A DNA stretch of 50,689 nucleotides from a virus (taxonomy: Duplodnaviria; Caudoviricetes): IMG/VR virus record IMGVR_UViG_3300017766_002899, positions 1-50,689 of that record. The stretch is one strand, 5' to 3'. The translations under genes and the position numbers were made by a program. Positions within the stretch are counted from its first letter, which is position 1; the number at the start of each line of letters is the position of its first letter. Positions 1 to 50,689 of the stretch are shown one piece after another. The notes beneath the pieces are model-generated. The model was given only the letters and a program-made list of their open reading frames with translations, was not told the origin of the DNA and did no database searches.

Positions 1-123
1 GGAGAATTCCGTTTTCCAGATGCACGTGGAAAACGGTTATATCTCTTTCAGCGATCGCAAAGAGGACCCCGAAGTGGCCGCCGCCGATATGGAGGGTCGC
101 GACCAAGCGTCCCCGCTGGTCCC
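1..123. repeat. Direct repeat of the window end (circular assembly overlap)
   Basis: Bases 1-123 are identical to 50567-50689, and an ORF reads across the junction. Confidence 0.95.
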
Positions 124-235
124 TGAGGACTTCGAAGGTCAGGACGGCCCCAAGCCCGCCGGCTCCGAGGGCCTGACCCCTCCCGCCGCGTCCGTGGCCG
201 CCAGCCATCCCGCGGCCAACCGTCGCCGCGCGTAA
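1..235 (+). CDS. 3' part of a head-associated hypothetical protein that starts at 50373
   Basis: The frame continues from MSKKFIYSTL (50373) across the overlap to the stop at 235. It lies between the capsid and adaptor genes. Confidence 0.85.
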   Translation, partial: ENSVFQMHVENGYISFSDRKEDPEVAAADMEGRDQASPLVPEDFEGQDGPKPAGSEGLTPPAASVAASHPAANRRRA

Positions 236-250
236 AGGGGCCTGAGCAAA

Positions 251-691
251 ATGGCGCAACACGTCCTGGACCTCGCGAATTTCCGGGTGATCTTCCCGGC
301 GTTTTCCAACGTCGTGTCCTTTCCGGACGCGGTCATTCAAGCGTTCTGGGACGTGGGCGTTACCTACCTGGGGGATTACGACGGGTGCTTGCTGGCGGGC
401 GATCCGCTGCAATCGGCGCTCAACTATATGTGCGCTCACCTTCTGCAACTCTCGGTCATGGCCCAGGCGGGGCTTACGCCGGGCATCGTGACCCAGTCCA
501 CCGTGGACAAGGTGAGCGTTTCCATAGCCGCCCCGCCGGCCAAGAACGCCTGGGCGTGGTGGTTGAACCTGACCCCCTACGGTTCCGCCCTCTGGGCGCT
601 CCTGACCGTCAAGGGTGCGGGCGGGTTCTTTATCGGCGGCTCGCTCGCCCGCTCCGGCTTCCGTGGCCCCACCGGGCGGTTTGGCGGCTAA
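251..691 (+). CDS. Head-tail adaptor (DUF4054-like)
   Basis: FRVIFPAF, CAHLL, S.TVDKVSVS and W.NLTPYG motifs, plus synteny. Confidence 0.8.
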   Translation: MAQHVLDLANFRVIFPAFSNVVSFPDAVIQAFWDVGVTYLGDYDGCLLAGDPLQSALNYMCAHLLQLSVMAQAGLTPGIVTQSTVDKVSVSIAAPPAKNAWAWWLNLTPYGSALWALLTVKGAGGFFIGGSLARSGFRGPTGRFGG

Positions 692-692
692 G

Positions 693-1169
693 ATGGCCGT
701 CCGCCGATCCGGGCAAGGCGGGGCGCGGCTTACCGCGGCCCTCAAAGAGCTTGACGGGCTCCAGGCCAAGACGGGTTGGTTTGAAACCGCCAAATACGCC
801 ACCGGCGTCAACGTCGCCCAGGTCGCCGCCGTCCACGAATTCGGGGCCACGATCACCCACGAAAACGGCGCAAAGTCGGTGATCCCGGCCCGCCCCTTCA
901 TGCGCCCGACCGTTGCCGAAAAGGGTAGCGAGTGGGTGGATATGCTGGCCGCCGGCGCCCGGTCCGTCCTGACCGGCGGAGCGACCGCGCCCCAGGTTAT
1001 GGAGGTGGTGGCGTTGCGCGCCGCGGCGGACGTCGCCAAGACCATTTCCAAAATCACGTCCCCGCCGTTGTCGCCTTTGACAATCGCGCGGAAGGGGTCA
1101 ACAAAGCCCCTAGTCGATACCGGCCAGATGATCCAAGCCGTAACCGGCATCGTGGAGAAAAAGGCGTGA
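693..1169 (+). CDS. Neck/virion morphogenesis protein
   Basis: ATG at 693 follows the upstream stop. HEFG, IPARPFMRP and KPLVDTGQM motifs. Confidence 0.8.
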   Translation: MAVRRSGQGGARLTAALKELDGLQAKTGWFETAKYATGVNVAQVAAVHEFGATITHENGAKSVIPARPFMRPTVAEKGSEWVDMLAAGARSVLTGGATAPQVMEVVALRAAADVAKTISKITSPPLSPLTIARKGSTKPLVDTGQMIQAVTGIVEKKA

Positions 1170-1540
1170 ACGTCCCCGGGTCGAATATCCTTGGCTTGGC
1201 GCTCACGGTGATTGCGCCGCAGACCCCGCAATATAAGGCGTGGACCGGGCTCACCACTTCCGCGTCCGGCCAAGAGGTCCCGACGTATGCCGCGGCGGTC
1301 AACCGGAGGGGCTCTTTCCAACCCGTGAGCAAGACCGCCCAAAGTCAAATGGGCCTGGATATGGCGAAGTCTTACGCCACGTTTTTCGGGCCGGGCGCCG
1401 TGCGGACGCTGGAGCGCGACGGGGCGCCGGACCAATTCATTTTCGGCGGTCGGAAATGGAACGCCGTGGGCCTCGTTGACTGGATGCAACAAGACGGGTG
1501 GACCGCCGCCCTTTGCGTAGACGTTGGCCCCAATGCGTGA
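1166..1540 (+). CDS. Head closure/connector protein
   Basis: GTGA overlap at 1166; GSFQPV and D.FIFGGRKW motifs; synteny. Confidence 0.7.
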   Translation: MNVPGSNILGLALTVIAPQTPQYKAWTGLTTSASGQEVPTYAAAVNRRGSFQPVSKTAQSQMGLDMAKSYATFFGPGAVRTLERDGAPDQFIFGGRKWNAVGLVDWMQQDGWTAALCVDVGPNA

Positions 1541-2069
1541 CACGGCGCTTTTTACCGCCCTTCGCACGGTGCTTCTGGCCGGGCTCGCGCTTAGCGACGC
1601 GCCGACGACGGAGGTAAAGCGCGCGTCCCAGGCTACGCAGATCGGCGCGGACACGGGGCCGACGGTGTATTTTCAGAAGATGATGGACCGGGACCTAGGG
1701 TCGCCGCAGCGAAAGCATATCTGGGATGACGAAACGTCGGACTACGTGAACGCCCAAATTCAAAAGGTCGCCACATCTTTCCAAATCATGGGAATTCACC
1801 GGCTGGCGGTAACGGACGAGGGCATGACGGCGTCCGACCTCGCGAACGAGGCGCGGGCGATCCTCCAAAGTGACGACGCAATTGCGGCGTTCCTCGCCGT
1901 GGACGTCGGCGTGGAGCGCGTCACCCAGGTCCGCAATTCGGTTTTTACCGACGGTCAGGACCAATACGAATTTAGCCCCAGTTTCGATTTTGTCTTGACC
2001 CACGATCAAGTTACATTCAGCCGAACCCCGGGGGCGGTCGCCTTCGAAGTCGACATAAAGCGCGTCTAG
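1533..2069 (+). CDS. Tail completion/terminator protein
   Basis: Immediately upstream of the sheath gene; ATG at 1533 overlaps the previous gene. Confidence 0.7.
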   Translation: MRDTALFTALRTVLLAGLALSDAPTTEVKRASQATQIGADTGPTVYFQKMMDRDLGSPQRKHIWDDETSDYVNAQIQKVATSFQIMGIHRLAVTDEGMTASDLANEARAILQSDDAIAAFLAVDVGVERVTQVRNSVFTDGQDQYEFSPSFDFVLTHDQVTFSRTPGAVAFEVDIKRV

Positions 2070-2082
2070 AGGACGGTCCAAA

Positions 2083-3570
2083 ATGAGCATTTCCATTCGG
2101 CGTTACGTTGACATTGTGTCCGGCGTCGGCGCCGCCTCCGGCGTGGCCCAACGCGACCTCATCGGGCGCATTTTCAGCGACAACCCGCGCACCCCGGCGG
2201 ACGCCGTCGTGGAGTTCGAAAGCGCCGCGGAGGTCGCGACCTACTACGGCGGCGCGTCCGCTGAATACAAGCGCGCGGCCTTCTATTTCTCGTTCATTTC
2301 CAAGTCCATTTCCTCGCCGCGCAAGCTCTCGTTCGCGCGCTGGGCGAAGGTGGCGAACGAGGCCCGTATCTACGGCGCCGCCAACCCCGCTACGCTGGCC
2401 GCGTTCCAGGACATTGTGGCCGGCGTCCTGACCCTCACGGTCGGCGGCCAGATTGCCACCGTGGTCAACCTGGACCTCTCCGCCGCCGGGACGCTGGCCG
2501 CGGTCGCCGCCGCCGTTCAAGTCGCGATCCGCGCAGAGGCCGGGACCCAGTACGCCGCCGCCCTGGTCACCTATGACGCGCCGTCGGGGACGTTCAATTT
2601 CACGTCCACGCTGGAGGACGCCGCCGCCATTTCGGTGACCGCCTCCGACCTCGCGACCGCTCTGGGCTGGGGCGCCGGCGCGGTCCTCTCGCCCGGTGTC
2701 GCCGTGTCCACGATCCCGGACGCGCTTTCGGCAAGCGTCGCCGTGTCCAACAATTTCGGCTCTTTCGCGTTCGTGGAGACGCTCACCGCGGACGAGACCG
2801 TGGAGGCCGCCGCCTGGAACGCCGCGCGCAATGTGGAATTCATGTTCTGCGCTCGCGTCACCGCCGCGGACGCCGCCGCCATTTCCGCCGATACGTTGGC
2901 GCTGGCGGGCTGCGGCCTCGTCTTCGCGCCCGACGCCGCGGAATACGACGAGGTCTTGCCCATGGCCGTCCTCGCCGCCACGGACTACGGACGCCGCGCC
3001 GCCGTCCAAAACTACATGTTCCAGATGGGTGCGTTGACCCCCAAGGTCTCCAGCAACGCCGACGCGGACACCTACGACAATCTCCGCGTGAACTACTACG
3101 GCAACACCCAGTCCGCCGGCCAACAGATCAATTTCTTTCAACGGGGCGTCCTGACCGGCCCGGATACGGCGCCGGTGGATATGAACACCTACGCCAATGA
3201 AATGTGGTTCAAGGACGCGGCGCAATCGGCGCTCATGGGCCTTTTGCTCGCGCTCCCGCGCGTCCCGGCCAACGCGGAGGGCCGCGCCATGGTCCTGTCC
3301 GCGCTGCAAGACCCTATCGACCTCGCCTTGCGAAATGGGACTATCAGCGTTGCGCGGACCCTCACCACCGCCCAGCGGCTTTTCGTGTCCCAGGTCACCG
3401 GCGACCCGGAGGCGTGGCACCAAATCGAAGCCCTGGGATACTGGGTGGACGTCGTCATGGTCCCGTTCGAAACCCTGGACGGGCGGACGGAATACAAGGC
3501 GGTCTATACCCTCGTCTACGCCAAAGACGACACCGTCCGGAAGGTGGACGGCGCTCACAACCTCGTCTAA
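2083..3570 (+). CDS. Tail sheath protein (DUF3383-like)
   Basis: 495 aa; MSISIRRYVDIVSGV start, NYMF and VNYYG.TQ motifs typical of these sheaths; GAGGA RBS. Confidence 0.88.
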   Translation: MSISIRRYVDIVSGVGAASGVAQRDLIGRIFSDNPRTPADAVVEFESAAEVATYYGGASAEYKRAAFYFSFISKSISSPRKLSFARWAKVANEARIYGAANPATLAAFQDIVAGVLTLTVGGQIATVVNLDLSAAGTLAAVAAAVQVAIRAEAGTQYAAALVTYDAPSGTFNFTSTLEDAAAISVTASDLATALGWGAGAVLSPGVAVSTIPDALSASVAVSNNFGSFAFVETLTADETVEAAAWNAARNVEFMFCARVTAADAAAISADTLALAGCGLVFAPDAAEYDEVLPMAVLAATDYGRRAAVQNYMFQMGALTPKVSSNADADTYDNLRVNYYGNTQSAGQQINFFQRGVLTGPDTAPVDMNTYANEMWFKDAAQSALMGLLLALPRVPANAEGRAMVLSALQDPIDLALRNGTISVARTLTTAQRLFVSQVTGDPEAWHQIEALGYWVDVVMVPFETLDGRTEYKAVYTLVYAKDDTVRKVDGAHNLV

Positions 3571-3601
3571 CCCCAGCCCAACCCGATAAGGACTTTCCGC
3601 T

Positions 3602-4048
3602 ATGACCAATGACATTTCGGGTTTCGGCCTTCGGGCTCGCCTGATTGCCTCCCGGACCTTTCCCGCCGGCATCACCCTCACCCAACTGGCGGACGATACG
3701 GACCCGCTGGACCTCCCGGAAATCGTCGTGGCGGAGACCGCCATGGGGGTCAACGGCGACCTTCTGAGTTGGTCCAAGGCCAACCCCGTCGTGGTGGTTC
3801 TAGCCGTGATCCCGAATTCCGAGGATGACCGCAACCTGGGTATTCTCCTGGAGGCCAACCGCGTCGCCAAGGGCAAGCAAGGCGCCCGGGACGCCATTAC
3901 CGTAACGGTGGTCTACCCGGACGGTCGGACCAAGACGGTGTCCGGCGGGACGATCACCACGGGGCGCCCGGGTCAGTCCGTGACCTCGGCGGGCCGGATG
4001 AAGTCCAAGCCCTACACCTTCGCGTTTGAAGGCTTGTCCGGCCAATAG
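3602..4048 (+). CDS. Tail tube protein
   Basis: 148 aa after the sheath; FPAGITLTQLADD and MGVNGDL motifs. Confidence 0.8.
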   Translation: MTNDISGFGLRARLIASRTFPAGITLTQLADDTDPLDLPEIVVAETAMGVNGDLLSWSKANPVVVVLAVIPNSEDDRNLGILLEANRVAKGKQGARDAITVTVVYPDGRTKTVSGGTITTGRPGQSVTSAGRMKSKPYTFAFEGLSGQ

Positions 4049-4065
4049 GGCGTCCCCTATGATCG

Positions 4066-4100
4066 AAGCGCCGCCGGGGAACCTCTCGGCGGCGTTTTGT
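4066..4100 (+). terminator. Intrinsic terminator after the tube gene
   Basis: GCGCCGCCGGG / CTCGGCGGCGT stem followed by TTTGT. Confidence 0.6.
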
Positions 4101-4120
4101 CATCCCGGGACCTATTCGCC

Positions 4121-4564
4121 ATGAACCTTCTGCAACCCAAGGCCGTCTCCATTCCGCTCCAGGCCGGCGGTGAAAAGGCGTTCATTATCTCCAAATTCCC
4201 CGCCGTCGCGGGACGGGAGATTATAGCCAAGTATCCCCTTTCCGCGGTCCCCAAGCTGGGCGACTACGCGACGTCCGAAGAAATCATGCTCAAGCTTATG
4301 GCGTTCGTCGCCGTGGAGACGTCGCCCGGCGACTTCCTCCCGCTGGCCTCGCGCGCCTTGGTGGACAATCACGTTCCGGATTATGAGGCGCTTATGCGCC
4401 TGGAGTGGAAAACGCTGGAGTATAATTGCAGTTTTTTTCAGAACGGAATGAACTCCGATTTCTTCGCGAGTATCAAAGCGAAAGCCCCAGCGTGGATTTC
4501 CCAAACGTTGACGGATTTATTGCAGCAATCGTCGCAAGCGGACAAGCAACCCTCCGGGAGTTGA
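4121..4564 (+). CDS. Tail assembly chaperone (gpG-like)
   Basis: Lies between tube and tape measure; ATG at 4121; contains a T7 slippery run at 4432-4438. Confidence 0.75.
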   Translation: MNLLQPKAVSIPLQAGGEKAFIISKFPAVAGREIIAKYPLSAVPKLGDYATSEEIMLKLMAFVAVETSPGDFLPLASRALVDNHVPDYEALMRLEWKTLEYNCSFFQNGMNSDFFASIKAKAPAWISQTLTDLLQQSSQADKQPSGS

Positions 4565-4668
4565 CGCGGGACTATACTCTAGAGGAAGCCTTTGACCTTT
4601 GGGAAATCGTTATGACCACGCGCTATAACGAGCATCTTGCGGTTGAACACGCAAACCGGCGGCGGTAG
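4432..4668 (+). CDS. Tail assembly chaperone extension (gpGT-like, -1 frame)
   Basis: The open -1 frame after T TTT TTT encodes ATLREL..YTLEEAFDLWEI and stops 3 nt before the tape measure ATG. Confidence 0.65.
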   Translation, partial: FFSERNELRFLREYQSESPSVDFPNVDGFIAAIVASGQATLRELTRDYTLEEAFDLWEIVMTTRYNEHLAVEHANRRR

Positions 4669-4671
4669 CCC

Positions 4672-6675
4672 ATGAATATCCTTGAGACCTTTTTCATTCT
4701 CTTTGAGACCGACGCCAAGCGGGCGCAAGCGGAGGTCCAAGGGGCGGTTGACGGGATGGCCGCCGCCACGGTGGGCGCGGACGCGAAGATGGCCGCCAGC
4801 GGGGCCGCCCAGACCGCGAGCCGGGTGGGTGGCGCGGCCAAGGTGGTCGGGGCTCAAGTGGCCGTCGCGGAGGCGGAGACGGGCGTGGCCGCCGCCGTCC
4901 AGGGCCGGGCCGTGGTGGAGGGCGCCCAGACCGCCGCGCGCCTGGGGCAAAGCCGCGCGGTGATCGCCGCGACGAACGCAGAGACCAACGCCACCCGGCT
5001 CGCGGAAGCGGCGGGGGAACGCCTGGGCTCCACCATCGGTTCGTTGGTCGGGAAATTCGGGCTTTTGATCGGGTCGGGTCTTAGCCTTGTCGGCGTCCTG
5101 GGGACGATCCGTAAGAGCTTCGCGGACATAAACGCGCTCACGGAGCAAGCGGACCGGCTGGGGTTCGGGGAGAACGTGGAGGGCCTCAACGCGGCCAATC
5201 AAGTCCTAGAGGACTACGGCGGCAACGCCGAAAAGGCGCAACGCAACCTCCGCCGGTTTTCGGACAGTATCGCGGAAGCCTATGGCGACGCCGAAAGCGC
5301 CGCGGGGAAGGCGCTGGCCGGGATCGGCGTAAATGCCGCCGACGCGAATGGCGACCTCAAAGATACCGAACAAGTCATGTTGGACATTGCTTCCGCCCTG
5401 GAGGGCGTGGGCAAGAAAAAGCAAATCGCCACGCTCAAGGATTTGGGCCTTAACGACCCGTCCTTGCGCGACCTCCTGACCGGCGGACGCCAGAATATCG
5501 CGGACCGGTTCGGGGCGGAGCGGTCCAAAGGGCTGATTACGAACGAGCAAGCCCGGCAAGTCCGGGAATATAAAATGGCCTGGGATGACGCGAAAGACGC
5601 GGTCTCCGGGTTCTTCAATACGCTTGCCGGCAACTGGGCGCCCGGGCTCACCAAATTTGCGAACCGCCTGGAGGCGTTCGTCCATTGGCTCCGGGAAAAT
5701 AAAACTCTCGTCCAGGGTTTCGGGATCGGCGTGACCATTGCGCTTACGACCATCGCGGGTGTTTTGTGGGGGACCTACATTCCCGCCTGGACCGCGGCGG
5801 CGGTCGCCACGATTGCGGCAACGTGGCCCATTCTCGCCCTGGTCGCGGCGGTCGGCGCGGCAATCGCCGTTTTCGCCCTGCTATGGGATGACGTCCAAGC
5901 CTTCCTCAAGGGCCAACCCTCGCTTATCGGGGACCTTGTGGAACGCTACGGCTGGGTCCGGGACGTCGTGGAGGGGATCGGGACGGCCTTCCGGGTCCTG
6001 AAAGATTGGGCCGGCGACGCCTGGGGCTTTATCTCCCGTGTCGGGACCGCCGCGTTTGACGCCGTGTGGAGCGTGGCCGGGCCGGTCCTGTCCCTGATAG
6101 GCGACGGGCTCAAGCTCGCGGGCAACCTCGCCGGGACTTCCCTCCGGCTTATTTGGGCCGTGGTCCAAGAGGTGTTCGGGGCTATCTGGCCGTATGTCCA
6201 GCCGATTTTCGCGCTGATTACCGCCGCCGTGGAGGCCATTGGCGGCATATTCGCCAACGTCGCCAAAGCGATCTGGGGCGAGTGGGGCGCCATGTTTGAC
6301 CGGTTCGCGGAGCGCGTCCGGTTCGTTACGGGTCTCGTCCGCGGGCTTATGGGCATGGCGGAGAACGCCCGCCAAGGGCTGGAGCGCGCCACGCCGGCCA
6401 TTGCCCAGCGGTCGGGAGCCGTGGCCGCGACGGTGGCCCGCGGGCAAGTCCAGCTTGGCTTGGCCCGGGCGAACCCTCTGGCCGCCGTGAGCGCCGGCGC
6501 CGTAGCGAACCGCGCGCCGGCCCAAGTCTCCCGGTCCATGGAGGTCAAGGTGGGTGAGGTCAACGTCCACACCCAGGCGACCGACGCCGACGGTATGGCG
6601 CGGGCCGCGTCGGGTGCGCTATCCTCTCAAATCCGCCGCGCAACCTCGCATTTTGACGACGGGCTGGACCGGTAA
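4672..6675 (+). CDS. Tape measure protein
   Basis: 667 aa, Ala/Gly-rich and helical, with hydrophobic segments and periodic Trp/Phe; synteny. Confidence 0.88.
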   Translation: MNILETFFILFETDAKRAQAEVQGAVDGMAAATVGADAKMAASGAAQTASRVGGAAKVVGAQVAVAEAETGVAAAVQGRAVVEGAQTAARLGQSRAVIAATNAETNATRLAEAAGERLGSTIGSLVGKFGLLIGSGLSLVGVLGTIRKSFADINALTEQADRLGFGENVEGLNAANQVLEDYGGNAEKAQRNLRRFSDSIAEAYGDAESAAGKALAGIGVNAADANGDLKDTEQVMLDIASALEGVGKKKQIATLKDLGLNDPSLRDLLTGGRQNIADRFGAERSKGLITNEQARQVREYKMAWDDAKDAVSGFFNTLAGNWAPGLTKFANRLEAFVHWLRENKTLVQGFGIGVTIALTTIAGVLWGTYIPAWTAAAVATIAATWPILALVAAVGAAIAVFALLWDDVQAFLKGQPSLIGDLVERYGWVRDVVEGIGTAFRVLKDWAGDAWGFISRVGTAAFDAVWSVAGPVLSLIGDGLKLAGNLAGTSLRLIWAVVQEVFGAIWPYVQPIFALITAAVEAIGGIFANVAKAIWGEWGAMFDRFAERVRFVTGLVRGLMGMAENARQGLERATPAIAQRSGAVAATVARGQVQLGLARANPLAAVSAGAVANRAPAQVSRSMEVKVGEVNVHTQATDADGMARAASGALSSQIRRATSHFDDGLDR

Positions 6676-6678
6676 GCT

Positions 6679-7239
6679 ATGGCGCTCGCACCCAAGAAAT
6701 ACCTGGACGTCGTGGCGATCCTCGACAGTTCAAACAACCCGGTAATGGTGGGCGCCCAGTTCATGCGCGCCACCGTGTCCGACATTTCGCGGCTCATGGA
6801 ACACCCGATAGAGACGGGCTCCGTAATCGCGGATCATATCGTTTTCGAGCCCATCGAAATCGACTTGCCGGTAATGCTGACCGGGCCCAACACCAAGGCG
6901 CTCTATTACGAGTTGCACGCGCTCTATTTGGCCGGGGCGAAACTGATAGTCCAATCCCGCGTGGACCAATACGGGTTCATGGTCCTTACGGAAATGCCCC
7001 ATGAGGAAAGCCCGGACGTGGCGGACGGGATCGTGGTGCAAGTCCGGCTCCGGGAGGCGGTCTTTGTAACGGCCACCTACGGCGGCCTCGCGCCCGTTCA
7101 AGTGAAGTCCAAGCCGCAAGCGTCCACCAAGAAAAAGGGCGCCCAACAAACCACCACCCCCGCCGCGCCCAAGGCCGCCGCCGCCCAGGCGCAATATAAG
7201 GGTTCCGTCCTCTGGCAACTCGCGCACCCGAACGGTTGA
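6679..7239 (+). CDS. Baseplate/tail tube initiator protein
   Basis: HPIETGSVIADH motif; follows the tape measure gene. Confidence 0.7.
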   Translation: MALAPKKYLDVVAILDSSNNPVMVGAQFMRATVSDISRLMEHPIETGSVIADHIVFEPIEIDLPVMLTGPNTKALYYELHALYLAGAKLIVQSRVDQYGFMVLTEMPHEESPDVADGIVVQVRLREAVFVTATYGGLAPVQVKSKPQASTKKKGAQQTTTPAAPKAAAAQAQYKGSVLWQLAHPNG

Positions 7240-7243
7240 CCCC

Positions 7244-7546
7244 ATGCAAGAAATCCCTCTGACCGCCGAACCGAACCAAGAGTTTACGGTCCGCCTTAGC
7301 GACCGGCGTTTTTCGCTGCGGATCAAAGAGGCCGGCGGCGTCATGGTCGCGGACGTCACCGTGGACGAGGCGGTACGGCTGGAGGCCACGCGGGTCTTAG
7401 CCGGGGAACCCTTGATCCCTTACGAATACCTGGAGGCGGGAAACTTTATGCTCCTGACCGACGGTGACGCGTTGCCGGCCTGGGCGGAGTTCGGCGTTAC
7501 GCAATTCCTCGTCTTCCTGTCTCCGGAAGAAATCGCCGCGCTATGA
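7244..7546 (+). CDS. Small baseplate protein
   Basis: IPL..PNQ.F start and GNF motif; synteny. Confidence 0.7.
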   Translation: MQEIPLTAEPNQEFTVRLSDRRFSLRIKEAGGVMVADVTVDEAVRLEATRVLAGEPLIPYEYLEAGNFMLLTDGDALPAWAEFGVTQFLVFLSPEEIAAL

Positions 7547-8403
7547 CGGACAAAATTGACCCCCGGATTGTCCGCGTCTCCGTAGAGATAGACGGAAAGT
7601 TTCAAGTCCTGGAGGGCTTGGACATTTACGCCCGTGGGGAAAAGACGGCCAACCCGCTCAAGAATACTTGCGAGGTCACGATTTCGAACCTCTCGCGGGA
7701 CAGCCGTAACTACCTCCTGACCGAGACTAGCCCGTTCAACCAAAACCGCCGGCCCAAGCGTTTGATAATTGAGGGCGGGCGGGAAAGCCTAGGCGTGACC
7801 CGGCTTTTCTATGGGGAGATTACGAGCGCGAGCCCGTCCCAGCCGCCCGATATCGGCTTGACGATCAAGGCCCAAACCGGGGCGCACGCTAAGGGGAAAA
7901 TCCTCGCCCGCTCCGGGACGGCCCGCCAGTCGCTTAAGTCCCTCGCCGCCCTTGTCGCGAAAGACCTTGGCGTGAGCCTCAACTTTCAGGCGACCGATAA
8001 GACAATTGCGAACTACGCGTTCTCCGGGGCGGCGCTCCGCCAAGTGGACGCGCTGGGCTCGGCGGGCGGCGTGGACGTGTTCGTGGATGACCAAACGCTT
8101 GTGGTGAAAGACCGGGCCACCCCGCTCGCCGGGCGGGTCCGGGTGCTATCCGCGGAAAGCGGAATGGTGGGCATTCCGGAGGTTACGGAGTACGGCGTCC
8201 GGGTGCGCTTCCTCCTGGACGTTACGACCGTCGTGGGCGGCGCGCTGGAGCTTCGGAGCGTGCTTAACCCCGCCGTCAACGGCTCATATTCCATCTACGG
8301 GCTGGCCTTCGAAATCGCGAGCCGGCGTGAACCCTTCTATTGGATCGCGGACGCGCGCCGCCCGGCATATGACGGGGCCGGAAAATTGGTGGTCCCCAAA
8401 TGA
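7543..8403 (+). CDS. Baseplate hub protein
   Basis: ISNLS, F.GEI and SGMVGIP motifs; ATGA overlap. Confidence 0.75.
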   Translation: MTDKIDPRIVRVSVEIDGKFQVLEGLDIYARGEKTANPLKNTCEVTISNLSRDSRNYLLTETSPFNQNRRPKRLIIEGGRESLGVTRLFYGEITSASPSQPPDIGLTIKAQTGAHAKGKILARSGTARQSLKSLAALVAKDLGVSLNFQATDKTIANYAFSGAALRQVDALGSAGGVDVFVDDQTLVVKDRATPLAGRVRVLSAESGMVGIPEVTEYGVRVRFLLDVTTVVGGALELRSVLNPAVNGSYSIYGLAFEIASRREPFYWIADARRPAYDGAGKLVVPK

Positions 8404-9023
8404 GCGAGCCTTACGCCCCGCCGTCGATAGACCCCGCGGACGAGGACAGCCTAGTAGGGGCCTTTCGTTCGATCCTGGGCAAGACGCTGCAAAGCCTGGA
8501 CGATTGCCTCCCCTGCGTCGTGGTGGCCGTGGAGGGCCGTAGTCGGGTCACCGTCCGCCCCCAAATTATGATGGGCGCGACCGACGGGGCGAAGGTGAGC
8601 CGCGCGCAAATCCCTTCCGTCCCGGTCCTCAACATCGGCGCCGGCGGCTTCCTCCTGTCCTTTCCGATCCTCCCCGGGGACCTGGGTTGGCTCAAGGCGA
8701 CGGACCGGGACATTTCGCTTTTTCTCCAGGACTTGAGCGAGGAATGGCCGAACACCCGGCGGACCCACTCGTTCCAGGACGGGTTTTTTATCCCCGACGC
8801 CATGCGCCAATGGACGCTGGCCGGCGAAGACGCGGGGCGCGTCGTTTTGCAATCGGTGGACGGCTCTACGCGGGTCGCGCTGGGCGCTGGCGTGGTCAAG
8901 ATCACCGCCACCGCCGTCGAAATCGTGAGCGACACGCTTACGCATAACGGGGTAAACGTGGGGTCCGATCACGTCCACGGGGACGTCCAGCCGGGCGCGG
9001 GGAACACGGGGCCGCCGGAATGA
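8400..9023 (+). CDS. Baseplate central spike (gp138-like)
   Basis: OB-like N-terminus, R.HS..DG motif and C-terminal HVH metal-binding apex motif. Confidence 0.82.
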   Translation: MSEPYAPPSIDPADEDSLVGAFRSILGKTLQSLDDCLPCVVVAVEGRSRVTVRPQIMMGATDGAKVSRAQIPSVPVLNIGAGGFLLSFPILPGDLGWLKATDRDISLFLQDLSEEWPNTRRTHSFQDGFFIPDAMRQWTLAGEDAGRVVLQSVDGSTRVALGAGVVKITATAVEIVSDTLTHNGVNVGSDHVHGDVQPGAGNTGPPE

Positions 9024-9367
9024 CCAAGAGCTTTGCGCTAGACGCCAACCACGACTTGTATTTGGACGGCGGCGACCTCTTGGCGACGGTCACCGCTCTG
9101 GGCGCGGTCCTCCAGAATTGCGACACCGCGGCCAAGACGCTCCTGGGCGAAATGGTGCTGGCGGCAAATCAGGGCGTCCCGTACTTTCAATCGGTGTGGG
9201 TGGGTCAACCCAATATCGCGGTGTTCGAAACGTCCATGAGGCAACGCTTAGGCGCGGTGGAGGGCGTTACGGCCATCGTGGAGTTGACCACGCGGCAAGA
9301 GGGCAACGTCCTCAAGTACGTCGCCACCATTGCGACGGTTTACGGCGAGGCGGTTCTAGATGGCTGA
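9020..9367 (+). CDS. Baseplate wedge/sheath initiator protein
   Basis: GE......GVPYF motif and T.YG end; synteny. Confidence 0.7.
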   Translation: MTKSFALDANHDLYLDGGDLLATVTALGAVLQNCDTAAKTLLGEMVLAANQGVPYFQSVWVGQPNIAVFETSMRQRLGAVEGVTAIVELTTRQEGNVLKYVATIATVYGEAVLDG

Positions 9368-10565
9368 TTATGAATACATCACGGCCAGCGGGGTTATTCT
9401 CCCGGACACCGCGGACATTCTCGCCCAGGTGGAGGCGGAGTTTCGCGAAGCCTTTGGCGCGGACCTCGTCACCACGCCGGACACCCCGCAAGGGCTCCTG
9501 ATTACGGCGGAGACGCTCGCCCGGGACGCGGTGGCGCGGAACAACGCCACCCTAGCGAACCAAATCAACCCGAACCTTGCCGGCGGCGTTTTCCTTGACG
9601 CGCTTTGGGCGCTCACCGGCGGCGCCCGCGTGGCCGCTACCTACTCACTCGCCCAAGGCGTGACCCTCACCGGATCGCCCGGCGCGATCATCCCCGCCGG
9701 CGCCCAGGCCCGGGTGGGAACGGACGGCCCGATTTTCCAGCTTACCGGGGCCGTGGTGCTGGACGGGACGGGCGCGGGTGTCGGGACGTTCCAAGCCCTG
9801 GAGACCGGGCCCCAGGCCGCCCCCGTGGCCGCCCTGGACCATATCGTTTCCGGTGTGCTGGGCTGGGAAACGGTCACCAACCCAACCGCCGCCAGCCCGG
9901 GCCGCGCCCAGGAGAGTGACGCCGCCGCGCGCCGCCGGCGCCGCGTTACGCTGGGGCTCCAGTCCGTCGGGCTCGCGGAAAGCATCGTGTCCGGGCTTTT
10001 CACCGTGGAGGGCGTCCGGTCCGTTCTTTTCCGGGAGAACGTGACAAACGCAATCCTCACAATCGACGGTTACGACCTGGACCCCCATTCCGTTCTGGCC
10101 GTCGTGTCGGGCGGGACGGACGCCGCCGTGGCCGCCGAACTCTTGGCGCGGAAAAGCTGCGGCGCGGCCTGGAACGGCGCGACGTCGGTTGACGTCCTGG
10201 AGCCGGCCAGCGGGCAAACTTACGAGGTTCTCTTTGAGCGCCCGGAGCTTGTCCCGATCTTTGTGGAGGTCACGGTGAAGCTTGGCCCGCAAGCCGCCAT
10301 TTCCGACCCGGCGGAAGCCGTGCGGGACGCGATCATGGCTTTCGCGGAAGGCGATATCCCGACCGAGACCGGGTGGACCATCGGCCAAGCGGTGTCCCCG
10401 TTTGAGCTTGCCGCCGCAATCAACCTCTATTCGCCCGGCCTATTCGTCCAGGTGGTGGAAATCGGTACGGCGCTGGGCGTCGTCTCGCCGGTCACGATCC
10501 CCATAACCATCGTCCAGCAAGCCCAGGCAATCCGAGGCAATATCGCGGTCACCGTGACCCCGTGA
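9360..10565 (+). CDS. Baseplate J-like wedge protein
   Basis: A.GVFLDAL, G..IPAG and G...ESDA..R.R motifs. Confidence 0.88.
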   Translation: MADYEYITASGVILPDTADILAQVEAEFREAFGADLVTTPDTPQGLLITAETLARDAVARNNATLANQINPNLAGGVFLDALWALTGGARVAATYSLAQGVTLTGSPGAIIPAGAQARVGTDGPIFQLTGAVVLDGTGAGVGTFQALETGPQAAPVAALDHIVSGVLGWETVTNPTAASPGRAQESDAAARRRRRVTLGLQSVGLAESIVSGLFTVEGVRSVLFRENVTNAILTIDGYDLDPHSVLAVVSGGTDAAVAAELLARKSCGAAWNGATSVDVLEPASGQTYEVLFERPELVPIFVEVTVKLGPQAAISDPAEAVRDAIMAFAEGDIPTETGWTIGQAVSPFELAAAINLYSPGLFVQVVEIGTALGVVSPVTIPITIVQQAQAIRGNIAVTVTP

Positions 10566-11218
10566 GTACGGTCCAGGGCTTCGACTTTTCGGTTGACCTA
10601 CTCCGGGCCGTCTTGTGGCAATACAACGATGCGGCCCGGCTGCGGACGATCCTTGAGCGCAAGGCGGCGTGGTACGCGACCAACCAAACGGCCTTTTGGT
10701 CCGCCTGGATCACCGACGTTTTCGACCTCCAGACGGCCAACGATTTCGGCCTGTCTGTCTGGGCGCAAATCCTTAACGTCCCGCTTGTCGCCAACACGCC
10801 GGCCACCGGTGGCCGCCCCGTGTTCGGGTTCGGGGACTTTAACCAAAATTTCGATAACGGCAATTTCGGCCAAGACACGGACGGAACCGTTACGCTCAAC
10901 ACCGAACAAAAGCGTTTGGTCCTCCGGTTGCGCTACTATCAGTTGACGTCAACCGGTGCGGTCCCGGAAATAAACCGGGTAATGGCGGAAGTCTTCGGGC
11001 ATCTTGGCCGCGTCCACGTCTTGGACGGCCACGATATGACTATGTTTTACGTCTTCGACTTCGCCCCTCCGTCGGACGTTTTGTTTGTGCTGGAGAATTA
11101 CGACATTCTCCCCCGACCCTCTGGGGTGCAACTGTCCGTCTTGGTCCAGCCGGGTGACAGCTTCGGATTTGCCCCCTATTATCTCAACTTCGACCAATCG
11201 AATTTTAGAGGCGCCTAG
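10562..11218 (+). CDS. Baseplate wedge protein (DUF2612-like)
   Basis: LWQY, FDLQTA..FGL..W and LPRPSGV motifs. Confidence 0.82.
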   Translation: MSTVQGFDFSVDLLRAVLWQYNDAARLRTILERKAAWYATNQTAFWSAWITDVFDLQTANDFGLSVWAQILNVPLVANTPATGGRPVFGFGDFNQNFDNGNFGQDTDGTVTLNTEQKRLVLRLRYYQLTSTGAVPEINRVMAEVFGHLGRVHVLDGHDMTMFYVFDFAPPSDVLFVLENYDILPRPSGVQLSVLVQPGDSFGFAPYYLNFDQSNFRGA

Positions 11219-11221
11219 GGC

Positions 11222-12814
11222 ATGGACCAAAAGTTTTTCGCGGTTCCGTTCGCCACCGCCGGAGACGTCGCGGCGATCCCGCAAGCCGCCCAGGTGGACG
11301 GGTCGGTTTCATACACCGAGGGTTTCGGCGCGGACTACTCGCGGGAGCCGGGCGTGGACCCGCTCGCCAAGCGCATCCCGCGGGACAAGACGAACGAGCT
11401 TTACAAGGCGATTACCGGCAACATCCGCCAGTATCAGCTTACGGGTTTCCCGGAGTGGGTGCGCCCGGTGGACAACGGCGGCGTGGCGGTCCTCTACGGC
11501 GTCAACGCCTATTGCCGGTGGAACGGCGGCGCCGGGACTGACTGGGTGGTCTATTGCTCGCTCATTGACAACAATGACGCGGAGCCCGGGACCGACCCGG
11601 CCAAGTGGAGCGTAAGCGCCCCCGTGAACCCTGCGGACCTCAAGGCGTCCCAGGCGGAGACGGACCAAGGGACCGGGGCCAAGTTGGTCGGCGCGCTGGA
11701 AAATGTCCGCTCCGCCCGTGAGGGCAAGTGGACGTTTCTGGGCGACCTCAACCAAGCCGCCGCGCCGGACTACACTGGAGCTTTCGCCGGGGCCGCCGTC
11801 TTCGCCCAAGGCGCGGGCGCAAAGGTGGTGTTCACGGTGGCCGCCCCGAACGCGTCGGGCGGGATCACCCTCAAGGTCGGCGCTAACGCCGCGCTCCCGC
11901 TGCGGAACTTCGACGGGACGGACCTCGCCGCGGGGGACCTCGCCGTCGGGACCGTTTACGAGGCGGCCAGCAACGGGACCCAATGGCGCCTGGAGACCAT
12001 CACCGCGTCCCGGCTCGCGCTCTACGCGTCCGCCGGGGACGGGGCCATCTTCGGGTATATCTTCACGAACACCCCCGGCGCCCCGAATACGCAAGTCACC
12101 ATGAGTTTCGGCAATTGCCGGGACAGCACGAACCAACGCAGCATCCCGCGCCCGGCTCCGCTCACCAAGCGGCTAGACCAACCGTGGGTGGCCGGCAACG
12201 GCAACGGTGGCCGGACGAGCGCCGTTGCGGTGGGGGCCAACCAAACGTGGCACATTCACGCCATTCTCAACGATGCGACCGGCGCCACCGACCTCATTAT
12301 TGACCCGTCCTTTACGGCGCCGACGCTCCCGGGCGGCTACGCCTATTTCCGCCCGGTCTATTCGATCCTGACCGACGGCGCCGGCCTCATCCGCCAAGTG
12401 ATCCACTACCCGGACGGCGATACGACCAAGTTCAAGGCGAACGCCCGGGGACAGGAGTGGGCCGCGACCGCGAACGGCGTGGCCGCCGGGACGCTGCGGG
12501 CCATCGGGGTCCCCACCGGGATCAAGGTCCGCCCGTATTTCTACTATCAGTCCCAGAATGTCGGCGGCTCCAATCCGCAACCGGCGCTTTCCGGGATTGC
12601 GGACCCGGACGTGGGCGTTCCGACGCTGGGCGTGGGTTCGCAATGGGCGCAAATCCGGGTGTCCTGGACGAACGCCGTGGACCGCTACCAAACCCGCATC
12701 GTGGACGATGCGTGGAGCAACACCGCGGGTCAGGTTTACACCTACTCGAACGACACCGGCGACACCATCGCGGGCGGTGTGCTGGGTTGGTACTACCCGC
12801 GCGGGCGCTTCTAA
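11222..12814 (+). CDS. Tail fibre protein
   Basis: N-terminal baseplate anchor (PFA..GD...IP...DGSVSY..GF..DY) and beta-rich C-terminus; follows the wedge genes. Confidence 0.8.
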   Translation: MDQKFFAVPFATAGDVAAIPQAAQVDGSVSYTEGFGADYSREPGVDPLAKRIPRDKTNELYKAITGNIRQYQLTGFPEWVRPVDNGGVAVLYGVNAYCRWNGGAGTDWVVYCSLIDNNDAEPGTDPAKWSVSAPVNPADLKASQAETDQGTGAKLVGALENVRSAREGKWTFLGDLNQAAAPDYTGAFAGAAVFAQGAGAKVVFTVAAPNASGGITLKVGANAALPLRNFDGTDLAAGDLAVGTVYEAASNGTQWRLETITASRLALYASAGDGAIFGYIFTNTPGAPNTQVTMSFGNCRDSTNQRSIPRPAPLTKRLDQPWVAGNGNGGRTSAVAVGANQTWHIHAILNDATGATDLIIDPSFTAPTLPGGYAYFRPVYSILTDGAGLIRQVIHYPDGDTTKFKANARGQEWAATANGVAAGTLRAIGVPTGIKVRPYFYYQSQNVGGSNPQPALSGIADPDVGVPTLGVGSQWAQIRVSWTNAVDRYQTRIVDDAWSNTAGQVYTYSNDTGDTIAGGVLGWYYPRGRF

Positions 12815-12815
12815 G

Positions 12816-14243
12816 ATGACTTGGGCGCTTCGCAAGCCTTTCGTGGTGGCGTTCTACGGGACGTCCCTCACGACCGGGCGTCTCTCCACGTTCTGGCCGG
12901 AGTATCTCCGGGAAATCCTCAAGGCCATGCCGGAGGCGGTCGGGAACGTCCTGGTCTACAATCTGGGCAAGGGCTCACAAACGTCGGACTGGGGCGCCGC
13001 CAACGCCTACACCGTGGCCGAAAAGGCCCCGGACCTCATCGTGTCGGAAGATTTCACGATTAACGATTGCGCGGACGGTGGCGGCGGGCCGGCGGTCTCC
13101 GAAGTGGACCAACTCGCGAATATGGAGGCCATGCACGACGAATGGACAGCGGCCAACCCCGCCGTCGTGATCGTGTGGCAGTCCATGAATTCGGTAAGCG
13201 TCGCCGGCGCCGCGATCCGCCCGACGCTGGCCGCCCGGTATGCCGCGGCCAAGGTCAAGGCGTTGGCGCTGGGCGACGACCACTTGGACAATTACGGCGG
13301 GGCGCCCACGCCGCCGGGTGTGGTCGGGGGATGGCCCAAGCCGCTCCCGGACTACCTCACCAACGAGGGCGACGGCCTCCACCCGATCCTTACGGGCGGG
13401 ACGGACACCTATCTAATTCCGAACGTGCTTTTCCGGGTCCGCGAGGCCATGGCCGATTTCTGGGGCCTTGATCCGCCAAACCCTCCTGACCCCCCGCCCC
13501 TCCCGGACGCCCAATATTTGGTGGTTCCGGGCGGGGCGGGGGGAGGCGGCTTTATCGGCGGCGGTGGCGGTGCGGGCAAACCCCGCCGCGGCGAAGCGAC
13601 CTTGTCCGCGCTCTTTGGTCCGGTCCTTGTGGGCTCCGCCGGCCTGGGCGGGGTCTCTGCGGTCGCGACGCAGGGCGGAGACGGTGAGCCGTCCCAGGTT
13701 GGCCCATTCTCCGCGCCCGGTGGCGGTGGCGGCGGCGGCTACACCCCGGGCGCCACCGCGACGGGCCGCGACGGCGGGAGCGGTGGCGGTGGCGGCGTCT
13801 ACGCAGAGGGCGGGCCCGGCGGCCTGGGCGACCCATACGACGGCGGGAACGGAGCCGGCTTCAATGGCGGTTGCGGTGGCGGTGGCGGCGCTGGCGGCGA
13901 CGGCCTGGACGTCGGCGGCCCCCCATACGACGGCGGGCAAGGCGGCCCCGGCGTGACCGTGGACGTTCCGGGGGTCTCTGCGGTGATCGCCGCGGGCGGC
14001 CCGGGCGGCTCCTATAGCGGAGCGCGTCCCGCATACCTCCCGGGCGCGGGGCCGGCTTCCATCGGCGGCGGTGGCCGCGGCGGGTGCAATGCCGGCGTCA
14101 CGGGTGCTGGAGACGCCGGTGGGAACGGGCGGGTCTGGGTGTGGTACTCCGGCGAGCCCCGGGCGACGGGCGGAACCGTGACCCAGGTTGACGGGTTCAC
14201 GATCCACGACTTTTCCGCCGACGGCGCCTTAGCCGCTATTTAG
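12816..14243 (+). CDS. SGNH-hydrolase plus glycine-rich domain tail-associated protein
   Basis: SGNH blocks FYGTSLT, NLGKGS, FTIND and DGLHP, then a Pro linker and a long poly-Gly domain; ATG at 12816. Confidence 0.75.
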   Translation: MTWALRKPFVVAFYGTSLTTGRLSTFWPEYLREILKAMPEAVGNVLVYNLGKGSQTSDWGAANAYTVAEKAPDLIVSEDFTINDCADGGGGPAVSEVDQLANMEAMHDEWTAANPAVVIVWQSMNSVSVAGAAIRPTLAARYAAAKVKALALGDDHLDNYGGAPTPPGVVGGWPKPLPDYLTNEGDGLHPILTGGTDTYLIPNVLFRVREAMADFWGLDPPNPPDPPPLPDAQYLVVPGGAGGGGFIGGGGGAGKPRRGEATLSALFGPVLVGSAGLGGVSAVATQGGDGEPSQVGPFSAPGGGGGGGYTPGATATGRDGGSGGGGGVYAEGGPGGLGDPYDGGNGAGFNGGCGGGGGAGGDGLDVGGPPYDGGQGGPGVTVDVPGVSAVIAAGGPGGSYSGARPAYLPGAGPASIGGGGRGGCNAGVTGAGDAGGNGRVWVWYSGEPRATGGTVTQVDGFTIHDFSADGALAAI

Positions 14244-15066
14244 GGGCCTTTTCGCGGAGGTTCTTAACGACGGTTTGCTTTTCGCCCTGGTATTCGGAGC
14301 GGTCCTTTACGGTCGCGGTCGCAAAAACGCGGTCCCCTTCGACGCGGCCCGAACCCGTGAACCACACCACAAGGGCGCCGTCGTCGGTGCGAATTTTGTT
14401 CAACCACCGGTCCGGGTCATAGCGGTCAACGCCGCGGTAAACGCAGCGGACGAGTTCCACGACGCCGACGACGGCCACGCGCTCACCGACCGCGCCCAGG
14501 TGGAACGAGGCGGCTTTGCGGGCGGGCTCGCCTTCGATCCGCTCCAGGACCCGAACGGCGGCGGCCTCTTGCTTTTCCGTAAGTTGGCCCCACTTTTCCA
14601 GGCTTTCCCGCATCTGGGCGAGAAACTCGTTTTCGGGCTGGGCGGAGAGACGGAGGTAAAGCGGGTCCGTCGCCAGCCGGGTCTTGTTGGCTTCGCGGTC
14701 CGCCGCCCACTTGGCTTGCCGGGCTTCCGCCTCCGCCTTGCGCTTGGCGGCGCGGCCCTCTCCGGCCTTGGCGCGCTTGTATTCCTTAAGGGCGCGCTTC
14801 GCCTGGACCACGATTTTTTCCGCCGGATCGTGACAATGCGCGATGCAATCACACCCGACCACGAAACGCTTACCGTCGGCGCTTTCGACCTTGAAGCAAT
14901 ACAGAATGCCTTGGCCGCAATAATTGCACGTCCCGCCCGGCTTGGAATGGCCGCCGCCCATATCATAGCGGTTTTCGTACATTCCCAGATAGCGGAAGGG
15001 CGCACGCCCCAGGCCGGAGAGTTCCCAGCGGTGGGCGCGGACGGTGGCGGGGGCGGCTTCGGTCAT
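14236..15066 (-). CDS. Hypothetical protein (Cys-rich Zn-finger-like N-terminus, coiled coil, OB-fold-like C-terminus)
   Basis: CNYC and GCDC motifs; ATG at 15066 with GGAGA RBS and its own promoter. Confidence 0.7.
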   Translation of the reverse strand: MTEAAPATVRAHRWELSGLGRAPFRYLGMYENRYDMGGGHSKPGGTCNYCGQGILYCFKVESADGKRFVVGCDCIAHCHDPAEKIVVQAKRALKEYKRAKAGEGRAAKRKAEAEARQAKWAADREANKTRLATDPLYLRLSAQPENEFLAQMRESLEKWGQLTEKQEAAAVRVLERIEGEPARKAASFHLGAVGERVAVVGVVELVRCVYRGVDRYDPDRWLNKIRTDDGALVVWFTGSGRVEGDRVFATATVKDRSEYQGEKQTVVKNLREKAPK

Positions 15067-15091
15067 GGTCTGGTCTCCAGGTCTGGAAACC

Positions 15092-15120
15092 TTATTACGG
15101 ACGTTTGACGGGGCCGTCAA
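15092..15120 (-). promoter_or_regulatory. Promoter with palindromic operator
   Basis: TTGACG-17 nt-TAATAA on the minus strand; TTGACG-GGGC-CGTCAA at 15105-15120. Confidence 0.7.
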
Positions 15121-17667
15121 CTAGTCTTTTCGGTAGCGCCGGCCACGCCAGCCGCCCGACGCACGGACCGGCCAGCCCTCCGCCCACGGGGGCATGATCC
15201 CCATAATGCGCTCCACTTCCTCCACCGATCCCAGGCCGTGCGGACCCTCCAAAACGATTTCATCGTAAACGTGGAGGACGGTGGGATAGCCGGCGGCGCG
15301 CAAGTTGAGGATCGCGAAGCGGAGCAAATCGTGGGCGACCGCCTGGACGATATTTTCTGTCAGTTTGCCGCCGTAGGTGTTGGATGGAACCCAGCCCATC
15401 GGGCCGTATTTGGGGTTCGTGTTCCAGGTCCAGAAGCTTATGGATTTTTCCCACGGGGCGGCCCACGGCTGGGTGGGCTCGACAAGCTGGGCGTCGTGGT
15501 AGGTGAGCGGGCGACCGGACAGAAGCGTGACGATAAGCGCCCCGTCCTCGCGCTTGCGGAACTTGATCCCGGCGCACTCAAAGACCACGCCCGGATACAT
15601 GAGGGCTTGGACCGCGGCGCCTTCGAACCCGAAAAACTCTTGGCGGTCGGGCTCGCGGTAACTTCCCCGGCGGCGCTGGCCGCCCCATAGCTCCGGGATT
15701 TCCGGGCTCGCCGCGCGCCAAGCTAGAATTTGTTGCTTGGCTTCCTCGTCCGTCCCATCAAACCCGAAGTTCCGCCAAGCCCCGATCCACCCACCGAACC
15801 CGCCGGCCAGTTCGGCAATCTTGCCTTTCTTGCCGCGGTCGGGGTGGTGCTGGCCGGTCTCCGCGGCGTATTTCAAATACGTTTCCACGGGTGTCCCCGT
15901 GATCTTCGAAGCGGACAGAAGGTAAATCGGTTCCTTGTTCCGGAACGCTTCTATCCGCCACTCGCACTTGGCAAGCATGGCGATCACCACGGCCTCAATT
16001 GCGGTGTAATCCGACGCAATGAGGTCATGCCCAGGCGCCGCGATAAAGAGGCCGCGGAGACACCCGGAGATACACAAGAGCGCGGAGCCAAAGAACCACT
16101 CGACAAGCGCGAGCGACCGAGAGGCCATGATTTCCAAGACCGGGTCGCACGCCGCGGCGGTCCACTCCCGGGGCGTGAGCCCGGCGGACGAGGCGTTGCA
16201 CCAAGGGCAAGCGTCCAGGCCGGGCCGGAAGGGCTTGCGGCAACCCGTCTCCGCCCAGGACTTGCCGTCGGCGGACTGGCCGCACCACACCAATTCCGGG
16301 CCCGCTTTGGGGAGGTTGAGGGGCTGCGGCCCTTCGCCCGTCGGGCGGCCAGTCCGCGCGCCGTGGTGGACTATCAGGTTCCGCAACCTATCGTCCGCGC
16401 TCGCCTGGAGGTCCATGGCGTGTAGTTTCTTGACCGACGCGGACCCGATAAGTTGTCGGATTTCCAGGACGCGGCGGCGCGGGTCCATCCGGCCCGGGGG
16501 AGGCGGCGGGAGGCGCTCCAGCGCGTCCGTTATGGCTTCCTCGTCCATGGAATACATGTGGAGCCCGCGGGCCGCCAACCACCCCCGCGTGGCCTCTAGC
16601 TGCGTCGGGTTGAGGCCGCCGGTTATCTCCCGGAATTCGTCGCCGTATTGCTCCAGGGCTTGACCCAGGATCGCGAGACAATCCTTGATCCCGGGCCGGT
16701 CTACGCCGATCCCCCGCCAGTTAATCTCTTGATCCACCCACCAAAAAAGCAACTCGTCCGGGCTCATATCCGGCATTGCGGCGCTTGCGGCTTCCTCCGC
16801 CAACACGTCCTGGTCACAATACCCATAAAGCCGTTCGGCCTCGTCCGGTTCGTCTTCCGGTAAAATCCAGGTCCGAGGGTCTTTTTGCGTCGGGTTGCGG
16901 GGGACGCTGAATTTGTCCAGAAGCCGCTTACCGTCCTTGTCCTTGACGAGCGACAGGCCCAACACGCGGCCCAACTCCCCCAGGCCGCCGGGGTAGGCGT
17001 TCACGCGGGCCTTAGCCATGCTGCAACGCAATTGGTAGAACCACGGCATGAGCGACGGGAAGCCGTATTTAGGAACACAAACGAGTTCCCAAATCATCCG
17101 TTCGAACATGGCGTTATGCGCCTCCATGACCCCGCCCGCGGCGAGGTAGTCAAAGAGGTCTTGCGGTAACGGGTTACCGGGTCGCCAGCGTTTCACCACG
17201 CCGCGAAACTTAATTCCGCCAAGGCCGTCCGGTATGGGCTCCGCCTCGCCGCGGCAAACCCCGTGGACGTCGCGCCAATCCGCCGGAAGACGATAGGAGA
17301 GGGTCAGAACCCGCGTGGAGGGGTGGCCGGCGTAGGCGGCGGCGTTGACCGCGTTAATCCCTTTCCGCCGGGCGCCGACGGGCGCATCCCACTTACCGAG
17401 TTGCTCTTTCCAGGCCGATTTGCGCGGGTCCCAGACTTGCGTGGGCTCCACCCACACGTGGCCGGCTTCGCTCGCCGTCTCAAAGTCAAAGGTCCCGTGT
17501 GGGGTGGCCGGCGGGCGGGGGGCTATGATCGCCGCGGGAGGGCTGGAATAGGCCGCGGGGGCGGGCGGGGGCGCTGGGTATTGGGCGGCGTCTTCCAACA
17601 AGCGGAGCCTCTCCGCTGGGGAGGTCCCCTCCCCTTGGTAGCCGTAGCCGTCAAACCAATTGCCCAA
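15121..17667 (-). CDS. DNA polymerase family A with 3'-5' exonuclease
   Basis: Exo motifs DFET, HNAMFE and YCDQD; pol motifs RTGR, SDYTAIE, KIAELAGGFG, ENIVQ and HVYDEI. TTG start at 17667 chosen for its AGGGAG RBS. Confidence 0.92.
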   Translation of the reverse strand: MGNWFDGYGYQGEGTSPAERLRLLEDAAQYPAPPPAPAAYSSPPAAIIAPRPPATPHGTFDFETASEAGHVWVEPTQVWDPRKSAWKEQLGKWDAPVGARRKGINAVNAAAYAGHPSTRVLTLSYRLPADWRDVHGVCRGEAEPIPDGLGGIKFRGVVKRWRPGNPLPQDLFDYLAAGGVMEAHNAMFERMIWELVCVPKYGFPSLMPWFYQLRCSMAKARVNAYPGGLGELGRVLGLSLVKDKDGKRLLDKFSVPRNPTQKDPRTWILPEDEPDEAERLYGYCDQDVLAEEAASAAMPDMSPDELLFWWVDQEINWRGIGVDRPGIKDCLAILGQALEQYGDEFREITGGLNPTQLEATRGWLAARGLHMYSMDEEAITDALERLPPPPPGRMDPRRRVLEIRQLIGSASVKKLHAMDLQASADDRLRNLIVHHGARTGRPTGEGPQPLNLPKAGPELVWCGQSADGKSWAETGCRKPFRPGLDACPWCNASSAGLTPREWTAAACDPVLEIMASRSLALVEWFFGSALLCISGCLRGLFIAAPGHDLIASDYTAIEAVVIAMLAKCEWRIEAFRNKEPIYLLSASKITGTPVETYLKYAAETGQHHPDRGKKGKIAELAGGFGGWIGAWRNFGFDGTDEEAKQQILAWRAASPEIPELWGGQRRRGSYREPDRQEFFGFEGAAVQALMYPGVVFECAGIKFRKREDGALIVTLLSGRPLTYHDAQLVEPTQPWAAPWEKSISFWTWNTNPKYGPMGWVPSNTYGGKLTENIVQAVAHDLLRFAILNLRAAGYPTVLHVYDEIVLEGPHGLGSVEEVERIMGIMPPWAEGWPVRASGGWRGRRYRKD

Positions 17668-17680
17668 AGTCTGCTCCCTT

Positions 17681-17716
17681 AAAAAAGAGGGGCCGCCCCC
17701 AACCGGAGACGGCCCC
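17681..17716 (-). terminator. Intrinsic terminator between SSB and polymerase
   Basis: GGGGCCGTCTCC-GGTT-GGGGGCGGCCCC followed by TCTTTTTT on the minus strand. Confidence 0.8.
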
Positions 17717-17738
17717 AGACGGTCCACCTAGGTTCGGG

Positions 17739-18767
17739 CTAGGGGGCCATCATACCTTGCGAGACCAAGTCCGCGTCCGTCCAGCCGGCGGCCAAGAACG
17801 CCTCATAAGTCTGGCCGTTGGCCGCCGGGAGCATGATGCGCGCCGGGGGCGGCGGAGGGGCGGCGGGAGCCGGAGGCGGGGGCGGTGCGGCGGGAGCCGG
17901 AGGCGGGGCCGCAGGGGCGGGCGGGGGTGCGCTGGGCGCCGGCGGCGGCGGGGCCGCGGGAGCCGGGGCGGCCATCTTGCCGTGGGCCACCAAAAGTTCG
18001 TCCGTCCAGCCGGCGGCCTTGAGTTCCAGGTAGGTCCCGCCAGCGCCCGGGAGCATCACCGGACCGACCGCCGCGGGGCCCGCGCCTGGAGGCGGCGGGG
18101 CGTTGGAGCCCAGCGGCGTTGCGGACATTCCCACGGGGGCGCTGGAGGCCGCCCCACCGAACGCGGCGTTAGGATCGGCGCCGCCCATGATCTCCGGGCC
18201 GTAGCCGGCGATTTCGACCATGGACGCGTTCATATAGAGGCCGGGGTTTTGGACGTTGTCATTCCCCACCATCGTCCCGGCGATCCGGACATAGTAGCCC
18301 CGGCGGAGCGCGGCTTTGTCGTGGACTTGATCCGCCGGACTGTAGCGGTTGGCGTGGAACACCTTGGGCGCGAAGCTGGAGGAAAACCGGACGATCCAGT
18401 GGCCGGCGAAGCCCTCACGCTCCGAATACGGGCGGTTCTTGTCGTCGCGCCCGTCACCGTCCACCACTTTCCACGCGAATTGCCGGGCGAGGCAAGCGCC
18501 GTTGACGTCGAAAAGGTGGGCGAAGTCGCGCCGACCTATACGGTTCATTTGCGCCCAGAAGCCCTCCCACTCCTGGTTGGGCCGCCCGTCCGGCGTGAAC
18601 TTCGGGAACGCCACGCCCAGGAAAATGACCGGGGCCGGCTGGCCGGCGTTGGGGCCGGTCTTGACCACGCGGGCGTTACCCTGCTGGTCCTTGGTTTGCA
18701 TTTCGAAGGCGTCGCCCTGGACCAATCGCCCGATGGGTGACGTAAACGGCTCCGGTTGTCCGGCCAT
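17739..18767 (-). CDS. ssDNA-binding protein (DUF2815/gp2.5-like) with Pro-rich tail
   Basis: P.GRLV.G, DGDG, G.W...FSS, GYYVR and PGLYMN motifs; lies between the Cas4-like and pol genes. Confidence 0.7.
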   Translation of the reverse strand: MAGQPEPFTSPIGRLVQGDAFEMQTKDQQGNARVVKTGPNAGQPAPVIFLGVAFPKFTPDGRPNQEWEGFWAQMNRIGRRDFAHLFDVNGACLARQFAWKVVDGDGRDDKNRPYSEREGFAGHWIVRFSSSFAPKVFHANRYSPADQVHDKAALRRGYYVRIAGTMVGNDNVQNPGLYMNASMVEIAGYGPEIMGGADPNAAFGGAASSAPVGMSATPLGSNAPPPPGAGPAAVGPVMLPGAGGTYLELKAAGWTDELLVAHGKMAAPAPAAPPPPAPSAPPPAPAAPPPAPAAPPPPPAPAAPPPPPARIMLPAANGQTYEAFLAAGWTDADLVSQGMMAP

Positions 18768-18782
18768 GATAGTCCCTTTTTG

Positions 18783-19949
18783 CTAGTAGTTTCCGAACGC
18801 CTTAGCGGCGGCGGTGTCGTCGGCGGCGATCATTTTGGCCGCCCCCATAGGCTTGTGAGCGAACTCCGCGACCACTTCCGGGTCCAGGCCCAACTTGCGG
18901 GCCGCCGCGGGGGTCACGGGTTCGGGCTCTTTGCGGAAATTCATATCGAAGGCGTCGCCCAGCGCGAAGACCTCCGCGGACGGGACGCGCCACCGCTCTT
19001 TCCCAACCACGTGTCCTAGGGCAAAATACGGGATCGTTCCACCGCTGCGGATGATCGCCAATCCTTGTTCCTCCAGGGCGTCCACCCGGGCCTCTATGAT
19101 CTTGGCCGCCCGCTTGAGGTGGCGAAGCTCCAGGCCCACCGCCTGGGGCGGAAGGTCATGGGGGATCGTGTCGCCCGCGACGTCCATGGCGGACGCGCTG
19201 GAGCGCATGAAGGCGTCACACCCCCGGCGGGCGGAGCAATCCCCGCACCATGGGCCGGTTTGTGTCGTGGGCGTCGGGCTCTTGGCCTTGCGCGCCGCGG
19301 CGGCCAGATCGTCCACAAGGCCCGCCATGATCCGCCCGGAGGTGTCCCAGCGCCGGACCGGGCCCTCCCGGTGGTAGTTGCGCGGCTGGATCACCCGGAG
19401 GCTCACCGACCACTCTAGGCTTTGCTCGCGGGTGATCCCGAAGGTTTCGAAGATGCACCCGACATAGTCCGTAAGCTGGAGGTTGCGGAACGGCGGGACG
19501 TAGCGGTGGCCGTATTTGTAGTCCCAGACGATCAACCGCCTGCGGGCAAAGGAAAGCGCGAAGGTGTCGGGCGTTCCCTCGTTCTTGGGGTGGATCGTCT
19601 TATGGCCGTAGACCTTCGCCTCTACGTAAAAGGTTGCCTCCGGGTCCTCCCGGCGGAGGTCCGCCAGCGCCGCCAAGACGTCGTCGAGGTAGAGCGTCCC
19701 GCACTCCACCATTTCCGCCGTAATGGGGTGACCGTTCGGCGCCAGCGTGTCCACCGGCCAGACGCGCCCGTAAAGGGTTTCGGTCACATAGAAGTGGGCC
19801 GCCGTCCCCTCGCGTTGTTCCGGTGTGTCCTGGTCCTCCGGGTAAAGAGGTTCCAGGGCGTGAGAGCCGGAGCAATTGCCCCACCGCTCCGCCCGCGAGG
19901 GACGGAGAATTTCGGCGGGATCGGGCGTGGCGACGACGGCCATTCTCAT
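18783..19949 (-). CDS. Cas4-like PD-(D/E)xK exonuclease (DUF2800-like)
   Basis: PS...W..C, EGTAAH, GTPD, DYKYG, QL..Y, QPR and GPWC..C.....C motifs. Confidence 0.85.
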   Translation of the reverse strand: MRMAVVATPDPAEILRPSRAERWGNCSGSHALEPLYPEDQDTPEQREGTAAHFYVTETLYGRVWPVDTLAPNGHPITAEMVECGTLYLDDVLAALADLRREDPEATFYVEAKVYGHKTIHPKNEGTPDTFALSFARRRLIVWDYKYGHRYVPPFRNLQLTDYVGCIFETFGITREQSLEWSVSLRVIQPRNYHREGPVRRWDTSGRIMAGLVDDLAAAARKAKSPTPTTQTGPWCGDCSARRGCDAFMRSSASAMDVAGDTIPHDLPPQAVGLELRHLKRAAKIIEARVDALEEQGLAIIRSGGTIPYFALGHVVGKERWRVPSAEVFALGDAFDMNFRKEPEPVTPAAARKLGLDPEVVAEFAHKPMGAAKMIAADDTAAAKAFGNY

Positions 19950-19955
19950 AACTCC

Positions 19956-20849
19956 CTAGGCGCCCAGATAGGCGTTAAAGAGTTCTTCGAACGCCGGGAT
20001 GAGGTCCGGGCGCGACAGGAGGCCGCGGACGTTCTCCAGGCCGACTTGGGTGGCGAGCGAAGTGGTTTCCGCCGCCGTGATCTTGCCGGACCCTTGGGCC
20101 TCCGTAATCTTCCGCATGACGGCGGCGAAGGTCTGGGCGCCCGACACCGGCGGGGCCGGCGGGGTTTCAGCCGGGATCGCACTGGGGACAGTGGCCGACG
20201 GCGGGACAGGAACCGCAGCCGGCGCCGGGGGCTGGGGGACGGGAGCGGCCTCCGGCGGCGAGGGCGGGGAGGGGGCGGGCGCCGCAGACTGGACAGGCGG
20301 CGGCGGGGGCGGTGCGGGGGTTTCGGCCACCGCAGCCGCGACAGGGGCCGGGGGGACGGCGGGCGCACCCATGGCGGCGCGGAGTTCGGCCACGACGGCG
20401 GCGCGGGTCGCTTCCGGGACATTGCGCTTGAGGCGCCATTTGTTGTCCGTCTTGGTGCGGTTCTTGCCCTCCGAGTGGATGCGGGCGTCCCACGGGAGGC
20501 CGTCGGCGTCCAGGTCACCAAGCGCCGGCGCCGCGACAGGTTCCGCAGAAGCCGCCGCCGGCAACGCGGCCAAGGCCGCCGCAGTTTCGACACCGCCAGC
20601 GAAAGGGACGCCTTCCTCATCCGGGCCCGGGGCCGGCGGTTGCGGCGCGGCGGCGAAAGCGCGTTCCGCCGTGGGTTCGGAGGTGAAAGCGGAAACGGGG
20701 TCCGGTGCGCCGCCCGGGTCGAAGCCTTGAACGCGAAGGCCGGCGGCCTCCAGATTATCCAGGGCTTCCGGGAAGCGCATTCCCAAAAGCGCAATGAGGG
20801 CCGCGGCGTCCCCCAGCGTCATTGTGGACGTTTCGAATTGGATATTCAT
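19956..20849 (-). CDS. Pro/Ala-rich hypothetical replication-module protein
   Basis: D.DGLPWDARIHS.....DNKWR.KR.V core flanked by low-complexity linkers. Confidence 0.75.
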   Translation of the reverse strand: MNIQFETSTMTLGDAAALIALLGMRFPEALDNLEAAGLRVQGFDPGGAPDPVSAFTSEPTAERAFAAAPQPPAPGPDEEGVPFAGGVETAAALAALPAAASAEPVAAPALGDLDADGLPWDARIHSEGKNRTKTDNKWRLKRNVPEATRAAVVAELRAAMGAPAVPPAPVAAAVAETPAPPPPPPVQSAAPAPSPPSPPEAAPVPQPPAPAAVPVPPSATVPSAIPAETPPAPPVSGAQTFAAVMRKITEAQGSGKITAAETTSLATQVGLENVRGLLSRPDLIPAFEELFNAYLGA

Positions 20850-20874
20850 TGGGGGAAATTCCCTCCGGTTTGAG

Positions 20875-20915
20875 TTGACCGGCGAAGCGTTACGCCGCTA
20901 TGACGGAGGCGTCAA
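20875..20915. promoter_or_regulatory. Overlapping divergent promoters with operator
   Basis: Minus strand: TTGACG-17-TAACGC. Plus strand: TTGACC (20875) and GCTATGAC. Palindrome ATGACG-GAGG-CGTCAA at 20900-20915. Confidence 0.6.
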
Positions 20916-20929
20916 CGAAAGTTTCCGAC

Positions 20930-22570
20930 GTGATCCCAGAATTACGGCCCTACCAAACGACACTGTTAGGCGACGTTGACGAGGCGTGGCGCAATGGGGC
21001 TCGCAACGTCGTTATGCGGCTGGATACGGGCGGCGGAAAAACCGTCCTCCTGTCCACTCTCCACAATCGACACATTGGCGCGTCCGCAATTATCGCCCAC
21101 CGGCAAGAGCTAGTTTCGCAACTCTCCATGGCCGTCGCGCGGTACGGCGTTCGCCACAATTTGATTGCATCCCAGAAGGTGCGCCGGGCGATTGCCGCGC
21201 AACATATCGCGGAGTTTGGCCGTTCGTTTTTCGATCCTGGAGCCCGGTGCGCCGTCGCCTCCGTGGACACGCTCATAAGGGCGGAAGGGCTGGAGGGCTG
21301 GGCGGCGCAAGTTACGCTTTGGACCACGGACGAGGGACACCACCTTGTCTTGGATAACAAGTGGCACCGGGCGATTGAGAAATTTACCCACCCAGATTGC
21401 CGCGGCTTGCTCCCGACGGCCACGCCCAAACGCGCCGACGGGAAGGGCCTGGGGCGCCCGCCGCTGGGCGCCGGCGTGGCGGACGCCATGGTGGAGGGGC
21501 CGCCCATGCGTTGGCTTATCGCCCAAGGCTTCCTCACGGATTACCGGATCGTTTGCCCCCATAGCGACCTGGAAATTTTGGGGGACGTGAGCGCGTCCGG
21601 GGACTGGAGCGCCGCCCAGCTTAGGGACGCCGCCCAACGCTCGCATATCGTCGGTGACGTGGTGGCCTCGTATCTGCAATACGGGCGGGGCAAACTGGGA
21701 ATTACGTTTTCGACCGACGTAGAGACCGCCGCCCAGATGGCCCAAGCCTACCGGGCCGCCGGGGTCCGCGCGGAGTGCCTCACCGGCCAGACCGACGACG
21801 GTTACCGCCGGCAAATCCTCAAGCAATACGCCGCCCGCCAGATTGACCAAATCGTCGCCGTGGACATTGTTTCGGAGGGCTTCGACCTCCCGGCCATTGA
21901 GGTCGCCTCGCTCGCCCGGCCCACGGCTTCGCTTGCGCTCTACATGCAACAATTCGGGCGGGCGCTGCGTCCGCTGGCCGGCAAAGACAAAGCCATAATT
22001 ATCGACCACGTGGGAAACTTTGTCCGCCACGGGCCGCCGGATCGCCCCCGGGTGTGGGGCCTGGAAAGCCGCGACCGCAAAGGCGGTGGTGGCGGCGGAA
22101 TTCCAATGCGCGTGTGTACGGGGTGCTTTTTCCCATACGAACGGTTTTATGTCGCTTGCCCGGCGTGCGGCCACCGCGAGGAACCGGCGGCCAGAAACGG
22201 CCCGGACCAAGTGGACGGCGACTTGACGGAGTTGGACGCGGAGACCCTCGCGCGGCTCCGCGGTGCGGTCCTGGAGGCGGACCAATCCGTGGACGATTAC
22301 AGCCGTTGGCTATCCTCTACCGGCGTCAATCAAGTCATGTATCTAACCAACCGCAAGCGCCACGTGGAAAAGCAACAAGCGCAAGCGGACCTCCGGACCG
22401 AAATGGAAAACTATGTTCGGTCCTGTCTTGCGGAAGGTCTCCACGACCGCGAAATCCACCGCAAGTTTTACCTCGTCTTTGGTGTGGACGTCCTAACCGC
22501 GCGAGCATTGGGCCGCGCGGACGCAGAAGCTTTGCGCTTCAAAATATCGGAGGCCCTGAAAAATGGATAA
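20930..22570 (+). CDS. SF2 DEAD/H-box helicase
   Basis: LRPYQ, TGGGKT, DEGHH, TATP, EGFDLP and QQFGRALR motifs, plus a C-terminal CxxC/CxxC. Start is 20930 (GTG) or 20900. Confidence 0.92.
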   Translation: MIPELRPYQTTLLGDVDEAWRNGARNVVMRLDTGGGKTVLLSTLHNRHIGASAIIAHRQELVSQLSMAVARYGVRHNLIASQKVRRAIAAQHIAEFGRSFFDPGARCAVASVDTLIRAEGLEGWAAQVTLWTTDEGHHLVLDNKWHRAIEKFTHPDCRGLLPTATPKRADGKGLGRPPLGAGVADAMVEGPPMRWLIAQGFLTDYRIVCPHSDLEILGDVSASGDWSAAQLRDAAQRSHIVGDVVASYLQYGRGKLGITFSTDVETAAQMAQAYRAAGVRAECLTGQTDDGYRRQILKQYAARQIDQIVAVDIVSEGFDLPAIEVASLARPTASLALYMQQFGRALRPLAGKDKAIIIDHVGNFVRHGPPDRPRVWGLESRDRKGGGGGGIPMRVCTGCFFPYERFYVACPACGHREEPAARNGPDQVDGDLTELDAETLARLRGAVLEADQSVDDYSRWLSSTGVNQVMYLTNRKRHVEKQQAQADLRTEMENYVRSCLAEGLHDREIHRKFYLVFGVDVLTARALGRADAEALRFKISEALKNG

Positions 22571-22922
22571 AAGAGTAACCTTCCGCGTTGACTTCAAAGG
22601 CCCGGTTATGGGCGCGACTTACGACACGGTGGGCGAGGCGGAGCAATACGCCGCCAAGTTCTCCGCGGGCGACCCGGCGATAACGGTAGAGGTCCCGCTT
22701 TCCCTCTGGAAGCGCGCCACGATCACGCCCCCGAAGACCCCGCCGCCGGCGCCCTCTGGCCGCTGCGGTACGTGCGGCGAACTGATAAAGCCCGACGCGT
22801 TGCTTGGGTCCGTCTGCGGCTGCGTGGCGCCGAACGAGAAAAGCCCGCCGGCCAAGTGCCACCGCGAGGCTTGCTTGGCTTGTGACGAGACCCAACGGCG
22901 CACGTGCGGATATTGGTTTTGA
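22563..22922 (+). CDS. Hypothetical Cys-rich protein
   Basis: Overlaps both neighbours; eight Cys in the C-terminal half. Confidence 0.55.
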   Translation: MDKRVTFRVDFKGPVMGATYDTVGEAEQYAAKFSAGDPAITVEVPLSLWKRATITPPKTPPPAPSGRCGTCGELIKPDALLGSVCGCVAPNEKSPPAKCHREACLACDETQRRTCGYWF

Positions 22923-23398
22923 CACCCGCCGGCCTGATAGACTGGGCGCGGCGGTGGAACCTCCCGCCCCAGGCGTTCGCGGAGCTTCGCCAGTTGACCG
23001 GGGCCGTTACGGCGGTCCCGGCGCCGCCCGGCCAGAATGAGGCGTATTCGCAAAGCCAAGTCCGCCTGGAGGCTGCGGCCAAGGGTGTCCGGCTATGGCG
23101 CAATAACGTCGGCGCGCTCCAGGACGCGCAAGGCCGGTGGGTCCGCTACGGGCTCGCCAATGACAGCAAGACGCTAAACGAAAAGCTCAAGTCTTCGGAT
23201 TTGATCGGCTGGAGACCCGTGGCGATCACCCAGGCCCACGTGGGTTGCGTCCTCGCGCAATTCGTCTCGCGGGAGTGCAAAGCGCCCGGCTGGAAATACG
23301 CCGGGACGGACCGGGAGACCGCGCAAGAGACGTGGTTAAATCTGGTTCTGGCGGAGGGTGGAGACGCCGCCTTTACCACCGGTCCCGGATCGTTGTAG
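22919..23398 (+). CDS. VRR-NUC-like nuclease
   Basis: E...Q, LWRNNVG, SSDLIG, ECK and Q..W....GG.A motifs; TTGA overlap start. Confidence 0.8.
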   Translation: MTPAGLIDWARRWNLPPQAFAELRQLTGAVTAVPAPPGQNEAYSQSQVRLEAAAKGVRLWRNNVGALQDAQGRWVRYGLANDSKTLNEKLKSSDLIGWRPVAITQAHVGCVLAQFVSRECKAPGWKYAGTDRETAQETWLNLVLAEGGDAAFTTGPGSL

Positions 23399-23400
23399 TG

Positions 23401-23416
23401 ATGACGGGCGCGTCAA
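23401..23416. promoter_or_regulatory. Operator-like palindrome upstream of the TetR-like gene
   Basis: ATGACG-GGCG-CGTCAA. Confidence 0.6.
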
Positions 23417-23433
23417 AGGATCGGGAGAACGAT

Positions 23434-23751
23434 ATGGACGACAAGACCCCGCGGAAGCGGATACCCCACACCGAACGGGATAGCCGCGTTCTGGCCGCCG
23501 CGATTGTGGAGGCCCGGGAACACGGCTACCAATGGATCACGCGGGACGCCGTGGCCTCACGGTCGGGTGTGTCGCTGGGAGGCGTGAACAACGCCTTTGG
23601 GACCATGGTGGAACTCAAGCGGGCCGTCATGCGCGAGGCCGTCGCCAAGAGCATCCTCGAAATCGTGGCCCAAGGGTTGGCGGATCGGTCGCCTATCGCT
23701 CTGGCGGCGCCCCCGGAGATACGCGCCGCGGCGCTGCGTAGTCTGGGCTAA
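23434..23751 (+). CDS. TetR-like helix-turn-helix regulator
   Basis: VLAAA...GY...TRDAVASRSGVSLGGV...FGT..EL matches the TetR HTH pattern; GGGAG RBS. Confidence 0.75.
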   Translation: MDDKTPRKRIPHTERDSRVLAAAIVEAREHGYQWITRDAVASRSGVSLGGVNNAFGTMVELKRAVMREAVAKSILEIVAQGLADRSPIALAAPPEIRAAALRSLG

Positions 23752-23774
23752 GTCGGGCGTGCGAAGGGGACCTA

Positions 23775-26264
23775 ATGCAATGTCTACCACCACCGTTGGC
23801 ACCGCTGGGCGCGTGGCCGCAATTCGTTTGTTGGTTCGCCGTACCGATCCCGGATAAGCCGGGCAAACTCAATAAGTTCCCGTGCGATTGGCAAAGCGGC
23901 GCGGTAATCGACGCCCACGACGCACGGTATTGGACTACCGCAGAAAACGCCCTTGCGTGCGCCGCGCGGTGGGATCGGGGCCACGGCTTCGGGGCCGGCT
24001 TTGTCTTCACCGAGGCGGACCCGTTTTTCTTCCTGGACCTGGACCGCGCATGGATCGCGCCGACGGCGACAGAGGCGGGCCGGTGGTCGCCGCTCGCCCT
24101 GGACCTATGCCACCGCCTGGGCGGCGCCGCGGTGGAGGTCTCGGTTTCGCATACCGGGCTCCACGTGATCGGGCGGGCCGCCCAGCTTCCGCACGGGTGC
24201 AAGAACACGCCCCACGGCCTGGAGCTTTACACGTCCAAGCGGTTCGTCGCGCTCACCGGGATCAACGCCGTGGGCGACGCCGCAGCGGACGTGACCGCCG
24301 GCTTTATGACCGTCGTGGATCAATTCTTCCCGCCGACCGCCACCGGCGAGTGGGACGCGTGGTCGGACGCCCCCGTGGCCGAATACACCGGCCCGGCGGA
24401 TGATGACGAGTTGGTGCGCCGGGCGCTCGCCAGCGCCGCCAAGAATGCCGCCGCCGCGTTCGGGGGCCGGGGGAACCCGACCTTTGCGGACCTCTGGGAA
24501 GCCCGCGCCGACGTTCTGGCCGCCTGGAGGCCGGGCGAGGGGTCCAAGGCGTTCGGTCAATCGGAAGCGGACCAAGCGTTGGCGAATATGCTGGCGTTCT
24601 GGACCGGCAAGAATTGCGAGCGCATGGAGCGGCTTATGCGCCGGTCCGCCTTGGCCCGCGAAAAGTGGGACAGCCCGTCGCACCGAGACTATCTCCGCGG
24701 GACGATCACCAAGGCGTGCGCGTTCGTCCAGTCGGTCTATTCCACCCCGCCGGCGCCGGCCCCCGTGGTCGCCGCGCCAAGCACGGCGGAAATGCTGGCC
24801 GCGTCCCAGGCGGCTAACCGCCGGATGCGCGACGCCTCCACAGAATACATGGGGCCGTTGCAGCAACTAGACCACTTTGCGGGGTGTTTCTTCGATAACT
24901 CCACGGGAAAGGTCTACTCGCTAAGCCGCAATATGGAATTCACCAAGTCAACTTTCGACGTCAATTATGGGGGCCATCTGTTTATTCTGGACCCGGCTTC
25001 CCAGAAGACCACCGCCAGCGCGTGGGACGCTTTCACGCTTTCCCGGGTTAACGAGCCGGTGATCGTGGACGGCTTGTGTTTCCGCCCGGAGCGCGGGGAC
25101 GGCGAAGTTATCGAAGACGGGAACCGGCGTTACGCAAATAGTTATGTGGCCCACAACTGTCATATGGTGGAGGGCGAGCCCGGGAAGTTCCTGACCCACC
25201 TTGCAAAGCTCTTGCCGGACGAGGGTGACCGCGAATTGCTGGTCTCGTATCTAGCGAGCATGGCCCAAAACCCAGGCCGCAAATTCCAGTGGTGGCCCGT
25301 CCTCCAGGGTGCGGAAGGTAACGGGAAGACCATTCTTATTGCGGTTATGTCTTACGTAATGGGCATGGAATATTCCCACCTTCCCAACTCTCACGCGATT
25401 GCGAAAGACGGCCTCAAATTCAATAAATGGATTTACCGGAAACTATTTATCGGCATTGAGGAAATCAGCCTAGCCAACAAGCGGGACTTTCTGGATGAAT
25501 TTAAGATCGTCGTAACTAATGAACGTATCCCGATGGAAGGTAAGGGCGCGGACCAAATCAATATCGACAACCGCGCAAACGGGATGCTTTGCACGAACTA
25601 CAAAGACGGCGTCCCGATCACCGTGGACACCCGGCGTTACGCGATATTTTACACCGCCCAGCAAAGCGCAGAAGACATTCTCCGCGACGGTTTGACGGAC
25701 GAGTATTTCGCGGACCTCTGGGATTGGCTCAAGGGCCGCGGGGACTACGCGCACCTTGGCGGGGACTACGGCTTTGCGGTGACCGCCGGCTTTCTCAAGT
25801 CCGCCAAGATCGCGGCGAAGATGGACCCGGCCCGCCTGTCTACCCGGGCGCCCAAGACCACCTCCACGGACGAGGCAATCCAAAAGAGCATGGGCCGCGC
25901 CGAACAAGAGATTTTGGACGCCATAGACGAGGGCCGCGTGGGTTTCGCGGGCGGCTGGGTGTCGTCTTACTATCTGGACTTGCTCTTGGATCAAATCCGC
26001 GCCCCGGTCCCCAGGAACAAGCGCCGCGATATGATGAAGACGCTAGGTTATGACTTCCATCCCTACCTGTCCGACGGGCGGGTTAACGAGGTAGTCACGC
26101 CGGACGGGCGCAAGCCTAAGCTCTACATAGCCGCGCGCCACCGGGACAAAACCTTGACGCTCCCGCAAGAAATCTCCCGCGCGTATAGCGCCGCCCAGCA
26201 ACCCAACGCCCCGCCCACACCGGCGGAAGTCGCTTTTGCAGCGCCGTTGCGGGTGGTACGGTGA
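23775..26264 (+). CDS. Primase-polymerase / SF3 helicase fusion (NrS-1-like)
   Basis: DLD, E.S.S.TGLH, ELY...RFV and SEAD motifs; Walker A GAEGNGKT; IEEI. Confidence 0.88.
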   Translation: MQCLPPPLAPLGAWPQFVCWFAVPIPDKPGKLNKFPCDWQSGAVIDAHDARYWTTAENALACAARWDRGHGFGAGFVFTEADPFFFLDLDRAWIAPTATEAGRWSPLALDLCHRLGGAAVEVSVSHTGLHVIGRAAQLPHGCKNTPHGLELYTSKRFVALTGINAVGDAAADVTAGFMTVVDQFFPPTATGEWDAWSDAPVAEYTGPADDDELVRRALASAAKNAAAAFGGRGNPTFADLWEARADVLAAWRPGEGSKAFGQSEADQALANMLAFWTGKNCERMERLMRRSALAREKWDSPSHRDYLRGTITKACAFVQSVYSTPPAPAPVVAAPSTAEMLAASQAANRRMRDASTEYMGPLQQLDHFAGCFFDNSTGKVYSLSRNMEFTKSTFDVNYGGHLFILDPASQKTTASAWDAFTLSRVNEPVIVDGLCFRPERGDGEVIEDGNRRYANSYVAHNCHMVEGEPGKFLTHLAKLLPDEGDRELLVSYLASMAQNPGRKFQWWPVLQGAEGNGKTILIAVMSYVMGMEYSHLPNSHAIAKDGLKFNKWIYRKLFIGIEEISLANKRDFLDEFKIVVTNERIPMEGKGADQINIDNRANGMLCTNYKDGVPITVDTRRYAIFYTAQQSAEDILRDGLTDEYFADLWDWLKGRGDYAHLGGDYGFAVTAGFLKSAKIAAKMDPARLSTRAPKTTSTDEAIQKSMGRAEQEILDAIDEGRVGFAGGWVSSYYLDLLLDQIRAPVPRNKRRDMMKTLGYDFHPYLSDGRVNEVVTPDGRKPKLYIAARHRDKTLTLPQEISRAYSAAQQPNAPPTPAEVAFAAPLRVVR

Positions 26265-26338
26265 GCCGGGCGCTCGCGCCTTGGTCTCTCCAGACCGTGG
26301 GCCGCTCGGGTTGCCCCCAACCCGGGCGGCCTACCCCG

Positions 26339-26354
26339 TTGACGGGGCGGTCAA
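26339..26354 (+). promoter_or_regulatory. Promoter/operator copy
   Basis: TTGACG-GGGC-GGTCAA in an intergenic gap. Confidence 0.6.
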
Positions 26355-26397
26355 ATCGCGACAGCGTAGCCCGGCGCGTCAAGCTGGGGACCAACAA

Positions 26398-26817
26398 ATG
26401 ATCCGGGTATCTGTCCACCTCATATCGGCCATATCCTCCGCCAGATCGCGGGAGTTGGCCCGGATGGACATAGCAAACGACGGCCAATACAGCCTCCAGA
26501 ACCCGCGCTTTGGGTCATATGAGGCGGTCACCTACCGCGGTCGCGACGCCGACGCCCTGGACAACGCCGTTCCCCTCAAACGGGCCACCCTGACACACTG
26601 GCCGCGCGAGGCGCTCCACGTGTGGAACCTCGTTTACGCGCTCCTGGGCGCCATGGGCTACGTCAACCGCTCCGGCAATTCCGCCGGCCACTGTCTGGCC
26701 TCCGGGGACGCCCTAGAGGAAATCTTGACCGCCCTGGAGGAAAGCGAAGAACGCGCCGGCCAACTGGCGGCGGAGGTCGCGGCGTACCGGGACCGCTTTG
26801 GGGCGTTGACCGCGTGA
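26398..26817 (+). CDS. Hypothetical protein
   Basis: ATG at 26398 with GGGGA RBS; GTGA overlap with the methyltransferase gene. Confidence 0.65.
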   Translation: MIRVSVHLISAISSARSRELARMDIANDGQYSLQNPRFGSYEAVTYRGRDADALDNAVPLKRATLTHWPREALHVWNLVYALLGAMGYVNRSGNSAGHCLASGDALEEILTALEESEERAGQLAAEVAAYRDRFGALTA

Positions 26818-27884
26818 GCGTCGCTTACAACGAAATTGAGCCCTATGCCGTGGACTACCTCCGATGGCTCATGGTGGGCGAACTTATCGCCCCGGGCCAT
26901 ATCTTTGAATGCTCCATAGAGGACCTGACCCCGCGTGACTTACAAGGTTTTGACCAAGTTCATTTCTTCGCGGGAATGGGGGTGTGGAGCCATGCCCTAC
27001 GCGGAATTGGGTGGCCTGACAGTCGCCCAATTTGGACGGGCTCTTGCCCCTGCCAACCTTTCAGCGCGAGCGGCAAAGGCCGCGGGTTTGATGACGAGCG
27101 GCATTTGTGGCCCGCATTCTTCCACCTTATCACGACTTGCCGACCGGTCCGCGTGGTTGGCGAGCAAGTTGGAGGCACGGACGGCCTTGCTTGGCTCGAC
27201 CTTGTATCATCTGACCTGGAAAATGCAGACTACGCCGCAAGGGCAATCCCTCTATGTTCTGCGGGGTTCGGCTCGCCGGATATCCGAAACCGGATTTACT
27301 GGGTGGGCGACGCCGGTAGCGAACGGAGCGAACGGGACACCGGAGGCGTTTTTGGAGCGCAAGCGCCGGTCTATCGCCCGCGGGAACAAGATGGGGGTAG
27401 CCCTGACAGACTTGGGGCTCCAGGCGCAATTGGCGGGCTGGCCGACGCCCACGACGCCCAGCGGGGGACAGGTCCCGCCGCCTGGGACGAGCGCCACGGG
27501 GCGCACCCCGGACGGTCGGAAAGTCCAGGTGACGCTAAAGGACGTGGCGAGCTTGGCGGGCTGGCCGACGCCCACGGTGGCGGACGTGAATATGACTTAC
27601 GCCAAGGACCCCCAAAAGTACGCCCGGGACCGGCTGGAGCGGGAGAACGCTTGCAGCAACCTTGCCCAGACCGCCCAGGCATTGGCGAACGGCCCGGCCC
27701 GCTTAACGGCTTCTGGGGAAATGCGGATTGGCTCGCTTGCCGGGATGGAAGGTGGCGGCCAGTTGAACCCAGCACATTCCCGTTGGCTTATGGGTCTCCC
27801 GCCCGCGTGGGACGACTTCGCGCCATCGGAAATGCGATCAACGCGCAAGCCGCGCAAGAATTCTTGAGGGCCTTGGATGACTAG
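26814..27884 (+). CDS. C5 cytosine DNA methyltransferase (alpha-type chain, permuted motifs)
   Basis: FFAGMG (I), SCPCQPFS (IV), GEQV (VI), R.RIYWVG (VIII) and GNAI (X). Confidence 0.88.
   Translation: MSVAYNEIEPYAVDYLRWLMVGELIAPGHIFECSIEDLTPRDLQGFDQVHFFAGMGVWSHALRGIGWPDSRPIWTGSCPCQPFSASGKGRGFDDERHLWPAFFHLITTCRPVRVVGEQVGGTDGLAWLDLVSSDLENADYAARAIPLCSAGFGSPDIRNRIYWVGDAGSERSERDTGGVFGAQAPVYRPREQDGGSPDRLGAPGAIGGLADAHDAQRGTGPAAWDERHGAHPGRSESPGDAKGRGELGGLADAHGGGREYDLRQGPPKVRPGPAGAGERLQQPCPDRPGIGERPGPLNGFWGNADWLACRDGRWRPVEPSTFPLAYGSPARVGRLRAIGNAINAQAAQEFLRALDD
27091..27867 (+). CDS. Nested alternative-frame methyltransferase partner (beta-type chain)
   Basis: The frame is open from 26935 to 27867 inside the MTase gene, with three GW[AP]TP repeats and a motif IX-like LNPAHSRWLMGLP..W. 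The start codon is uncertain. Confidence 0.6.
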   Translation: MTSGICGPHSSTLSRLADRSAWLASKLEARTALLGSTLYHLTWKMQTTPQGQSLYVLRGSARRISETGFTGWATPVANGANGTPEAFLERKRRSIARGNKMGVALTDLGLQAQLAGWPTPTTPSGGQVPPPGTSATGRTPDGRKVQVTLKDVASLAGWPTPTVADVNMTYAKDPQKYARDRLERENACSNLAQTAQALANGPARLTASGEMRIGSLAGMEGGGQLNPAHSRWLMGLPPAWDDFAPSEMRSTRKPRKNS

Positions 27885-28146
27885 CCGCGCATTCGAACTG
27901 GCCGAACGCCAAGCGAAGATCACCGAGACAGTAAGCGGCCACGCGCACGCCGCCGTAAATGCCATGGCCTCCGGGCCGGCAAAGAGCGGCGCCAAGGCGG
28001 CGATAGCAGAGGCCGGGGAGCTTGCGCGCCTGGGCGCCCGGATCACGCTGGAGGCGCTCCCCTTCGCGCTGGAATATTACGAGGAAATGGGGGAGGCGGA
28101 GTTGCGCGCCTGGGCGCGTGACCTTGTGGCGGTCCTCCGGGGGTGA
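27877..28146 (+). CDS. Hypothetical protein, paralog 1
   Basis: Shares PFALEY...M.EA.LRAWARDLVA with the next gene. Confidence 0.7.
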   Translation: MTSRAFELAERQAKITETVSGHAHAAVNAMASGPAKSGAKAAIAEAGELARLGARITLEALPFALEYYEEMGEAELRAWARDLVAVLRG

Positions 28147-28409
28147 GGGCTTTTTTCCTACTCCAGCACGCGGACCGGATAGACAATACGGTTCGGGGGC
28201 TCGCCAACTCCATGAACGAGGGGATGGGCGGGGCGCCGGCGGACAAGATGGCCCGGCGTGACGTGATCGCCCTAAGCGGGGAAATATCCGCCGCCTTTGT
28301 GCGTTACGCCTCCGTCGTGCAACCGTTCGCGCTAGAGTATGATCCGAACATGAGCGAGGCGGCCTTGCGCGCCTGGGCTCGCGATCTTGTGGCAACCCTA
28401 AAGGATTGA
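28143..28409 (+). CDS. Hypothetical protein, paralog 2
   Basis: GTGA overlap; shares the C-terminal motif. Confidence 0.7.
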   Translation: MRAFFLLQHADRIDNTVRGLANSMNEGMGGAPADKMARRDVIALSGEISAAFVRYASVVQPFALEYDPNMSEAALRAWARDLVATLKD

Positions 28410-28414
28410 CGGCC

Positions 28415-28744
28415 ATGGCCTCCAATACGGTCTACAAAGACGAGCTTATCCGGGTGGGCGTCCTCCTGGGTCTCCCCGACACGGCGGAGCCCGCGGAGAT
28501 TGGTGGCGCGATCACCGCGACCGCCGCCGGCTTTGAGGCGGAGGCCCAATTGCGCGGCGCCGCGGAGGCTGGCCGCAGCGTGGCCCGGGAAGGGCTTGAG
28601 GCCCTCTGCGTCGCCGCCGAACAAGCCGCCCTCGCACTTCTGCAACGCCGCGAGCGAGCCGGCGGAACCCAGGCTTACGCGGATATGACCGCCGTGGCCG
28701 ACGCCCTCACCGCCCAGGCGCGGCTTGCCCGGGAGCTTCTCTAG
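28415..28744 (+). CDS. Hypothetical helical protein
   Basis: ATG at 28415 after AAGGA; abuts the endolysin gene. Confidence 0.6.
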   Translation: MASNTVYKDELIRVGVLLGLPDTAEPAEIGGAITATAAGFEAEAQLRGAAEAGRSVAREGLEALCVAAEQAALALLQRRERAGGTQAYADMTAVADALTAQARLARELL

Positions 28745-29313
28745 TGGCCGTTGACCCGGAGTTGCTCAAGGACGTGAAGCGGGACGAGGGGCGCGTGGGG
28801 CGCTCCACCCCGCAAGGGTTCGTCCACACCGCCTATCCCGATCCGCTGTCCGCGCTGGCGGCATGGCTCCGGGGGGACAAGCGCCGCCCCCTCAAGAGCC
28901 CACGCCCGGCGGGTCTCTCCGGGGCGCCCTGGACGATTGGCTACGGCCACACCGGGCCGGACGTCTTCGAAGGGCTGGAATGGGGCGAGGTCCAGGCCCA
29001 AGCGGCGCTGGAGCGCGACCTAGAGGCGCATAACGACACGCTTGCGCGCGTGGCCCCATGGATCGCCAACCTTGATCCGGTGCGCCGGCGCGCCCTCCAG
29101 AACATGCACTTTAACCTTGGGTGGGATAACCCGCGCACGCCCAAGCTGGAGGGGCTCGCCGGCTTTGTCCGCACGCTGGGCATGATCCGGTCCGGGGACT
29201 ATGCGACCGCCTCCGCGGGGATGCTCGCCAGCCTTTGGGCCCGGCAAGTCGGGAGCCGGGCGGCCCGTCTCGCCCAGGAAATGAAGACGGGCCGTTATGG
29301 GCTCAAGACTTAG
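28744..29313 (+). CDS. Endolysin (GH24 lysozyme-like)
   Basis: DEG, AY.D, WTIGYGH, M.FNLG and S.WARQVG.RA.RL motifs. Confidence 0.88.
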   Translation: MAVDPELLKDVKRDEGRVGRSTPQGFVHTAYPDPLSALAAWLRGDKRRPLKSPRPAGLSGAPWTIGYGHTGPDVFEGLEWGEVQAQAALERDLEAHNDTLARVAPWIANLDPVRRRALQNMHFNLGWDNPRTPKLEGLAGFVRTLGMIRSGDYATASAGMLASLWARQVGSRAARLAQEMKTGRYGLKT

Positions 29314-29497
29314 GCGGGCGACCTCCGCGGCCTTGGGCGAGCGCGAGGCGCATTGCGGCTTGACGCTCCCGCATCGTGACGCCCAAGGCGATCAGGGCTT
29401 TCCGCACCGTGGACAGCGGCGCCCCGTACTTGCGGGAAATCTGGGAAATGCTAAGCCCGGCCCGGTAGTCCTCGCACCACAATTCGTAACTATTCAC
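29303..29497 (-). CDS. Small HTH protein
   Basis: Y..GLSISQISRKYG....TVRK.L...GV..R; GTG at 29497 with GGGAG RBS. Confidence 0.65.
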   Translation of the reverse strand: MNSYELWCEDYRAGLSISQISRKYGAPLSTVRKALIALGVTMRERQAAMRLALAQGRGGRPPKS

Positions 29498-29732
29498 TTG
29501 GAAGCTCCCAATAGCGCGACGGGGTGGCGAGGTCACTACCGGAGCCGCTAGGGTAAAAATCCCACTGTAAGCACGGCCTCGCGAAGCGATCCCAGCCGTT
29601 GCGGGCCTTCATTGTGGCGAACCACGGCTTGCGGCCCTCGTTCCTCGCCTCGTAAGGCGTGGGGTCGAATGCCACCAATAGCGGGACGCCAGTTGGGGCC
29701 TTCGCGGCGGGTTTGCCTTTGGTCCAGCGCAT
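29490..29732 (-). CDS. Hypothetical protein
   Basis: ATG at 29732 is coupled to the upstream stop. Confidence 0.55.
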   Translation of the reverse strand: MRWTKGKPAAKAPTGVPLLVAFDPTPYEARNEGRKPWFATMKARNGWDRFARPCLQWDFYPSGSGSDLATPSRYWELPSE

Positions 29733-30106
29733 TACTTTCCCCACCCCATCTTGATATAGCCGCGCTGGATTTGGCCCGGGTAGGCGCGCTGATAGCTGCG
29801 GCAAAAGCGCGTCCCGTCGGCGTTCTGGAGTTGCACCCGGAAGCGGGGGCGGCGGAAACCGTCGGCGTCACGATCCGGGGAAATGCCCAGGATACGCGCC
29901 TTGATCGGCTTGGGGTTGGCGTCCAGCCAAACGACGTCCCCGGGCTTGTACGCCACGCGGCGCAAGAACTCGTCATAGTCTGCGGCCAACCCGTAGTCCT
30001 CCCGCCCGTTGCCGGGCCGGTAGTGATCGGGCGCAATCGGGAGCGTGGCCGGGTCGGCGTCAAAGTCGATTTCCGGGTGGACGTCGGGGCGGATATGGTT
30101 GGACAT
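29732..30106 (-). CDS. Hypothetical early protein
   Basis: ATG at 30106 with GGAGA RBS downstream of a promoter. Confidence 0.7.
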   Translation of the reverse strand: MSNHIRPDVHPEIDFDADPATLPIAPDHYRPGNGREDYGLAADYDEFLRRVAYKPGDVVWLDANPKPIKARILGISPDRDADGFRRPRFRVQLQNADGTRFCRSYQRAYPGQIQRGYIKMGWGK

Positions 30107-30134
30107 TTTCAGGTCTCCGTTGCTTCTGGAAACC

Positions 30135-30163
30135 TTATTACGGACGTTTGACGGCCTCGTCAA
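30135..30163 (-). promoter_or_regulatory. Promoter/operator copy
   Basis: TTGACG-17-TAATAA; bases 30125-30154 are identical to 15082-15111. Confidence 0.72.
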
Positions 30164-30425
30164 CAAGCTTTTCAACCTCGTCCCAGGTCAGGCCGTGCGC
30201 TATGGCCGGCGCGCTCTTGCCTGCGCGAACCTCTGCGTCCGAGACCTGGGCGGCGTCGTGGACTCGGTAGCGCGTCTCGCAATACCCGTCCGCCTCCAGG
30301 GTGCGGACCTCATACACCGCAAAGCGGCTTTGGGGGCCGTAGAGGGTGACGGCGAGGGCATGGCCCTTGACCATAAAATTGTGGTCGCGAGAGGTCAGGA
30401 GGACCCGCCAGTTTGTGGCCCTCAT
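30138..30425 (-). CDS. Hypothetical protein
   Basis: ATGA overlap at 30425. Confidence 0.6.
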   Translation of the reverse strand: MRATNWRVLLTSRDHNFMVKGHALAVTLYGPQSRFAVYEVRTLEADGYCETRYRVHDAAQVSDAEVRAGKSAPAIAHGLTWDEVEKLVDEAVKRP

Positions 30426-30610
30426 GCCGCACACTGGGAGACACGGGCGCGAGCGGCGCCCATATCGTCCTGGACTTCGATAACGCCCGTGGCGTCTTCG
30501 ATGGACACGTAAGCGCCCAGGCCGAAACGGGAAACCCGCTCCACAAGGCGAAGCTCGCCCGACTGGGCGGCGATACGAATGGCGAAGTCGGTAGCGGAAG
30601 CGAAGCGCAT
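30422..30610 (-). CDS. Hypothetical protein
   Basis: ATG at 30610 with GGAGG RBS. Confidence 0.6.
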   Translation of the reverse strand: MRFASATDFAIRIAAQSGELRLVERVSRFGLGAYVSIEDATGVIEVQDDMGAARARVSQCAA

Positions 30611-30683
30611 AGGGGCCTCCCGGGCCTGGGACGCGGACCGGAATGGCCGCGTTTCCTTGTTTCTCTCTGCGTCGCTGGATTGG

Positions 30684-30712
30684 TATTTACGGACGTTTGA
30701 CGGCTCCGTCAA
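30684..30712 (-). promoter_or_regulatory. Promoter/operator copy
   Basis: Palindrome at 30697-30712; TTGACG-17-TAAATA; shares the ACGTCCGTAA segment with the copies at 15.1 and 30.1 kb. Confidence 0.68.
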
Positions 30713-30819
30713 GCCTTTACGCAAAGAAAAACGGCCCGCCCCCGATGCGCGTCAAGGGGCGGGCCGTCCGGTGTGGCGTAGGTGGGACCATTCGCAACGC
30801 CCCGACCTTTGCCGGTGTT

Positions 30820-30945
30820 CTAGCTCAAGGTCAAGAACCACCGCGCGACGCGATCCCAGAAGCGGGCCCACCGCCCGGGGTAAATCTCAAAGCCGGGACC
30901 GGACTTGGGCATGGCGACAAACTCCGAAGATCGGGACCACGCCAT
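30820..30945 (-). CDS. Small hypothetical protein (41 aa)
   Basis: ATG directly after the upstream TAA; MAWSRSSEF...RWFLTLS. Confidence 0.4.
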   Translation of the reverse strand: MAWSRSSEFVAMPKSGPGFEIYPGRWARFWDRVARWFLTLS

Positions 30946-31233
30946 TTAACGCCCCGCCACCAAGAGCGCCACACACTGGGACGTGAGGCCGCCCCCGAAG
31001 AACAAGACGCAGAGGCGCACCGGCGAGGGACCCAGCGTCAACACGGCGTAGGCGGACAGGAGGGCAAGCGCGAGCCCCAGGCCCACACCCACCGCCGCCA
31101 TACCGCGCTGGGCGGCGTACCGGGTCCACGCCTCCGGAGAGGGCGTCGCCACCTCTTGCCGGGCCTGGGGCTCCACGCGGTAGGCGTCCGGGCCGTAACC
31201 GTGGTCGGGGGCCTTGTGCCATTTAGCGGTCAT
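30946..31233 (-). CDS. Small membrane protein
   Basis: ATGA overlap, GGAG RBS and two hydrophobic segments. Confidence 0.6.
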   Translation of the reverse strand: MTAKWHKAPDHGYGPDAYRVEPQARQEVATPSPEAWTRYAAQRGMAAVGVGLGLALALLSAYAVLTLGPSPVRLCVLFFGGGLTSQCVALLVAGR

Positions 31234-31835
31234 TTGCGGTTCTCCAGAATGGTGACGCCGGGTTGGTACGGGTCCCAGATTGAGGCGGTAAGTTTGCGGT
31301 AGTCCTCGCCGCACCATTTGTAATTGGCGAGACATATTGCCGGCTGCATCCCTTCGAATAGCAGGGCGGCCCCTTCTGAAAGGTTTACGAGCGCGACCCG
31401 CGTAATTGCCTCCGGAGGGACGGCGCCCAGGTGCGCGCAAGTCCCCATGGCCTCAAGGCTCTTTTCCCAGGTCCCGCGGCCCGCGTGATCGTCCAGGCGG
31501 TTGCGATACCACACGGTCCGTTGGCGCATGGTCCAGCCGGCGGGGAGGTCATCTTGGCCGCGCCCCACTTGCTCCAATACGTCCTCGTCCGGGACGAGCT
31601 TGGGGAGACGGTCCGCTTCGACCTCCACCACCGCCACGTGGGTTTGCGGGCTGCGGCAATTGTTGGCGGCCTGGACGGCGAAATAGAGCGGATAGGCGTC
31701 CGTAAGGTAGACGGCCCGCGGGTGGGACGGGCTAGTGTGCGCCCAGTTCTGGCGGCCAACGTCTCGCCGTGGGCTCAAGCCCCGCGCTCGCGCCACCACG
31801 CCGACCGCGGCGGACGTTCCGTGGTAGAGCCTCAC
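31230..31835 (-). CDS. ADP-ribosyltransferase-fold protein (KptA/Tpt1 NAD lobe-like)
   Basis: LYHGTS...GLSP...VYLT...VVEV...VPPEAI; GTGA overlap start. Confidence 0.65.
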   Translation of the reverse strand: MRLYHGTSAAVGVVARARGLSPRRDVGRQNWAHTSPSHPRAVYLTDAYPLYFAVQAANNCRSPQTHVAVVEVEADRLPKLVPDEDVLEQVGRGQDDLPAGWTMRQRTVWYRNRLDDHAGRGTWEKSLEAMGTCAHLGAVPPEAITRVALVNLSEGAALLFEGMQPAICLANYKWCGEDYRKLTASIWDPYQPGVTILENRK

Positions 31836-32116
31836 TTGTGGGGCTCCCGAATTGACGCGGCGTAGGCGTCCAGTTGCCGGCCTTGCTCCGGGGTCAGGCA
31901 AACAATTGCCGTTTCCGTAACCTCGCAACCGATGGCCCGCGCATATTCCTCTATTGCCGCCGGCCCGTTTATACGGTTGGCAATCATGGCGCAAAGCGTG
32001 GGTGAGTTGGCGACTAACACAACTGCAAGCGCGTCGTGGAAATCCACCCCGGAAGTACCGGCATCCCGGGCCGTCTCTCGGATCGCCCGCGCAACTTGGT
32101 GAATGGTGACGCTCAT
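31832..32116 (-). CDS. Hypothetical protein
   Basis: Translationally coupled on both sides. Confidence 0.6.
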   Translation of the reverse strand: MSVTIHQVARAIRETARDAGTSGVDFHDALAVVLVANSPTLCAMIANRINGPAAIEEYARAIGCEVTETAIVCLTPEQGRQLDAYAASIREPHK

Positions 32117-32304
32117 TGGCCGCGCATCCTCTCGTAAAGCTCTTTGACCTCTGGGAAGTCGGTTTCGGTCTGGGTGATGAGGGCTTTACGCCGCTCCAGA
32201 ATTTTACGCCGCCAGCCGTCGGGGGCTCCGGGCGAAACGTAATCGCCTAGCTTCCGGGCCTTCACGTAATCGTAAAATTTGGAGTGCGTTAAGGCGTCGC
32301 TCAC
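32113..32304 (-). CDS. Hypothetical protein
   Basis: GTGA overlap at 32304. Confidence 0.55.
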   Translation of the reverse strand: MSDALTHSKFYDYVKARKLGDYVSPGAPDGWRRKILERRKALITQTETDFPEVKELYERMRGQ

Positions 32305-32549
32305 TGACCGCGAGCCCGCGCAACGTAAACCGGCATGGTTTGGGCGACCCAGCCTTGACCGCTCAAGAGCCGCACCGCCAGTTCCCGGGGCGGGAGGTCC
32401 ACGGAAACGTCCCGGGTTACCTCTACGTCTTCGCCCCATTCCTGGGCGGCGTCGCGCGCCGCTTTCTTGGCCGCGGCGAGGCTGGGGAATGCCGGAAAGT
32501 CCCCGGCGTCGCCCTGGTCAATTTGCGCGGTGTAAACCGTAACTCGCAT
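32301..32549 (-). CDS. Hypothetical early protein
   Basis: GGAGA RBS; first gene after a promoter. Confidence 0.65.
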   Translation of the reverse strand: MRVTVYTAQIDQGDAGDFPAFPSLAAAKKAARDAAQEWGEDVEVTRDVSVDLPPRELAVRLLSGQGWVAQTMPVYVARARGQ

Positions 32550-32575
32550 TGGTATCTCCGTAAGTTGCGGTAATA

Positions 32576-32604
32576 GGGTTATGCGCTTTTGACGGGGCCG
32601 TCAA
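32576..32604 (-). promoter_or_regulatory. Promoter/operator copy
   Basis: TTGACG-17-TAACCC; palindrome at 32589-32604. Confidence 0.7.
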
Positions 32605-32900
32605 CCCCGCACTTTGGGGTGGGTTCGGGGTCTGGGGAAGTGTTTGAAATTGTTGAGGTTCTAGCGATATTTTGAGGCTAGACCCCGCACTCCCCGCACT
32701 TTGAGTTTGGCCCTGTGTGGGCGTGTGCGCGCATGAGGCGAAAAACGCGAAAACGCTGGGAGTACGGGGAGTAGTGGGAAATGTCTAAAATTCTCTAATG
32801 AAAACAACAAAATTTGTTTGACGGTACTGGGTCAAGTTCGGGGAGTACGGGGTAAGTTAATGAAATCAAGGACTTGGTATTATGATACCGTAAGGCCGCC
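32605..32900. other. AT-rich non-coding region with oppositely oriented 9-bp repeats (candidate origin or pac region)
   Basis: CCCCGCACT at 32605, 32683 and 32692; AGT[AT]CGGGG at 32761, 32835 and 32844; AT-rich tracts. Confidence 0.5.
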
Positions 32901-32935
32901 TTGCGTGATTATGGAGCGTGGGGTAACGGTAAGTT

Positions 32936-33748
32936 ATGACAATGCATCCCAATAATCCCCGCCCGGAGGGCCTCACCGCCCGACAAGAGGCATTCTGTCA
33001 GGAATTCGCAAAGACCCGTTCTTTGCGGGCCGCCTATGCCGCAGCGTACAACGCGGAGGGCATGGACCCTCGCAAGGTTACGCACTTCGCCCGGGCAACT
33101 TACGACAGCCAAAACGTCAAGGCCCGGATTGCGGAACTTATCGAAGCCGGCGCCCAGGACACCGTGACCACCGTTGGCGAGGTGTTGCGCCGCTATCTGC
33201 TAATCGCGACCGCGGACCCCAACGAACTTATGAGCGTAAAGACGGGGTGTTGCCGGTACTGTCACGGCGACGCGCACGGCTACCAATGGCGGGTCCGGGA
33301 ATACGAGGAAGCCATGGACCGGGCGGACCGTATCAACGAGGAACGCCGGACGGCTGCGGACGGTCGGGCTTTCCGGGAAGAACCCTACCCGGACCCCGGC
33401 GGCGGCTTCGGGTTCGATGCGACGCGCGAGCCCCACCCGTTTTGCCCGGAGTGCCATGGGGAGGGCCTCCACCGCGTTGTGGTCAAGGACACCGACCAAC
33501 TGTCCCCCGCGGGCCGTGCGCTCTTTGGTGGGGTCAAGATGACCGCCCAGGGGCCGCAGATCATCATGGCCGACCAAGTCAAGGCGCTGGAGGCCGTGGG
33601 GCGCATCCTGGGTGCGTTCAAGGATGACAGCCCCAAAACCCTCCAGGTGGAGCTTAAGGGCATGACCCAGGTTGTGCGGACCGAGGCCAAGGACCCTCGC
33701 GAGGCCGCCCGCCTCTACCAAGATATGATCGCCGGGAAGCTGTCTTGA
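32936..33748 (+). CDS. Terminase small subunit with Zn-finger insertion
   Basis: LT.RQEAFC.E....AY..AY HTH, CRYCHG...CPECHGEG, and KALE..GR.LG.F. Confidence 0.82.
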   Translation: MTMHPNNPRPEGLTARQEAFCQEFAKTRSLRAAYAAAYNAEGMDPRKVTHFARATYDSQNVKARIAELIEAGAQDTVTTVGEVLRRYLLIATADPNELMSVKTGCCRYCHGDAHGYQWRVREYEEAMDRADRINEERRTAADGRAFREEPYPDPGGGFGFDATREPHPFCPECHGEGLHRVVVKDTDQLSPAGRALFGGVKMTAQGPQIIMADQVKALEAVGRILGAFKDDSPKTLQVELKGMTQVVRTEAKDPREAARLYQDMIAGKLS

Positions 33749-33773
33749 CGGGCGGGTCACTGGCGACTAGTGC
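33745..33773 (+). promoter_or_regulatory. Promoter/operator variant
   Basis: TTGACG-GGCG-GGTCAC; 17-nt spacer to TAGTGC. Confidence 0.5.
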
Positions 33774-33776
33774 GTA

Positions 33777-33880
33777 GGTCCCCAACCTGGAAGGGGAGCG
33801 ATAAAGCCGCGACCACGTGCGCGGCGATCCAGGACACCGCCCGCAACGGATTTCAGGTCCCGTTGCGGGCGGTTTGCGTT
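33777..33880 (+). ncRNA. Candidate structured small RNA (pseudoknot, hairpin and 14-bp terminal stem)
   Basis: Pairings TCCCC/GGGGA, CCTGGA/TCCAGG, GCCGCG/CGCGGC and a 33836-33849/33860-33873 stem; bounded by two promoters. Confidence 0.4.
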
Positions 33881-33885
33881 CTAAC

Positions 33886-33915
33886 TTGACGCACCGGTCA
33901 AACCGCCCATAACCT
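33886..33915 (+). promoter_or_regulatory. Promoter/operator copy
   Basis: TTGACG-CACC-GGTCAA followed by CATAACCT. Confidence 0.6.
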
Positions 33916-33941
33916 CCAGCCTCAACACTGGAGAAAGCCCT

Positions 33942-34031
33942 ATGTCGCAAGCCGCAGCCATTCGCCGCCGCAAGCAATTCGCCCAGGCCGGCAAGCGTGG
34001 CCCCAAGCCGTCGAAAGCCCCGAAAAAGTGA
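33942..34031 (+). CDS. 29-aa basic peptide
   Basis: GGAGA RBS; MSQAAAIRRRKQFAQAGKRGPKPSKAPKK; GTGA overlap with the next ORF. Confidence 0.55.
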   Translation: MSQAAAIRRRKQFAQAGKRGPKPSKAPKK

Positions 34032-34138
34032 TCCGGTCCGTGGGGTGGTGGATTTTCGATAACGTCCCGTTGGGGCCGCTCGCGCCTTGGGCGTTCGGGC
34101 TCTTGATTGGGCGCGTCCCTCGCAAGGTGAAAAAGTGA
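34028..34138 (+). CDS. 36-aa hydrophobic peptide
   Basis: GTGA overlaps at both ends. Confidence 0.5.
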   Translation: MIRSVGWWIFDNVPLGPLAPWAFGLLIGRVPRKVKK

Positions 34139-34341
34139 GGGTCCGGGAGCGCGACGCGCTGGCGGAGGCTTTCGCCCGCGATCCGGACCACCCGGAGCGG
34201 CCCGGTGTCGGGTACGCGGCCCGAAACTCCATGGCCCGGCGCGCGGCCTGGGCGGCTACCCGAAAACGCATGGAACGATACGCGCTGGACCCCCGGGAAT
34301 ATGCGGTGGAGTTCCCCGAAACTTTCCGGCTCCGTACATGA
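34135..34341 (+). CDS. Hypothetical protein
   Basis: Coupled overlaps with its neighbours. Confidence 0.55.
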   Translation: MRVRERDALAEAFARDPDHPERPGVGYAARNSMARRAAWAATRKRMERYALDPREYAVEFPETFRLRT

Positions 34342-34556
34342 CCCGCCGCCGGGGCCGTCTCGCGGAGTTCCGGGCGCGGCTCAAGGCTGCGGCCAAAGCG
34401 CCCGCCTATCACGCGCTCCGGACAGTCACCGGGGAGTGGAACGTCTGGACCCATGAGGCCGGGCGCAACATTATGAGGGCCGGGCCTTTTGACACCCGGG
34501 ATGAGGCTTTGGAATGGATCGAAAGCAATACGACGGCGAGCCCTTCAAGATCATAG
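34338..34556 (+). CDS. Hypothetical protein
   Basis: ATGA overlap; GPFDTRDEALEW motif. Confidence 0.55.
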   Translation: MTRRRGRLAEFRARLKAAAKAPAYHALRTVTGEWNVWTHEAGRNIMRAGPFDTRDEALEWIESNTTASPSRS

Positions 34557-34702
34557 GGCGGCGATCCGTGGACGGGCCGGACGAGTTGGTGGCGTACACC
34601 CGGAAGCCCATGGACGCCGCGCTCATGGCCCCTCACCGCGCTTGCGGGTGGACGGCCCTTCGCTACCGCAACGTCCAGAACCGGCGCACCGGGGATGCTT
34701 AA
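34514..34702 (+). CDS. Hypothetical protein
   Basis: GAGG RBS; fills the operon. Confidence 0.45.
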   Translation: MDRKQYDGEPFKIIGRRSVDGPDELVAYTRKPMDAALMAPHRACGWTALRYRNVQNRRTGDA

Positions 34703-34859
34703 GGCCCGCCCCGCCCCCGGCTACGTCGTCAAGTACGTGCGCGGGGCGCGGTGTTTCGCCCTGCTACTCCCCAACGGCCAGAACGAGGGGACGCGGTTTG
34801 CGAACAAGCGCGCCGCCTGGGTGAAGTCCTGGGTTCTCTGGGAAGCGGAGCCTAAATAA
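34695..34859 (+). CDS. Hypothetical protein (54 aa)
   Basis: MLKARPAPGY...; TAATG overlap with the next gene. Confidence 0.5.
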   Translation: MLKARPAPGYVVKYVRGARCFALLLPNGQNEGTRFANKRAAWVKSWVLWEAEPK

Positions 34860-35044
34860 TGGCCCTCCACTATGTCCGGTGGTTAGCTCCAGGCCACGCC
34901 CACCCACTCCGCCGCGACTTTCACACCAAGCGCGAGCGCGAGGAATTCCGGGCGCGTCTCCCCTATCTTAGCGAGGGCGGGTGTTACCCCAAGGACAAGC
35001 CGCCGGGCTGGGCTGATAAGAGATTGACGGCGCGGTCACGTTAG
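34859..35044 (+). CDS. Hypothetical protein
   Basis: GGAG RBS and TAATG overlap. Confidence 0.55.
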   Translation: MALHYVRWLAPGHAHPLRRDFHTKREREEFRARLPYLSEGGCYPKDKPPGWADKRLTARSR

Positions 35045-35060
35045 CGCAAGGCTGGCGGCC

Positions 35061-35666
35061 ATGACAAAAGGCCCCCTCACCGGCAACCACCCGAAAAAGG
35101 CGAAGACGTTTCCCAATGGCGTCTACGTCTACCCGGACCCCGAACCGACCTGGGATCGGAAGACCTCGTATTTTGTGGAGTACGGCGGCGAGCCGCGCGG
35201 GATGCTGGTCTATCATTCCGGCCAGTATTCCCGCGGCTGGGAAGGCCGTTCGCTCCTGGACAGCGACGTAAAATGGAAAGGCTCTAAATCGCGGGGCCCG
35301 AAAACCTGCGTCTATCTGGGTGACGCGACGTTTGCCGGCTGCGTGGACAAGTTCCCGTTTGCGGTGGAGGCCGGGCAATTCCCGACCGCCGCGGAGGTGG
35401 GGGGGATTGTCGCCCAGGCGGACCGCGACTTAGCCGCCAAGGCCGCGGAGGACGAGGCCGAACGAGCCGTGGACAAGTTCCCGTTTGCGGTGGAGGCCGG
35501 GCAATTCCCGACCGCCGCGGAGGACGAGGCCAAGCCCGCCGCGCTGGCGGAAGCCCTGGAGGGCCTCCGTTCGATCCGCGACACCTTTGGCGCGGCCCTG
35601 TCCAACCACGAAATGAGCGCGCTTAAATCCGCGATTGTGCGGCTGGGCGGAGGCAAGGACGAATGA
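35061..35666 (+). CDS. Hypothetical protein with internal duplication
   Basis: 201 aa; preceded by TTGACG-GCGC-GGTCAC (35024-35039). Confidence 0.7.
   Translation: MTKGPLTGNHPKKAKTFPNGVYVYPDPEPTWDRKTSYFVEYGGEPRGMLVYHSGQYSRGWEGRSLLDSDVKWKGSKSRGPKTCVYLGDATFAGCVDKFPFAVEAGQFPTAAEVGGIVAQADRDLAAKAAEDEAERAVDKFPFAVEAGQFPTAAEDEAKPAALAEALEGLRSIRDTFGAALSNHEMSALKSAIVRLGGGKDE
35342..35523 (+). repeat. 56-bp exact direct repeat
   Basis: Bases 35342-35397 are identical to 35468-35523. Confidence 0.9.
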
Positions 35667-35830
35667 AACCCGCTTGTCGATATTGCGGCGGCGTCCGCTT
35701 TACCACCACGGTAACCCAATACCGCAACGGCGCGGGCGGCCCGCTTTTCCGGGAGGTTGTGGTCCAGTCTTGCCCGGAGTGCCAACCCCTCCCGCGCGAG
35801 ACGCTTTCGTTCAAAACCAAGAGGGTCTGA
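35663..35830 (+). CDS. Small Zn-ribbon protein (55 aa)
   Basis: CRYC...CPEC; AAGGA RBS; ATGA overlap. Confidence 0.6.
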   Translation: MKPACRYCGGVRFTTTVTQYRNGAGGPLFREVVVQSCPECQPLPRETLSFKTKRV

Positions 35831-35833
35831 CCG

Positions 35834-36121
35834 GTGACCACCTACATTTCCGACACGCCCACCGGGGCCGGAGCGTTCTTCCTCTGGGCGGATGACGAGG
35901 ACGAGGCGTTTTGCGCCGCGCTGGCCGTCGGCGCCGGCCCGGAGCCCAGCCCATGGCACACCTCTTGGACGTGCTACCTTCTGACCGCGGAGCAAATGGC
36001 CGACGCGATAGACCTAGGCGTGACCATTACGGACCGTTTCGGGCCGGCGATTTGGTGCGCCAAGCGCGACAAGGACCACAAGCGGTTGCGTATTCTGGAA
36101 GATGCACGCGCTAGGGCTTGA
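35834..36121 (+). CDS. Hypothetical protein (possibly a divergent DUF4031-like)
   Basis: GAGG RBS; L.AD...E...F...W...Y.L......A...G pattern. Confidence 0.5.
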   Translation: MTTYISDTPTGAGAFFLWADDEDEAFCAALAVGAGPEPSPWHTSWTCYLLTAEQMADAIDLGVTITDRFGPAIWCAKRDKDHKRLRILEDARARA

Positions 36122-36154
36122 TCGCGGCGCGCAAATCGGGCCTACCTCTCCCTT

Positions 36155-36514
36155 ATGTCGGACCACCCGGACACACTCGCGACCATAGCCGCCGCCGTTG
36201 TGGCGCTGGGCGTCGGCGCGTTGTCGTCGCTGGTTACGTTCCTGGTTTCCAAGAGACCCGCCCAGGCCGCGGAGGTCACGGCGGAAGCCGCTTGGCAAAC
36301 CGCCATGAATGCGGGATTTGAGGCGTTGACCCAGCAATATGAGACGGCGAACCGCGCCTTGATAGGCAAGGTGGAACACCTGGAGGGGACGGTCCGAGAC
36401 CTCGCCCAACACGTGGAAAGCCTGGAGAGTATCTTACGGGCCAATGGCCTCCCGATCCCCACGCGCCCGGTCCCGGTCAACCTCCACGGCTTACAAGTGG
36501 TCTCGCCGCAATGA
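36155..36514 (+). CDS. Membrane-anchored coiled-coil protein (lysis-associated candidate)
   Basis: One N-terminal TM segment followed by a coiled coil. Confidence 0.6.
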   Translation: MSDHPDTLATIAAAVVALGVGALSSLVTFLVSKRPAQAAEVTAEAAWQTAMNAGFEALTQQYETANRALIGKVEHLEGTVRDLAQHVESLESILRANGLPIPTRPVPVNLHGLQVVSPQ

Positions 36515-36777
36515 AGAACTATCGCACCTTGGACGCAATCGTGGTGGTCGCCTGTCTCATCATGTTGGGCGGCGTGCTTACCGCCCTCGTCTACCTGGAT
36601 ATTCCGCAACCCAACCTCCCCATTCTGTCCGGCTTGGTCGGCGCGACGCTGGGGTCCATCCTTGGCCTCTACGCCGGCGCCCGGTGGGGGAACAAAAAGA
36701 CGGACGAGCCCCACGCGCCCGGGGACGTTTCGGTAAGCCTCCAGGCGACCGCAGCGGGCCCCGATCCGGAGGGTTGA
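36511..36777 (+). CDS. Holin-like protein (2 TM)
   Basis: 88 aa, two TM segments and a charged C-terminus. Confidence 0.6.
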   Translation: MKNYRTLDAIVVVACLIMLGGVLTALVYLDIPQPNLPILSGLVGATLGSILGLYAGARWGNKKTDEPHAPGDVSVSLQATAAGPDPEG

Positions 36778-36828
36778 CGGCGGGGTCAGGCGCGGGCCAC
36801 CCTAACGGCCTCAACTGGAGCTTGACCC

Positions 36829-37062
36829 ATGCGCCTTGCCCTTGCCCTTGCCGCCGTCGCGGCCCTCGCCCTTGGTGGGTGCGCCACCAATGACAAAATG
36901 GCCGTCCTGTCCAACCTCCAGGGGTGCGAACGCCACTATAACGGCGCGGTCTCCGCCGGGGTAATGAACGCCGGCTTTACGGGGACGGTGCAAATCGACT
37001 GTCCCGCCCACAAGCCGCCGCCGCTTCCCGCGGGCCAAGAGGTCGGCGCCCCGCCGCTCTAG
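36829..37062 (+). CDS. Small lipoprotein
   Basis: Signal peptide with lipobox LGGC, two further Cys and a Pro-rich end; GGAG RBS. Confidence 0.7.
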   Translation: MRLALALAAVAALALGGCATNDKMAVLSNLQGCERHYNGAVSAGVMNAGFTGTVQIDCPAHKPPPLPAGQEVGAPPL

Positions 37063-37065
37063 CCA

Positions 37066-37542
37066 ATGTCGCGGTTCACGGACACGCGGGGCGTAGTTCT
37101 CCGCCAACTCGTCTACACCTCCGGCCACCCGATCCTCCGCGCCGACCGATCCCAATGGGTTCCGCAAGAGCCTATCCGCTGGGAAGTCGGCGCGGAGGGT
37201 TCGGGCGTCTTTGTTGAATGCCCCGTATGGAATTTTTCGGGGTGTTCGGACTGGGAACGTGAGAACTGGCGGAAGCTCCCCGGGGCGTTCGCGTCGGACC
37301 TAGGTTCGATCCCGCCGGGCGTGCGCGGGCTCCCCGCCCTGTCCCCCGACGGTCCAGGCGTCCCGGCGTTCCTCATCCACGACCTACTTTACACGACCCA
37401 CGGCTTGGGCGGCGTCTACACGCGCAAGGCCGCGGACCTGATATTGCGGGACGCGCTGGAGGCCCTTGGCGTGGGCTCCGTGCAACGCAATATCATTTAC
37501 GCCGGGGTCCGGCTTGGCGGCGGGTTTGGCTGGGGCCGGTAA
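37066..37542 (+). CDS. DUF1353-like protein
   Basis: F.SDLGSIP, IHDLLY, R..AD.I and Y.GVR.GG motifs. Confidence 0.75.
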   Translation: MSRFTDTRGVVLRQLVYTSGHPILRADRSQWVPQEPIRWEVGAEGSGVFVECPVWNFSGCSDWERENWRKLPGAFASDLGSIPPGVRGLPALSPDGPGVPAFLIHDLLYTTHGLGGVYTRKAADLILRDALEALGVGSVQRNIIYAGVRLGGGFGWGR

Positions 37543-39216
37543 ATGGCGGACGGTAGCGTTTTCATTCCGCCCGACCGCGGCGGGGCATTCAACTACATAA
37601 CGCCCGATTACACCGCCGTTTATAACGAGCGGATGCGGCGCCTTGAATGGCTCCGGGAAGACCCGGCCCGCCTGGAGACGTTGCGCGCCTACTACCGCGC
37701 GGAGGATGACCCGTCGCAACTGGGCGACCGGATCGCGGACTTTATCAACGATTGGGGAATTACGTTCGATCCGCGTAACGCGGACCTGGACCAACCCACC
37801 ATGATCCCGTTTGTATTGTTCGAACGGCAACGGGAGTGGATTAGGTATATCGTCCGCAAGTGGAAAGCGCGGGAACCTGGGATCACCGAAAAGTCCCGGG
37901 ATATGGGAATTTCTTGGCTGGCGGTCGCCTTGGGGTGTTCCCTCTGCGTATTCTTTGACGGCCTGAATATCGGTTACGGCTCGCGCCTAGTCGAGTACGT
38001 GGACAAGATCGGGTTTCCAAAGGCGCTCTTTTACAAAGCCCGCGCGTTTATGCGCTACCTCCCCGCGGAGTTCCGGGCCGGCTTTGACGAGAAACGCGAC
38101 GCCCCGCATATGCTCCTGAAATTCCCGGCCACGGGCTCCACGATGGCCGGCGAGGGCGGCGATAACATTGGCCGTGGTGATCGCGCATCCATCTATTTTG
38201 TGGACGAGGCGGCCCACCTAGAGCGCCCAATGTTGGTAGAGGCGGCGCTTTCCCAGACCACGAATTGCCAACAAGATATGTCCAGCGTTAAGGGCATGGA
38301 CAACCCGTTCGCCCAGAAGCGCCACGCCGGTAAAATTGAGGTCTTTACGTTTCACTGGCGGCAAGACCCTCGCAAAGACGATGCGTGGTACGCCAAGCAA
38401 TGCGACGAACTGGACGCCGTGGTGGTCGCCCAAGAAATCGACATCAATTACACCGCCTCCGCTACCGGTATCTTGATACCGTCCGAGTGGGTCCAGGCCG
38501 CGGTAAATGCCCACGAAAAGCTGGGCTTCGCGCCCACGGGCCGGCGCTTCGGGGCGCTGGACGTTGCGGACGAGGGCGTGGACCTCAACGCGTTCGCCCG
38601 GCGCTACGGCGTTCTCCTGGAGGACGTCACCGCCTGGAGCGGCAAGGGCGCGGACATTTTCAACACCGTAGAGCGCGCATTCATGGAGTGCGACGAAAAC
38701 GGCCTGGAGGAATGGTATTACGACGCCGACGGCCTGGGCGCGGGGGTGCGCGGGGACGCGCGGGTAATCAACGCCACCCGGGAAGAAAACGGCGTGTGGG
38801 TTTGCCGCGTGGAACCCTTCCGCGGATCGGGCCCGGTGTTCCAACCGGAAAAGCAAATTCCCACCGCGCTCGCCGGGGGCCGGGACAAAAAAGAGCGGCT
38901 CAACAAAGACTTTTTCCAGAACGCCAAGGCGCAAGCGTGGTGGTCCCTTCGCGTCCGCTTCCAACGCACGTTCCGGGCGGTCAAGGCCGGCGCGCTGGGC
39001 GATTACGAGCCCGACGACTTGATAAGCCTGGACGGCGGAATGACAGAGCTAGGCAAGCTTTGCCTGGAGCTATCGCAACCGACTTTCAGCCTCAACACCG
39101 CGGGAAAGGTGGTGGTCGATAAGGCGCCGGAGGGGACGCGGAGCCCGAACCATGCGGACGCCGTTATGATCGCCTACGCGCCGCGCAAGGGGAACTGGCT
39201 GAACTACCTTGGTTGA
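37543..39216 (+). CDS. Terminase large subunit
   Basis: Walker A KSRDMG.S, Walker B YFVDEAA, and RNase H-like LDVADEG.D, DADGLG and N.ADA. Confidence 0.93.
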   Translation: MADGSVFIPPDRGGAFNYITPDYTAVYNERMRRLEWLREDPARLETLRAYYRAEDDPSQLGDRIADFINDWGITFDPRNADLDQPTMIPFVLFERQREWIRYIVRKWKAREPGITEKSRDMGISWLAVALGCSLCVFFDGLNIGYGSRLVEYVDKIGFPKALFYKARAFMRYLPAEFRAGFDEKRDAPHMLLKFPATGSTMAGEGGDNIGRGDRASIYFVDEAAHLERPMLVEAALSQTTNCQQDMSSVKGMDNPFAQKRHAGKIEVFTFHWRQDPRKDDAWYAKQCDELDAVVVAQEIDINYTASATGILIPSEWVQAAVNAHEKLGFAPTGRRFGALDVADEGVDLNAFARRYGVLLEDVTAWSGKGADIFNTVERAFMECDENGLEEWYYDADGLGAGVRGDARVINATREENGVWVCRVEPFRGSGPVFQPEKQIPTALAGGRDKKERLNKDFFQNAKAQAWWSLRVRFQRTFRAVKAGALGDYEPDDLISLDGGMTELGKLCLELSQPTFSLNTAGKVVVDKAPEGTRSPNHADAVMIAYAPRKGNWLNYLG

Positions 39217-39241
39217 CGGCCCCGTCAAACTCTCCTAATGA
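39213..39241 (+). promoter_or_regulatory. Promoter/operator copy
   Basis: TTGACG-GCCC-CGTCAA; 17-nt spacer to TAATGA. Confidence 0.7.
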
Positions 39242-39270
39242 GGTTTCCGGAACTTAACGGAGACCCCGCC

Positions 39271-39369
39271 ATGACCTTTCTGGAAGCCCTCCGCCGCGCC
39301 TGGGCGTGGTACTGGAACGCGGTGGTTACGCCGCTCACCGACGAGGAACGGGACGATTTCGGCCTGTAG
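39271..39369 (+). CDS. 32-aa peptide with its own promoter
   Basis: GGAGA RBS; MTFLEALRRAWAWYWNAVVTPLTDEERDDFGL. Confidence 0.55.
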   Translation: MTFLEALRRAWAWYWNAVVTPLTDEERDDFGL

Positions 39370-39428
39370 ACCTTGAGGCGCGGGGGCGCTACTTTCCGCG
39401 GGAGCCATCCTTGGAAGGACCCGCCCCC

Positions 39429-40220
39429 GTGAAATCGACCCGCCTTTTCCTTGTGGCGCTCGCCGCGCTGGCCTTCGCGCCCGGCGCGGCGTTCGCACAA
39501 ACCCAGCCGATCCCCGGCGCCAAGACGGCCAGCGGCCAGCCGGCCCCCGTAACGGGCTCCGCCATCATCGTCGCCCCGGCGGGCGGCGGCGCGGGCCTGG
39601 GGACCGTCGTGGCGCGGGACTTCCCGTTGCCGATCACCTGTCCGGACGGGACGTGTTCGGGGGGCGGCGGCGGGAGCCTTAGCGCCCAAGTCACGCTGGC
39701 CGCGCCGACCTATACCGACGGGTCCAACCCACTAAGCCTGACCCGCAAGGGCGGGCTTCGCGCCACGCTCCAGACGAGCCTTGGCGCTGATATCGACTTT
39801 TCGACGCCGGTGGACTTGGTCGGGGCGGATGGCTCAACCAAGGTCACCACGACCAACCCACTCCCCCAGGCCCCCACGCCGACCGCCACGGCGGCGCTGG
39901 GCATTGCCCCGGTCAGTACGTCCGCGGCGGCGGCCTGTCTCGTCCTCAAGGCCAGCGCCGGCAACTTCTATTCCGCCAGCGGCTATGTGGACGCCGCGAG
40001 TTTCATCATGATTTTCGACGCCGCGTCGGCGCCGGCGGACGGAGCCGTGACCCCCAAGGCGTGGGCGTATGTCCCGGCGCTGGGAACGTGGTCCGTCATC
40101 ATGCCCGGCGGCATTCCGGCGGCCATGGCGACCGGGGCGACCGTGTGTCGGTCCTCGTCCGGCCCCTACTCCAAAACGGGCGTGTCCTCAAATACGGCCA
40201 TCACGGGGTTTGCTAAATGA
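39429..40220 (+). CDS. Signal-peptide-bearing spike/decoration-like protein
   Basis: GTG at 39429 with AAGGA RBS; MKSTRLFLVALAALAFAPGAAFA-Q; beta-rich C-terminal domain. Confidence 0.7.
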   Translation: MKSTRLFLVALAALAFAPGAAFAQTQPIPGAKTASGQPAPVTGSAIIVAPAGGGAGLGTVVARDFPLPITCPDGTCSGGGGGSLSAQVTLAAPTYTDGSNPLSLTRKGGLRATLQTSLGADIDFSTPVDLVGADGSTKVTTTNPLPQAPTPTATAALGIAPVSTSAAAACLVLKASAGNFYSASGYVDAASFIMIFDAASAPADGAVTPKAWAYVPALGTWSVIMPGGIPAAMATGATVCRSSSGPYSKTGVSSNTAITGFAK

Positions 40221-41032
40221 GCCGCTTTCTCGCCCTCTTTGCCGCGGCGCTTTTCGCGCTCGCGCCGGTCCTCGCGACCGCCCAGGATATCCGCGTTCCC
40301 GTCGCCTCTGGCGGTGGCGGCTCATTCGATCCGGCCATTCCGGGGCCCATCGGCGGGACCACGCCCGCGGCGGGGACGTTTACGACCCTTGTGGGCAACA
40401 CGTCCATTTCGTCGCCCGGCAACATCACCACGACGTCCACGGGTTCGATCACGTCCAACACTTCCATAACAGCGACCACGGATATCAACCTGGGGACGCT
40501 CAATAAGATCGCGTGGGCGACCCGAACCCGAATTGGCGCCCCGGGCGTTAATGGCGCGTTTTCCATCGAAAACAGTACGGGGAGCGTTGGCTTTACTATA
40601 GGGATCGGCGCGGTAACCGGAATTATGAACCTGGGCGGCGTCAACGCCGCCGCGCCCGGCGCAACTATCCTCGCCCAAGCCGGTTGCCGGGCGGGAACGG
40701 ACAGCAATTGCGCCGCGCCGGACCTCACCATCCAGAACGGCGTAACGACGGGGACGGCGACCGCGCCGGGCATCGTGTTCAAGACCCAGGCCGCCGCGGT
40801 CGGGTCGGGCTCCACCGCGCAAACCTTGGTGACTAGCTTCACCATCAAAGGCGGCGTTCCTGTCCGCCCGGCCTATGCGGCGGCCTCTTTGCCGGCGTGC
40901 GGCGCGGCCACTACGGGCGGCATGGCCTGGGTCACCGACGCGAACGCTACCACCTTCCTTTCCACGGTCGCGGGCGGTGGGGCCAACAAGGTCCCGGTTT
41001 CGTGCGACGGGACTAACTGGGTAATCGGGTAA
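40217..41032 (+). CDS. Signal-peptide-bearing fibre-like protein
   Basis: MSRFLALFAAALFALAPVLATA-Q; IGGTTPAAGTFT repeat-like segment; C-terminal fibre-type knob LP....G..AWVTD...DGTNW. Confidence 0.7.
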   Translation: MSRFLALFAAALFALAPVLATAQDIRVPVASGGGGSFDPAIPGPIGGTTPAAGTFTTLVGNTSISSPGNITTTSTGSITSNTSITATTDINLGTLNKIAWATRTRIGAPGVNGAFSIENSTGSVGFTIGIGAVTGIMNLGGVNAAAPGATILAQAGCRAGTDSNCAAPDLTIQNGVTTGTATAPGIVFKTQAAAVGSGSTAQTLVTSFTIKGGVPVRPAYAAASLPACGAATTGGMAWVTDANATTFLSTVAGGGANKVPVSCDGTNWVIG

Positions 41033-41035
41033 GCC

Positions 41036-43573
41036 ATGCTCAAAATCTCCTGGCCGATCTTCCGCGGCGTGACCGCGAAGGCGAATGCGCGCGTCTCGGA
41101 GGGGGCTCCGGAGGCTTTCACCAAAGCCGCCCAGGCGGTGCAAGTGGAGGTTCCCCAGCCCGTCGGGCTCCTGGAGCGAGCCCAGCGCACCGTGGCCGCC
41201 CTCGCGGAGAAAGCTCCGCGCAAGGCGAAACCCAAGGTCACGGAAAAAGAGTGGCGCGACCGTCGCGGGTCTCTCGCCCCCATGGCCCGCCGGGCGTTCC
41301 TCGCCGGCGCCGTCGGGCTCACCGTTACGGCCATGGCCCAAGACCAAGCCGGGGCCGCCAGCGCCGGACGCCTCCGCTTCGCACGGCCCATGGCCGCGCC
41401 GCCGTCGGGGCTCTTGTTCCCCTCTGCGTCCTGGGATGGGACCGCCGGAAGTGGGTTCTCGCCCGCCCAGTTGGTGGCGCTAGAAGACCCGATCCGGACC
41501 GGCCCTAAGATGATCCTCCGCCCGCTCCAGCCTCCGGAAGTGGCGTTTACAGAGGACCACACCCTGGTTGCGTCGGCGGCCAGTTTCGACGGCGTGGATA
41601 CGGTCGAAATTTGGTGCGAAGGAAACTACGTCGCCCAAGCCAACCGCGGCTGGTTTGATGACGTCGCCCCCGACGGTTCCACTTTCCAGCGGTACGGCTT
41701 CGGGGCCACGCTGGACCATTCCGTAATTCAAGCTTTTGGATTTGCGGAAGGGGCAATGCATATCTATTTCAAAGCCCCCACCCCCGCGGGAAGCACGATC
41801 CAACCCCGGGTCATGGGCCCGTATCTCTACTATGCCCGCAACCCCGGCGTCGGCGCTGGGTGCGAGTATGACTTTTCGGTTTTCGTGAAGCCGGGCGCGA
41901 CGACGCAGCCGGGCATTCGTTACCCCACCATCGTCTCCGCGCTCCTGTATTGCTCGCAACAAAGTAAGTTGCGGCCCCGTCTCGTCCTGGAGGACACGGC
42001 CCGCTATACGACCGCCGGTAATATCGCGGCGGCGGCGCATACGGGGAGTATGTGGTGGACGCTGGAGCCCGCCGCGGGCGTCACGGCGACGCTAGGGAAC
42101 TGGGATATTAACGACACGGTCGGAACGTCCTGGTATTGCGACAACCTCCATTTTAAGGGCGACATAGTTTTGGAGCTTGCGGCCATGGCTCCCCGTATGG
42201 GGTCCATGTATCGCGGTTGGAGCGGCGGCCAAAATAAGCTTTGGATAGACGGTTGCGAGGTTACCGGCGGGTCTTACGTCGGGTCCGGGTACGCGGGCGG
42301 CCTCGGATCGGGACAAGACATTTCCTATTACGGAGCGGTCCAAGCGAGCTATTTCTTCAATCGCAATAATACCAACCCGTTCAATTTCTATTTTACGCAT
42401 ATGTATATGCACGATCTACCCGGGTACATGATTGATAGTTCTCTATTGATCCTCAATTGTGACGTTGCCCGATGCTCCGGAACGGCCATCGAAAACAATT
42501 TTGGGGCAATCCACGGGTTGCGGGTTTCTGAGGTCGGCGGCATCCAGTCCGGGGCCCGGAGTTTTGTTGAGGTCTTCCGGCTTTCCTACACCGGCCCCGC
42601 GGCCTTGGCGCAATTCAACAAGTCTACCGCAAACGGTCGGGCCACATATTCCGGTTCCCCCACCGTCTACCCGCTAACTTTCTGGGAAGATAACGTAAAG
42701 GTCGGGGAAATTTACACGGTCCCGCCGGGTTCCTCCGGCTATACGACCATGCAAATTCTCGTAAACTACATCAATAGCTTGCCCGGCTGGACGGCTACGG
42801 CCACCGGGGGCGCACGGGATATGGCGTGGGGCGCGGAATATATTTCCGTTGCCGATATGGTGCCATCCGCGGGTGTTGGTATCCCCGGGGAAAGCGGCCA
42901 GCCATTCAGCAAACGCACGATCACGAGCACGCCGCTAAGCATGTGTCGAATTGCCGACGTCCACGCCAACGGTTTGACCTGGGATGGGGCGTTGCTCGCG
43001 CAAAACGTGACCGTCGAATTTGTCGAAGGGTTCAACATCACGTCCGCCGCCCACATGGGCGCGAGTACGGTAAAAGACTTCTGCGCGCGGTGGTGTACTT
43101 TCCAAGACACGTCCGCCGCGTACCAAATCGCCCACCCGACACACAACCCCGTCGTGGGGGCGCAAGCGAGCATTTACGGGGGGACGAGCAATCACTTCCT
43201 CGTCTCTGCGGTCACTTACGAGGGCCCAGGCCAGCAAGTGTTGACGCAATCCGCGACGGTCATGGATGCGAAATCCCGCATTGCGCGCTCCATTTTCGAA
43301 GTTCTGTCCATCAATAACGTCGCCAACCGCCCGGGGCTTAACGGTGTGGTGCTGCGGACCGGGGCGCTTCCCTCCGGCGCCGACGCCCTGTCAAAAACGC
43401 TCGCCGGCGCCTATACGGAGACGTTCCTTTTTGCGGACCCGTTCGGCGCGATCCCGTCATATGACCCCGTCGCCACCCAACTCCAGTTGAGTGACGGGAC
43501 GTGGGCCGGCGCTCGCCTCCCGGCGGTCCTCCACTCGCCCGCCAACAATGGGTGGAACTTGGCCGCCGCGTAA
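41036..43573 (+). CDS. Large tailspike/depolymerase-like protein with twin-arginine-like segment
   Basis: 845 aa; YPTI.SAL cap followed by a Gly/Asn/aromatic-rich beta-helix-like region; RRAFLAG plus hydrophobic stretch near residue 85. Confidence 0.6.
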   Translation: MLKISWPIFRGVTAKANARVSEGAPEAFTKAAQAVQVEVPQPVGLLERAQRTVAALAEKAPRKAKPKVTEKEWRDRRGSLAPMARRAFLAGAVGLTVTAMAQDQAGAASAGRLRFARPMAAPPSGLLFPSASWDGTAGSGFSPAQLVALEDPIRTGPKMILRPLQPPEVAFTEDHTLVASAASFDGVDTVEIWCEGNYVAQANRGWFDDVAPDGSTFQRYGFGATLDHSVIQAFGFAEGAMHIYFKAPTPAGSTIQPRVMGPYLYYARNPGVGAGCEYDFSVFVKPGATTQPGIRYPTIVSALLYCSQQSKLRPRLVLEDTARYTTAGNIAAAAHTGSMWWTLEPAAGVTATLGNWDINDTVGTSWYCDNLHFKGDIVLELAAMAPRMGSMYRGWSGGQNKLWIDGCEVTGGSYVGSGYAGGLGSGQDISYYGAVQASYFFNRNNTNPFNFYFTHMYMHDLPGYMIDSSLLILNCDVARCSGTAIENNFGAIHGLRVSEVGGIQSGARSFVEVFRLSYTGPAALAQFNKSTANGRATYSGSPTVYPLTFWEDNVKVGEIYTVPPGSSGYTTMQILVNYINSLPGWTATATGGARDMAWGAEYISVADMVPSAGVGIPGESGQPFSKRTITSTPLSMCRIADVHANGLTWDGALLAQNVTVEFVEGFNITSAAHMGASTVKDFCARWCTFQDTSAAYQIAHPTHNPVVGAQASIYGGTSNHFLVSAVTYEGPGQQVLTQSATVMDAKSRIARSIFEVLSINNVANRPGLNGVVLRTGALPSGADALSKTLAGAYTETFLFADPFGAIPSYDPVATQLQLSDGTWAGARLPAVLHSPANNGWNLAAA

Positions 43574-43574
43574 C

Positions 43575-43590
43575 TTGACGGGGGCGTCAA
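43575..43590 (+). promoter_or_regulatory. Promoter/operator copy
   Basis: TTGACG-GGGG-CGTCAA. Confidence 0.65.
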
Positions 43591-43629
43591 ACTAGCGCAT
43601 GGGTGGGGCCGTAATTTGGAGCCCCACCC

Positions 43630-44364
43630 ATGACCGCCCTTTTCATCACCGCCGGCCAGTCAAACGCGCTGGGTTACGGGCTCACCGCCGCGGACGTTCC
43701 GGCCCACCTCGTTCTCCCCAACCCCAGCGCCTACATTTTCGACGGGACGAACTGGGGCCAACTCCGCCCAGGCGTGAACACCGGGACGCCGGCCAACCCG
43801 CAAGCGTGGGGCCCGGAGGCCGAATTGGCTTACCGCTACGGCCTGGACCACCCGGGCGAAGTCCTCTTGATCGTCAAGAGCGCCAAGGGGTCCACGGGTC
43901 TCGCCGCCGACGGGGACCGGCTGGATTGGTCGCCGGACAGCGCGGGGGAGCTTTTCGACTTCACCGACGCCCGGATTGACGCGGCGCGGGCGGCATTCAC
44001 CGCGGCGACCGGGGAGGCCGCGCCCGGCGTGTCGGCGGCCTTCTGGATGCAAGGCGAGCAAGACGCGACCAACGCGGCGGACGCCGGCGCCTACGCCACC
44101 AACCTCGCGCACTTCCTTGAGGCGGTCCGGCTGGAGTGGATGGACAACCCCGCCGGCTACATCGGTCTTGGCCGGATCGGGGACAGCCCCGGGCTTGCCT
44201 ACGCCGCGGAGGTCCGGGTGGCGCAATGGTCGGTGGACCAAGCGGACGCCAGCGCGGAAAGCTTCAAAACGATAGGTTACGGGCTCCAGTCGGACGGCCT
44301 CCACTATGACGCCGCCGGCCAAACGTCGCTGGGCGGGGCGTTCTATGACGCGTGGGCATTCTAG
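43630..44364 (+). CDS. Carbohydrate acetylesterase (SASA/CE6-type SGNH)
   Basis: AGQSNA, GPE, K.A.G.T, WMQGE.D and DGLHY motifs. Confidence 0.85.
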   Translation: MTALFITAGQSNALGYGLTAADVPAHLVLPNPSAYIFDGTNWGQLRPGVNTGTPANPQAWGPEAELAYRYGLDHPGEVLLIVKSAKGSTGLAADGDRLDWSPDSAGELFDFTDARIDAARAAFTAATGEAAPGVSAAFWMQGEQDATNAADAGAYATNLAHFLEAVRLEWMDNPAGYIGLGRIGDSPGLAYAAEVRVAQWSVDQADASAESFKTIGYGLQSDGLHYDAAGQTSLGGAFYDAWAF

Positions 44365-44407
44365 CCGCCCTTGACCGCCCCCGGCCCGGGCGGGCATTGT
44401 CCCCCGC

Positions 44408-46411
44408 ATGATCCGGTCATTTTTGCTGCGTTGGCTCTTTGGGACCACGGCCCTTGCTTCGGAGCAAGACGCGCCGCGAAGTCCCCTTTTTTCCACGCAC
44501 CTCCGGGTGGTCCCGGCGCGGCAAGAGACCGCGGAGAAACTCGCCCAGCGATACAAGCTCCCCCAGGCGGAAGGGGTTGGCGCGGTTGCCATGGATGCGG
44601 CAAACGGCGGCCTGGGGCTTAAGGGCTTCGCGGACGCCGACCTAGGGGACGCGCTCTTTGCGTGGTACGCCGCTCAAGGCTTTATCGGCTACCAACTCGC
44701 GGGCATCCTCGCCCAGCATTGGTTGATTGACAAAGCTTGTTCCATGCCGGGCCGCGACGCGATCCGCAACGGCTTTGAGGTCATGCTAACCGGCCCGACC
44801 ACGCCGGAGCATACCGAGGCGATCAAGAAAGCGAACAAGCGGTTCCGCCTAAACCGCCAGATGCAAGAATTCGTCCATATGGGGCGCGTCTTTGGCGTCC
44901 GGGTCGCAATTTTCAAGGTCAAGAGTTCCGACCCGAAATACTATGAGCGCCCGTTCAATATCGACGGCGTGGCCCCGGGATCATACCAAGGGATCGTCCA
45001 GGTGGACCCCTATTGGTGTACGCCCCAACTGGATATGGCCGCGGTGGCGGACCCGGCCAGCCCGGAATTTTACGAACCGACTTGGTGGTTTATCAACGGG
45101 GTTCGCTACCATCGCTCACACGTGGCGATCTTCCGGACGTCCCAGCCGGCGGACTTCCTCAAGCCGTCGTATTTCTACGGCGGAATTCCGGTCCCGCAAC
45201 AAATCATGGAGCGCGTTTACGGCGCCGAACGGTCCGCGAACGAGGGCCCGCAACTCCTGATGACAAAGCGTCTTATGACCTGGGGAACGGATATGTCCCA
45301 GGTCTTGGCGAACCAAGAGAAATTCAGCGAGCATATGCGGAACTTTACCGCGCTCCGCGACAATTTCGGCGTTCACGTCCACGATGCAGACGACACGATG
45401 CAGCAATTCGACACGGCGCTTGGCGACGTGGACGCCGTGACGCTTGCCCAATATCAGCTAGTGGCCGCCGGCGCCCGCGTCCCGCTTACGAAACTCCTGG
45501 GGACCTCGCCCCAAGGCGGCCTGGGATCGAACGGAGAGTACGAGGAAACCTCTTACCATGAGCATCTAGAAGACATTCAGGAGAACGACCTTACGCCGTT
45601 CCTGGAGCGCCACTTGGAACTTGTGGTGCGGTCCGAAGTCGAACCCAAGTTTCAGATGGAGCCGGGGACGCTGGAGCCGCACGTGGACTGGAACCCGGTG
45701 GACAGCCCATCGGCGGAAGAACTCGCCAAGCGCAACAAGGACAAGGCGGACGCGGATACGGCGTTGGTCACCATCGGCGCAATTGACGCCGTGGACGTCC
45801 GCAACCGCATTCGCACCGAACGAGACAGCGGCTATTTCGGTATCCAGGACGTTCCGGAAATGGGCGACCCGCTGGCGGAACTGGAGGCGGCCACCCAGGA
45901 GCTTGAGGCGTTGGCCGGCGGCGAGGACCCGCTAGAGGCGGCAACCGCGGCCCTTACCGGCGGAGCCGATCCGCTGGGCGCCGCGACCAAGGCGCTAACC
46001 CATAGCCCGTTGGAAACCGCAATTGCGGCCCTTAGCGGCCAAGACGGTTTCGACCTCCCGACCGCCGCCGGTGTGATCCTGACCCGGGCTAACGGGGACG
46101 TGCTTTGGCTCAAGCGTTCCGATCAAGAGGAAAACGAGCCCGGGAAATGGGGATGGCCCGGCGGTCGGATCGACCACGGCGAGAAACCCCAAGACGCCGC
46201 CATCCGGGAACTTCTGGAGGAAACCGGGATAGACTACGGGGCCCCCATAATCCCCGTGGGCATGGACGGAACCTATATCGTCTTCGCCGCGGTCTCCGTG
46301 GCGGCTCTGGACGTCCGCCTCAACTCGGAACACGTGGACTTTGCGTGGCGGCCCCTTAGCGACCCGCCCAGGCCGCTACACCGGGGGGTTAAGGCGTTCT
46401 TGAATGGCTAA
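44408..46411 (+). CDS. Portal protein (DUF1073-like) fused to a C-terminal Nudix hydrolase
   Basis: Portal motifs FIGYQ...Q.W, RVFG and VP.TKLLG.SP.G; complete Nudix box G-RIDHG-E-KPQDAAI-RELLEETGI. Confidence 0.9.
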   Translation: MIRSFLLRWLFGTTALASEQDAPRSPLFSTHLRVVPARQETAEKLAQRYKLPQAEGVGAVAMDAANGGLGLKGFADADLGDALFAWYAAQGFIGYQLAGILAQHWLIDKACSMPGRDAIRNGFEVMLTGPTTPEHTEAIKKANKRFRLNRQMQEFVHMGRVFGVRVAIFKVKSSDPKYYERPFNIDGVAPGSYQGIVQVDPYWCTPQLDMAAVADPASPEFYEPTWWFINGVRYHRSHVAIFRTSQPADFLKPSYFYGGIPVPQQIMERVYGAERSANEGPQLLMTKRLMTWGTDMSQVLANQEKFSEHMRNFTALRDNFGVHVHDADDTMQQFDTALGDVDAVTLAQYQLVAAGARVPLTKLLGTSPQGGLGSNGEYEETSYHEHLEDIQENDLTPFLERHLELVVRSEVEPKFQMEPGTLEPHVDWNPVDSPSAEELAKRNKDKADADTALVTIGAIDAVDVRNRIRTERDSGYFGIQDVPEMGDPLAELEAATQELEALAGGEDPLEAATAALTGGADPLGAATKALTHSPLETAIAALSGQDGFDLPTAAGVILTRANGDVLWLKRSDQEENEPGKWGWPGGRIDHGEKPQDAAIRELLEETGIDYGAPIIPVGMDGTYIVFAAVSVAALDVRLNSEHVDFAWRPLSDPPRPLHRGVKAFLNG

Positions 46412-47270
46412 GCGCGTCCCACTTACGCGGAAGCGGAAAGACTGGGCGGAAAAGCGGGGCGGTGCGACCTTCTGGGGCCACGCGCTGAATTACCCGGAGC
46501 GCGCGGAAAGCCGGTATCGCTCCGAACTGGAGCGCGCAATTTCGCTTATGCTCGCGGAGACCTCAAAGGGCGTCGCCCAGGTTTGGCGCGCGAACGCCCC
46601 GGCGGTTACGAGCGGCATGGACGCGTCTTTGGCGTCTCAAGCCCGCATCTTGACCAACGCAATGTCCCGTAAGTTCCAGGCGTTCTTTGACAAGCTCGCG
46701 CCTGGGCTCGCGAAACGCATGGCCGCCCAGGTCGCGGGGGCGAGTAAGGCCGGCTTGCATTCCAGCCTCAAGGAAGCGTCCGGCGGCTTGTCGCTGCAAA
46801 CGTCCGTAATCGACGGGCGCATTGCGGAAATCACCAAGGCGTCCGTTGCGGAAAACGTGGCGCTCATAAAGTCCATCCCCCAGAAGTATTTTACGGACCT
46901 CCAGGGCGCCGTTATGCGCTCTATTCAAAAGGGCGACGGGCTCCAGACCGTGTTGGAAGCCGTGACCAAAACGGGCGAGGTCACCAAGCGCCGGGCAACG
47001 CTGATAGCGACCGACCAAACGCGCAAGCTCACCACGTCCGTAAACGCGGCCCGGATGCAGAACCTAGGAATTCGAAAATTCGAATGGTTGCACTCCGCGG
47101 GCGGTAAAGAGCCCAGGCCGCTACATAAGAACGTCTTGAATGGTCAAATTTTCGACCTCGACAATCCGCCCGTTATTGACGAAAACACGGGGGAACGGGG
47201 ATTGCCCGGGCAACTCATTAATTGCCGGTGTAGGATGATCCCGGTAATTGACTTCGGGACAGACAAGTGA
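46404..47270 (+). CDS. MuF/SPP1 gp7-like head morphogenesis protein
   Basis: LIKSI, RA.LIA.DQT.K, W.HS....R..H and PGQLINCRC motifs. Confidence 0.88.
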
Positions 47271-48490
47271 GCGCGCGGCGACACGACGTAAACGGGTGGT
47301 TTGAGGTAGAGCGCAACCCGCTGTCCAAAGCCGGCGTGTTCCCCTACCTGGGTCGCCAGATCGGGGCCCCGGGGCCCAACCGCCTCTATTACGTGCTGCG
47401 TCCCGCGGAGGAACTTGGGTCCGCCGAAACCGTGGCCTCGTTTCGTCTCATGCCGTTTGTGGACGAACACGCCATGTTAGGGTCCGAAGACGACGGGCTC
47501 ACCCCGGCGGAAGAAAAGGGCGTCCATGGGGTGATCGGGGAGCGCGTCTTTTTCGACCCCACGGACGGCGTCCTTTACGGGAACCTCAAGGTTTGGTCGG
47601 AAAAACTGGCCGCCGATATTTCGGGCGGTAAAAAACAACTATCCGCGGGCTACCGGTGTGTTTACGATTTCACACCGGGAGCCTACAACGGCGAACGATA
47701 CGACGCGGTCCAGCGCGTAATGCGGGGAAACCACTTGGCGCTTGTAGAGCGCGGGAGGATGGGCCCTGAGGTTGCGGTGTTGGATCAATTCGCAATGGAC
47801 ATGAAGGACGCGACACCGATGGACCCCGAACTGATGCAAAAAGTTCTCGCGGCGCTGCAAGCCGCCGTCGTCGCGGTCCAAGGGGCCATGGGCGGCGGGG
47901 GTGGCGACACCACGAACGGGGACACCAATTCGGGCGCGGGCGGCGACACGGTCGCCGGTGAAGCCGGCAAGGACACGGTCACCGGCGACGGCGCCGCGGA
48001 CACCGTGGGCGGCGGCGACGGAAACGACACCATTTCAGGCGGGGACGGAAACGACACCGCCAGCGGCAAGGACGGAGATATGACCATGTCCGGTAACGAC
48101 ACCACTTCGGGCGGCAACGCTCAAGACGCCCTCACCACCGACGAGCGCGCCGAACTCAACCGGCTTCGCGCCGCGGCCAAGACGCCGGCCCCGGTGGGCA
48201 TGGATGAAACCGCCATGGTCCAGACCTTCGCCAAGCGCGACGCGCTGGCCGACCGGCTCAAGGGCCACGTGGGGACCTTCGACCACGCCGGGATGACGCT
48301 GGCGGAAGTCGCCGCCTACGGTGTCGCGAAGCTGGGGCTCACCGACGTCCCGAAGGGCCAAGAGGTGGTGGCGCTGGACGTCGCCCTCCAGGCCAAGGGC
48401 TCGCCCTCCGGCCCCGTGGTCACGGGTGCCCAGGACGTCGCCGCGCGCGAAACTTTCGTCCAGAAGCATCTGGCCGGCTCCGCGGCGTAA
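47267..48490 (+). CDS. Prohead protease/scaffold (DUF2213-like)
   Basis: GVFPY, SF...P..DEH, LSAGY and NHLALV..GR.G motifs, then a low-complexity scaffold. Confidence 0.85.
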
Positions 48491-48522
48491 CCCGACCACC
48501 CCACGAACAAGGACCCCCGCCA

Positions 48523-49092
48523 ATGTCTTTCCAATCCTCTGTCCTCGCCCAGATCGGCGCCGGCGTCATTGGCGAACTCGCCTTTGATGGCCCGTTCCGC
48601 GGTCAACCGGCCATCGTCCATTCCGCCGACGCGGCCAATAACGTCGTCGGTCGCGCCTTCACGATCACGTCCGGCGCCACCGGTTCGTGGCAAGCGGGCT
48701 CCGCCGGTGCGGCCAACCCCGCCGCCATCAAGGTCGCCGCGGGCGGCGCTGGCGTCTTCGCCGGCATCCTCGCGAACCCCAAGGTCTACGCCCTGGTCGG
48801 AACCGCCGTCGGCGGCCCGCTGGCGCCGTCGCTGGCCGTTCCCAACGATATCGCCGTGGAACTGGTCACCGAGGGGGACATTTTCGTGGCGCTGGGCGCC
48901 GCCTCCGCGCCGGGTGACGTGGTGTGGTATCTGGAGGCTACGGGCGTTCTCGTCACGTCCGCCCCGGGCGCCGCGCAACCGGCCCTGACCGGAGACTATC
49001 CCATCGGGACGGTCCAGCGGTTCACGGACGCCGCCGCGTCCATCGCGGTCATTCACGTTTCGCCTTACGTCCCGATCCCTCCGGCGGCGTAA
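48523..49092 (+). CDS. Capsid decoration/cement protein
   Basis: Lies between protease and MCP; FQ..V....G..GE, FAGIL and G..FV motifs. Confidence 0.7.
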   Translation: MSFQSSVLAQIGAGVIGELAFDGPFRGQPAIVHSADAANNVVGRAFTITSGATGSWQAGSAGAANPAAIKVAAGGAGVFAGILANPKVYALVGTAVGGPLAPSLAVPNDIAVELVTEGDIFVALGAASAPGDVVWYLEATGVLVTSAPGAAQPALTGDYPIGTVQRFTDAAASIAVIHVSPYVPIPPAA

Positions 49093-49178
49093 CTCCAATC
49101 GGGCGGTGAGCGCGCACCGCCCATTCTTTCAATCGGCTAGGCTGGGACCCGCCAAGGCTCATCAAAGGGGATTTAACC

Positions 49179-50291
49179 ATGGCCCTCCGGCCCTCCGAAA
49201 TTCATTCCAGCATTGCGGGCCGTGACGTTCGCCCCGTGGTGATGACCGCCGCCGACGTGTCGGACTATCTGGAGCTTCGCACTCTGGGTATCGACCTGGA
49301 TGAGCGGATCGTCCGCCAGATGATCGTGGGGCTAGACGCCGCCCCCGACCTCCAGCCCACGGTGTACGGCTCCACGTCCGTAACCCCGATCCAGTTTCTC
49401 CAATCGTGGCTCCCGGGTTTCGTCTCCGCGATCACCCAGGTCCGGGCCATTGATGACCTCATCGGCATCACGACCGCCGGGGACTGGGAGGATGAGGAAA
49501 TCGTCCAGGGCGTGATGGAGCCCACCGGCCTCGCCCAGCTTTACGGGGACTATACCAGCGTCCCCTTGGCGTCCTGGAACCTGACTTTCGAGCGCCGGAC
49601 CATCGTTCGGTTCGAGGAAGGGATGCAAGTGGGCGTCCTGGAGGAAGCTCGCGCGTCCAAGGTCCGCGTGGCCTCCGCCGCCCGCAAGCGCGCCTCCGCC
49701 ACGCTCGCGCTGGACATTCAGCGCAACCGCGTCGGGTTCTACGGCTACAACTCCGGGCCGGGCCGGACCTACGGGTTCCTCAACGATCCGTCGCTTCCCG
49801 CCTACGTGAACGTCCCGAACGGCGCCGGCGGCTCGCCCCTCTGGGCGAACAAGACGTTCCTGGAAATCACCGCCGACATTCGTTCGGCGTTCGGCGCCCT
49901 GATCGTCCAGGCCGGCGGCCTCGTCAAGAACTCCGACAAGGTCACGCTCGCGCTCCCGCTGGGCTCGGACAACTATCTGTCCGTGACGTCGGAGTTCGGC
50001 AACTCGGTCCGCACGTGGCTCAAGGACACGTATCCCAATATGCGGGTGGTGACCGCTCCGGAACTGGCCGCGGCCAACGGCGGCGTGAATGTGTTCTATC
50101 TCTACGCCGACAGCGTCCAGGACGGCGACAGCGACGACGGCGGCCAAACTTGGCTCCAGATCGTCCCGACCAAGTTCAAGACGCTGGGCGTGGAGAAACG
50201 CGCCAAGAACTACCTGGAGGACTATGCCAACGCGACCGCGGGCGTTATGCTGAAGCGGCCCTTCGCGGTGGTGCGGCGCTCCGGTATCTGA
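49179..50291 (+). CDS. Major capsid protein (DUF2184-like)
   Basis: 370 aa; G.W.D, YGD, N..GFYG, YGFLNDP.LP, W..KT..EI..DI and G...KRP.A motifs. Confidence 0.9.
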   Translation: MALRPSEIHSSIAGRDVRPVVMTAADVSDYLELRTLGIDLDERIVRQMIVGLDAAPDLQPTVYGSTSVTPIQFLQSWLPGFVSAITQVRAIDDLIGITTAGDWEDEEIVQGVMEPTGLAQLYGDYTSVPLASWNLTFERRTIVRFEEGMQVGVLEEARASKVRVASAARKRASATLALDIQRNRVGFYGYNSGPGRTYGFLNDPSLPAYVNVPNGAGGSPLWANKTFLEITADIRSAFGALIVQAGGLVKNSDKVTLALPLGSDNYLSVTSEFGNSVRTWLKDTYPNMRVVTAPELAAANGGVNVFYLYADSVQDGDSDDGGQTWLQIVPTKFKTLGVEKRAKNYLEDYANATAGVMLKRPFAVVRRSGI

Positions 50292-50319
50292 CCCCACGGG
50301 GAACCGGCGACACGAACCG

Positions 50320-50350
50320 AGGCGCGGGGCGACAACCCCGCGCCTTTTTC
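50320..50350 (+). terminator. Intrinsic terminator after the MCP gene
   Basis: AGGCGCGGGG / CCCCGCGCCT stem followed by TTTT. Confidence 0.8.
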
Positions 50351-50372
50351 GTGCGCGCCTGGAGAGGACCAA

Positions 50373-50689
50373 ATGAGCAAAAAATTCATCTATTCGACCC
50401 TGACCGCCGACAACATTTACGCCGGCTATGCCAAGGGCGGCGCGGATATTCCGATTGTGGCCCACCAAGTCCACATCAAGGGCGGCGCCAACGTCGCGGA
50501 CCGCCGGCTCATCACGCCGCGCGGCGTGGTGACCGAGGTCACGGACGCCGATTTCGATTTCCTCATGGAGAATTCCGTTTTCCAGATGCACGTGGAAAAC
50601 GGTTATATCTCTTTCAGCGATCGCAAAGAGGACCCCGAAGTGGCCGCCGCCGATATGGAGGGTCGCGACCAAGCGTCCCCGCTGGTCCC
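50373..50689 (+). CDS. 5' part of the head-associated hypothetical protein (continues to 235)
   Basis: GAGGA RBS and ATG at 50373; IKGGANVA and TPRGVVT motifs. Confidence 0.8.
   Translation, partial: MSKKFIYSTLTADNIYAGYAKGGADIPIVAHQVHIKGGANVADRRLITPRGVVTEVTDADFDFLMENSVFQMHVENGYISFSDRKEDPEVAAADMEGRDQASPLV
50567..50689. repeat. Direct repeat of the window start
   Basis: Identical to bases 1-123. Confidence 0.95.

Follow-up and report, generated by a model that had tools for sequence, protein, structure and literature searches.

Export of virion proteins by means of signal peptides is known from the filamentous phages, in which pIII and pVIII carry such signals and pIII is disulfide-bonded in the periplasm. 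We know of no tailed phage that exports virion proteins in this way. Llp, Cor and Bor are signal-bearing accessory proteins encoded in phage late regions, and some proteins of this class mask receptors. In phage lambda, Lom is placed between the tail-spike and fibre genes (PMC12309495). The endolysin Lys44 of the Oenococcus phage fOg44 is described as having a Sec signal and as accumulating outside the membrane before lysis (PMC6116005). Outside the phages, WceF of Pantoea stewartii is described as a Tat-exported, tailspike-like EPS depolymerase whose target is the exopolysaccharide of the cell that makes it (PMC7949094). The locus analyzed here carries predicted export signals on three consecutive phage proteins.

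Gene content of the terL-portal interval

The window, that is, the whole 50,689-nucleotide stretch of viral DNA that was analyzed, is a complete myovirus genome of 50.7 kb. The interval between terL and portal comprises three same-strand ORFs (ORF1, ORF2 and ORF3) and a SASA esterase. The phrog_2 and PF06381 matches on the flanks confirm the order of three consecutive genes between terL and portal that was given in the first-pass annotation.

37543..39216, plus strand: terL, terminase large subunit, upstream flank (phrog_2, E 9.4e-22)
39429..40220, plus strand: ORF1, 263 aa; GTG start with the RBS GGAAGGA 8 nt upstream of 39429
39429-39497, plus strand: predicted ORF1 Sec-type signal, residues 1-23; n/h/c layout by our own heuristic
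40217..41032, plus strand: ORF2, 271 aa; ATG start at 40217 within an ATGA shared with the stop codon of ORF1
40217-40282, plus strand: predicted ORF2 Sec-type signal, residues 1-22; n/h/c layout by our own heuristic
41036..43573, plus strand: ORF3, whole ORF in its longest form
41036..41281, plus strand: ORF3 N-terminal extension of 82 codons before the twin-arginine motif; frame open in four relatives, weakly conserved
41282..41338, plus strand: predicted ORF3 Tat-type signal, M83 to A101; RR followed by a hydrophobic stretch
41399..43573, plus strand: ORF3 mature body; N-terminal β-rich domain (residues ~122-272) and right-handed parallel β-helix (~272-842)
43630..44364, plus strand: SASA/SGNH-type carbohydrate acetylesterase, 244 aa (PF03629, 71.2 bits against a gathering cut-off of 24.8, E 1.3e-19)
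44408..46411, plus strand: portal, downstream flank (PF06381, E 4.6e-81), with a C-terminal NUDIX domain (PF00293, E 1.7e-17, residues 551-653)

ORF1-3 are closely spaced within a presumed late operon: neighboring genes overlap by 4 nt or lie 3-56 nt apart, and no promoter-like site was seen on the strand that carries them. The phage encodes a complete contractile tail, including signal-less fibre genes at 11222-14243 that adjoin the baseplate and have no domain in common with ORF1-3. Genes of its own for a polymerase, primase, helicase, SSB and exonuclease are also present. Given these replication genes and the lack of an integrase among the proteins scanned, expression late in a lytic cycle is more probable than a role in lysogenic conversion. 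The spanin-type lysis cassette points to a diderm host. A spanin-like ORF (36829-37062) has the only lipobox in the vicinity; none of the predicted cleavage sites in ORF1-3 has an L-x-x-C lipobox. The ORF1, ORF2 and ORF3 families are not represented by any model in Pfam, PHROG or NCBIfam, and a search of 50,697 deposited phage records returned no relatives.

Signal peptides and cysteine pairs

Signals were judged by conservation across homologues and by our own n/h/c heuristic. A Sec signal combines a basic n-region, an h-region of about 10-15 uncharged hydrophobic residues, and small residues at positions -3 and -1. All these elements were recognized in ORF1, whose N-terminus is MKSTRLFLVALAALAFAPGAAFA followed by QTQPIP, with basic residues K2 and R5, the h-region LFLVALAALAFA and a predicted cleavage site AFA/Q. 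The same applies to ORF2, which begins with MSRFLALFAAALFALAPVLATA followed by QDIRVP and has the basic residue R3, the h-region FLALFAAALFAL and the site ATA/Q. Each protein has exactly four Cys residues, all in the mature part (71, 76, 170 and 240 in ORF1; 157, 165, 228 and 263 in ORF2). On first inspection both products had been credited with a classical Sec signal and with four Cys residues in the mature part, and both proposals hold, the former as judged by the heuristic. When the genome's 51 proteins are compared for hydrophobicity of the N-terminus, the top five are a holin-like protein, ORF1, ORF2 and two spanin-like proteins, and ORF3 is the sole case of RR followed by a hydrophobic stretch.

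ORF1 consists of the signal, an N-terminal stretch that is conserved, and, at the C-terminus, a domain of ~100 aa that represents a virus-specific family. In its nearest relatives the N-terminal part is conserved and the C-terminal domains differ. Minimal family members (L072, L006, L019 and L032) are a signal plus a domain of ~60-100 aa, with nothing more. Of 63 deduplicated family members in IMG/VR, 49 look signal-bearing, compared with 67 of 730 other ORFs at the same loci, a frequency ~8 times background. A family Cys pair is found in 41 of the 49 signal-bearing members and in none of the 14 signal-less ones. In unrelated phages the genes are found in the neighborhood of terL and portal, but at varied positions.

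The mature part of ORF2 is a Gly/Thr-rich fibre-like body followed by a C-terminal knob of ~55 aa that contains the Cys228/Cys263 pair; the second pair is 157/165. Homologues numbered 127 proteins at E ≤ 1e-3, most of them matching the last ~20% of the query only. Specifically, the last ~55 residues are homologous to the C-termini of many tail-fibre-like proteins, with which they align over the motif LPx[AC]...VTDA...GGG...PV..DGTNW. Close homologues P0015-19, P0025 and P0029 have kept the signal. In L006, L036, L058 and L072 the gene immediately following an ORF1-family gene encodes a knob protein with a signal. Where the motif could be located, the knob Cys pair was present in 7 of 10 signal-flagged proteins as against 0 of 44 unflagged ones, and it recurs in all five of five further signal-bearing knob genes. 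The AF2 monomer model of ORF2 had a pLDDT of 61.9, with residues ~205-271 alone confident. Foldseek returned no PDB match for this model at E ≤ 1e-3; its best-ranked rows, which are weak, are the T4 gp34 fibre. The first-pass description of ORF2 as a fibre with a knob is therefore upheld for the C-terminal domain, which is common to tail-fibre-like proteins, but the monomer model is poor.

In ORF3 the signal region reads M83-ARRAFLAGAVGLTVTAMA followed by QDQ. By our heuristic it has the layout of a Tat signal: A-R-R-A-F-L-A, then GAVGLTVTAMA and a predicted site AMA/Q, with GRLRFARP downstream of AMA. The twin-arginine consensus is (S/T)-R-R-x-F-L-K, which in Tat signals is followed by a weakly hydrophobic h-region and an AxA c-region. 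The motif and an in-frame ATG at 41282 had both been pointed out earlier, and both are present, the RR lying just past this ATG; its position is residue 85 when counted from the start of the longest ORF, and residue 3 if translation begins at the ATG. No clear SD precedes this ATG. The upstream extension has a coding-like GC content by codon position (0.72/0.52/0.82) and is identical to that of a podovirus contig, L001, at 32 of 82 residues, with codon-position differences of 40/42/58. If these 82 codons are translated, the Tat signal is an unusual one. RR signals were found in 18 of 161 ORF3-family proteins, 15 of the 18 at residues 3-30, and are followed by the same RLR motif. For ORF1 and ORF2, whose signals are within conserved ORFs, the possibility of a true start beyond the hydrophobic segment fails; in ORF3 the codons upstream of the motif are weakly conserved.

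The signal peptides are kept across diverged homologues of all three ORFs, and in the ORF1 and ORF2 families the n/h/c architecture persists while the sequence diverges. The restriction of the Cys pairs to signal-bearing members of these two families suggests folding in an oxidizing compartment, as it would be expected in no other way. We conclude that the signals look functional and that ORF1, ORF2 and ORF3 are very probably exported. The first-pass annotation had proposed export to the periplasm and docking on capsids; signal conservation and Cys covariation argue for the export, and there is no support at all for the docking.

Fold of ORF3 and the SASA esterase

ORF3 has no Pfam match. Its AF2 model (pLDDT 90.7, pTM 0.90) is a right-handed parallel β-helix preceded by the β-rich domain, which is conserved. 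In a VIA comparison, 161 of 999 chains matched the model at Z of at least 8. Polysaccharide lyases such as alginate lyases, epimerases and tailspikes are represented at Z 14-17. Among the matches are AlgE6 (5lw3; Z 16.8, rmsd 3.1, 299 aligned), the Sf6 and CBA120 tailspikes (Z 15.3-15.7) and WceF (6tgf_F; Z 13.9, rmsd 3.4, 241 residues). Foldseek matched the Klebsiella Depo32 (E 7.9e-5), and the top matches in BFVD were viral tail fibre and spike models. At the level of the fold, these results bear out an earlier suggestion of a β-helix depolymerase. The ORF3 family has 422 representatives, and its members are mostly signal-less and look like virion proteins.

The SASA esterase downstream has neither a signal peptide nor Cys residues. 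The order ORF3-like gene, SASA, portal recurs in a related phage locus (L004), and in a bacterial polysaccharide locus (L002) SASA is fused to an ORF3-family region in a protein of 1667 aa. The esterase is thus a likely functional partner of ORF3. As it is signal-less, it must hitch-hike with ORF3 or act elsewhere if ORF3 is periplasmic.

Role of the module and comparison with known systems

The reading we favor, with a probability of roughly 0.45, is that ORF1-3 form a module, expressed late and exported, whose action is to bind and break down glycans in the envelope of the infected cell. The three proteins would derive from tail-fibre and tailspike families whose ordinary members are signal-less. 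ORF1 and ORF2 would cross the membrane unfolded via Sec, lose their signal peptides and acquire disulfides in the periplasm; ORF3 would fold in the cytoplasm and then exit through Tat. Together with the signal-less esterase they would form an accessory module directed at the envelope polysaccharide of a Gram-negative host, with ORF1 and ORF2 as disulfide-stabilized binding proteins and ORF3 as a β-helix enzyme that cleaves or modifies glycans, possibly together with the deacetylase. The phage would probably benefit because receptors are destroyed or masked and capsule or EPS is stripped away, the outcome being superinfection exclusion, less progeny loss on debris and easier release. We infer the late-gene co-transcription, the substrate and the benefit. 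Of the roles suggested at the outset, remodeling of the cell surface agrees best with the β-helix of ORF3, the SASA fusion in L002 and the phage's own signal-less fibres. Because it has these fibres, the virion would have no need of ORF1-3. Since the fibres lack any domain common to ORF1-3, the idea that the phage masks its own receptor with a copy of its own tip is unsupported.

It is possible, though in our judgment less likely, that the exported proteins are instead receptor-binding appendages that join finished particles at lysis, the tail being a likelier site than the capsid. Folding and disulfide formation would take place outside the cytoplasm, ORF3 leaving pre-folded by Tat. Three observations fit such a virion role better than a surface module. 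Predicted cleavage would leave ORF2 starting ~10 residues before FDPAxPGxIGGTTP, which opens the signal-less relatives P0020, P0023, P0068 and P0073, and ORF3 starting at or near GRLRFAR, which matches the N-terminal RLK/RLR motif of its own signal-less relatives; both mature N-termini would then equal those of presumably virion-bound proteins. Upstream of terL, L001 has a signal-bearing ORF2 and ORF3 cassette, and its sister podovirus contig L003 has signal-less proteins at the same place. In the near-complete podovirus genomes G001 (CheckV 100%) and G002 (95%), the signal is on a protein in the P22-tailspike position that has matches to Phage Tail Collar (PF07484) and to tail PHROGs as well; every fibre-like protein recognized there is signal-bearing and none was recognized as signal-less. 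The gene calls of these two genomes are crude, however, and a fibre without a signal may have escaped notice; 6 of the 10 G001/G002 proteins scanned had no tail or connector PHROG match and 4 were without any match. A conserved N-terminal part with variable C-terminal domains, as in the ORF1 group, is also a property of receptor-binding proteins, and purified tailspikes can be attached to P22 heads in vitro. Nevertheless, the minimal ORF1-family members are hard to picture as appendages, and the window phage already has fibre genes by its baseplate. A full-text literature search found no description of such an assembly route.

More doubtful still is the general proposition that some tailed phages route receptor-binding fibres or spikes via Sec or Tat, form their disulfides in the periplasm and mount them at lysis, in a widespread and undescribed pathway of which the window would be one instance. 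If this were true, fibres in the periplasm may already strip or mask receptors before mounting, and the route would extend to P22-like podovirus genomes in which every recognizable fibre protein is signal-bearing.

We consider it improbable that ORF1-3 are morons with no lytic role, that is, exported adhesins or enzymes that alter the surface of a carrier or lysogenic host in the manner of lambda Lom and Bor or of Cor and Llp. Signal-bearing genes are known to occur within structural regions, ORF1-family genes are scattered like mobile cassettes, and a BcepF1 protein with an ORF2-type knob domain is encoded in a non-structural region. The replication genes and the missing integrase speak against this view, as do the tight packing in a late operon with no promoter-like site and the absence of a lipobox or β-barrel signature from ORF1-3. 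The view that the hydrophobic N-termini are non-working signals, either buried assembly helices or annotation artefacts of ordinary cytoplasmic structural proteins, is comparably improbable: the RR motif of ORF3 is internal in the longest ORF and its h-region has ~15 residues and no more, but the persistent n/h/c architecture, the signal frequency in the ORF1 family and the confinement of Cys pairs in two families all contradict it.

Among known systems, WceF (PDB 6tgf) resembles ORF3 in that a twin-arginine signal precedes a tailspike-type right-handed parallel β-helix. As described in PMC7949094, WceF is chromosomally encoded in an EPS synthesis cluster and begins with its signal, which is 28 residues long; ORF3, in contrast, is phage-encoded with 82 codons before the motif. 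The N-terminal domain of ORF3 is unlike that of WceF, and other β-helix enzymes match ORF3 better, at Z of up to 16.8. The likeness is thus one of fold, and ORF3 may work like WceF without being placed in a WceF family. The β-helix is shared with the tailspikes and depolymerases of Sf6, CBA120 (TSP2/3) and Klebsiella (Depo32), but the known tailspikes are assembled in the cytoplasm and have no export signal. Lys44, presented in PMC6116005 as a phage protein that is made late in the lytic cycle and carries a typical Sec signal, offers a parallel to the present module; it is, however, a peptidoglycan hydrolase of a Gram-positive phage and is not related to fibres or spikes. The filamentous phages differ in that inoviruses assemble at the membrane without lysis. 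Lom and Bor of lambda, Llp of T5 and Cor are likewise exported phage proteins encoded among structural genes, but they are small lipoproteins or β-barrels unrelated to virion proteins, whereas ORF1-3 are fibre and spike homologues without a lipobox, one of which appears to use Tat.

The phage genome and the interval between terL and portal

The record is a complete virus genome of 50,689 bases with a G+C content of about 65% and no DNA match in deposited phage records. It belongs to a myovirus with a tail of the E217/PB1 type. The genes for replication and DNA metabolism encode a DNA polymerase, a Gp2.5-like SSB, an exonuclease, a helicase, a primase, and a methyltransferase, and no integrase was detected among ten further proteins scanned. 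A promoter and terminator scan gave no excess over shuffles.

Features of the window; strand is given for the four genes between terL and portal
1524-2069, gp29-like gateway protein
2083-3570, sheath (DUF3383)
4672-6675, tape measure
7543-8403, hub gp41
9360-10565, Baseplate_J
10562-11218, DUF2612
11222-12814, tail-fibre gene
12558-14243, Gly-rich protein, longest ORF form
32936-33748, small terminase
36155-37062, lysis cassette
37543-39216, terL, upstream flank of the module
39429-40220, +, ORF1
40217-41032, +, ORF2
41036-43573, +, ORF3
43630-44364, +, SASA esterase, after ORF3 (PF03629, E 1.3e-19)
44408-46411, portal-NUDIX fusion, downstream flank (PF06381)

The tail-fibre ORF overlaps the longest Gly-rich ORF by 257 nt, and the true start of the latter is probably further downstream than 12558. 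The lysis-like cassette directly 5' of terL encodes a 119-aa protein whose N-terminus has a TM segment, a holin-like protein of 88 aa with two TM segments, and a 77-aa lipoprotein whose lipobox (LALGGC) indicates a diderm host. A DUF1353 protein in the same region (37066-37542) meets the terL start at its 3' end. No endolysin was identified between 36155 and 37542. In the 212 nt that separate terL from ORF1 lies a 32-codon ORF (39272-39370; MTFLEALRRAWAWYW...) with GGAGA upstream. The NUDIX hydrolase domain of the portal protein is C-terminal (residues 551-653, E 1.7e-17). The 533-aa portal of L004, a phage contig whose head genes share 61-82% identity with those of the window, matches only residues 1-542 and apparently lacks this domain.

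Export signals in three fibre-related families and cysteine pairs in two of them

The first-pass annotation had described export signals on all three ORFs, four mature cysteines each in ORF1 and ORF2, and a twin-arginine motif in ORF3, and every one of these is present. ORF1 starts at GTG 39429, with GGAAGGA 8 nt 5', and ORF2 at ATG 40217, overlapping the ORF1 stop as ATGA. Their N-termini, MKSTRLFLVALAALAFAPGAAFA/QTQ and MSRFLALFAAALFALAPVLATA/QDI (the slash marks the predicted end of the signal), are textbook Sec signals, and each protein has exactly four cysteines, none outside the mature part. When the 51 proteins of the genome were ranked by N-terminal hydrophobicity, ORF1 and ORF2 came second and third after the holin-like protein. 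ORF3 begins 3 nt after the ORF2 stop and is the only one of the 51 proteins with an RR motif followed by a hydrophobic stretch (M83-ARRAFLAGAVGLTVTAMA/QDQ).

A signal-like peptide opens nearly all of the 15 homologues of ORF1. In IMG/VR the conserved C-terminal domain of ORF1 retrieved 69 loci, in which a strict signal heuristic was satisfied by 49 of 63 deduplicated ORF1-family ORFs versus 67 of 730 other coding-like ORFs (odds ratio 35), an enrichment whose significance is overstated by our own heuristic, a crude control set, and the relatedness of the sequences. The conserved cysteine pair of the domain was found in 41 of the 49 signal-bearing members and in none of the 14 signal-less ones. 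ORF1 of the window lacks this pair and has other cysteines instead. No Pfam, PHROG, or NCBIfam model matched the family, and deposited phage records gave no protein match for ORF1 or for the proteins P0140 and P0243. The nearest Atlas clusters are 87-100% viral; for ORF1 and P0149 the ESM Atlas gave unnamed viral clusters only, with structural TM <0.3. On three unrelated 60-kb viral contigs (L006, L036, and L058) a small conserved protein with two TM segments (84-134 aa, with a ...VNIIVRRK-like end) precedes the signal-bearing genes, upstream of the ORF1-family gene; on L036 and L058 a 700-1000-aa protein lies 5' of it.

ORF2 matched 127 proteins, most of which share only its last ~55 residues (the knob) and have the N-termini of ordinary tail fibres, without signals. 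In the close relatives (P0015-19, P0025, and P0029) the signal is kept although its sequence has diverged, and AQDIRVP follows. The knob motif pattern was located in 54 of the 120 matching proteins listed. A cysteine pair (LPxC...VSCDG) occurs in seven of these knobs, all on proteins flagged as signal-bearing, and in none of the 44 unflagged ones; of the three flagged proteins without it, two (P0022 and P0055) look like false calls of the heuristic. Five further knob genes carry both signal and cysteine pair (L006, L011, L036, L058, and L072); four lie directly 3' of an ORF1-family gene, and two encode little beyond signal and knob. Among deposited phage records only Burkholderia phage BcepF1 matched the knob; its gp12 (L005 4665-5279), the sole relative of the knob in a cultured phage, is a 204-aa hypothetical protein without signal, encoded near the left genome end amid small non-structural genes. 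Foldseek matched the ORF2 model to nothing in the PDB at E<=1e-3. A complex prediction that paired ORF1 residues 140-263 (the C-domain) with ORF2 residues 195-271 (the knob) scored 0.00, which gives no verdict and counts neither way.

In neither of these two unrelated families do the cysteine pairs occur apart from an export signal, as would be expected if the signal-bearing members fold in an oxidising compartment. Among the indirect lines of evidence for export, this covariation is the strongest.

For ORF3, a profile search returned 422 representatives at E<=1e-3. Among the 161 family sequences readable, 18 have RR followed by an uncharged hydrophobic stretch, a count that includes the doubtful P0217 and misses P0286, which escaped the pattern. 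In 15 of the 18 the motif lies at residues 3-30 and is followed by RLR(F/M)xR, the motif found at the extreme N-terminus of signal-less members, which makes the Tat signal a recurrent add-on to the family. In four cases, the window, L001 (a podovirus contig), P0003, and P0004, a further 82-95 residues separate the first start from the motif; each of them keeps the frame of this extension open, and the indels among them are in frame. The window extension has a coding-like GC content by codon position (0.72/0.52/0.82). It is identical to that of L001 at only 32 of 82 residues, with differences distributed across all codon positions (40/42/58), compared with 13/7/32 over the next 48 residues. No clear SD precedes ATG 41282, and the long form, the short form, or both may be made. 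Deposited phage records gave no protein match for ORF3. Twin-arginine-like N-termini were also seen at G002 24606-25094 (within L090; MNLSRRFFLGGAISLVAV then IYGDGVHDDTAG), between the portal region and the scaffold/coat genes of that podovirus, and at L012 11833-12570 (MDRLILPRRKFLLAAPALVL).

Taken together, export of ORF1-3 is very probable. Tail fibres and tailspikes are regarded as products of cytoplasmic assembly; as related background, purified tailspikes can be added to P22 heads in vitro, proteins can hitch-hike through Tat, Llp, Cor, and Bor are exported phage proteins, and pIII of filamentous phages acquires its disulfides in the periplasm. Full-text searches turned up no paper on Sec or Tat signals of tailed-phage fibre or spike proteins, among hits judged mostly by titles and abstract openings, and nothing relevant was seen in PMC3556154. 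Lys44 is a Sec-exported endolysin (PMC6116005), and Lom is treated in PMC12309495.

The ORF3 fold and the neighbouring esterase

AF2 modelling of ORF3 from M83, using an alignment of 57 relatives, gave a pLDDT of 90.7 and a pTM of 0.90. After 37 disordered residues the model contains a right-handed parallel β-helix (model residues ~190-760), bearing out the β-helix shape proposed earlier. The closest structural matches were AlgE6 (Z 16.8), AlgE4 (16.7), PL6 lyases (~16), RbmB (15.9), and the Sf6 and CBA120 tailspikes (15.7). Foldseek placed the Klebsiella phage depolymerase Depo32 first (E 7.9e-5), and tail-fibre and spike models topped the BFVD search. The modelled fold does not identify the substrate. 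Pfam, PHROG, and NCBIfam searches with ORF1-3 and relatives gave nothing except a weak PHROG row for ORF3 (E 0.016). PDB sequence searches with profiles A3 and A2 gave no hit at E<=1, and searches with A1 and A8 produced no useful match in metagenome or viral contigs.

The order ORF3-like gene, SASA esterase, portal recurs in L004. A single 1667-aa protein on the bacterial MAG contig L002 (9614-14617) combines an ORF3-family region with a SASA domain (residues 877-1125, E 1.2e-16); its neighbours were read by inspection as an O-antigen-polymerase-like membrane protein, a glycosyltransferase, and a sulfotransferase-like protein. This synteny and the fusion within a polysaccharide locus point to a single acetylated polysaccharide as the substrate shared by ORF3 and the esterase, which are a candidate depolymerase/deacetylase pair. 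The window esterase has no signal; hypothetically, it could be co-exported with folded ORF3 via Tat. The L002 fusion opens MSGFGFG..., like the MxGFGFGFG start of many ~690-aa ORF3-family members.

Envelope factors or virion parts

We tentatively favour, at a probability of roughly 0.45, an exported glycan-binding and glycan-degrading module that acts on the infected cell. Three points argue for it: the phage has its own fibres (11222-14243), which have no similarity to ORF1-3 by BLASTP or family HMMs; minimal family members consist of a signal and one small domain; and ORF3 with the esterase resembles an enzyme pair.

It is less probable that ORF1-3 are virion appendages matured in the periplasm, an idea against which the phage's own, dissimilar fibres also count. 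Their mature N-termini do mimic those of signal-less relatives, and the N-terminal part of ORF1 is conserved while the C-terminal domains differ. Moreover, in sister podovirus contigs whose terL and portal are, by eye, nearly identical over their first 60 residues, the same spot holds a signal-bearing ORF2+ORF3 cassette (L001) or signal-less proteins (L003). The 207- and 399-aa proteins of L003 were rejected as signal-less ORF1/ORF2 homologues, having no BLASTP similarity. Further support comes from two related P22-like podoviruses, G001 (58,164 b, CheckV 100%) and G002 (54,037 b, 95%), whose tailspike-position proteins (751 and 1005 aa) both carry a signal; that of G001 matches Phage Tail Collar (PF07484) and tail PHROGs. 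Immediately 5' of terL are five to six further consecutive signal-bearing proteins of 141-760 aa (G001 42822-50480, reverse-complement coordinates; G002 11622-17400), one of which matches tail-fibre PHROGs (E 6.6e-24). Scattered between them are small proteins without signals, relatives of the 183- and 167-aa proteins of L003. With crude gene calling, no signal-less fibre was recognised in either genome, and signals on all recognised fibre proteins are a lead rather than a finding. Nothing points to the capsid, proposed in the first-pass annotation, as the docking site.

Host-directed morons and signals that do not function each receive a smaller share of the probability. The idea that ORF1-3 are fibre tips of this phage, duplicated and exported, was rejected on the same dissimilarity to 11222-14243.

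Fibre and spike homologues with Sec or Tat signals and matching disulfide signatures occur in the window and in dozens of uncultured phage contigs; the pattern reaches far beyond the window and concerns three families, none of them annotated. Either reading assigns a testable cellular location to the ORF1 domain, the knob clade that bears signals, and the ORF3 family. Location on virions would mean a new assembly route for tailed phages, with consequences for how host range is predicted, phages are engineered, and virion proteomes are read. Action on the infected-cell envelope would amount to destroying or masking receptors with proteins of the kind that the phage itself uses for binding, a parallel to the way in which viral envelope proteins interfere with receptors. 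The closest described analogue of ORF3 is WceF, a bacterial, trimeric, Tat-signalled, tailspike-like EPS depolymerase (PMC7949094), which ORF3 resembles in its predicted Tat signal and its modelled β-helix (Z 13.9).

Follow-up and report, generated by a model that had tools for sequence, protein, structure and literature searches.

Why should a phage portal protein end in a predicted nucleotide hydrolase? The question is raised by the window analyzed here, a stretch of 50,689 nucleotides (positions 1 to 50,689 of IMG/VR record IMGVR_UViG_3300017766_002899; Caudoviricetes), which is the complete ~50.7-kb genome of a contractile-tailed phage from metagenomic sequence. The gene in question and its parts are the following.

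44408..46411, + strand: complete portal-Nudix ORF of 667 aa with its stop codon, frame uninterrupted
44408..44662, + strand: N-terminal region, residues 1-85 (majority-residue fraction 0.57; pLDDT <50)
44663..45847, + strand: portal body, residues 86-480, Phage_portal_3 / DUF1073 (Pfam, phmmer, tblastn)
45848..46042, + strand: variable 65-aa linker, residues 481-545 (sequence pattern, AlphaFold2, conservation)
46043..46408, + strand: Nudix hydrolase domain, residues 546-667 (Pfam, AlphaFold2, Foldseek)
46163..46231, + strand: Nudix box GX5EX7REUXEEXGU, residues 586-608 (exact fit to the motif)

Integrity of the portal-Nudix gene

The original prediction placed portal and Nudix in one frame, and this was borne out: 667 codons are open, and both Pfam domains score above their cut-offs. 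The start at ATG 44408 is supported by the conserved N-terminus, with M1 invariant among homologues; conservation across residues 1-85 as a whole is weak. In the homologous gp19 portals of phages E217 and Pa193, residues 1 to 93-96 are unmodelled, according to the accessible text of the structure papers (PMC10329688, PMC11456595).

A stop or frameshift between the two domains was looked for in run X1, possibly the source sample of the window, of which a 30-kb Logan contig covers the junction. The contig spans 45600-46500 at a depth of ~370 with no indels and a single substitution, A>T at 46266, which changes D620 to V. Another 18 protein clusters, drawn from different contigs, contained the fusion as well (19 with the window protein). 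An artefact in which a frameshift or misassembly had united two separate genes is thus ruled out for all practical purposes by the indel-free junction, the recurrent fusion clusters and the single gene of Bcep781-type cultured phages; the window holds a genuine, intact portal-Nudix fusion, which we regard as confirmed.

A metatranscriptome (run X2) covered only 45600-45732, at a depth of 2.8 and with three differences, and gave no support for expression or for a habitat. A second 667-aa ORF at 4672-6675 was considered as a duplicate and rejected: it is tape-measure-like, has no similarity to the portal-Nudix protein, and is equal to it in length by chance.

The C-terminal domain

The Pfam search located NUDIX (PF00293) at residues 551-653 (E 1.7e-17; 64.1 bits against a cut-off of 21.1). 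A second Pfam run on the genome gave 67 bits for the domain, and the window genome has no Nudix besides this one. AlphaFold2 modelled it as a confident Nudix fold (pLDDT 88-98, residues about 550-667), so both the profile search and the structure prediction proposed earlier for the C-terminal part came out in its favor. The top Foldseek matches in the PDB (3grn, 1sz3, 4dyw, and 1ktg) were MutT-like Nudix proteins with probability 1.0. The Nudix box, claimed to be perfect, is GRIDHGEKPQDAAIRELLEETGI and fits the motif exactly. Its residues G586, E592, R600, E601, E604, E605, and G607 are invariant in 19/19 fusion proteins, and among these 19 homologues the box is the best-conserved segment (majority-residue fraction 0.92, compared with 0.80 for the Nudix domain, 0.79 for the portal body and 0.51 for the linker). 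The domain is a minimal (~120 aa) MutT-like Nudix with complete catalytic residues, predicted from sequence and model to be a hydrolase.

The assignment of a substrate from sequence or fold was tried and rejected. All matches of the domain to NCBIfam equivalogs were far under the cut-off, and the PDB and Foldseek matches are generically MutT-like; the best PDB relatives are uncharacterized MutT-like proteins, DR1025, Ap4A hydrolases, and RppH-type enzymes. Iyer et al. (2022) assigned Nudix domains fused to head proteins to a T4 NudE-like clade (ADPR/FAD/ApnA). The record of T4 NudE (e.1) lists ADP-ribose, FAD, ApnA, and NADH as substrates of this phage Nudix, but the protein is free-standing and falls into another PHROG: NudE matched phrog_1185 (E 4.7e-74) and, weakly, phrog_1198 (3.4e-7), whereas the portal-fused Nudix of the window matched phrog_1198 (E 1e-18) and phrog_1185 over the box only (residues 31-66, E 1.4e-10). 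BLASTP between the two gave 34% identity over just 65 aa. A tentative lead comes from positions +15/+16 after the box, which are Y623 and I624 with no Pro. ADP-ribose pyrophosphatases reportedly have a Pro some 15-16 residues past the Nudix box, a rule that is said to go back to Dunn and colleagues in 1999. An aromatic residue at that position is typical of ApnA hydrolases. The window Nudix, being of minimal size, presumably has no room for the additional domain found in ADP-ribose pyrophosphatases.

Portal body, linker and topology

Phage_portal_3 (PF06381) was aligned to residues 96-451 (E 4.6e-81; 272.7 bits, with the cut-off at 33.8) over profile positions 2-356 of 357. With phmmer, the window protein matched the solved gp19 portals of Pa193 (9b41, E 1.4e-126) and E217 (8fvh, E 8.4e-124), whose entries have 12 chains each; identity with E217 gp19 was 49% (tblastn). 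The C-termini of these solved portals are directed into the capsid, as described in the accessible sections of their reports (PMC10329688, PMC11456595). By homology, the window portal probably forms a dodecameric ring at a capsid vertex with its C-terminus facing the capsid interior, as the original prediction had it. As the solved homologues extend this C-terminus into the head, the packaging of about 12 tethered Nudix domains per virion, inside the capsid and above the portal channel, can soundly be inferred.

Four helical repeats followed by GQD had been described between the two domains. They are present at about 45860-46036 as xPL..A...L units: three match [DS]PL..A...L exactly (residues 507-516, 521-530, and 533-542), the fourth, starting at D485, is imperfect, and GQD is at 46037-46045 as described. 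No DNA-level tandem repeat was found in the linker. AlphaFold2 predicted helices at residues 488-502, 508-516/517, 522-531/532, and 535-543 with low confidence (pLDDT about 56-80 in one model and below 50-60 in the full-length one). Among the 19 homologues, the linker is 49-75 aa long and has 17% gaps. HMMER aligned window residues 484-530 to gp19 497-544, and the first linker units coincide with the aligned C-terminal barrel helix of E217; the full-length model (mean pLDDT 63.5, linker below 50) is too poor to judge helix 488-502 as a continuation of the barrel.

Gene neighborhood and cultured relatives

The portal gene sits in a head-assembly module, and the MuF-like gene downstream begins in overlap with its stop codon.

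37543..39216, + strand: terminase large subunit (phrog_2, E 9.4e-22), with four ORFs between it and the portal
46404..47270, + strand: Mu F-like head morphogenesis protein (Pfam Phage_Mu_F, E 2.4e-14)
47267..48490, + strand: DUF2213 prohead protease with scaffold-like C-terminal part (Pfam E 3e-40, residues 5-174)
48523..49092, + strand: capsid cement protein (Pfam Phage_cement, E217 gp24 / Pam3 gp6, E 3.4e-10)
49179..50291, + strand: major capsid protein (Pfam Major_capside, E 1.6e-13)

The novelty implied by the original prediction did not hold, as cultured Burkholderia phages of the genus Naesvirus already have this architecture in their annotation. Bcep781 gp17 is a single gene of 695 aa in which Phage_portal_3 spans residues 116-480 and NUDIX 576-679, and its RefSeq note reads 'similar to ... 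nudix hydrolase family proteins'; Bcep43 gp17, Bcep1 gp18, and the BcepNY3 portal are annotated with the same architecture. Gp17 is collinear with the window protein up to the last residues, including a near-terminal P.PLH motif, and downstream of its gene, too, come genes for a MuF-like protein and a head protease. The two proteins are 27% identical overall, and the gp17 linker differs in having no DPL..A...L units. Bcep781 infects Burkholderia, whereas the window phage is uncultured and was found in a freshwater metagenome run.

The nearest cultured phage by portal is BcepB1A (45% identity), with the same head module of portal, MuF, protease/scaffold, cement, and major capsid protein. Its gp26, annotated as head maturation protease, is the homologue of the window DUF2213 protease. 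Gp26 carries at its N-terminus a Nudix of the same clade as that of the window, whereas the window protease has none and the Nudix is at the portal C-terminus. Mounted on a protease-scaffold protein, the Nudix would be far more numerous in each procapsid and could straightforwardly be released by self-cleavage. Pantoea phage PdC23 has a Nudix-DUF2213 fusion by Pfam (pdc_04), and Klebsiella Chronis/Roth and Yersinia vB_YenM probably have one too, judging by gene position and length.

Carriers and cargoes among related phages

The survey of homologous portals proposed earlier revealed Nudix, Acb1, and inorganic pyrophosphatase (InPase) domains at the same place. Among the 120 closest portals, 19 had Nudix and six had Acb1 in the Nudix position, which agrees with the statement that some DUF1073 portals are fused to Acb1; another 14 had C-terminal extensions of 100-147 aa with no Pfam match. 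For one of these extensions (residues 484-613), no score in the ESM Atlas search exceeded 0.81, no better than chance. Eleven Nudix-less portals were nested among the Nudix portals, which suggests that the Nudix cargo is dispensable. Of the 150 nearest relatives of the Nudix domain itself, 65 were fused to DUF2213 prohead protease and two to portals, and a Nudix-protease fusion was found in 13 of 55 related IMG/VR loci.

InPase is the cargo of another group. The gp19 portals of E217 and Pa193 have an enzyme domain after the C-terminal barrel, as in the window; there it is an OB-fold domain of inorganic-pyrophosphatase type on a longer linker. In E217 it occupies residues 635-753 of 765 and is invisible in the virion maps; the tails of both portals are absent from these maps in the accessible text of PMC10329688 and PMC11456595. 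BcepF1.124 is a further portal-InPase fusion (PMC5512222, in its available part). A further portal (L042) carries InPase, and another (L043) has the same length and match pattern. The C-terminal cargo thus appears, by sequence, to be interchangeable among related portals: Nudix, Acb1, InPase, or an extension with no Pfam match.

The portals fused to Acb1 are ~60% identical to that of the window, with Acb1 at residues about 512-658; the window protein itself had no match to Acb1 (PF23474) at E <= 0.1. Both enzymes cut phosphate linkages of nucleotides, but their fold and chemistry differ: Nudix splits pyrophosphate bonds and Acb1, a 2H phosphoesterase, phosphodiester bonds. They are analogous in position only. 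The bonds cut by Acb1 are reportedly the 3'-5' phosphodiester bonds of cyclic oligonucleotides, as Hobbs and colleagues are said to have found in 2022. The swap of Acb1 into the same site points to a shared delivery logic.

Possible role of the tethered Nudix

Comparative genomics has already proposed such a role. Iyer et al. (2017, 2022) reported Nudix, 2H, and InPase domains fused to Portal, MuF, and head peptidase (PMC9503650, and PMC5512222 in its available part), and such fusions were predicted to be head-packaged, injected effectors (PMC9503650, section 3.5.2, and PMC5512222 as far as accessible). With enzyme and portal in one polypeptide, the window protein fits this predicted class by sequence. 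T4 does not fuse its cargo to the portal but directs it with an N-terminal capsid targeting sequence. The best-known enzymes that are packed into the head and injected are Alt and the internal proteins of T4 (PMC9503650).

The best explanation, to which we give a probability of about 55%, is that the portal-tethered Nudix is a head-packaged effector, cut by protease and ejected with the DNA. The candidate enzyme for this release is the DUF2213 prohead protease, the product of the second gene downstream (47267..48490); it would cut the linker, and the freed 13-kDa Nudix would exit the capsid together with the DNA. Early in infection, it would then hydrolyze a host NDP-X or polyphosphate nucleotide; candidate substrates are an immune signal, an alarmone, ADP-ribose or NAD derivatives, and the RNA 5' end. 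This effector role is suggested by the intact catalytic architecture, the retention of the fusion in 19 clusters, the predicted capsid-facing topology, the InPase and Acb1 cargo of sister portals, the occurrence of the same Nudix clade on another head-interior protein (DUF2213 protease), its place as the sole Nudix of the genome, and the agreement with published comparative genomics. Against it, portals stay in the capsid and are not ejected, 12 copies are a small dose, the window Nudix is outside the PHROG of T4 NudE, and the cargo appears dispensable. The unseen C-terminal domain of E217 and Pa193 is compatible with tethering and with loss alike.

The retention of portals leads to the strongest rival, which we consider unlikely: that the Nudix stays permanently tethered, is never injected, and acts late in the producing cell, at free portals, at procapsids or within them, with the fusion serving only co-expression and fixed stoichiometry. 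The portal is still present in the E217 capsid in the post-ejection map (PMC10329688, in its accessible text), and the gene is in a late head operon. However, a late cytoplasmic enzyme would not need to be fused to three different head-interior proteins, namely to the C-terminus of the portal, to the N-terminus of the protease and, according to PMC9503650, to MuF, and Acb1, of a family of signal-degrading nucleases, is swapped in at the same site.

Less probable still is packaging and injection for host take-over instead of immune evasion, in which the Nudix would work either as an RNA 5' pyrophosphohydrolase of RppH or decapping type or as an NTP/ApnA pyrophosphatase, and would destabilize host mRNA or reshape nucleotide pools. 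RNA pyrophosphohydrolase models are among the next-best NCBIfam matches, all sub-cut-off, and sequence and fold matches in the PDB include BdRppH (3ees), RppH, Dcp2, and Ap4A hydrolases; the presumed lack of the extra domain of ADP-ribose pyrophosphatases points the same way. These matches, however, lie mostly over the generic Nudix box and fold, with none at a family cut-off, and the sister cargo Acb1 suggests signal degradation.

A structural, non-catalytic Nudix fold, acting as plug, DNA-end binder or pressure sensor above the portal barrel, is very improbable: the domain does lie just past the region aligned with the barrel helix, and the E217 barrel is folded only with the DNA-filled head (PMC10329688, accessible part), but the metal-binding and catalytic residues of the best-conserved box are invariant in all fusions, and closely related portals do without the domain.

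For the effector role that we prefer, a more specific form is tentative and, in our judgment, possible at best. The C-terminus of Phage_portal_3 would be a dock for swap-in cargo, and the DUF2213 protease would offer a second one at its N-terminus. In the lineage of the window phage, the portal dock would deliver a ready-made enzyme of a dedicated, head-associated Nudix clade, which would degrade an immune nucleotide with a pyrophosphate linkage seconds after the DNA has entered. The target might be found among ADPR-derived Thoeris signals, toxSAS alarmones, and chain-terminating or signaling (d)NTP analogues. Our literature search on phage Nudix anti-defense and portal-Acb1 delivery returned comparative-genomics statements only; no experiment in it showed a phage Nudix acting as an anti-defense enzyme.

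The portal-Nudix architecture and the hypothesis of packaging and injection are already in print, and the window adds another example, with little new in principle. What is added are the counts of the carrier and cargo system given above and the presence of an InPase domain in the unmodelled C-terminal tail of the solved E217/Pa193 portal. The Bcep781 group, BcepB1A, PdC23, and E217 are cultured phages suited to tests of packaging, cleavage, and ejection. If the dock existed as described, this Nudix would be the first of its family with an anti-defense function and the first demonstrated as portal-borne cargo. If the Nudix is cargo, phages of this group would bring 12 ready-made nucleotide hydrolases into the cell independently of gene expression, which would bear on how fast signaling defenses can be disarmed.

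Architecture and authenticity of the portal-Nudix gene

The original prediction of a portal protein carrying an intact Nudix hydrolase on a helical-repeat tether was correct as an observation. The gene is open throughout, and both domains were matched in Pfam.

44408-46411, + strand: portal-Nudix ORF, single open frame of 667 codons
Residues 96-451: Phage_portal_3 (PF06381, DUF1073), E 4.6e-81
Residues 551-653: NUDIX, E 1.7e-17
Residues 586-608 (nt 46163-46231): Nudix box, every consensus position satisfied

Four short helical xPL..A...L units make up the linker between the domains. Three of the four [DS]PL..A...L repeats described earlier match that pattern exactly and one is imperfect; no tandem repeat was found in the linker at the DNA level. 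AlphaFold2 predicted four helices in the linker with low-to-moderate confidence and a Nudix fold for the C-terminal domain (pLDDT 88-98). The full-length model was poor (mean pLDDT 63.5).

A 30 kb contig built with a different assembler from run X1, a freshwater metagenome that may be the source sample of the window, spans 45600-46500 without any indel, and the domains are thus not separated by a frameshift. It has one substitution, D620V (46266, A in the window and T in the contig), at a variable alignment column where most homologues have V. Database searches retrieved the same two Pfam domains in 18 further clusters. In the alignment of the 19 fusion proteins, the key Nudix-box residues were all invariant, and the mean majority-residue fraction was 0.79 for the portal body, 0.80 for the Nudix domain, 0.92 for the Nudix box, and 0.51 for the linker, whose length ranged from 49 to 75 residues. 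The contig, the 18 clusters, and these figures show that the fusion is genuine and that the Nudix domain is constrained equally to the portal.

Genome and head module

The window corresponds to a complete IMG/VR virus entry: its ends carry an exact 123-bp direct terminal repeat, and its completeness is rated 100%. Its G+C content is 65%, and it lacks tRNA genes. Among its products are a tail sheath, tape measure, DNA polymerase, helicase, primase, and TerL, which identify it as a contractile-tailed phage. The ORF at 4672-6675, also exactly 667 aa long, encodes a tape-measure-like protein, and its length match with the fusion is coincidental. The portal-Nudix gene is followed downstream by genes for a Mu F-like protein, a DUF2213 prohead protease that ends in a scaffold-like tail, a capsid cement protein, and the major capsid protein.

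39306-44364: four ORFs (304, 271, 845, and 244 aa) between TerL and portal
47267-48490: DUF2213 protease/scaffold protein

The latter protein has Gly/Asp-rich nonapeptide repeats of the RTX type between its protease and scaffold parts (HemolysinCabind profile, residues 223-256, E 1.2e-5). Between TerL and portal, the 845-aa product had no match in Pfam or PHROG, and the 244-aa product is a SASA-type carbohydrate esterase (E 1.3e-19). The proteins encoded there may be receptor-binding or glycan-modifying, for which the location is unusual.

Interchangeable domains on related portals

Among the best 120 of 2107 portal relatives, 19 had NUDIX, six had Acb1 (PF23474; residues about 512-658, confirmed in both of the two rescanned), and 95 had the portal domain only. 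The Acb1 fusions cited in the original prediction are therefore present among relatives of this portal. InPase occurs on the 856-aa portal of locus L042, the one scanned of two portals with this length and match pattern, the other being that of L043. Portal cargo is thus interchangeable.

An unexplained C-terminal extension of 100-147 aa is borne by 14 of the 95 portal-only proteins (P0062, P0065, P0071, P0072, P0079-P0081, P0084, P0104, P0105, P0107, P0112, P0113, and P0121), mostly in one clade. Five that were scanned (P0072, P0079, P0081, P0112, and P0121) had no Pfam match in the extension, and an Atlas search with one extension gave nothing above chance. The extension may represent another kind of cargo.

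In a maximum-likelihood tree built quickly from the 120 portal bodies (LG+G4, SH-aLRT support only), all 19 Nudix portals fell in a single 30-row subtree (support 87), the other 11 members of which lack Nudix; the Acb1 portals formed a clade apart. Parsimony gave six changes in Nudix presence, at least two of them forced by starred branches. The Nudix-less relative P0019 is nested within the 99* clade that includes the window portal. As the tree is unrooted, these changes may be gains or losses.

Nudix domains on the prohead protease

In BcepB1A, the closest cultured phage, Nudix is on the protease rather than on the portal as in the window: the gp28 portal is plain, and gp26 ("head maturation protease") has NUDIX (residues 46-118) followed by DUF2213. 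Of 55 related IMG/VR loci, one had portal-Nudix and 13 had Nudix-protease; 41, some of them truncated, had no Nudix within the stretch covered. One prohead protease gene (L016:7466-9976) combines LPD3 (large polyvalent protein-associated domain 3), NUDIX, and DUF2213 in a single 837-aa stop-to-stop frame. L046:8613-12107 is a 1165-aa frame with an N-terminal DUF2213, a scaffold-like end, and about 900 unassigned residues between. In the 667-aa MuF-like protein encoded at L015:5956-7956, the MuF domain is followed by a weak Intein_splicing match that falls below the cut-off (E 2e-5).

The 124-aa Nudix domain had 8887 matches (E <= 0.001) among 1.84 billion representative proteins. Of the best 150, at least 65 were fused to a DUF2213-type protease, a lower bound because the window's own protease was the single phmmer query; two were fused to portals, 36 were tandem Nudix proteins with no detected protease, and 47 had a single Nudix or Nudix with unidentified domains. 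The tandem proteins (P0124-P0128, P0133, and others) are about 240-690 aa long with two or three Nudix domains, and no head-protein domain was detected in them.

Probable position in the capsid and putative function

With gp19 of Pseudomonas phage E217 the portal body shares 49% identity, and it matches both solved gp19 portals (9b41, E 1e-126; 8fvh, E 8e-124), each with 12 chains. According to the E217 and Pa193 papers (PMC10329688, PMC11456595), the model of the 765-residue gp19 starts at residue about 94/97 and ends at 528, a helical barrel at the C-terminus, some 30 residues long, projects into the head and folds only with DNA present, and residues 529-765 lack density. HMMER aligned window residues 484-530 with gp19 497-544, with weak similarity, which places the first linker units at the barrel position. 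In E217 gp19 (765 aa, L059:3198-5495), InPase (PF18823) occupies residues 635-753, within the tail without cryo-EM density; the word "pyrophosphatase" is absent from the Pa193 paper (PMC11456595). By homology with the solved portals, each capsid probably encloses twelve Nudix domains.

By sequence and fold, the domain can be called only "minimal MutT-like"; it most resembles 3grn, DR1025, Ap4A hydrolases, and RppH-type enzymes. In a comparison with the T4 NudE clade, BLASTP gave 34% identity to NudE over 65 residues; NudE belongs to phrog_1185 (E 4.7e-74) and matches phrog_1198 weakly (E 3.4e-7), and the window domain belongs to phrog_1198 (E 1e-18) and matches phrog_1185 over the Nudix box only (E 1.4e-10). 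The idea of delivered anti-defence cargo is reasonable. The DUF2213 protease might cut the linker, the Nudix domain might then leave with the DNA, and a host nucleotide might be hydrolysed. Acb1 and InPase as fellow cargo favour a nucleotide-signal or pyrophosphate target. The chief rival readings are that the enzyme remains on the portal without ever being ejected, and that it serves host take-over and not immune evasion. Our literature search for experimental work on a Nudix enzyme in an anti-defence role returned none.

Cultured examples and earlier literature

A tblastn search of the Nudix domain against 50,697 phage records matched 34. Four of these are Burkholderia phages (Bcep781, Bcep43, Bcep1, and BcepNY3) in which the hit falls inside a gene annotated "portal protein." Bcep781 gp17 (695 aa, PF06381 and NUDIX) aligns collinearly with the window protein, the two being 27% identical, and its record note already mentions the Nudix similarity. 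Pantoea phage PdC23 has the Nudix-protease form (pdc_04), and Klebsiella and Yersinia phage records also had matches. The Nudix of Ralstonia phage PQ43W is a free-standing 176-aa protein within the structural module.

The PHROG family phrog_15528, named "portal protein," already covers the Nudix region. Nudix on Portal, MuF, or head peptidase proteins was already stated to be a predicted head-packaged, injected effector (Iyer et al., 2022, PMC9503650), and an earlier study describes portal fusions to InPase (BcepF1.124), 2H, and PBECR domains (Iyer et al., 2017, PMC5512222). The fusion in the window is thus a new uncultured case of an architecture for which annotation and a published interpretation already exist, and its value is that it directs attention to cultured phages suited to testing the packaging hypothesis.
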